This document shows, piece after piece, positions 1 through 26,420 of a stretch of DNA of 26,420 nucleotides. Source of the DNA: Bdellovibrionota bacterium FG-1 (GTDB taxonomy: Bacteria > Bdellovibrionota > UBA1018). The notes beneath the pieces were generated by a model, which had not been told where the DNA came from, ran no database searches, and saw only the letters and a program-made list of their open reading frames with translations. How positions within the stretch are numbered: the stretch's first letter is position 1; each line of letters opens with the position of its first letter. The position numbers were made by a program, and so were the translations under genes. The DNA lies in assembly GCA_051382295.1 (NCBI GenBank), contig JBBCAW010000026.1:1-26420 (forward strand), given 5' to 3'.

Positions 1-70
1 CTACAGTCAGTTTTGCCTCGATAACAAAGTATGAACTAAAAGCTACGGCCGTGACCTCGGTGGTTACCTG

Positions 71-1285
71 GTGAGAAGAAAATATCTTCGTCACGTTGGG
101 CAGTGTGAGGCGCGGCGCCAAATTTTTCCGATCCTTTATCTGCTCATGTACCGCCCCCTCTTGGCGGAAATCGCAGTGCGGGCTAAAGCCGAGGAGCGAT
201 TCCGAACAATCTTTGAATCAAGCCCCTATGCCCTCCTTGCCATTGTGGATGACGCAGGAATCATCACGTTGGTCAATCATCAGGCAGAGGAAGTATTTGG
301 GTATCCCTCCAACGAGTTAATTGGGAAAAACATTGACCTTCTTGTCCCTGAGCGTTTTCGGGCAAAACACTCCGAGGAACGGGATAAGTATATGTTGGCA
401 CCGACTAAGAGACAATTAGGCATCGGGCGTGACCTCTTAGGGCTTCACAAGGATGGGCATGAGGTGCCTGTGGAAATCGCCCTCACCCCCATCAATACAA
501 AAGGAGGCACGCTAATATTGACCACTGTCACTGATATCAGTAAGCGAAAGGCTCTTGAGCAACAGCGGGATGACGCCCTTAAAGCTAGAGAAGAATTGGT
601 GGCAGTCGTCTCCCACGAAATCAGGAATCCACTGACTAGCATTATGACAGGAATTCAGGTGGTCCATAGGATGATGCCAAAAACCTATGAGCGGAAAGAA
701 AAAATAGAAACTCAGCTTGGGCAAATTGGTAACGCAGCCAATCGGATGACGAAGATCACCTCGGATCTTCTTGATGTCACCCGAATTGAAGCAGGCGTCC
801 TGAGGATCGACCCGCTGCCGACTGATGTAATAACCCTTGTTCAAGAGGTCGTTGCACAATTTCAGTCAGTTGCTCAAAAGAAGGGCGTCAATCTTGAGAT
901 GAAGACCCCCACGAGCTTGCAGGATTTGGTCTGTGACCGTGATCGAATCATACAGGTGCTCTCCAACCTTGTTGGTAACGCCATCAAATTTACTGAGACG
1001 GGTGGGTCAGTGGTGATTGAAGCTCGTGAACAAAAGGAAGAACTCTGTCTTCAGGTGAGAGACACAGGAGCAGGGATTCCACAAGAAGAGATTAGTCATG
1101 TTTTTGAAAGGTTTTGGCAGGCAAAGCACACTCAGTACCTCGGCTCGGGTTTGGGGTTATATATTGCAAAAAATATTGTGGTGGCCCATGGCGGAAAAAT
1201 CGAGGTTACAAGCAAGGTGGGTGCAGGTAGCACGTTTGCCTTCACCATGCCGCTTGCCAAAGCTAGCCTCGATGAGGCGGCATAA
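71..1285 (+). CDS. PAS-domain sensor histidine kinase (PAS-HisKA-HATPase_c); start uncertain (ATG 146 possible)
   Basis: PAS ([38 protein letters not shown]), H-box [10 protein letters not shown]-box [11 protein letters not shown]1 DTGAGIP, F-box VFERFWQ, G2 GSGLGL. In-frame stop at 32-34 upstream. Confidence 0.93.
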
Positions 1286-1316
1286 AACGCCGCTGTTGCA
1301 AGGGTGGCGCCCTCCC

Positions 1317-1724
1317 CTACTTCTGCACCTCTCCACACTCGAGCATCTGCTTGCCATAATACGGATTACGAATCGGGCCACTCCTTTGCAGCCACGATGC
1401 GTGGGCCATGGGACAAATCACTCGATCGATCCCCATGGGTTTTGCGGTTTCCGCCCAGTTAGTCATGAGCGCCGAAAGCTCTTTGAAATGAGCCCGCGCG
1501 TCTTCAATCGAGATATTCTTCCTCATGCCTTCAGCCGATTTCTGAAGCTTGCCGTCCTTCGTGTTTTTAATTAAATCGAGCGCCGCTACGGATACCTCAG
1601 TCATCGAGTCATTTGCCAGCGCCTCTTGAATCCGGAGGTACGCCGCTAGCCCGTCATCCGATGATTTGGCAAATGCAGATCCCGTTAGCAAAAGACCCAA
1701 AAGCAACATCAAATAAACCTTCAT
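1317..1724 (-). CDS. DUF3347-like periplasmic metal-binding protein, last gene of the cus-like operon
   Basis: Signal peptide; YLRIQEALAND helix; C-terminal CPMA..WLQ...IRNPYYG.QMLECG motif; ATGA overlap with the cusA stop. Confidence 0.8.
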   Translation of the reverse strand: MKVYLMLLLGLLLTGSAFAKSSDDGLAAYLRIQEALANDSMTEVSVAALDLIKNTKDGKLQKSAEGMRKNISIEDARAHFKELSALMTNWAETAKPMGIDRVICPMAHASWLQRSGPIRNPYYGKQMLECGEVQK

Positions 1725-4700
1725 ACCGCTTCTCCTTTATTCATTTCAAAATGCCACTTCCAGATCGTAAAAATGGCCGGATAAACCAAGAGTTCCATGG
1801 CAAATGAAGTGATAATCCCACCCAACATCGGGGCCGCAATTCGTTTCATCACATCGGCACCGGCGTTTGCCGTACTCGACCACATAATAGGCAGAATCGC
1901 CATGACCAGACAAGCCACCGTCATCACTTTGGGACGAAAACGCTTCACTGCACCATGATAAACCGCCTCACGGAGATCGGAAAAAGACCGCATCTGACCC
2001 GACTTTTTAGCCCCTTCGTACGCGATATCTAAATACAAGAGCATAAAAATACCCGTCTCCGCATCCACCCCCATGAGCGCTATCAGCCCCACCCACACAG
2101 CGATGCTCATATTGTATCCCAATAACCAAAGGAGCCACACCGCACCCACGGCCGAAAATGGAACGGCCAAAAGAACAATCGCCGTTTTCGGCCAAGACTT
2201 CGTGTTGGCATAAAGGAGCAGGATCACAATAAAAAGGGTGATCGGAACAATGACTTTGAGCTTTTCTCGGACCCTCATCATGTTTTCGTATTGACCGCTC
2301 CAAGAGAGCGCTATCCCGGTTGGGACTTTGAGCTTGGAAGCCACGAGTTTTTTGGCCTCCTCCACATAACTCCCAATGTTCCGGTCAGCTACGTCGATAT
2401 AGACATAACTCGAAAGCATCCCGTTCTCATTGCGCAACATTGCGGGTCCACTCACCATCTCCAAGTCAGCCACCTCACCCATCGGGATATGCGCCCCGTT
2501 AGGGGTGGCAATCAACACGTGCCTCAAAGAATCGATATTGCTTCTAAAATCACGAGAATACCGCACACTAATCGTATAACGCTCGCGGCCCTCCACCGTC
2601 GTCGAAACAGGATCACCGCCCACCGCAACCATGAGAGATTCTTGAGCCTGGGCAATACTAATCCCGTAGCGCGCCAATTTTTCTCGATTGAAATTAAAGT
2701 CCAAAAAGTACCCGCCCCCGGCGCGCTCCGCATAAACACTTCGCGTCCCTTTCACCGACGGCAGTAGCTGTTCGAGCTCGACCCCTACCCTTTCGAGTTG
2801 ATCCAGATTGGCGCCCATGATTTTGATGCCAACCGGAGTGCGAATGCCCGTAGTCAGCATATCAATGCGGTTTTGGATCGGCATCGTCCAGGCATTAGTC
2901 GTTCCTGGAAATTTTGTCTGCGCGTCGAGTTCTGCTACAAGCTCATCCCAGCTCATAAATCGCGGCCAAATCAACGTCAAAGGCCATTGCATGAACCTCG
3001 GTAAAAACGAGTACCAACGTTTCGCCTCCCGCCACTGCCCCTGTGGCTTAAGGACGATCGTCGTCTCCATCATCGAAAACGGAGCGGGGTCGGTCGACGT
3101 CTCAGCGCGACCCGCTTTCCCAAAAACTCTTTCGACCTCTGGAAAAGATTTGATGATCCGGTCTTGTTTCTGGAGCAGGTTTTGCGCCTCCCTCACCGAA
3201 ATACCCGGCAGCGTCGTCGGCATATAAAGAAGGGTACCCTCGTTCAGCGGGGGCATAAACTCCGAGCCAATCTGGAAATAGATCGGAATCGTAAGAATCA
3301 TCACGACAAGCGCACCCAGCACGACCCGAATACGATGATCAACTACCCAGTGCAAAACCGGTCCATAGTACTTAAAGAAGAATTGACTGATCGGATGATC
3401 GTCCTCGGAGCGGGTCTTTCCAACCAGCACCGCATTTTGAACTTTGGCGAGCCACCGGGGTTTAAAATCCTTGACCGAAAAATAACTCAAACTCACCCGA
3501 ATGGCCGGATCAAGCGTAATGGCAAGAAAGGCCGCCACTAACATCGAGAAATTTTTGGTAAAGGCGAGCGGCTTAAAAAGTTTCCCCTCTTGGGCTTCAA
3601 GCGCAAAGATGGGAATGAAGCTCACAGCGATGACGAGCAAGGAGTAGAAGCTCGCGGGTCCGACTTCCTTGATGGCGGCAATAATCACCTCTTTGACGTC
3701 CCCTTGCCTGCCGTTTTTCTCCCATGCCTCGATATGCTTGTGTGAGTTCTCTACGACAACGATTGCCGCATCCACCATCGCGCCAATGGCAATGGCAATA
3801 CCCCCCAGACTCATGATGTTGGTCGAGATCCCCAAAAAGTGCATAGGGATGAAACTAATGAGCACAGCCAATGGCAAGGTCACGATAGGGATCATCGCAC
3901 TCGGAATGTGCATCAAGAACACCAGGATCACTAAACTCACAATGATCATTTCAAGGGTTAGCTCATGCTTGAGGGTCCCGACCGCCCGGTAAATCAAGTC
4001 GGATCGATCATAGGTCGTGACCAGCTCTACGCCGGGAGGGAGCGATGATTTCAATTCCTTGAGTTTTGCCTTTACGGCGTTAATGACGCGAGTGGCGTTT
4101 TCGCCGTATCTCATGACGATGATTCCACCGACCGTATCCCCCTCCCCGTCCAAATCCGCAATGCCACGCCTGATTTCTGGGCCTGTCGTCACGTGCGCGA
4201 TGTTTTTGATGTAAATGGGAGTTCCGTTTTCATAGCCCAGCACAATATTTTCGAGGTCGTGAATATTTTTAGCATAACCACGCCCGCGAATCATATATTC
4301 AGACCCCGATACCTCCAAGAGGCGGGCGCCGACCTCGTTATTTCCTTCTTTGATCGCCTGGGCTACTTTTTGAATCGGAATTTTATAGGCGAGCAAGGCG
4401 TTGGGATTAATCTGCACCTGATATTGTTTCTGAAAACCTCCAATGGAAGCAACCTCAGCGACCCCCGGAACCGATTGCAAATGAAAACGAAGATTCCAAT
4501 CTTGAAGCGTTCGTAAATCAGCCAGCGAATGCTTCCCACTCTTATCGACGAGCGCATACTGGTAGACCCACCCTACCCCTGTAGCGTCAGGTCCCATTTC
4601 GGTTTTTACCCCTTGGGGGAGCTGTGGCGTAATTTTTGACAGGTATTCAAGCGTCCGAGAGCGCGCCCAATAAGGATCCGTTCCATCTTGAAAGATGACA

Positions 4701-4978
4701 TAAACGTAAGAAAATCCAAAGTCAGAGAAGCCGCGAATATCCTTGACCTTGGGTGCCCCAAGCATCGAGCTGATGATCGGATAGGTGACCTGGTCCTCGA
4801 TAATATCAGGCGAGCGATCCCACCGCGAATAAATGATCACTTGGGTGTCGGATAAGTCAGGAATGGCATCGACTGGAATAGCTTGAAGCGAAAACCATCC
4901 CGCTATGGCCGCTACTCCCACGAGAAGAAAAACCAAAAAACGATTCCGCGCTGAAAAGTCGATCACTTTTTCAAGCAT
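1721..4978 (-). CDS. cusA: CusA/SilA-family heavy-metal RND efflux permease (Cu(I)/Ag(I))
   Basis: Start reset to MLEKVIDFS at 4978 (AGGAG SD upstream). DAIPDLSDTQVII; NIMSLGGIAIAIGAMVDAAIVVVEN; equivalents of the CusA Met triad in LLYMP, FSMMET and RIDML. Confidence 0.95.
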   Translation of the reverse strand: MLEKVIDFSARNRFLVFLLVGVAAIAGWFSLQAIPVDAIPDLSDTQVIIYSRWDRSPDIIEDQVTYPIISSMLGAPKVKDIRGFSDFGFSYVYVIFQDGTDPYWARSRTLEYLSKITPQLPQGVKTEMGPDATGVGWVYQYALVDKSGKHSLADLRTLQDWNLRFHLQSVPGVAEVASIGGFQKQYQVQINPNALLAYKIPIQKVAQAIKEGNNEVGARLLEVSGSEYMIRGRGYAKNIHDLENIVLGYENGTPIYIKNIAHVTTGPEIRRGIADLDGEGDTVGGIIVMRYGENATRVINAVKAKLKELKSSLPPGVELVTTYDRSDLIYRAVGTLKHELTLEMIIVSLVILVFLMHIPSAMIPIVTLPLAVLISFIPMHFLGISTNIMSLGGIAIAIGAMVDAAIVVVENSHKHIEAWEKNGRQGDVKEVIIAAIKEVGPASFYSLLVIAVSFIPIFALEAQEGKLFKPLAFTKNFSMLVAAFLAITLDPAIRVSLSYFSVKDFKPRWLAKVQNAVLVGKTRSEDDHPISQFFFKYYGPVLHWVVDHRIRVVLGALVVMILTIPIYFQIGSEFMPPLNEGTLLYMPTTLPGISVREAQNLLQKQDRIIKSFPEVERVFGKAGRAETSTDPAPFSMMETTIVLKPQGQWREAKRWYSFLPRFMQWPLTLIWPRFMSWDELVAELDAQTKFPGTTNAWTMPIQNRIDMLTTGIRTPVGIKIMGANLDQLERVGVELEQLLPSVKGTRSVYAERAGGGYFLDFNFNREKLARYGISIAQAQESLMVAVGGDPVSTTVEGRERYTISVRYSRDFRSNIDSLRHVLIATPNGAHIPMGEVADLEMVSGPAMLRNENGMLSSYVYIDVADRNIGSYVEEAKKLVASKLKVPTGIALSWSGQYENMMRVREKLKVIVPITLFIVILLLYANTKSWPKTAIVLLAVPFSAVGAVWLLWLLGYNMSIAVWVGLIALMGVDAETGIFMLLYLDIAYEGAKKSGQMRSFSDLREAVYHGAVKRFRPKVMTVACLVMAILPIMWSSTANAGADVMKRIAAPMLGGIITSFAMELLVYPAIFTIWKWHFEMNKGEAV

Positions 4979-4992
4979 ACTTAATCTCCTCG

Positions 4993-6105
4993 TTAATCCG
5001 GCATGCACATCAACATAGGAACATCCCAGTGCTGACCTTTCGCACAAGTGGGCAAGGAGGGAGCGATCGCTTTCAATCTCGATTCTGAATCGATGAGGAA
5101 ATTAGCACTCGTGACGATCTTCTCACCACCCGAAAGGCCCGTGGCGATCGCGACGTCATCTCCCGCCTGGAACTTGACCGTCACCACCCGCGGAATAAAC
5201 TGACCTTTGTCGCCGACGAGAAAAACCCAAGCTTGTTTGCCCGTATCCAGAACCGCGTCAAAGGGCACTGTGACTTGCAGGCCCAATGGAACCAGGATCG
5301 TGACATCAACGTAGGATTCTGGCCGCATCAGAGTCGCGCCTTGCTGAACAAGAATGCGCACCTTAGCCGTGCGCGTCGTAGGATTAATGACCCGATCGAC
5401 CGAGGCCACCTTACCTACCAACCTATTGCCACCTAAAAAACTTGCGGTCATTTCGGCGGAAAGACCGGGCCGTAAATTGGAAAGATCCATTTCGTAAACG
5501 TCGGCGTAAACCCAGACCTGACTTCCGGGTTTATTGATCAGGAGATTTGAATCCGCAGGCCCGCTCGCACTCATTCCAGAGATTTGAAGATCCGAAAGGC
5601 CCAGAATCTTAAGTCGTAACTTTGCTGACTGAACCATCCGCTCAGCCGAATGCTGAACATCCACGAGAGCCGAGTCCTTGACTCGCTCCAGCTGACGGAT
5701 TGCCTCAGTGTACTCGTTTTGTGCCGTATACAATTCAGGATCAAACGCCAACCTCCCCGCCGCACGAATGGATTTAAAGAGGGGCTTTTTTTCGGCAATG
5801 CCTGTTTTAACTCCAATCATTTGACTTCGTTCGGCCGATAGAGAAAAAGCCGCGTGCGCTTCTGGAACCCCACCCAGAGGAGTGTTGACCTGAGATTTAT
5901 TCCCGCCCTCGACTTTGACGAGGTTCATACCGCAGATGGGACACTGGCCGGGACCTTCTTTATGAATCTGAGGGTGCATGGAACAAGTCCAGACCTCTTT
6001 TTGAACAAGTTGCGCGCCTGGGTTTGGCGAATGAGAAGTGCATCCGGACATAAAAGCAAACAATCCCGCAAAAACGAAAAAAAGAATAAAACCGAGCCTG
6101 TTCAT
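4993..6105 (-). CDS. cusB: CusB-like RND periplasmic adaptor with N-terminal heavy-metal-binding domain
   Basis: Lipoprotein-like N-terminus (MSGC); WTCSMHPQI...PGQCPICGMNL; VWVYADVYE, TRTAKVRI, GL..GEKIVTSANFLIDSES. Confidence 0.92.
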   Translation of the reverse strand: MNRLGFILFFVFAGLFAFMSGCTSHSPNPGAQLVQKEVWTCSMHPQIHKEGPGQCPICGMNLVKVEGGNKSQVNTPLGGVPEAHAAFSLSAERSQMIGVKTGIAEKKPLFKSIRAAGRLAFDPELYTAQNEYTEAIRQLERVKDSALVDVQHSAERMVQSAKLRLKILGLSDLQISGMSASGPADSNLLINKPGSQVWVYADVYEMDLSNLRPGLSAEMTASFLGGNRLVGKVASVDRVINPTTRTAKVRILVQQGATLMRPESYVDVTILVPLGLQVTVPFDAVLDTGKQAWVFLVGDKGQFIPRVVTVKFQAGDDVAIATGLSGGEKIVTSANFLIDSESRLKAIAPSLPTCAKGQHWDVPMLMCMPD

Positions 6106-7376
6106 AAACTGCCCCCAAATGGAAGATTACTCAAAGAAACCCCCGCTAGCTCTTCGAGGCGTGCCAAATTATCCGCATATTGCGCGAGATTTCGATAAAA
6201 AGCGATGCGGGTTTCATAAAGCGAACGCTCGCTGTCCAGAAGTTCAAGAAAACTAGTCCGACCCGCGAGGTAGGCACCACGAGAAGAATTGAGCACACTT
6301 GTAGCCTGGGGGATGAGCGCGGTTTGGTAGATTTGAAGGAGCTTTTCCCGAGAGCCCACCTTGGCCGTAAAGGACCGGATATCAGCCTGGAGGTTAAGTA
6401 TGGTTTTGTCGAGATTTCTCTCAGCTTCAAGTTGGTGGGCTGAGGCCTGCGCGACCTCGCTCGTTTGTTTGGCAAAAAACCAGAGGGGAATGGAGAGTTC
6501 AATACTTGCGGCATAGGCATTGTCCGGCGCATTTCCAAAGGCGCGGCGGTAAGACAGCATGAAATCGGGGGCGTAGCCCCAAAGTGCGACCGACTTTCGG
6601 GTTCCAGCCTCATCCACTAAATGCTCACCTTGCTGGACGCGCTTGGCGTTGGAATGGGCGAGAGCCGGAACTTGATCCAGAGCTACGTTCAGCTTAGGCA
6701 CTAAAAGTTCCTGGGCCGGGAGTTGAATGGGTTCCGCCGCATTCTGACCCAGAACAGCACCGAGCATGCCCTCCATGGTGCTGCGCTCCTCCTGCGCCAC
6801 GAGGAGTTCCATTTCAATCTTGGTCTGCTCGACATGGGCCTTCATCTCATCCTGTTGGGGTACCGCTCCCGTGGCATGACGGGATTCGGCCGCCCGCGCG
6901 ACCTCTCGAAGGGTCTCGCGTTGGGCTTGAAGGAGCGCTAGAATTCGATCCATCGTAAAAAGGTTGTAATATCCTGCGATCACCTTTTGTCTGATCTCGA
7001 GTTTTTTTGCATCGAATTCTGAATCCGCGCTCCGGGCGCGCGCGCGCTGAGCCGCGCCCATCAAAAAGTATTTTGCTGGAAATTTCACTTCTTGGCTCAC
7101 CGACCACATGTTCATCGGACCCATTTGCTGCTCCATGAAATTGAGACCGCTCTCATGCATCAGACCTATTTTGGGATTTTCCAAAGAATACTGCAATCGG
7201 ATGGCTGAATGCTCGGCATCGGCCGTTGCGATGGAAGCACCGAGTTCAGGATTGGCGCCTAGCGCGCGGGAGAGCGCTTTTTCAAGGGAAAGAGCGGGTT
7301 CATTTGCCTGAGCCGTCTCGGCCAAGAATAAGAGCGCACTTACGTTCAAAAACAAAAGTAGAACGAATGTTTTCAT
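6102..7376 (-). CDS. TolC/CusC-family outer-membrane channel
   Basis: Start reset to MKTFVLLL at 7376 (AAGGA SD). Signal peptide; OEP repeats (LSLEKALSRALGANP, LSIPLWF, AYLAGRTSFLELLD); ATGA overlap with cusB. Confidence 0.9.
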   Translation of the reverse strand: MKTFVLLLFLNVSALLFLAETAQANEPALSLEKALSRALGANPELGASIATADAEHSAIRLQYSLENPKIGLMHESGLNFMEQQMGPMNMWSVSQEVKFPAKYFLMGAAQRARARSADSEFDAKKLEIRQKVIAGYYNLFTMDRILALLQAQRETLREVARAAESRHATGAVPQQDEMKAHVEQTKIEMELLVAQEERSTMEGMLGAVLGQNAAEPIQLPAQELLVPKLNVALDQVPALAHSNAKRVQQGEHLVDEAGTRKSVALWGYAPDFMLSYRRAFGNAPDNAYAASIELSIPLWFFAKQTSEVAQASAHQLEAERNLDKTILNLQADIRSFTAKVGSREKLLQIYQTALIPQATSVLNSSRGAYLAGRTSFLELLDSERSLYETRIAFYRNLAQYADNLARLEELAGVSLSNLPFGGSL

Positions 7377-7543
7377 TAAAAAGTCCTTATAATACAAACA
7401 CCTATATCGTATACAGAGTTCTTCATTACGGGTGGTTTGGGGGCGTTCCTAGAAATCAATACGCATACCCCACGACGTTTGTGACACCGCAGCCAAAAAC
7501 AACTGGAACACTCAAAGAGTTCTCAGTCTTACTTCAACGATGT

Positions 7544-7571
7544 TTGACTTCTGCTAAGGTAATGGTACCTT
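7544..7571 (+). promoter_or_regulatory. Putative sigma70 promoter of the parA-rep operon
   Basis: TTGACT (7544-7549), 16-nt spacer ending in TGG, then TACCTT (7566-7571; extended -10), 35 nt before ATG 7607. Confidence 0.45.
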
Positions 7572-7606
7572 TTAACAAAGAACCCTTGCAACAAGGGGAA
7601 GGCTAT

Positions 7607-8869
7607 ATGAATACCACTTCAGAGACTCAGGGAACCGAACTCTTAGTACAAGCAGCAAACATCCATCAAACCCTTCAAGAGCCCCTTATTCCGGTGGTCG
7701 CTCCTGAACCTGCACCGAGTGTGAGCACTTATGACCCGCCTATTTCCAGGAAACTCATGGAAGGGCTCTGTGGATTAAGTACAAACACTCTCATCAAGTA
7801 TGAGATGGAGGGGGTGATTCACCCCTTTAAAGTGAAGTACGGCGGCCTAGAAATCGTGACCTATAAGGTGACCGATGTGCAGGCTGTGTTTAAAAAGCGC
7901 GGGGTGAGCTTCCGGAAACGTGCGTCGGCTGAAGTGATTTCGATTTTTTCTCAAAAGGGCGGCGTAGGCAAATCTGCTTTTGCTCAGCATCTGGGGGCTT
8001 TGCTTTCAATGGTGGGAAAGGTCTTGGTCATTGACCTGGACTCTCAGAGCGATGTGACCTCTTTGTTTGGGTTAAATGTTAAGTTTTCTGACCTAGTGGC
8101 CGAGGATGCTGAACTTGACCCGACGATTGCGGAGCTCATGGACTGGAAACTCAAAAACGGTCAAGAGTCCCCCTATCGTAAAATCGCCTTTCAGGATGTC
8201 GTCAAAAAGATCAGCCCCACCCTTCACGTCATTCCGGCTGATCTCGACTTGGGCGAAATCAATTATAGCCTGAACCGACTCGACCTTGAGGATAAGATTG
8301 ACGCAGAGGGTAACATTCGGCCGGCCATCCTTTATATGATTAAAGACGTGATCGACAGCATCAAAGATCAGTACGACTTTGTTTTGTTTGACTGTCCGCC
8401 CAATATCGAGACCTGTAACGTCAATGCGCTTTTTGCCTCCAATCGGATTATTGTTCCGCTTGAGCTTGAAGCCAAGTGCCTAAAGACGATGCGCCGGAAT
8501 GAGGATTTTCTTAACCGTCTCAAAACCCTTCATCCAGGGTTTCAATGGGACAAGATCCTGGTGGTTCCCAACAAGTTTCGGCGCGAAAATATTAAAATTA
8601 AGGCTCTCGCCAAACTTCAAGACATCTACTTCGACCGCGAAGATGTTCAACTTTCGCAGGCCGTATTTCCAAATGGCGCCATTATTGACCGATGCTCAGA
8701 GGCCCGCGAGCCGGTTTTTGTGGCGGCGACCCGCTATGGCAAAGAGTTTAAAACCGGCGTCCCACAGGCGAAGGAGTTTACCGACCTTTTTTGGGTCGTG
8801 ATGCATGAAATTTTAGATCTTCCCATTGAACGACTTGTTTTCTCTGAACAGCAAAACATGGAGGCTTAA
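7607..8869 (+). CDS. parA: ParA/SopA-family partition ATPase with N-terminal MerR-like HTH (type Ia-like)
   Basis: Start reset to ATG 7607 (AAGGGGAAGG upstream). Deviant Walker A QKGGVGKS, A' KVLVIDLDSQ, Walker B YDFVLFDCPP; N-terminal LCGLSTNTLIKYEMEGVIHP resembles the HTH of plasmid ParA/RepA proteins. Confidence 0.93.
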   Translation: MNTTSETQGTELLVQAANIHQTLQEPLIPVVAPEPAPSVSTYDPPISRKLMEGLCGLSTNTLIKYEMEGVIHPFKVKYGGLEIVTYKVTDVQAVFKKRGVSFRKRASAEVISIFSQKGGVGKSAFAQHLGALLSMVGKVLVIDLDSQSDVTSLFGLNVKFSDLVAEDAELDPTIAELMDWKLKNGQESPYRKIAFQDVVKKISPTLHVIPADLDLGEINYSLNRLDLEDKIDAEGNIRPAILYMIKDVIDSIKDQYDFVLFDCPPNIETCNVNALFASNRIIVPLELEAKCLKTMRRNEDFLNRLKTLHPGFQWDKILVVPNKFRRENIKIKALAKLQDIYFDREDVQLSQAVFPNGAIIDRCSEAREPVFVAATRYGKEFKTGVPQAKEFTDLFWVVMHEILDLPIERLVFSEQQNMEA

Positions 8870-10773
8870 TGGGCTTGTTGGATGCGGACGCGGAAGAACT
8901 CAAAAACAGCGCTAAGGCGATCTCCTCGTCGGGGACTGGTTCAGGCCGCAAGGTCAACCAATCGGGCTTAGGCGCGTTCAAGGGCCTTTCCAAATACTCC
9001 AATCTTACCGCAAAATACCGATCACCGCCCCCTTCTCCATCCGTGGAACAATCGCGTGGAACAACTCAAGCATCTGAGAAACCAGCTCAAGTGAGTGCAA
9101 ACTCAGTGCAAAGTGAGTGCGAAGTCAGTGCAGAGAAATCACCCTCCCCTTCGATTTTGGCTGTGTTTGCAAAACCAGAGAAGTCAGTGCAAAGTGAGTG
9201 CGAAGTCGGTGCAAACCCGGTGCAAAGTGAGTGCAAACCCGGTGCGAAGTCAGTGCAGATCTCTTTGGGCGAAACCACCCAAGTTATTGAAATAGAAAAT
9301 ATAAGTGAAAATCAAAGTCAGTGCGAAGTCGGTGCAATAAGGTTAACTTTGCCGCCTATTGTTGTACCCGTCGACAAGAGCGCGACGAGCCCGATCAAGT
9401 CAGTGCAGAGTGAGTGCGAAGTCGGTGCAGATCTATCGAACTCAGTGCAAACTCAGTGCGATGTAGGTGCAAAGTCAGTGCAACCCAGTATGCCTGCAGA
9501 ATCACCAGACGAGCCTTTATTACCTCAAGTGAAAAAAGAGGCCCCCCAAAGGTCACAAAATCAAGTCAGTGCAAAGTCAGTGCAAAGTCGGTTTGAACTC
9601 CGTGCCAACTCAGTGCAAAGTCCTGTTGAAGTCGGTGCACCTGAAATACTTATCCACAGCTTCACGCCGTCAAGTCCGGGCGAAGTCCGTTCCCAAGTCC
9701 GTGCACCAGTCGGTGCAAAGTTAGTGCGAAGTCCGTGCAAACTTGAACCTTTAGAAAGTATCACTGCACTCGCGGGAGCTCAGCGAATTGTCATTGAATT
9801 CCTATTTGACCGCTGCCTTTGGAACAACTCTTTAGTCACTCCCCCCATCACAAAACAACAGCTCATCGAAGGTACTCAACTCCTTGAAGACACGGCTCTT
9901 TCTGCTATTAAGCGCCTTCGCAAAAAAGCAATCATCGATCGCTATGCGTACAAGGACGGCCAAGCTGGTTGGACCCAGTATCAATTGGCTGACGATAGCT
10001 ACCGCGAATTGCTTCATCTTCATCAATACAGTGCAAAGTCGGTGCAAAGTCAGTCTAAAGTCAGTTCCAAAGTCGGTTCAGAAGTCAGTGCAACGCCCTC
10101 TAGTAGTAGTAGTTTTAATAAGAGTGTTTCAGAAAAACTACTCACTACTGAAAACCTCGATCCAAACATCATCGCTCTCACGCAACACGAGGGTTGGAGT
10201 CAAGTGGACTATTCACCCTTGCGAGCGAGCCCCATTCACTTTACGCGAGAGCATCTTGAACAGATCCGTAAAGAAGGCAAGCTCAGTCACCTCCAAGTTC
10301 AAGAATCAATCAATGCCTTTGCCTATGATATGGGCAATCAAGAATACTCTCGCACCAAGCGCAGCCCTCTTAATTTCTTTATGGCCATTGTCAAAGTGAA
10401 AGGGGAGGTCTATCAATCCGTTGTGCCGGGCTATCAACCCCCCGAGAATCTCGATCTACAAGATTACCTGACCGAGTTGGAAACCAAGAACCGCTCAAAA
10501 CAAGAACTTCTGAAAACGCTGTTTACGGCCAAATTTGAGGAATGGTTTGCCGCGCTGACCGGGGATCAAATTAATATTTATTGCGGTTGGTCACGAGATT
10601 TCGAACAACAAAAAGAACATATCAAAACGCTTTTCAAAAAATACCTTTGGCTCGAAGTCCGCTCCCATCCCCAGATTGACGCTAAAGCGCTTCATTTGCC
10701 CTCAGGTGCCGATTTATCACCGTCAACGCAGGCGTCTTCTGCCTCTTCTGCGGATGGCCTAGAGATCGAGTAG
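8869..10773 (+). CDS. Putative replication initiator / centromere-binding protein: low-complexity repeat-encoded N-half, central winged helix (about aa 295-382), helical C-terminal region
   Basis: TAATG coupling to parA; wHTH-like ITKQQLIEGTQLLEDTALSAIKRLRKKAIIDRYAYKDGQAGWTQYQL; intragenic 11-bp arrays and a DnaA box. The CDS is well supported; the function is inferred. Confidence 0.65.
   Translation: MGLLDADAEELKNSAKAISSSGTGSGRKVNQSGLGAFKGLSKYSNLTAKYRSPPPSPSVEQSRGTTQASEKPAQVSANSVQSECEVSAEKSPSPSILAVFAKPEKSVQSECEVGANPVQSECKPGAKSVQISLGETTQVIEIENISENQSQCEVGAIRLTLPPIVVPVDKSATSPIKSVQSECEVGADLSNSVQTQCDVGAKSVQPSMPAESPDEPLLPQVKKEAPQRSQNQVSAKSVQSRFELRANSVQSPVEVGAPEILIHSFTPSSPGEVRSQVRAPVGAKLVRSPCKLEPLESITALAGAQRIVIEFLFDRCLWNNSLVTPPITKQQLIEGTQLLEDTALSAIKRLRKKAIIDRYAYKDGQAGWTQYQLADDSYRELLHLHQYSAKSVQSQSKVSSKVGSEVSATPSSSSSFNKSVSEKLLTTENLDPNIIALTQHEGWSQVDYSPLRASPIHFTREHLEQIRKEGKLSHLQVQESINAFAYDMGNQEYSRTKRSPLNFFMAIVKVKGEVYQSVVPGYQPPENLDLQDYLTELETKNRSKQELLKTLFTAKFEEWFAALTGDQINIYCGWSRDFEQQKEHIKTLFKKYLWLEVRSHPQIDAKALHLPSGADLSPSTQASSASSADGLEIE
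9089..9739 (+). repeat. Six tandem arrays of an 11-bp direct repeat (consensus AAGTCRGTGCR), about 33 units
   Basis: Counted by eye: 9089-9132 (4), 9181-9257 (7), 9315-9336 (2), 9397-9482 (3+4), 9563-9639 (7), 9672-9739 (6, two 12-bp steps). Confidence 0.95.
9650..9658 (+). promoter_or_regulatory. DnaA box
   Basis: Exact TTATCCACA between repeat arrays 5 and 6. Confidence 0.7.
10025..10092 (+). repeat. Seventh array of the same 11/12-bp repeat (6 units), directly after the wHTH-coding segment
   Basis: AATACAGTGCA AAGTCGGTGCA AAGTCAGTCTA AAGTCAGTTCC(A) AAGTCGGTTCA(G) AAGTCAGTGCA, followed by AT-rich TAGTAGTAGTAGTTTTAATAAG. Confidence 0.9.
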
Positions 10774-11187
10774 AGAAAATTTTCGATGGCCACCGCGCGT
10801 TCGCCGGCAGGGAATATTCCCTGAATCTGCCTCACGTCGTACTTCGTTGATATCCATGCCTCTCATCTGGGCAAATTTGGCGATTGAAAGGTCGTAGATC
10901 TTGGTTTCTGCGCATTCTGAAACCATGAGGCGAGGGGAGGGGAGCTCTTCGCCCCGTTCTAATCGCGCCGCAGCGGCCGTGTGGGCTTTTAAGAGCGAAT
11001 CAAACACCTTGCGCCCGAGTTCCTGAAAGAAGAGGGGCCACTCCGCAAGGCTGGCGTGGTCGTCTGGATGCCGAACGGCTTGCATCGAAAGCTCCACAAA
11101 GCCTGGCGCGCTAAAATATACATGAGGCTTGTTGAGCTGTACGGATAATTCGATACGAGGGCTGTGCTTCCGTGAAAATTTACTCAT
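10759..11187 (-). CDS. Small regulator: HicB-like N-terminal region plus C-terminal BldC/Xis-like (HTH_17) winged helix
   Basis: C-terminal LSIAKFAQMRGMDINEVRREADSGNIPCRRTRGGHRKF parallels BldC (RTLGGHRRY); YFSAPGF and RLERGEELPSP resemble HicB. Converges on, and overlaps by 15 nt, the rep-like gene. Confidence 0.65.
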   Translation of the reverse strand: MSKFSRKHSPRIELSVQLNKPHVYFSAPGFVELSMQAVRHPDDHASLAEWPLFFQELGRKVFDSLLKAHTAAAARLERGEELPSPRLMVSECAETKIYDLSIAKFAQMRGMDINEVRREADSGNIPCRRTRGGHRKFSLLDL

Positions 11188-11193
11188 TGGCTA

Positions 11194-11229
11194 AAATCTA
11201 TCAAATCTAATAAATCTATCAAATCTAAT
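11194..11229 (-). promoter_or_regulatory. 4 x 9-bp direct repeat (2 x 18 bp) covering a putative leaderless promoter
   Basis: Plus strand AAATCTATC AAATCTAAT AAATCTATC AAATCTAAT. On the minus strand it reads TTGATA-16-TAGATT-7 nt-ATG(11187). Confidence 0.75.
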
Positions 11230-11537
11230 TTCAAGTGACCTAAGTAATGTAGTCTGGTATTGGCTTTTTTCGGAACCCTGTCGAGACTCAGGTTTTAAAA
11301 GGACGGGGAATTTGATTTTAAGCTAAGCAGAACTCACTCGAATAAAAAGTTTTGAGAATTTATCGAGAAGATCGCTGTCAAATTTTCCACGATCTTCGAC
11401 CATCACTTCAATCGCTTTTGCGGGCGAGAATCCTTGCTCTCGAAACGGACGTGGACTCAGGAGGGCCGAAAAACTATCAGCAAGAACAGATATTTTGACA
11501 GGCAGATTGGCCTGAAATACGCATCCGAGCGGGCGCT

Positions 11538-11566
11538 TTGCACTTTTTCTCGTAACGAGCTATCCT
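11538..11566 (+). promoter_or_regulatory. Putative sigma70 promoter (leaderless) for the 11574 gene
   Basis: TTGCAC-17-TATCCT, 7 nt before ATG 11574. Confidence 0.5.
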
Positions 11567-11573
11567 GGATAGG

Positions 11574-12311
11574 ATGGCGTTATCAAAAATTGGACAAATC
11601 CTAGCGGTCTTGCTGCTGGTAATCGTTGGGGGTTTGCCCACGGTCAACGCCACGGCCGACGATGTCTACACGTTTGTCGTAAAAAAGCAGGAAGAGAAGG
11701 CCAAGACGCGCTGGAGCATTCAGGAATGGCTCGATACCCGCGACCGGATGCGACTCATGGACCTCTGGCTTGCAATTCATTCACCGAGTCCTTATGAGTT
11801 TTTTTTCGGCGGCTCCTATTGCATTGGCAGTCTCACTGCCGGCTCCGGTTTTGGGGGGCTGAATTTCACTGCAGCGGGTTACGCCACTCTTTTTGGCCTC
11901 GAGGTTGAGCGCGAGAGCGGGCCCGACACTCGTTACGACGCGACTTTTCATTTTCGCTTCTTCGGTTATCATTACCAGGCCACTCATATGAGGATCGAAT
12001 TGGGTGTACGCACCGAGAACAATGGGGTTGGGGCATCCTTTCAAAATCCGCTGGCCGGAGTGGGGTTTGCGGTCTACTTGGCTAGGAAGTTTGGGATTGA
12101 TGGCCGCTGGCGACATGCCTTCAGTTCGACGCCCAATGCGACCGGACTGACTTTTGGTGGGGACCAATTTCGGGGCGGAGCCTTTCTGGATTTTAGCTTT
12201 GTTCGAATCTACGGTGATTATCTGTACGAGACGCTGAATTTCGAAGCGACCAACCTGGTGCCCAACGCCGTGCGATCAGGACCGGAGCTGGGTTTGAAGC
12301 TATTTTTCTAG
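11574..12311 (+). CDS. Secreted hypothetical protein, probable outer-membrane beta-barrel
   Basis: Signal peptide; alternating Gly/aromatic beta-strands; C-terminal ELGLKLFF resembles a beta-signal. Confidence 0.65.
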   Translation: MALSKIGQILAVLLLVIVGGLPTVNATADDVYTFVVKKQEEKAKTRWSIQEWLDTRDRMRLMDLWLAIHSPSPYEFFFGGSYCIGSLTAGSGFGGLNFTAAGYATLFGLEVERESGPDTRYDATFHFRFFGYHYQATHMRIELGVRTENNGVGASFQNPLAGVGFAVYLARKFGIDGRWRHAFSSTPNATGLTFGGDQFRGGAFLDFSFVRIYGDYLYETLNFEATNLVPNAVRSGPELGLKLFF

Positions 12312-13664
12312 CGCACAAAGGCGCTCCGCCGGGTAGGTGAGTTCCCAATTCGCAGGACGAATCGGGATTCGAATGACTCGAAAATCCTGGCATTCGCTTA
12401 ATTCCGGCTGGCATTTTTGCATCATCACGCCAAATTTTGGCTCGTGGTCCAATACCGAAAGCGCAAGACATTGTTTTGAATCGAGGGTTTTAATCCGGTG
12501 AATCGTATCCATCCAAACAGCGCCCTCACCATTGGGGGCCAAGGGAAAACGATCGAGTGCGAAACCCATATAAACCATGAGCAGTACCAACGCCCGCAGA
12601 CTGGAAAACTGCCCTCTCCACCAAGACACCCAGGTGAGTGCAAAGATCAGTGCGATGGGTCCAAAAACCATTCCGTAGCGAGCTAAACCGAGGAGAACAT
12701 CACGTTCGATGCCATAAAAATACCACAGAGCGCCGGGTCGCACCGCCACGACCAAAAGCCCGACAATCCCCGCAGAAAAGCTCACGAGGTAGGCGAGGCG
12801 TTGAGGAAGGCTGGGTCCCCGAATGATCCGGCGGAGGATCAGCAAAAAAATCGCGGTGCCGACTGTCCAAAAAATCACCCTTCCCTCGCTCCCTAAACGA
12901 TGAGTGAGATGATCACCGAGGAGCGGTTGAAAAACCAAGTTATTTAAAAGTGATGTATAAAACGTCGCAAACAGGACGCCTACCTTAGGAAAAACCGTGC
13001 GACCAGGAATTCGCACCGAGACATTCAAGAGGGCCCAAAAGAGTAGAATCACCACACAGATGAGATCTTGTTTTCGGGTTTCCTTGGACTCATAGGCACG
13101 CCAGGCATAAGCGGGGGCTGACAAGACTGCTTCGCCAGACACGGCTGCCAGTGTGAAAAAAAGCCAGTTGCTCTTCGATAAATGGGCGTCGGTATTTCGG
13201 CATGCATAAATGGCGATAAAAAAGCTCAAAAACCAGTGAATATTGCAGGCATTGCCCAATGTTTCGTAAAGTCCCGGGGCAAATGCGAGAGCGCAGCACG
13301 CGAGAACCCGAATGCGCCAATCCGGAAAGAGTGTCGAAAAGGAATTACTCGCCAGGCGAGAAAAAACGTAGGAGGTGATCGCCGTGCAGATCAGATAAAC
13401 CGCCAACGGCAAAATCTCAATAGGAAGCTGGGCGGCCAGGAATGCAATGCCCTGGGGGACGAGCTGAAAGTACCCCTCAAAACTCGCAAAGCACGCCTTG
13501 AAACCATATTCTAAGGCGCGAGGAATAAAGGCACTTCCATCTTCGGCCCAGAGGTAAGGGTTTTTGAGTCGACTCCAGGATCCAAAAAGCAGAACGAGAA
13601 AACAAAAAGCCCAAACGAGGTTAGGGGAGAAAGGTAAGGTTTTCGAGTCTTTGAAACTAGGCAT
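12300..13664 (-). CDS. Polytopic membrane protein, GT-C-like glycosyltransferase
   Basis: About 10 hydrophobic segments; LWAEDG after TM1 and GYFQLVPQ in the first loop, like GT-C/Gtr-type enzymes; late ARY motif. Start could be 13664 or 13685. Confidence 0.6.
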   Translation of the reverse strand: MPSFKDSKTLPFSPNLVWAFCFLVLLFGSWSRLKNPYLWAEDGSAFIPRALEYGFKACFASFEGYFQLVPQGIAFLAAQLPIEILPLAVYLICTAITSYVFSRLASNSFSTLFPDWRIRVLACCALAFAPGLYETLGNACNIHWFLSFFIAIYACRNTDAHLSKSNWLFFTLAAVSGEAVLSAPAYAWRAYESKETRKQDLICVVILLFWALLNVSVRIPGRTVFPKVGVLFATFYTSLLNNLVFQPLLGDHLTHRLGSEGRVIFWTVGTAIFLLILRRIIRGPSLPQRLAYLVSFSAGIVGLLVVAVRPGALWYFYGIERDVLLGLARYGMVFGPIALIFALTWVSWWRGQFSSLRALVLLMVYMGFALDRFPLAPNGEGAVWMDTIHRIKTLDSKQCLALSVLDHEPKFGVMMQKCQPELSECQDFRVIRIPIRPANWELTYPAERLCALEK

Positions 13665-13789
13665 ACGGGGATGACTATACCCCATCGACCCGCGTTACTG
13701 AAACAGATCCTCAACGCTGTCAATGGATTGGCTCGGGACAACATCTCCGATCGTGTTAGAATGGCTCGGGAAGGGTCTCACTATTGACT

Positions 13790-15094
13790 ATGATAAGGTT
13801 ATTGCTTCTGCCTTTGTTTTCGGTCTTTGCGGTTTCATTCGCGCATGCCGATATTCTTTTCATTGATATGAATGGCTCGGCCCGCGAAGTGAGTGCCGCC
13901 CGGGAGGCGGCAAGCGCCCGCCACGAGAAGCTCCTTGTCTTCCCTGACCTTCCTGATGAGGTTCGTCGCGAAATGGCCGTACTTCGCACGATGATCGCGA
14001 CGGCTAAGAAAGGGTCGACCGCAAGTATTTCTGCGCATGAACGCGTCCTTGCCCTTTCTCGGCAATATTCGCAGTCTATGCCGAACCTTGAAAAGGTATT
14101 GCAGGCGGCCGATTTGGCCCACCAGAAGATTGCATCGGTCGTCGTTTCGGGCCATCGTGCGAAAAATGGAACCTATTTCGGGACATTTATTATTCGACCG
14201 GACGAGGAGATTACGGACGACGTCCTGATGAACCTCTTCAAATCTCACCATTCAACTCAGGATTCCCTAACGGGCATTTTCCTCTGGTCCTGCTATGCGG
14301 GGAGTAAACCCAATATTGAGGAATGGAAAAAAAGCTGGCCGCAGCTACAAATTATTTTCGGGTTTCAGGAGCAGAGCCCGTTAGGGGACAGCGATCAAGC
14401 GCGGGATGTTTTAAGGGATGTGCTTACTAGGCAATCGGAGCTGGCCCTTCAAAATGACCTCGCCACTGCTTCAGCGGCGATCAGCCATGTTTCGTCGTCT
14501 TTGAGTACTTCCCTCTCAGGTGCTATCGGTCCGTGTTGGGTTGCGGCGGGAAGGCCAGAAATGAGCACTTTGCTTTATGCGCAATCGGGTTGCCCACCCT
14601 CTCTGTCCAAGGACCTACTTAGGCTCATTCAAACCTACTGGGATATTCGCAATGCCACGGGGTACGATGATGTTCCTCGCGACGAACCTAAAAACCCTTT
14701 GCGGCAGCTCAATAAATACCTTTACAACCACCCAGAATGCTTTCGAGACCTGGCACGGGTGCCATCCAAGTCGCAAGTGATCTCTCTCATCCACTTTCCC
14801 GAGGTGGCCAAGGCTTTTGGGCGCTTCCATGAAGACGCACTCCGGGAGGCGGAGAATGCGCTCAGAAATGCGGGAGCTCCCGCCGACGTGCAGATTCCGA
14901 GCTTGGATTCTGGAAAAGTCACTCGACACGAGTTTCTGGCCCAGTTGAGGCGACTTCAGGCATTTCTCGGGGGAATCCGCAGCGGAAACGCAGATTTGAG
15001 CCTTCCTGAGAATTTGAAACCGGCTGATCAGATCTGTCAGCGGATGGAGATGATGCTGCTCGACATGTCAGAGGTGCCGGTCGAGTGGCTTTGA
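13790..15094 (+). CDS. Secreted hypothetical protein with possible caspase/CHAT-like His-Cys dyad
   Basis: Signal peptide MIRLLLLPLFSVFAVSFAHA; VVVSGH and GIFLWSCY motifs. Confidence 0.6.
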   Translation: MIRLLLLPLFSVFAVSFAHADILFIDMNGSAREVSAAREAASARHEKLLVFPDLPDEVRREMAVLRTMIATAKKGSTASISAHERVLALSRQYSQSMPNLEKVLQAADLAHQKIASVVVSGHRAKNGTYFGTFIIRPDEEITDDVLMNLFKSHHSTQDSLTGIFLWSCYAGSKPNIEEWKKSWPQLQIIFGFQEQSPLGDSDQARDVLRDVLTRQSELALQNDLATASAAISHVSSSLSTSLSGAIGPCWVAAGRPEMSTLLYAQSGCPPSLSKDLLRLIQTYWDIRNATGYDDVPRDEPKNPLRQLNKYLYNHPECFRDLARVPSKSQVISLIHFPEVAKAFGRFHEDALREAENALRNAGAPADVQIPSLDSGKVTRHEFLAQLRRLQAFLGGIRSGNADLSLPENLKPADQICQRMEMMLLDMSEVPVEWL

Positions 15095-15168
15095 GCGATT
15101 AACGCAGCGCGGACTTGTGAGCTTCGTCATTGCGGCCATGTCCTGTGCGTGCGAAAATGTGAGGCACT

Positions 15169-16374
15169 ATGACAGAAGCCTATATTTTCGACGCAATCCG
15201 AACCCCTCGCGGGAGAGGAAAAAAAGATGGGTCTTTATACGAAGTCAAACCGATCAGCCTTCTGACGGGGCTGATGAAAGCGCTCGAGCAGCGCCTGAAG
15301 CTTGATACGTCACGCGTCGATGACGTGATTATCGGCTGCGTGACCCCGGTGGGCGATCAGGGCGCATGCATCGCCAAGACGGCGGCACTCGCGGCGGGCT
15401 GGAGCCAAGAAATGGCCGGTGTTCAAATTAATCGATTTTGCGCCTCAGGCCTGGACGCTGTGAATCTCGCCGCCCAGAAAGCCCGCGCGGGCTGGGACGA
15501 ACTCATCGTTGCAGGTGGTGTGGAGTCGATGTCGCGTGTGACGATGGGAAGTGACGGCGGCGCTTGGGCACTGGACCCTGAGACCAACCTCGGCACGGGC
15601 TTCGTTCCGCAAGGTATCGGTGCGGATCTGATCGCGACTCTCGAAGGCTTCACACGCGAGGACGTCGATCGTTTCGCGGTGGGTTCGCAGCAAAAGGCCG
15701 CGGCCGCACGCAAGAATGGTCATTTCGTGAAATCCATCATCCCCGTGCGAGATGCTAGCGGCCTCGTGATTCTTGAGCATGACGAACTGATTCGCGAGAA
15801 TACAACCGTCGAAGGTCTAGGCACCCTTAAGGCGGCGTTCGATAAGCTGGGCGGGATGGGTTTTGACTCGGTTGCGTTGCAGAGGTACCCGCATGTCGAG
15901 CGGATCAGGCACGTCCATCACGCTGGCAACTCGTCAGGAATGGTCGATGGCGCGGCACTCGTTTTGATCGGCACGGAAAAATGTGGAAAAGAGCTGGGAT
16001 TGAAGCCGCGCGGTCGCATCGTCTCGGTGGCCTTGGCCGGAACCGATCCTACGATCATGCTGTTGGGGCCCGGGCCCGCCACGCGTAAAGCGCTCACGCG
16101 AGCCGGTTTGAAAGTTGCCGATATTGACCTTTTCGAGGTCAACGAGGCCTTTGCCTCGGTCGTCATGCGCTTTATCCGTGAGATGGACATTCCGGCGGAA
16201 AAAGTCAACGTGAACGGGGGCGCGATCGCCATGGGGCACCCATTGGGCGCGACGGGGGCGATGCTGGTAAGCACCGCGCTTGACGAACTCGAGCGGCGGA
16301 ACAAACGTTACGGATTGATCACGTTGTGTGTGGGCGGCGGTATGGGAATCGCCACGATCATCGAAAGATTATAA
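15169..16374 (+). CDS. fadA: Acetyl-CoA C-acyltransferase (3-ketoacyl-CoA thiolase)
   Basis: NRFCASG (nucleophile Cys), [29 protein letters not shown]. Confidence 0.95.
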
Positions 16375-16387
16375 GGGGATTCTCCAA

Positions 16388-18556
16388 ATGAGCGAAACCA
16401 TTCATTATGAAAAAAGCCAAGAGAACATCGTCACGTTGACGATGGATATGCCGAATTCCTCCGCCAACATCATGAACGGGGCATTCATCGAGGCGTTTGA
16501 GGCCATTTTGCAGCGCCTCGAGCGCGAAAAGAACGAAATCGCTGGCGTCATCCTGACCTCCGCGAAAGCGACTTTTTTCGCGGGTGGCGATCTGAGCGAG
16601 CTGATTGAGGTTAGGCCCGAGCAGGCTGAACTTTTTTTTAAGCACGTTGAGCATCTCAAAGGAATGCTGCGTAGGCTTGAGAGTTGGGGCAAGCCGGTCG
16701 TGGCCGCCATCAACGGTGCGGCCCTGGGCGGCGGCTGGGAGCTCGCGCTCGCTTGCCATCATCGCATTTGCCTCGATCATTCATCCATTCAGCTCGGCAT
16801 GCCCGAGGTGACGTTGGGTCTTTTGCCGGGTGCCGGGGGCGTAATTCGTACGGTGCGTTTGCTGGGACTCCAAGAGGCGTTTCCTTATCTCGTGGAGGGC
16901 AAGAAGATCCGTCCGCAAGAAGCACTCGAAAAAGGCCTGGTGCACGAGCTCGCAAAAGACCCTGTCGAGATGATGGCGAAAGCCTCGGCGTGGATTCTTG
17001 CTCATCTACAGGCCAAGGCGCCTTGGGATAACCCGGAATATAAGATTCCGGGCGGGACGCCCAGCAATCCCCAGGTGGCGCAGATGCTCATGGTTGCTCC
17101 CGCGATGCTGCGAGAGAAGACGAGGGGTTGTTACCCAGCCCCCGAGGCCATTCTTGCGGTCATGGCTGAAGGCGCGCAGGTGGACTTCGATACTGCGCTT
17201 CGAATCGAGAGTCGTGCCTTTGTCAATCTTGCCACTAGCCAGGTTTCCAAGAACATGATTGGCACGATGTGGTTCCAGCTCAACAAGATCCATGCGGGCG
17301 CGAGCCGTCCTGATGGGTATCCTCAGTGGAAGGCCAATCAGGTCGCCGTGCTCGGCGCCGGCATGATGGGCGCGGGCATCGCCTATGCGTGTGCCACTCG
17401 CGGAATTCGCGTGGTTTTGAAGGATGTGAGCAGCGAGTCCGCCGAGAGGGGTAAGTCTTATACTGAAAAACTTCTTGCCAAAAAGGTTTCGCGCGGACAA
17501 ATGACTGAGGCCAAAAAATCCGATATTTTGGGCTTGATTCGCCCGACGGCCGACGCCAAAGACCTCGCGGGATGCGATCTCATGATCGAAGCCGTGTTTG
17601 AGAACCGTGAGCTCAAATTCAAAGTCATCGGCGAGGCGGAGCCTTACCTCGCGCCGAACGCGTTGCTTTCGTCGAATACGTCTACGCTTCCGATCACGGG
17701 GCTTGCACCGGCGACCAAAACGCCAGAAAGGTTCATCGGGCTGCATTTTTTCTCGCCCGTGGATAAAATGGATCTCGTGGAGATCATCGTCGGCAAGAAA
17801 ACTTCAGATGAAACGATTGCGCGCGCATTTGACTTTGTAATGCAGATTGGCAAGACGCCCATAGTGGTGAACGATAGCCGAGGTTTTTTCACTAGTCGCG
17901 TGTTTACCACTTATGTTTTCGAAGGCATGGCTATGCTCGCGGAAGGGCTCACCCCCAGCGCGATTGAGACCGCCGCGTTGATGGGCGGTATGCCGGTAGG
18001 CCCGCTTGCCGTGACGGACGAGGTGTCGATCAGTCTTTGTGCCCACATCATGGCGCAAACGCGGGCGGACTTCGAGGCGGAAGGCAAGAAGTATGTCCCG
18101 CATCCGGCCGAAGATACGGTGATCCGCCGGATGATCAGTGAATTCAAACGACCTGGAAAAGCGGCAGGCGGCGGTTTTTACGAATATCCGAAAGATGGAA
18201 AGAAATTCCTTTGGCCGAATTTGCAGACTCATTATGTTCAGAAGGATCGACAAATCCCCTTGGAGGACATGCGAGACAGGCTTTTGTTTATCCAAGCGCT
18301 CGAAACCGTGCGCATTCTCGAAGAGGGCGTGTTGAGAACAGTGCGCGACGGCAATGTCGGGTCGATTTTAGGACTCGGATTTGCGCCGTGGTCAGGTGGA
18401 GCCCTGCAGTACATTAACCAATATGGCCAGGACGGAAAGTCGGGCCTCAAGCGCTTTGCGGCGCGCGCTCACGAACTCGCTACTCGTTACGGCGAGCGTT
18501 TCGCGTCGCCTGCGCTTTTGCTCAAAAAGGCCGAGTCTGGTGAAATTTTCGAATAG
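16388..18556 (+). CDS. fadB: Multifunctional enoyl-CoA hydratase / 3-hydroxyacyl-CoA dehydrogenase (FadB/FadJ alpha subunit)
   Basis: Start reset to MSETIHY at 16388 (AAGGGG SD). FAGGDL, ALGGGWE, PEVTLGLLPGAGG; GAGMMGAG, SSNTSTL, GLHFFSP. Confidence 0.95.
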   Translation: MSETIHYEKSQENIVTLTMDMPNSSANIMNGAFIEAFEAILQRLEREKNEIAGVILTSAKATFFAGGDLSELIEVRPEQAELFFKHVEHLKGMLRRLESWGKPVVAAINGAALGGGWELALACHHRICLDHSSIQLGMPEVTLGLLPGAGGVIRTVRLLGLQEAFPYLVEGKKIRPQEALEKGLVHELAKDPVEMMAKASAWILAHLQAKAPWDNPEYKIPGGTPSNPQVAQMLMVAPAMLREKTRGCYPAPEAILAVMAEGAQVDFDTALRIESRAFVNLATSQVSKNMIGTMWFQLNKIHAGASRPDGYPQWKANQVAVLGAGMMGAGIAYACATRGIRVVLKDVSSESAERGKSYTEKLLAKKVSRGQMTEAKKSDILGLIRPTADAKDLAGCDLMIEAVFENRELKFKVIGEAEPYLAPNALLSSNTSTLPITGLAPATKTPERFIGLHFFSPVDKMDLVEIIVGKKTSDETIARAFDFVMQIGKTPIVVNDSRGFFTSRVFTTYVFEGMAMLAEGLTPSAIETAALMGGMPVGPLAVTDEVSISLCAHIMAQTRADFEAEGKKYVPHPAEDTVIRRMISEFKRPGKAAGGGFYEYPKDGKKFLWPNLQTHYVQKDRQIPLEDMRDRLLFIQALETVRILEEGVLRTVRDGNVGSILGLGFAPWSGGALQYINQYGQDGKSGLKRFAARAHELATRYGERFASPALLLKKAESGEIFE

Positions 18557-18581
18557 GCTACATCGATAGGAAAGCGTAAGA

Positions 18582-18956
18582 ATGATGACAAGAGACACCA
18601 GGCTTGTTTACTCGACTGATCCGGCGCTGAACCAGAAATGTCCAAAGTGCAAAGAAGTTGTTTCGGAGTGTGTCTGCGAGGCCAAACTTGGGAAAGACCA
18701 GGCCAAAGCCTCACGCTTTGTGGCAATCCTCCGAATTGAGAAAGCCAATCGCGGAGGCAAGACGGTGACTGTGATCGATGGGTTGCCCAAATCAGAGCTT
18801 TATCTCAAAGAGCTGACGACTCAGCTGAAAAAGAAATGTGGCTCCGGCGGCACCTATCTCATGGGTGGTCGAGATGGGGTCATCGAGATCCAAGGTGACA
18901 AGCGGGAGCTGATTCGGGCGGCTCTCGAAAAGCAAGGGATCAAGCATAAAGGGTAG
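18582..18956 (+). CDS. yciH: SUI1/eIF1-family translation factor YciH
   Basis: LVYSTD; RGGKTVTVIDGL; LKKKCGSGGT; IEIQGDKR. Confidence 0.92.
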   Translation: MMTRDTRLVYSTDPALNQKCPKCKEVVSECVCEAKLGKDQAKASRFVAILRIEKANRGGKTVTVIDGLPKSELYLKELTTQLKKKCGSGGTYLMGGRDGVIEIQGDKRELIRAALEKQGIKHKG

Positions 18957-18978
18957 AAATAGAGGACTCTGCGGCTGG

Positions 18979-21954
18979 TCACATGAGCCCAGGTTTACCC
19001 TCCAGAAAGCGCGCAAGCTCGGTCGCGATCATCGCCACGTGCTCGCGTTCCTCGGCCGCAAGCTCGCGATAGAGGCGCCCGTGGGGCGAGTCCTCGGGAT
19101 ACGTCTTCTCGTGCGACTCGAAGAAAACCACGGCACATCGCTCCAGCACCAGCGCCAGGCGCAAGAGCGCGGCTGGGTCTTTGGCATCGTGTTCAACTCC
19201 CGCGTAGACGGCGATTTGGCTGGGGGACAGGCCCGTTCCCGAAAGGGGTGGAACCTCGATGTGATAACGGCGCGACAGGGTCGCAGCGTGCTCCTTTTCC
19301 ATTTCGGCCAAGCGTCCAAAAAGCGCACGGAGCGCTGGATCAGTGGCTGCTGCTGCGCCTTGCGAGTAAAACGCTAATCCCCCGAGTTCGATTTCCATCG
19401 CGTGGCGAATGGCACTACGTGACTCTTGGCTGGCCAGCTCAGGCTGGTGGTCGATTGCGAGCTTGCCGCCACACATCGCGCATAGTCCGTAGGGGAATGC
19501 AAAGCCTTCATAGACCTTGCTGCACTGGGTGCAATGCCACTTCAGAAGGGAGTCGGCGCAACAAATGTAGCTTTCTTCGGTTTCGCCAGGCTCAACTGGC
19601 CCCTCGATCGGGCGATGACATTTTGGGCAGCTACGGCCGTGTTCAGCTAACTGGACCGCTTGGTCTGCACCAGTCGTGACGCCGGCCTTTTTGTTATTCA
19701 GGTAGTCGACCATTGACTTGGCCGCGCGTTTTCCCGCACCCATCGCCAGAATAACGGTGGCGCCGCCTGTGACGATATCGCCGCCGGCGTACACGCCGGG
19801 CAGGTTGGTCGCCTGGGATTTGTCGTCAGCTTGGATATAACCCCATTTGTTCATCGCGAGATCCGGGGTGGCTTGGCGAATGATGGGGTTGGCTCTCGTA
19901 CCGAGCGCGTAGATGACAGTGTCGCAGTCAAAGGTGATGAATGCGTCTTTTACCGGAACGGGTTTTCGGCGACCGGAGGCATCAGGTTCGCCGAGTTCCA
20001 TCTTTTGGCACACCAATGCCTGCACACACCCCTGTTCGTCGAGCTTGATTTCGGTGGGGGCGAGCAGCCAATTAAAATGAATCCCTTCCTCTTTGGCGTG
20101 ACGGAGTTCTTCGATACGCGCAGGGGCTTCGCTCTCGGTGCGGCGGTACACGCAGTGCACTTCTTCGGCACCCAGTCTACGAGCCACCCGCAGACAGTCC
20201 ATCGCCGTATTGCCGGCGCCCAATACGACCACGCGTTTGCCCATTCCTACGGGCGTGTCTTCATACGGAAACCGATCGCCGCCCATGAGGTTCACGCGGG
20301 TGAGAAACTCGTTGGCGCTTAGAACTTGCGCACCGTGCTCGCCGGGAATTCCGAGAAATGACGGGTAGCCGGCACCGGTGCCGATAAATACGGCGTCGTA
20401 TTCCATCTCTTTCATGAGCTGGTGTACGCCGAAGGTTTTGCCGACAACTTTGTTGGTTTCGATCTTCACGCCGAGTTTGCGTACGCTATTAATCTCGCGT
20501 TCGATGATGTTGCGGGGGAGACGAAATGAGGGGATGCCATATTGTAAAACTCCGCCTGAAATATGCAGGGCTTCATAGATCGTCACCTCGGCGCCGGCCT
20601 TGGCGAGGTCGGCCGCGCAGGCCAGACCCGCCGGGCCTGAGCCTACAATGGCCACGCGGCCAAGACTGCCAGCATGGGCGGGAACTCGTACTTCGCTCGG
20701 TCTGGCATAGTCGCCGACGAAGCGCTCGAGTCGACCGATGGCGACGGGTTCGATGTTCTTTTTGAGTACGCATTGGGATTCACATTGGCTCTCTTGAGGA
20801 CAAACACGGCCGCAGATCGAGGGGAATGGGTTGCTCCCATTGATCACATCCAGCGCGCCGGTGAAGTCGCGAATCAGTAAATGCCGAATGAAGTTTGGAA
20901 TATCAACGTTGACGGGGCAACCCGCCACACAGCGAGGGATCTTGCATTGGATGCAGCGTTCGGCCTCCTTGAGGGCATCTTCAATGGAGTAACCGAGGTT
21001 GACCTCAAGAAAATTGTGGCTCCGTTCTTCAGCGTTCCGTTCGCGCATAGGCGTGGCGTGCGGCGCTAGCTCTTTGACTTTTTTGTAGCTGCGTTTTTCT
21101 TCTTTGAAAAGCTTCTGGTCGAGGTTGCATACGTGTGCAAAGTCTTCATTGGAGCGCTTTTCCTGGGCTTTAAACCGCGCTTGACGCTGGATGAGCTCGC
21201 CAAAGTCGACGCCGTGGGCGTTAAAGTCGGGGCCGTCCACACACGCAAATTGGACCTGACCGTCGACGGTGACCCGACATGAACCGCACATGCCGGTTCC
21301 ATCCACCATGATTGAGTTGAGACTCACCACTGTGCGGACATTCTGCGGACGTGTGACTTCGGTGCAGGCCCTCATCATGGGGAGTGGGCCAATTGCGATG
21401 ACTAAATCTGGTTTTTTTGAGCCGCCCACCGCGTCGGCGAGCGCGGCCGTGACAAAGCCGGGGCGTCCGTAAGAGCCATCATCGGTGCAGACGATGAGTT
21501 CGTCGGTGTAGGGCTTGAACTTGTCTTCCCAGAAAACGAGATCCTTGTTTCGAAAGCCAAGAATGGCCGTCGTCCGGCAGCCTGCTTTTTTGAAGGCGCG
21601 CAGTTGCGGGAAAATCGGTGCAACGCCGAGGCCGCCGCCCACGAGTACGACGTGTTCCAGTTTTTCAGTGTGGCTCTCAAGACCGAGCGGCCCGACGAAG
21701 TCGGTAAAGGAATCGCCGACGTTGTAGTTGCGAAGCATCTCAAGGGTGGTTTTGCCGACGGCTTGAATCACAATGGTCACCTTGCCGCGTTGGGGGTCGA
21801 AGTCGGCGATGGTCAGAGGGATTCGTTCTCCGCCTTCATAGAGTCTTAACATCACGAATTGGCCCGGACGGGCCGACTTTGCAACGTCTGGAGCAAGGAC
21901 GTCCCAGAGAAACGTGGTTTCTGAAAACTGCTGACGGTGAGTAATCTGATACAT
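18979..21954 (-). CDS. Fused NfnA(SudB)-NfnB(SudA/GltD-like) ferredoxin:NADP+ oxidoreductase with C-terminal Cys-rich and rubrerythrin/ferritin-like domains
   Basis: Start reset to MYQITHR at 21954. NfnA: ERIPLTIAD, GGGLGVAP, MVDGTGMCGSCRV, CVDGP. NfnB: RCIQC..P.C..GCP, CGRVCPQESQCE, GSGPAG, GAGNTAMD, GGDIVTGGATVILAMGAG. Tail: CPKC/CC/CTQC/CAMC, then two E..ExxH helix pairs. Confidence 0.9.
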   Translation of the reverse strand: MYQITHRQQFSETTFLWDVLAPDVAKSARPGQFVMLRLYEGGERIPLTIADFDPQRGKVTIVIQAVGKTTLEMLRNYNVGDSFTDFVGPLGLESHTEKLEHVVLVGGGLGVAPIFPQLRAFKKAGCRTTAILGFRNKDLVFWEDKFKPYTDELIVCTDDGSYGRPGFVTAALADAVGGSKKPDLVIAIGPLPMMRACTEVTRPQNVRTVVSLNSIMVDGTGMCGSCRVTVDGQVQFACVDGPDFNAHGVDFGELIQRQARFKAQEKRSNEDFAHVCNLDQKLFKEEKRSYKKVKELAPHATPMRERNAEERSHNFLEVNLGYSIEDALKEAERCIQCKIPRCVAGCPVNVDIPNFIRHLLIRDFTGALDVINGSNPFPSICGRVCPQESQCESQCVLKKNIEPVAIGRLERFVGDYARPSEVRVPAHAGSLGRVAIVGSGPAGLACAADLAKAGAEVTIYEALHISGGVLQYGIPSFRLPRNIIEREINSVRKLGVKIETNKVVGKTFGVHQLMKEMEYDAVFIGTGAGYPSFLGIPGEHGAQVLSANEFLTRVNLMGGDRFPYEDTPVGMGKRVVVLGAGNTAMDCLRVARRLGAEEVHCVYRRTESEAPARIEELRHAKEEGIHFNWLLAPTEIKLDEQGCVQALVCQKMELGEPDASGRRKPVPVKDAFITFDCDTVIYALGTRANPIIRQATPDLAMNKWGYIQADDKSQATNLPGVYAGGDIVTGGATVILAMGAGKRAAKSMVDYLNNKKAGVTTGADQAVQLAEHGRSCPKCHRPIEGPVEPGETEESYICCADSLLKWHCTQCSKVYEGFAFPYGLCAMCGGKLAIDHQPELASQESRSAIRHAMEIELGGLAFYSQGAAAATDPALRALFGRLAEMEKEHAATLSRRYHIEVPPLSGTGLSPSQIAVYAGVEHDAKDPAALLRLALVLERCAVVFFESHEKTYPEDSPHGRLYRELAAEEREHVAMIATELARFLEGKPGLM

Positions 21955-21962
21955 AGGTGCCT

Positions 21963-22223
21963 CTATTTTAAAATCCATTCGCGCATGAGTTGCTTAATTT
22001 GGGTTTGATAACGGACTCCGTGAAGTTCTGATTTTTTTCTAAAAATGTCTAGCAGATCTGTGGGAATTTTGATGCTGATGAGTCGGCTTTTGGTTGGGAT
22101 TAAGGATTCTCGATTCGCATGCAGTTTCCTAAAGTCCTCCAGAAACTTGACGATGTTCAATGTGCTCATCGTCTGGCATTGCTTGAGATATTCGGGAGAA
22201 AAATATTGAACGATCTTTTTCAT
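21963..22223 (-). CDS. BrnA/CopG-like ribbon-helix-helix antitoxin-type protein
   Basis: SRLISIKIPTDLLDIFRKKS...GVRYQTQIKQLM matches the BrnA/CopG C-terminal pattern; ATGA overlap with the upstream NTase. Confidence 0.75.
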   Translation of the reverse strand: MKKIVQYFSPEYLKQCQTMSTLNIVKFLEDFRKLHANRESLIPTKSRLISIKIPTDLLDIFRKKSELHGVRYQTQIKQLMREWILK

Positions 22224-22684
22224 GGTTCTAAACCCTTGAGGGCTGCAACATCTTGAATATCTTGCGGTCTTCCGGCTTCAGTCTTCATGCGGATTAAATC
22301 TTTGACGGATGCTACCTTCAGGGTAACCCGCCCTACCTTAAGGGCTTTGACTTTTATTTGATTCAAATCCTCCGCGAGGAGGATGTCAACCGTTTCGGCT
22401 GGATTTTTGGGATTAAAAAAATTCCAAGCGAGCAAGTTTCTGTTTTGAATATATTCTCTGCGAAATTCAAAAACATTCTCTGCCCGTAGGGGGAGGCGGG
22501 ACTCCAATCCCAGGGAATGGAGCGCGTCTTCGATTCCTAGGAGTTCCTTTTTTTCTAAATGAATGACCAAGTCGATGTCGACCGTTCCTCGTACCGCCCC
22601 ATGCAGCGCGACGGCGTAGCCACCCACAATGGCATAATTAACATGGTGTTTGTCCAGGGTTTGAACGAGTCGCAAAAGGAACAT
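22220..22684 (-). CDS. Pol-beta-superfamily nucleotidyltransferase (DUF6036/AbiEii-like), putative toxin
   Basis: Start reset to MFLLRLV at 22684. VGGYAVALHG, RGTVDIDL, third Asp in VDI, C-terminal K..AGRPQD..D. Confidence 0.8.
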   Translation of the reverse strand: MFLLRLVQTLDKHHVNYAIVGGYAVALHGAVRGTVDIDLVIHLEKKELLGIEDALHSLGLESRLPLRAENVFEFRREYIQNRNLLAWNFFNPKNPAETVDILLAEDLNQIKVKALKVGRVTLKVASVKDLIRMKTEAGRPQDIQDVAALKGLEP

Positions 22685-22686
22685 AA

Positions 22687-22704
22687 GTATATATGAGTAT
22701 ATAC
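22687..22704. promoter_or_regulatory. Inverted-repeat operator upstream of the NTase-RHH operon
   Basis: GTATATA-TGAG-TATATAC (perfect 7-bp arms), 2 nt from the ATG. Confidence 0.65.
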
Positions 22705-22734
22705 CCACGAAAGTCGAAAATAAAAACTCTTTTT

Positions 22735-23022
22735 TCATCTAATGCCATTGGATTGGACGCGCTCGAATAGTAGTGTGAGAAGAACTAAAAACAAGCCCCC
22801 TCCCAACAGAGGGTTGGAAAGGGGAATTTTCGTAAGTTCACTGATTTTGAACAATATACCCACAAAAAAAACAAAAAACCCAATGCTGAGGCTTGCCACC
22901 AGCCAGAGCAGTGATTTGATCTTACGAAGGGCGAGATCCCCTTCCTTTTCGGCGAGGGAGGTCCCCATCTTAATCAGTGACGATCCGACATCCGACCAAG
23001 ACGTATGGGGCCCGAGTTTCAA
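22735..23022 (-). CDS. Small two-TM membrane protein (YqjE/holin-like)
   Basis: TTG start overlapping the upstream TGA (TTGA); two hydrophobic helices. Confidence 0.5.
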   Translation of the reverse strand: MKLGPHTSWSDVGSSLIKMGTSLAEKEGDLALRKIKSLLWLVASLSIGFFVFFVGILFKISELTKIPLSNPLLGGGLFLVLLTLLFERVQSNGIR

Positions 23023-23246
23023 CTGGCGCGGCTTTCGGCCGGGTGCTTGGGGTTGGTGAGTACCGTGATTTTTTCCAGGCCTTCCTTCAGCTTCACCGGG
23101 ATGCCAGATTTTTCCATGGCGCTGGTTATTCGGGCGCGATTCCTCCAAAGAAGGTAGCCACCGACTGTTAAACCGACAGCCCCTGCGATCGGGAGAATCA
23201 AGTCAGCAACTTCGAATTCAGAACCCAGGTCTTTTTTGTCACTCAT
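23019..23246 (-). CDS. Small single-TM protein
   Basis: AAGGAG SD before ATG 23246; LILPIAGAVGLTVGGYLLWRNR TM with basic flank. Confidence 0.65.
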   Translation of the reverse strand: MSDKKDLGSEFEVADLILPIAGAVGLTVGGYLLWRNRARITSAMEKSGIPVKLKEGLEKITVLTNPKHPAESRAS

Positions 23247-23299
23247 TTGAGAGTCTCCTTGTTTATTTAAATGATGAGCGTGTTCGAACGCGTCATTAT

Positions 23300-23636
23300 G
23301 CACCTGATGCATCTGCACACCAGAATCATCGGCTTTGAGCCCCCTGCGAGCCTCTGAGTCTGAAATCGCTTTCCACGCTAAAATTCTAGCTAAATAGGAA
23401 AGGCCGTCAGCCACCCGCTGGGATGTCAGGGCGTTCAGCCCGGCCCCGGCAAGAACCCCCTGCTAAATCGTACCTAGGGGATTAGCATCTAACTTTTCTT
23501 GAAGTTCGGACAAAAGTTTTTGGGCAACGGCCTTCGTGTCAGAGATATGAAGGGATTCCAAGGCCTCGTTGAGACTCCCAATCAATGAGTAGGCCGGCAG
23601 CATGGGAACGGTAGGGGTTGTGGATTGCTTTTCCAT
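23300..23636 (-). pseudogene. Interrupted small membrane protein (DUF883/YqjD-like NP-TM motif); 3' end approximate
   Basis: Frame reads LDANPLGTI*QGVLAGAGLNAL and continues in frame past the TAG at 23463-23465. Confidence 0.45.
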
Positions 23637-23640
23637 ACGA

Positions 23641-23850
23641 CTATTCACCCCGGCCCATCGAAGGTTCTGAATTGAAATAGCGTTCCGCCGGGAAGCCAAC
23701 GGTCAAAGCACCGGCCATGATCAAGAGCGGGCGTTTGGTTGTGAATTGCGAAACTTTGCGGTTAAAAGACTGAGCTTGCCTGGAGATATCCTCTACCCAT
23801 CCAGAAGGGGCGGGCTTGGCTTTGTTCTCCGGCGAAGTGGAATGTTTCAT
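23641..23850 (-). CDS. Small ElaB/YqjD (DUF883)-like protein, possibly degenerate
   Basis: AAGGAG SD before ATG 23850; KRPLLIMAGALTVGF tail-anchor-like motif. Confidence 0.55.
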   Translation of the reverse strand: MKHSTSPENKAKPAPSGWVEDISRQAQSFNRKVSQFTTKRPLLIMAGALTVGFPAERYFNSEPSMGRGE

Positions 23851-23941
23851 TGTAGAACTCCTTGAGTGAGGACAAAGCATGTTTTGAGCCACACGAAAGT
23901 ATGCCCCGAATCGACTCTATTGAGAGATGGGGCCAACTATC

Positions 23942-23966
23942 GGGGCGGAATGCCCCCTTTTTTTTT
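23942..23966 (+). terminator. Possible intrinsic terminator
   Basis: GGGGC-GGAAT-GCCCC hairpin followed by C and 9 T; abuts the stop of the minus-strand 23966 ORF. Confidence 0.4.
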
Positions 23967-25110
23967 CAAAGGCCCCACTCTCGAAGAAGTTTCAACTCTA
24001 AATCCTGCGCGAACGTTGTGTATTGCAAACAAAAGGAAGTGCCCTTTAAACCATTCCCTTGATAGAGTTTTCGATTTGGCTGAAACGGAACCTCGCAAAC
24101 CGCGGATGAACTCAAAACATGAGTGCGAAGCCATTCCGGAGCTTGGGCTTTTTCTGGAAAATCTAGAAACGCCCCTGGACCTTCGTTTAGAAACCGCGCC
24201 TTGTTAGCAAATAGCTGCCAATACAAACTGAGAGCCTCCGCTTCGGATTCATTTAAGAGACCCTTTTGAATCACCGCGTCCACTTCTTCAGACCATTGGC
24301 CCTCGCCATCCTTGAGTAAACCACGCGCAAGGGTCGAACCGCAGGCAGACAACTGAGCGGCGACCTGAACTCTGTCATCAGCGTGAGCACAGTTTATTTT
24401 CCGCCACCGAAGGACCCCTTCCAAACTGAGATTCGACGGCGGAATCCACCGAGCTAACTCAGGACTGCGGGCGCGCAAAACGTCAAAAGCGGGGCAAGCC
24501 CTTCCTATTTGCTGTCGATCACAAACAACCACGGCGGGAACCAGCTGACTTTCGATCGTTTCGGCCAAACGTTTTTCTTGAGCCAAGTAATGATCATAAA
24601 ATAAACAGGCGCTCTCAATCTCGCGAGGATTGTAAGAATAACGACCGATCTGAGAATCCTTACTTTCAAAAGGTTTTCGACAAGATTCTGGATCCTTTCT
24701 GACTCGCGCCAAAATCTGGGAAGGATCAAAGCAGGTATGGTCCCAAAAATAGACTTCATCGTCGGACTCATGAGCCTTGATATTATTATGAACCTCCGTA
24801 CGTTGATTATCGACGCGTCCGAGATGCAAAAATTCGTGAAACCAAATAGAGGAATTAAACCGATAATCCAATTGGCTTTGACCTTTCGAATCCGGCAAGC
24901 CAACTCCCTTAAAGGTCACCCTATTTTCTGGCACATCGGCGCAAGCCGCTGCCTCGGAGACGCACCCATTGGGATCACAATCGACCTGAGGGCGCCGCTC
25001 ATTTCCGAGTGTTACGCCAACCTTGAATGCAAAGTGGTCGATACGCGAATGGTCACTCGATACAACTTTTTTGTGCTTGAAGTGCTGAAAGCGTGGATGG
25101 ATTCATCAAA
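23966..25110 (-). pseudogene. 5'-truncated HExxH (zincin-like) Cys-rich protein
   Basis: WFHEFLHL followed by DDEVYFW. The frame stays open for more than 50 codons upstream of GTG 24934 (RPQVDCDPNGCVSEAAACADV) up to tandem TGA, with no start codon or signal peptide. 5' bound approximate. Confidence 0.5.
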
Positions 25111-25203
25111 CGATTCATCATCTCGGGAAGGGCGTCTTTATGGTGGCTGGCAAATTAATCAAGACGACCTCCAAGATGAAGTAGGAATTCGGTAATGCGC
25201 CGG

Positions 25204-26028
25204 CTACACCCTGAAAAAATCCATTCCCAGACAAAATACCGCTTCCTCCGTCGATGCGCGAATGGTGGGTTCGAGCTGTTCGAGCATTTTTAAAATATTG
25301 GACCTGATTTTAATCGCATCTTCCTCGGAGATGCTGATCGGACCGGAAAAGAATAGATCCTCTTGCGAACGCCGGTCCAGCGCTTGAATGGATCGCATCC
25401 GCCAATTTGCATGATGTTTTGAAATCATCGGAGAATCTTTTCCCAAATGAAGTCTGGTGGTTCCTGCCTTGAAGCGGGCACCATCCTGGATCGCCATGCC
25501 GGTGGAAACCAGAAAGTCGAGTGACTCAGAAACCAAATTGAGCGGCAAGCTGAGATGCCGCGCAATTTCGGCCGGCGTTTGGAACTGCGGGACGGTAATG
25601 AGGATGTGGATCGCCGAGAAATACCACGCGCTATAGTAAGTCATTTGGTTTTCCTTGGAGAGTTCCTGTTTGACTTGGATGCGCTCCCGAATCTGCTCCC
25701 GTTTTTCTTGTATCTGGCGGATCTGCTTTAAGTAGTGGGCCTCTAGCTCTTTGGACCCAGCGCGAGCGTACTGGACCAAGAGCACGAAGAAGTCGCCCTC
25801 CATTTCAGTATGTTGAATAAAATGGTTAATAATAACCGCGTGCTCCGGGCTGAAATCCGCCGGTCCGCTAATCACCCTAGAGATAAACGAAGATTGGCAT
25901 CGTAAAGCCGCCCCGAGTTTGGAACGCAATCCCCGCTGCTCTCCGGAGGTGGGAAGAGCTTTTTTGAGATATTTTTTGTAATCGATGTACTCAAAAATAT
26001 CGGTATTTTTTATCATAATATCAATCAT
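25204..26028 (-). CDS. TIGR02147 / DUF4423 family protein (HTH-containing); start 26028 or 26016
   Basis: IFEYIDYKKYLK, LRCQSSFISRVISG HTH, YYSAWYFSAIH, HHANWR..SI, C-terminal VFCLGMDFF. Confidence 0.88.
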   Translation of the reverse strand: MIDIMIKNTDIFEYIDYKKYLKKALPTSGEQRGLRSKLGAALRCQSSFISRVISGPADFSPEHAVIINHFIQHTEMEGDFFVLLVQYARAGSKELEAHYLKQIRQIQEKREQIRERIQVKQELSKENQMTYYSAWYFSAIHILITVPQFQTPAEIARHLSLPLNLVSESLDFLVSTGMAIQDGARFKAGTTRLHLGKDSPMISKHHANWRMRSIQALDRRSQEDLFFSGPISISEEDAIKIRSNILKMLEQLEPTIRASTEEAVFCLGMDFFRV

Positions 26029-26224
26029 ATAGGAGACAACTTAACTAAACGATCAATAAGTGGCGGTATTTTTGATTAAAAATACGTACTCATGAATGAT
26101 CCGTCGCGTTATATCTCGCTTTGTAAACAAAGCCTGAATAGGCCAATGGGTTAATTAGTTGACTAATTAGGTCAAATATAATACGACGTGCAAGATGTTT
26201 TTCTCACGTCTTTGGAGATGAAAA

Positions 26225-26420
26225 ATGGAAATAGCAAATATTGGGAAAAAAGTAGCTCTGGTCCTTTCGAGTGCGCTCCTGTTTTCGATGCCAACTCCCT
26301 TATCCCATTGGTGCTGGCACGCCTTATTGACCGGACGCCTTCTTCATGCATGGCGAGCTGCTCCGACCAGTTTAAATCAGACAAAAGTAACGGCCGCAAA
26401 ATTAAGATTTATCAGAATTA
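26225..26420 (+). CDS. Possible 5' part of a secreted protein running off the window
   Basis: GGAG SD at 26214-26217; MEIANIGKKVALVLSSALLFSMP is signal-like; open to the window end; divergent from TIGR02147. Confidence 0.35.
   Translation, partial: MEIANIGKKVALVLSSALLFSMPTPLSHWCWHALLTGRLLHAWRAAPTSLNQTKVTAAKLRFIRI

Follow-up and report, generated by a model that had tools for sequence, protein, structure and literature searches.

A parA gene and, directly downstream on the same strand, a gene for a 634-aa protein lie in the window (the whole 26,420-nucleotide stretch that was analysed), together with two sets of 11-bp repeats, a candidate unwinding element and an accessory gene. The features are as follows.

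7607..8869, + strand: parA, encoding a Walker-type partition ATPase with an N-terminal HTH-like extension (420 aa)
8860..8871, + strand: GGAGG ribosome-binding site and TAATG stop/start overlap, read from the sequence
8869..10773, + strand: 634-aa partner gene, likely replication initiator and candidate centromere-binding protein
8869..9021, + strand: N-terminal arm of the partner, aa 1-51, with acidic residues at 2-12 and a basic part at 26-51; may be the segment that binds ParA
9089..9739, + strand: 26 11-bp repeats grouped into six clusters, a possible centromere or array for copy control, encoding a low-complexity linker
9751..10044, + strand: winged helix-turn-helix (wHTH) domain, about aa 295-392 (AlphaFold2 pLDDT >90; generic wHTH matches)
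10025..10092, + strand: six 11-bp repeats, the last two 12 bp apart, candidate origin iterons at a position common to most family members
10101..10149, no strand assigned: (TAG)4, AT-rich spacer and inverted ACT tract, candidate DNA-unwinding element (reads SSSSS..TT in the protein)
10180..10680, + strand: helical domain at the C-terminus, aa 438-604, which may recruit helicase or primase (model pLDDT 92.6)
10759..11187, - strand: accessory HTH_17/BldC-type gene, N-terminus HicB-like by eye, with a tyrosine recombinase partner in relatives
11194..11229, no strand assigned: probable operator of the accessory gene, upstream of it and consisting of four 9-bp direct repeats

The ParA protein matched Pfam AAA_31 (E 7e-31) and has intact Walker motifs, while its best NCBIfam matches, RepABC-type RepA (TIGR03453) and SopA, both fell below cut-off. 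Because it carries an N-terminal extension of ~100 aa, resembles RepA and SopA, and has a MerR HTH annotated on 2 of 101 homologues, the label 'type Ia-like' given to parA in a sequence-only reading of this DNA is a fair one, with the HTH taken from homologue annotation and the RepA/SopA matches. The translational coupling described in that reading was also seen, one base being common to the parA stop (TAA, 8867-8869) and the ATG start of the 634-aa gene, with GGAGG just ahead at 8860-8864. A 547-aa reading of parA from TTG 7226 was rejected in favour of ATG 7607 on the basis of the ribosome-binding site and homologue lengths, and no sigma-70 promoter was found at 7300-7700.

The partner protein itself had no Pfam or NCBIfam match. 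A profile built from 10 sequences matched 2,133 clusters at E<=0.001 and 1,597 at 1e-10, and by these matches the family is widespread and without a Pfam or NCBIfam name. Its distribution appears patchy, like that of a mobile element, with the family present in 24 of 401 genomes of the phylum and the window's ParA type in 2 of 127 genomes of the class. Relatives were located on plasmids of Piscirickettsia, Legionella and Bdellovibrio (90-92 records), of which six were examined entire and two in part; none was found in phages or viral contigs. The host genome holds two further modules, one (C29) adjoining mobC and a relaxase gene and the other on C81, a contig of 12.2 kb that closes into a circle by a 127-bp terminal repeat. 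Because its closest relative is the closed 161-kb plasmid pBdHM1 (78% ParA identity, same arm), the window contig, which is not itself closed, likely belongs to a large plasmid or chromid, probably of low copy number.

The intragenic repeat arrays noted earlier were confirmed: the 634-aa gene contains AAGTCRGTGCA 32 times (<=2 mismatches), against 0.43 expected, and 500 synonymous-codon shuffles of the gene gave a mean of 11.6 copies and a maximum of 20. The 11-mers occur in every reading frame, most of them at 11-bp spacing, and flank the wHTH, with 26 copies before it and six after. At least 10 copies of the gene's own repeat were present in 36 of 42 family genes. The last array is followed directly by (TAG)n, an AT-rich spacer and inverted (CTA)n. 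The TAG tract is present in 35 of the 42 genes, with the inverted tract after it in 32 of those 35, and the weakest 40-mer of the gene falls on the TAG tract in 29 of 35 (a few placements being probably mislocated). For the 634-aa gene itself, the weakest 60-mer starts at 10098, i.e. at the cassette, and the weakest 40-mer lies at 9280, away from it. Codon choice at the cassette was strongly skewed: among the 25 of 34 genes in which the run was located, AGT accounted for 75 of 91 Ser-run codons (vs 26% overall) and ACT for 72 of 76 Thr-run codons (vs 34% overall). The cassette is constrained as DNA. In three relatives (pBdHM1, L055 and L056) it is absent from the gene, and 11-mers, TAGATAG and an AT-rich run are found in non-coding DNA upstream of parA, so that, on comparison of these sequences, cassette and 11-mers have moved out of the coding region together. 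Although its origin cassette sits elsewhere, pBdHM1 retains 31 upstream copies; since these outlast the move, they would have a second job, as a centromere or in copy control. Extra iteron arrays that control copy number are common in known plasmids (P1 incA, F incC).

To these features can be added the cumulative GC skew, whose minimum lay at the module in 7/7 closed circles (Fisher p about 1e-5, with the circles partly non-independent and the skew partly confounded with gene orientation). With the module removed, the minimum was still 65-3,802 bp from the module edge, and the maxima, at 0.30-0.67 of the circle, lay roughly opposite the module, as for bidirectional replication. In the window the minimum is at 10867. 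DnaA boxes had no consistent position across 34 genes, which gives no support to a dependence on DnaA. By the definition in PMC10797057, the TAG tract is similar to DnaA-trios; this likeness is a lead only, because the non-coding copies read TAGATAG, with a period of 4. Rep3 initiators were found on 0/5 plasmids, no known initiator family was recognised among 48 chosen unnamed ORFs, and the partner protein lacks the double-wHTH features of Rep3 initiators.

In an AlphaFold2 model covering partner residues 290-604, the wHTH was predicted confidently, followed by a disordered stretch (392-431) and then a helical C-terminal domain. Fold searches with both domains, as proposed in the sequence-only reading, returned only generic matches for the wHTH, with regulators, AspA, TubR and ORC subunits scoring about equally (best Z 9.5, many ties), and no match for the C-terminal domain (best Z 5.9). 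AspA (4rs8) and TubR (3m8f) were among the top Foldseek rows for the wHTH, all of them non-significant (E about 0.01), and a PDB sequence search with the partner gave no significant hit. Among 88 family members, weak PHROG matches to 'replication initiation' occurred in four and to 'O-like' in two, whereas Pfam RepA_N (PF06970) was found in 0/88 at E<=0.01 and RP-C, Phage_rep_O and DnaA-family hits in none. The Atlas neighbours of the partner included HTH_36 and RP-C clusters at 0.92-0.94, likewise a weak lead toward initiators; for the C-terminal domain, the leads, also weak, were Bac_RepA_C-type clusters at 0.83 (below 0.9) and L_lactis_RepB_C. With respect to the DnaD-like fold of RepA_N C-terminal domains, the partner's domain thus offered these leads and fold searches with no match.

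The absence of a recognisable ParB from the window, as first reported, was upheld: of five TIGR00180 matches in the genome none lies on the window contig, and no GxxRxxA-type motif was found in the window. As to a parB elsewhere on the replicon, none over cut-off was found on seven complete plasmids (PF02195 0/5 and 0/1; TIGR00180 0/5) or on the closed circle C81; the window replicon itself is incomplete. Weak ParB_N matches on two P. salmonis plasmids were below cut-off, and the one inspected lay in a phage tail gene. No parS palindrome was present on C26, C29 or C81 and the plasmids had only single 3-mismatch matches, in a search that recovered the host copy at C31:81555 as a control and used a motif that a plasmid-specific parS would escape. 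A survey of gene neighbourhoods, with a reach of about 1.5 kb, agreed with the predicted consistent absence: parA lay directly upstream of the partner in 27 of 30 loci (the misses being two gene fragments and one orphan), the partner followed parA in 16 of 17 close loci, and no surveyed locus had parB beside the module within these limited flanks. The only conserved small genes among 297 flanking ORFs of the 30 loci were those for toxin-antitoxin systems, resolvase and relaxase. No small RHH centromere-binding gene adjoins parA, which instead abuts the large gene. In strain LF-89, pPSLF89-3 carries parA and the family gene without parB, whereas pPSLF89-2 carries parAB without the family gene.

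The partner had been said to begin with a basic arm. This is incorrect as to order, since conserved acidic residues (2-12) come first and the basic segment, GRKVNQSGLG..KY, occupies arm residues 26-51; the net charge of the first 40 residues is +1. The acidic residues are conserved equally to the basic segment, 12 arm positions are invariant among 22 homologues, and over 11 genes pS was 0.84 and pN 0.126. The N-terminal arm is conserved at the protein level. Its likeness to the host ParB motif (LGKGL) is loose, and the arm is not basic in every family member.

Covariation was assessed across 40 modules. Repeats of pairs with close wHTH domains and distant ParAs agreed at 8.85 of 11 positions (n=13), compared with 6.0 of 11 for pairs with close ParAs and distant wHTH domains (n=50) and a background of 6.2; by this comparison, the 11-mer sequence tracks the wHTH. 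Arm similarity, conversely, was 0.32 for ParA-close/wHTH-far pairs and 0.10 for the reverse, with the adjacent linker at 0.11. Of these 50 ParA-close pairs, 40 came from one clade; taken by independent ParA clade (seven in total), the arm followed ParA clearly in three, weakly in two and not in two. The nearest neighbour of the arm (29 cases) followed ParA in 13, the wHTH in two and neither in 14, and an earlier whole-matrix test, in which the domains were cut more crudely and seven rows were lost, gave equal partial correlations (ParA 0.24, wHTH 0.26). The clearest example is that of C29 and L020, whose ParAs share 91% identity and whose wHTH domains share 28%, with near-identical arms and different repeats. 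These similarities suggest that the arm tends to track ParA, a co-inheritance helped by linkage because the arm physically adjoins parA.

Taken together, the closed plasmids, the GC-skew minima, the cassette with its origin-like make-up and the covariation of repeats with the wHTH support the replicon half of the earlier reading well, and we consider it very probable that the partner is a replication initiator whose wHTH occupies one 11-mer in each helical turn, and whose six post-wHTH copies would unwind the neighbouring cassette to begin bidirectional theta replication. The protein likely represents a new initiator family with the origin inside its gene. Its C-terminal domain would recruit host replication proteins, as in pSK41 RepA (PMC5703833). 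The avidity of ParB arms comes from clamp closure, and the arms must be juxtaposed (PMC12462528); protein bound to the 26 upstream copies would display many N-terminal arms side by side, and these could reach ParA with similar avidity, binding and stimulating ParA dimers in place of the ParB clamp. If the initiator step is granted, such activation of ParA by arms on the upstream copies is the outcome we would expect with some, but limited, confidence. The ParA-activator half of the reading has indirect support: the arm is conserved, it tends to follow ParA and no small partner is conserved, while its resemblance to the ParB motif is only loose. That one protein is a fused initiator and centromere-binding partner of ParA seems slightly favoured on the sequence comparisons. 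Evenly balanced, in our judgement, is the broader proposal of a replicon class in which one protein serves as initiator, centromere binder and ParA activator, so that origin, centromere and both activities would reside in one gene and ParA would drive segregation with neither ParB nor any other dedicated partner; the same even chance attaches to such a class being built from two swappable halves, ParA with the arm and the repeats with the wHTH and origin.

Contacts of the ParA type that regulate replication are known from Soj-DnaA. By analogy, the arm of the initiator might contact ParA so as to regulate replication or operon expression and not to move DNA, with the upstream arrays acting as copy-control iterons; this fits all the initiator evidence and the co-inheritance of arm and ParA, the HTH-like extension of ParA would suit autoregulation, and control iterons are common, yet on this view no partition complex would be recognisable on plasmids of 1-2 copies (PMC6963756) or on one of 161 kb, and ParA has intact Walker motifs, so that we regard it as unlikely. 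We think it rather unlikely that the partner is an initiator only, with the arm used for oligomerisation or another contact and with ParA served by some other unrecognised protein, be it a small RHH/HTH protein, KfrA or a host ParB. Options of this kind are proposed for Rickettsia in PMC9004397, and the candidates here are an HTH_17 gene, seen at 8 of the 17 close loci, KfrA on pBdHAGR2 (KfrA and HTH_17 genes occur on some family plasmids) and five host ParB-like genes, within a survey that reached about 1.5 kb. However, the HTH_17 gene is associated with an integrase and with 9-bp repeats of its own, four of the five host ParB-like genes have their own ParA, the 12-kb circle C81 carries no such candidate and no parS, and a third gene marks the contrast cases, namely the C60 locus and pPSLF89-2.

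The partner could also be a TubR/AspA-type centromere-binding protein alone, with replication started by other means. The rank of AspA and TubR among the Foldseek rows, albeit non-significant, would agree with this, as would the lack of a significant match to solved initiators, but this reading would leave unexplained why the AT-rich inverted cassette keeps its place beside the last array, why it has moved in company with the repeats, where the skew minima fall and why no other initiator was recognised on the closed circles, which makes it very unlikely.

Among known systems, the proposed initiator that also partners ParA most resembles, in its replication half, the RepA_N initiators (pSK41, pAD1) and the HTH_36 hybrid of pPR9, which share a wHTH, an origin-encoded linker with Rep boxes and a helical C-terminal domain (PMC5703833), and to which the Atlas leads from the partner (Bac_RepA_C, L_lactis_RepB_C and HTH_36) also point. 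It differs in having no RepA_N Pfam hit in the 88 members, a repeat-encoded region and arm that precede the wHTH, a fixed coupling to parA, and Gram-negative hosts. Genes for lambda O-type initiators contain iterons, with an AT-rich tract after them; the family shows the weak O-like matches given above, with no Phage_rep_O hit and no phage relatives. In repABC replicons, too, the origin lies inside the initiator gene, and the ParA studied here is most like RepA (TIGR03453, below cut-off), but there are two genes rather than three, with no RepB/ParB, parS or RepC domain, and the putative origin consists of iterons. With TubR and AspA, the fold comparison of the wHTH gave E about 0.01, tied with many regulators. 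Type I ParABS and type Ib ParF-ParG systems share a Walker ParA and, as a candidate feature here, an N-terminal activating arm that needs juxtaposition (PMC12462528); the present system has no CTPase clamp and no small RHH protein, its DNA-binding domain being that of a putative initiator. In the rickettsial plasmids pRAM18, pRAM32 and pRM, a region with parA and a dnaA-like gene runs shuttle vectors, with no parB and the partner of ParA left open (PMC3244465, PMC9004397). These replicons likewise combine parA with an initiator without parB, but the family described here has no DnaA domain, and the accessible text of those two papers contains no occurrence of repeats or iterons. Because parA-initiator replicons without parB are thus already known, the 'new architecture' claimed earlier depends on the proposed dual role: if that role is true, a partition architecture coupling replication and segregation in one protein would be categorically new, and the question of orphan plasmid ParAs would become testable with a 50-residue arm. 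In the literature searched, chiefly open-access main texts, no account of the family or of a dual initiator/partition protein was found.

A family of >1,500 clusters outside Pfam and NCBIfam is now defined. It likely supplies the missing initiator and origin of P. salmonis pPSLF89-3, for which the accessible text of PMC6963756 describes no replication protein, origin or iterons. The same likely holds for Legionella pLPL, which has no annotated rep, and for three native Bdellovibrio plasmids, and the Bdellovibrio family plasmids are a source of vectors for predatory bacteria. A marker from the module region, unassigned as to gene, may already be present in the MOB-suite database, since the three P. 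salmonis family plasmids examined are all typed as rep_cluster_1053.

At a further locus of the host genome (L135, positions 4063-6154 of the locus; contig C60), parA is followed by a 90-aa ORF and then by a Phage_rep_O initiator gene, in which 18-bp repeats flank the wHTH on each side. The layout resembles that of the window module, whereas the initiator is a different one. The 90-aa ORF had no match in a Pfam search and is possibly a small partner gene. A second parAB pair of this genome (L136, contig C130, 30135-32200), which encodes an N-terminally extended ParA and adjoins a gene read by eye as trigger-factor-like, is apparently chromosomal.

Outside the host, a partner-family member that has arrays and cassette was found in another genome (L138, positions 5306-6544 of the locus; G241:C12), with no parA in a stretch of 20 kb. 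The Piscirickettsia salmonis plasmid pPSLF89-2 carries, divergent from its parAB, a 356-aa gene without annotation (RS34920; L140, 197-1267). This gene lies outside the partner family and possibly encodes another unrecognised initiator.

Close ParA homologues were found on contigs as large as 478 kb. The 161-kb plasmid pBdHM1 (L045-L048, L010) is phage-like in gene content, with genes for ribonucleotide reductase, dUTPase, RecA, SSB and ClpX and numerous small ORFs. The window carries the following genes besides the module:

1317-7397, metal-efflux operon (read by eye)
10759-11229, HTH_17/MerR gene with 9-bp promoter repeats
15169-18556, thiolase and fatty-acid oxidation complex (read by eye)
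18979-21978, 999-aa oxidoreductase fusion (read by eye)
21963-22738, DUF6036 nucleotidyltransferase and BrnA-like antitoxin
25204-26028, TIGR02147 gene

Distant paralogues of the three cargo regions read by eye are present on other contigs. The HTH_17/MerR gene with its repeats also occurs at L051 and L009 (21339-22888); among relatives, a tyrosine recombinase is divergent from it at 7 of 17 loci, and is absent from the corresponding place in the window.

The module is also carried by a closed 12.2-kb circle of the host genome (L007, contig C81), a small replicon suited to testing. Besides the module, the circle has genes for a TraD-like coupling protein, a PIN toxin pair and a resolvase, and an ORF that was judged relaxase-like by eye. 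A purine-rich tract and an inverted repeat lie near 1980-2160.

Follow-up and report, generated by a model that had tools for sequence, protein, structure and literature searches.

ParA ATPases of type I partition need a DNA-bound stimulating partner. In RepA_N plasmids (pAD1, pSK41 and pCF10) and in repC of repABC plasmids, the replication origin lies inside the rep gene; repABC systems also have a separate ParB (RepB), and their intragenic origin is not an 11-bp array. In phage lambda, ori-lambda maps within gene O, with an AT-rich region behind the iterons, and transcription activates it (PMC5043065, in its passages on the origin). Among centromeres, stbS of plasmid R388 consists of two groups of five 9-bp repeats, which recur every 11 bp owing to their 2-bp spacers; the seven 12-bp repeats of tubC fall into two sets; and ParR and AspA form filaments (10.1101/2022.04.29.490116, in its account of these systems).

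Here we compare with these systems a locus of Bdellovibrionota bacterium FG-1, in which an 11-bp word is repeated within the coding sequence of a gene coupled to parA. The window is the whole stretch of DNA analysed, 26,420 nt of contig JBBCAW010000026.1. We propose that the repeats are cis-acting sites written into the coding sequence of their own putative binding protein.

Results

An 11-bp repeat inside a gene coupled to parA

The repeat-bearing gene follows a parA-type gene whose stop codon overlaps its ATG by one base (Table 1). The encoded ParA has an N-terminal extension of about 105 aa with an HTH, and matches NCBIfam partition_RepA (1e-19) and SopA (3e-11), both below cut-off. The initial annotation, made from the letters alone, had described about 39 copies of the repeat AAGTCRGTGCR in seven arrays, and Tandem Repeats Finder and a pattern search both bear this out. 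At up to 2 mismatches the window holds 65 matches, versus 20.9 ± 4.6 in 100 shuffles, none of which reached 65. Thirty-six of these fall in 9089-10092, and all 36 are on the + (coding) strand, in the single head-to-tail orientation noted earlier; the remaining 29 are dispersed over both strands. At up to 3 mismatches our script counts 39 units that do not overlap, one of them (9281) doubtful, for a total of 38-39. A scan of the 4.4-Mb genome shows that the motif is not spread genome-wide: 14 of 18 exact copies lie in 9122-10092 of the window contig (a reversed-pattern control gave 9+9).

Table 1. Coordinates of features at the locus, numbered from the first letter of the window
Feature	Position	Strand	Details
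parA-type Walker ATPase gene, 422 aa from ATG at 7601	7601..8869	+	AAA_31 7e-31, CbiA 1e-12
634-aa gene of unnamed family	8869..10773	+	no Pfam, NCBIfam or PHROG family at curated cut-off
Upstream arrays, 32 units in six sub-arrays	9089..9739	+	5' of winged-helix-coding segment
Sub-array 1	9089-9132	+	Tandem Repeats Finder, period 11, 4.0 copies
Sub-array 2	9181-9257	+	Tandem Repeats Finder, period 11, 7.0 copies
Sub-array 3	9315-9336	+	Tandem Repeats Finder, period 11, 1.9 copies over 9315-9335
Sub-array 4	9397-9482	+	Tandem Repeats Finder, period 11, 8.1 copies over 9397-9483, with indels
Sub-array 5	9563-9639	+	Tandem Repeats Finder, period 11, 5.5 copies over 9563-9622
DnaA-box consensus TTATCCACA, perfect	9650..9658	+	between two sub-arrays; sole exact match in window
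Sub-array 6	9672-9739	+	Tandem Repeats Finder, period 11, 6.0 copies over 9671-9738
Winged-helix (MarR-like) coding segment	9766..10014	+	AlphaFold2 pLDDT 96-98; 0 units inside
Downstream array, 6 units	10025..10092	+	Tandem Repeats Finder, 5.5 copies (10031-10093), scored at period 12 too
Inverted repeat TCT(AGT)4, 23-nt spacer (78% A+T), ACTACT-C-ACTACT	10099..10149	+	encodes SSSSS...LLTT
Helical C-terminal domain, aa 430-634	10156..10770	+	AlphaFold2 pLDDT 89.6; conserved in family

Units advance in steps of 11 bp, and the 12-bp steps reported for the last two arrays are located at 9695, 9707, 10070 and 10082. With an 11-bp period the word is read in all three phases. Phases 0, 1 and 2 hold 11, 18 and 10 of the 39 units, with the word unchanged in each, and the off-frame ORFs at 9095-9295 and 9414-9596 encode the same peptides, as the initial annotation had stated. 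Five TGA-bearing variants (9089, 9111, 9192, 9225 and 9408, in phases 1, 2, 2, 2 and 2) never use the stop phase; this earlier observation holds and carries little weight, since it is expected of any open ORF. The unit variant AAGTGAGTGCG, which encodes Glu, occurs mostly in phase 2, a phase-specific bias that points to some added protein-level constraint.

We considered a DnaA-dependent origin as a family feature and dropped it: the box at 9650 has no conserved counterpart in 38 homologous genes, and is probably incidental to judge from this comparison. Relaxed DnaA boxes inside the 38 genes number four, at a density lower than outside the genes. We likewise rejected the arrays as sites for ParA's own N-terminal HTH, as loci with short ParAs that have no such extension (L051, L052 and C81, a circular contig of the source genome) retain arrays. 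On the 3' side the next gene, an ORF of 142 aa in convergent orientation, matches HTH_17 weakly, and an Rfam gathering scan of 7000-11500 gave no match. The window contig has no terminal overlap and a composition ordinary for the genome, so that it could be a plasmid, a chromid or part of the chromosome.

A winged-helix protein of a large unannotated family

From its N-terminus, the 634-aa protein consists of a tail, a repeat-encoded low-complexity region, the winged helix, a short repeat-encoded linker and a helical C-terminal domain. The initial annotation had assigned it to no described Rep family, and Pfam, NCBIfam and PHROG indeed give it no name. Structure prediction confirms the winged helix at about aa 296-395. 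This domain aligns with 3oop_A (VIA-align Z 9.9, rmsd 2.3 Å, 87 aligned residues) and with many MarR, PadR and ArsR chains; its Foldseek matches include TubR (3m8f, 3m9a), AspA (5k5q) and a pNOB8 protein (4rs8) at E of about 2-5e-2, no better than MarR regulators. The repeat-encoded segments are predicted to be disordered (AlphaFold2 pLDDT 37-52 for the short linker). Fold searches with the C-terminal domain returned nothing informative (best PDB Z 5.0 by VIA-align; Foldseek E 1.9), and a profile search of PDB sequences returned only generic winged-helix and coiled-coil matches at E of at least 0.04. As the domain has no informative structural relative, helicase recruitment by it would be purely conjectural. 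The N-terminus is conserved in a close group of members (MGLLDSDAEELK...GRKVNQSGLGAFKGL) and bears a loose resemblance to the ParB N-terminal motif.

Neither the window protein nor any of 72 members contains a ParBc or RHH domain or matches Rep_3 or a related Pfam family, and the window protein itself has no Phage_rep_O or O-like match. PHROG matches among the 72 members comprise 24 each to phrog_270 (best 5.3e-9), phrog_678 ('O-like'; 3.2e-7) and phrog_428, 14 to phrog_391, 12 to the DnaD-like phrog_186 and 3 to a 'transcriptional regulator' phrog; Pfam matches are HTH_36 in five, Phage_rep_O in three and DnaD_N in two. Atlas neighbours, taken as a lead only, are viral HTH_36 clusters (0.93) and an RP-C cluster (0.92).

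The family counts 1093 representative clusters (50% identity) when the cut-off is E ≤ 1e-3, and 590 when it is E ≤ 1e-10. All are annotated as hypothetical proteins, and they come from Bdellovibrionota, Oligoflexia, Gammaproteobacteria and other bins. Its members are winged-helix proteins of 45-95 kDa, with one winged helix in the window model. Searches of an open-access library gave no earlier description of it, and tblastn of phage records with a typical member gave no match. Loci were collected with a narrower family alignment, the first being too diverse.

Read as DNA, 33 of 36 full-length homologous genes carry 13-38 eleven-bp units on both sides of the winged-helix-coding segment (8-32 upstream, 0-2 inside and 4-10 just downstream, 7 being the commonest number of downstream units before the Ser run). 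Homologs therefore have their own non-triplet tandem repeat flanking this segment, as the initial annotation had anticipated. Among 151 full-length representative proteins, a tripeptide is repeated at least three times upstream in 131 and recurs within 45 aa downstream in 107, and SSS..TT is likewise found in 107. A ParA-like ORF ends between -60 and +150 nt of the family gene start in 31 of the 34 loci with at least 800 bp upstream, and there is no parB. Some contigs hold two modules, 10-16 kb apart.

The repeat is kept as a DNA word

The word varies by gene, with the common form AAA[C/G]NNNNN[A/G]C. Three homologs (L032, L033 and L034) share the word AAGTCAGTGCA, their units having 82-88% mean identity to one consensus, and use the same codon at only 40-54% of identical winged-helix residues (this comparison omits the misaligned L040 row). 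The word is kept in all phases and where synonymous sites have diverged, which upholds the earlier claim of conservation at the DNA level; judged by these alignments, the repeat is a DNA word and not a peptide.

The word also co-varies with the recognition helix, as the initial annotation had envisaged. Distances between words and between helices correlate (Mantel r 0.56), with a partial r of 0.40 after controlling for the rest of the domain (p 2e-4; n=31); against a partial r of 0.31 for the rest of the domain, this is moderately stronger, among relatives that are not independent. The test used 31 of the 38 genes; L009, L018, L020, L021, L023, L024 and L035 were left aside because their units are not 11 bp long, they have fewer than 12 of them, or the domain is truncated. 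GGTAGC units are paired with SKN.I.RLI.K in two otherwise divergent members (L017 and L063), and three modules in the source genome carry three words (AAAGTCAGTGC, AAACCCGGTCA and AAACCGGCAAC).

One locus, L021, has neither intragenic arrays nor a Ser/Thr run. Its non-coding DNA upstream of parA holds 8 matches to CACAAACTGCYYACA, a word of the same type, versus 0.10 expected, together with the non-coding order AAGCCC-TCTAGTAGTTAGTTAG-AT-rich-CTAACTACAACTA. Related words also lie upstream of parA in L018 and L020. Sites upstream of parA are found only in these three loci and a Legionella plasmid; in most members they are inside the partner ORF.

An AGT/ACT inverted repeat follows the downstream array

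The downstream array of the window gene stops directly 5' of a GC cluster, ACGCCC, and is followed directly by an inverted repeat that is conserved in the family. The folding energy of its single strand is -8.6 kcal/mol (z -2.6), a value matched by 3 of 200 shuffles. Across the family, AGT accounts for 118 of 141 codons of the Ser run, versus 329 of 1461 in other parts of these genes, and ACT for 88 of 96 codons of the Thr run, versus 305 of 1037; the ACT run of the window is kept despite a reading-frame change. On these counts, codon choice is maintaining the (AGT)n / AT-rich / (ACT)n element. By a strict pattern, 25 of 38 genes have an AT-rich spacer of 9-30 nt (71-100% A+T) between (AGT)n and (ACT)n, shorter than classical DUEs. 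Array and inverted repeat together (10025-10149) occupy the stretch between the segments for the winged helix, which extends to about aa 395, and for the C-terminal domain, which starts near aa 430. A subfamily with a different C-terminal domain keeps the arrays and has the Ser/Thr inverted repeat in 0 of 20 members, versus 105 of 128 others, the 20 being a single clade and hence not independent.

The module on other replicons

No other recognisable initiator was found in the complete 11.9-kb plasmid pBdHAGR4 or in C81 (12.2 kb), and the only genes common to pBdHAGR4, C81 and a further contig, C29, are parA, the family gene and a resolvase. For three of four plasmids of Piscirickettsia salmonis, the article text of PMC6963756 reports no Rep, origin or iterons. 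The family gene stands right after parA in 69 P. salmonis plasmid records; the plasmid we examined also encodes a second parA and an HTH_36 protein (5.4e-6), which leaves room for a different initiator in that case.

The cumulative GC-skew minimum of pBdHM1 (161 kb) is at 82,382, 3-6 kb from the module (75,717-79,133), with a chance of about 8% for a random place that close; the skews of pBdHAGR4 and of an IS-rich P. salmonis plasmid were uninformative. A Legionella sainthelensi plasmid encodes a 320-aa member without intragenic repeats and has a 13-bp array upstream of its parA. Its GC-skew minimum (44,969) falls at another locus, where parA-parB is accompanied by an HTH protein that weakly matches RP-C and HTH_36, and its module looks like a plain partition cassette.

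Discussion

We consider it very probable, from the words and their co-variation with the recognition helix, that the 11-bp arrays are sites for the gene's own product. The winged helix, MarR-like in fold, appears closest in sequence to phage O-type, DnaD-type and HTH_36 initiator domains. The protein would occupy the head-to-tail units at one per helical turn, assembling a phased nucleoprotein filament over both array sets that flank the winged-helix-coding segment. As there is no separate parB, ParA would act through the arrays as its centromere. A replication origin comparable to ori-lambda in gene O would most likely be made up of the downstream array together with the GC cluster and the (TAG)n / AT-rich / (CTA)n element, and the gene and its translationally coupled parA may together be a self-contained plasmid maintenance cassette. 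This overall reading, in which the product binds its own gene at a centromere that is probably also a lambda-O-like origin, we put forward tentatively, at just short of an even chance; the part of it in which the arrays act as both origin and centromere is possible, and a little more doubtful.

The main rival keeps the centromere alone: the protein would be a large winged-helix analogue of ParR, TubR, AspA or StbA on parS-like arrays inside its own gene, and replication would be driven elsewhere by another, hitherto unrecognised initiator. We think this unlikely, while giving it real weight. Two sets of head-to-tail direct repeats of about one turn are a hallmark of known centromeres and are shared with StbA/stbS (R388), ParR/parC (R1, pB171), TubR/tubC (pBtoxis) and AspA (pNOB8), where a PadR/MarR-like winged helix is cooperative on one DNA face and a segregation NTPase is in the operon (10.1101/2022.04.29.490116, same account). 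The sites of those proteins, unlike those of this family, are non-coding and upstream of the operon, the binders are small and have no 200-aa C-terminal domain, and centromeres of the stbS/parC/tubC type have no attached AT-rich inverted repeat. Near-obligate parA synteny, with genes that overlap or nearly touch and no other partner gene (31/34 loci), would fit a pure partition role, as would the TubR, AspA and pNOB8 structures among the Foldseek matches, the words upstream of parA in L018 and L020, and the Legionella member, with its repeats upstream of parA and the plasmid's skew minimum elsewhere. Such a role would leave unexplained the GC cluster with (TAG)n / AT-rich / (CTA)n, an element that travels with the arrays in L021; it also leaves over the initiator-type sequence similarity of the winged helix and gives no account of the conserved 200-aa C-terminal domain, and the small complete plasmids share no other initiator candidate. 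The Walker-type ParA directly upstream is shared with type I cassettes, but the partner is neither ParB/Srx (Ia) nor a small RHH protein (Ib), and the centromere there is non-coding and beside the operon, whereas most family members have the sites inside the partner ORF.

A second rival, which we judge improbable, keeps the origin alone: a lambda-O-like initiator with an intragenic iteron origin, merely co-transcribed with a parA that uses another site or partner. It conflicts with the 31 of 34 loci in which no other ParA-partner candidate lies beside parA, and 13-38 units are far above the usual needs of an origin; it draws on the initiator-like winged helix (PHROG, Pfam and the Atlas lead), on the AT-rich element adjoining the arrays, on the small plasmids having no other Rep, and on ori-lambda as a precedent for iterons followed by an AT-rich region inside a gene (PMC5043065, same passages). 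The family resembles lambda O in having putative sites and an AT-rich region inside its own gene, in the stretch coding for the linker that joins the DNA-binding and C-terminal domains, with transcription passing through the putative origin (PMC5043065, likewise). O-like PHROG matches (24/72 members) are weak to moderate, and Pfam Phage_rep_O is matched by 3/72. In lambda, dimers bind four 19-bp inverted repeats, whereas the family has 13-38 direct 11-bp units in two sets. The family gene also differs in its coupling to parA, in the absence of a P- or DnaC-like loader gene behind it, and in a short AT-rich part of 9-30 nt with (AGT)n on one side and (ACT)n on the other.

Other intragenic or iteron origins show further likenesses to the family. 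As in RepA_N and repABC replicons, the repeats lie in the central variable part of the gene, and the repABC initiator shares an operon with a ParA-type repA; at cut-off there is no sequence match to RepA_N or RP-C, the latter appearing only as an Atlas lead. Rep_3 iteron plasmids (pPS10, F and RK2) and the RctB 11/12-mers of Vibrio chromosome 2 likewise have helix-phased direct repeats in one orientation. There the repeats adjoin a DNA unwinding element and their word sets specificity and incompatibility; the short AT-rich spacer and the gene-specific word of the family may be counterparts. Rep_3 iterons, unlike the family's units, measure 17-22 bp and lie in non-coding DNA, the Rep that binds them contains two winged-helix domains, and the 38 family genes, unlike Rep_3-type origins, have no conserved DnaA box. 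The analogy to Vibrio RctB 11- and 12-mers drawn in the initial annotation stands as a formal likeness only, as no search found a relation to the RctB family.

That the repeats have no DNA-level function, and are a slippage-generated low-complexity linker or only an autoregulatory roadblock or operator, is very improbable and largely refuted: the predicted disorder of the encoded segments and the AAGTGAGTGCG bias would suit it, but peptide selection cannot explain an 11-bp period across a family with differing words, the same word on both sides of the domain and kept where synonymous sites diverged, arrays relocated to non-coding DNA in L021, Ser/Thr codons fixed as AGT/ACT, or a window ACT run conserved across a frame change.

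The finding provides a candidate replicon and partition function for a very large unannotated family (1093 clusters), one that covers P. salmonis plasmids whose published analysis lacked an initiator and an origin (PMC6963756, article text) and that is currently missed by annotation pipelines and replicon-typing schemes. The locus is also an unusually clear case of overlapping codes, in which two cis elements, the 11-bp array and the AGT/ACT inverted repeat, determine which codons, and even which residues, the probable binding protein has. As the word has diverged together with the recognition helix, several such replicons could share one cell, and the natural series of word/helix pairs offers ready material for working out a winged-helix recognition code and for studying plasmid incompatibility. 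In its boldest and rather unlikely form, the proposal would make one protein both the initiator and the centromere partner of ParA, its own ORF both origin and centromere, re-addressable by a co-evolving word and one recognition helix, and (TAG)n / AT-rich / (CTA)n a site of two-sided, DnaA-trio-like strand capture within a plasmid origin. If initiator and centromere partner are indeed one, two genes would make up a complete low-copy plasmid maintenance system.

An 11-bp word conserved as DNA

In the FG-1 genome (4.44 Mb in 158 contigs, of which the window, C26, is one entire contig of 26,420 bp), Tandem Repeats Finder detects seven arrays with an 11-bp period in 9089-10093, inside the gene that follows a parA-type gene (hereafter the family gene). 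With at most two mismatches allowed, AAGTCRGTGCR has 65 matches in the window, where shuffling gives 20.9 ± 4.6 (65 was reached in 0 of 100 shuffles); 36 of these 65 matches lie within 9089-10092, all 36 on the + strand. The initial annotation had counted about 39 units in one orientation and seven arrays, with a few 12-bp steps in the last two, and this description holds: at three mismatches or fewer there are 38-39 units, and the steps are mostly 11 bp, with four of 12 bp in those arrays. As it had also stated, the repeat cycles through all reading frames (11, 18 and 10 units in phases 0, 1 and 2), the off-frame ORFs encode the same repeat peptides in the window's translation, and no TGA-bearing variant falls in the stop phase. 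Exact copies are concentrated genome-wide, 14 of 18 lying in the family gene's repeat region.

We then examined the DNA of 38 distinct family genes (from the window, two named plasmid records, and loci from genome contigs, metagenome contigs and 401 phylum genomes; five duplicates were taken out), 36 of them full-length and two truncated. The expectation that homologues carry their own non-triplet tandem repeat was borne out in 33 of the 36, which have 13-38 units with a period of 11 (a few of 10 or 12), on the coding strand throughout: 8-32 upstream of the winged-helix segment, 0-2 within it and 4-10 immediately downstream, seven being the commonest number ahead of the Ser run. The word varies by gene (e.g. 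AAAGTCAGTGC, AAACTAGAGAC, AAACCGGACAC, AAACGGGTAGC, AAAGTTGAGCC), and the form AAA[C/G]NNNNN[A/G]C is common to all. Among 151 full-length representative proteins, a tripeptide is repeated at least three times upstream of the domain in 131, and the same tripeptide is back within 45 aa downstream in 107. Selection on the peptide would predict a 33-bp unit with three thirds able to diverge; one word kept in three phases argues instead for a DNA word. The window's exact word is kept in three homologous loci (L032, L033, L034), with units 82-88% identical to one shared consensus, whereas identical winged-helix residues in this comparison use the same codon in only 40-54%. The word was thus held while codons diverged, and the proposed conservation at the DNA level stands.

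Features of the window by position
Feature	Position	Strand	Remarks
CusCBA-like heavy-metal RND efflux operon	1721-7397	-	divergent from parA
Family gene	8869-10773	+	634 aa; first base is the last base of the parA-type gene's stop codon
AGT/ACT inverted repeat	10099-10149		1-nt insertion in ACT run, other frame read (LLTT)
142-aa ORF	10759-11187	-	convergent; overlaps the family gene at the 3' ends of both
Tandem repeat AAATCTATC	11194-11229		perfect; 18-bp x2 (9-bp x3.8); directly upstream of the 142-aa ORF's start
BrnA-antitoxin-like ORF beside DUF6036 nucleotidyltransferase-like ORF	21963-22738	-

A winged-helix family whose words follow the recognition helix

No Pfam, NCBIfam or PHROG model matches the window's family protein significantly. 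By sequence similarity it is a member of a large unnamed family, with 1093 clusters at E<=1e-3 and 590 at E<=1e-10 (phmmer, 1.84 billion representatives). Typical members (400-480 aa) consist, from the N terminus, of a tail, repeat peptides, a winged helix, further repeat peptides, a Ser run followed by a Thr run, and a helical C-terminal domain. AlphaFold2 predicts a MarR-like winged helix within aa 290-634 (mean pLDDT 85.3), which aligns with 3oop_A at Z 9.9 and rmsd 2.3 Å over 87 residues (VIA-align) and has MarR/PadR/ArsR regulators, TubR and AspA among its Foldseek matches (E ~1e-2), in agreement with the assignment of such a domain to about aa 295-382. The C-terminal domain modelled alone gave a confident fold (pLDDT 89.6) and no informative neighbour in a PDB structure comparison.

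Across 31 related genes with units in common register, the distance between units correlates with that between recognition helices (Mantel r 0.56), upholding the co-variation that the initial annotation had anticipated. With the rest of the domain controlled for, partial r is 0.40 (p = 2e-4, too strong a value because the genes are related), and the converse partial r is 0.31. Read by eye, GGTAGC units are paired with SKN.I.RLI.K in two otherwise divergent loci (L017 and L063), GGAC units with S.QKT.QRLE, and CCG[G/A]ACAC units with GSVKT..RRLEEK. The FG-1 genome itself holds three modules of parA and family gene, on contigs C26, C29 and C81, with three words (AAAGTCAGTGC, AAACCCGGTCA and AAACCGGCAAC, respectively). 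The units are very probably binding sites for the gene's own product.

A cis module that can leave the gene

In most genes the downstream array is followed by a GC cluster, TCT(AGT)3-5, a 9-30-nt spacer (71-100% A+T) and (ACT)2-7, translated as SSSSS...TTTT; since AGT is the reverse complement of ACT, the element is an inverted repeat. AGT makes up 118 of 141 Ser-run codons versus 329 of 1461 Ser codons in the rest of those genes, and ACT 88 of 96 Thr-run codons versus 305 of 1037. The window's ACT run is frame-shifted yet retained; what is conserved there is DNA rather than peptide. For the window's element as single-stranded DNA, the folding energy is -8.6 kcal/mol (z -2.6). By a strict pattern, 25 of the 38 genes contain the element, and it is present in 0 of 20 proteins of a subfamily with a different C-terminal domain versus 105 of 128 others. 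PMC10797057 places the DnaA-trio motif (3'-G/AAT-5') next to chromosomal unwinding elements; (AGT)n in another phase is (TAG)n and matches this motif, as a resemblance only.

L021, a locus from an Oligoflexia bin, is almost without intragenic units and has no Ser/Thr run. Seven copies of CACAAACTGCYYACA stand in its non-coding 770 bp upstream of parA and an eighth inside the gene (8 vs 0.10 expected by chance), and behind them lies AAGCCC-TCTAGTAGTTAGTTAG-TCTTTATTATAAAAAA-CTAACTACAACTA. Because arrays and TAG/AT/CTA element are found here together outside the gene, we read them as one cis module that, judged from sequence, works as DNA and is able to sit outside the gene. Related words also lie upstream of parA in L018 and L020.

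Coupling to parA and replicon context

A ParA-like ORF ends at -60 to +150 nt from the family gene's start in 31 of the 34 loci with enough upstream sequence, and no parB follows the pair in these loci. The window's ParA has a ~105-aa N-terminal extension (7601-7915) with an HTH, like type Ia ParAs; partner ParAs across the family mostly have a 50-110-aa extension of variable sequence, with none in L051, L052, L021 and C81. PLSDB records with the pair comprise 69 Piscirickettsia salmonis, three Bdellovibrio and one Legionella plasmid, the family gene being annotated as a hypothetical protein everywhere. The complete 11.9-kb Bdellovibrio plasmid pBdHAGR4 has no recognisable initiator among its genes, which otherwise include a resolvase, toxin-antitoxin pairs, a weak Replic_Relax match and a coupling-protein-like ATPase. 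The circular contig C81 (12,192 bp, 127-bp terminal overlap) is built like pBdHAGR4: besides parA and the family gene it carries a relaxase-like ORF and coupling protein, a PIN toxin and a resolvase; C29 (9.2 kb) has the module, a MobA relaxase, a NikA-like protein, two resolvases and IS66 pieces. Only parA, the family gene and a resolvase are common to all three. For P. salmonis LF-89, PMC6963756 describes three of four plasmids as having no detectable initiator, origin or iterons. The 161-kb Bdellovibrio plasmid pBdHM1 (L067, record 50,001-100,000) also encodes RecA, SSB, ribonucleotide reductase, dUTPase, Dam methylase, ArdA and ClpX, a set reminiscent of a large phage-plasmid; its ParA is 74% identical to the window's, its family gene only 30-33%.

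Elsewhere on C26, the RND operon comprises an AcrB-family pump, a membrane-fusion protein with a heavy-metal-binding domain and an outer-membrane factor. The 142-aa ORF is weakly HTH_17-like at its C terminus (E 0.054) and keeps its position in L032 (33% identity); the repeat upstream of it could be an operator. The BrnA-like and DUF6036 ORFs may form a toxin-antitoxin pair. Housekeeping-type genes at 13784-21978 (thiolase, FadB-like enzyme, SUI1/YciH, GltD/DPD-like oxidoreductase) and a tetranucleotide composition typical of the genome (rank 58 of 87) suggest that the replicon may be a chromid or megaplasmid, or else that the module may be chromosomal.

Origin or centromere

We tentatively favor a reading in which ParA's partner is also the initiator, which covers most of the facts. 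That the arrays serve as a centromere only is rather unlikely; coupling to parA speaks for a centromere, as does likeness to known centromeres, described in 10.1101/2022.04.29.490116 as 11-12-bp direct repeats in two sets, to which winged-helix or RHH proteins bind. A Legionella sainthelensi plasmid points the same way: a 13-bp tandem repeat, TTTATAAATATGA (5.7 copies; L073 26048-26134, record 76,048-76,134), lies upstream of parA as in a classical par locus, the family member after that parA has no internal repeats, and the GC-skew minimum falls at a parAB locus elsewhere, next to an RP-C/HTH_36-like protein. An HTH_36 protein is encoded on the P. salmonis plasmid examined as well.

On the side of replication, the winged helix is nearest in sequence to phage initiators. 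Among 72 members, PHROG matches number 24 each to phrog_270 (best E 5.3e-9), phrog_678 ('O-like') and phrog_428, and 12 to a DnaD-like loader phrog versus three to a 'transcriptional regulator' phrog; Pfam gives HTH_36 for five, Phage_rep_O for three and DnaD_N for two. Atlas neighbors are viral HTH_36 clusters and an RP-C cluster (a lead only), and the cumulative GC-skew minimum of pBdHM1 (82,382) lies 3-6 kb from the module. The family gene's layout mirrors ori-lambda as outlined in PMC5043065, inside gene O, with iterons then an AT-rich region, and activated by transcription. An origin and nothing more is improbable.

In the mechanism that we propose, one winged helix would bind each 11-bp unit on a single DNA face, and A-tracts phased at 11 bp, slightly above the helical repeat, would favor a superhelical filament. 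Such a filament on the seven-unit downstream array might stress the adjacent AT-rich stretch that separates the TAG and CTA runs, and the C-terminal domain would recruit host replication proteins. The long upstream arrays would be ParA's cargo site, and titration or handcuffing of the initiator is a possible further role. With its sites inside its own gene, the protein would act in cis while still being made and could limit transcription of that gene.

Precedents exist both for origins within initiator genes and for phased-repeat centromeres; our search of the open-access literature found no description of such a family or design. What is new is the family itself and its scale (>1000 clusters), the 11-bp arrays flanking the domain-coding segment on both sides, the AGT/ACT inverted repeat embedded in the codons of a Ser...Thr stretch, and a near-obligate coupling to parA without parB.
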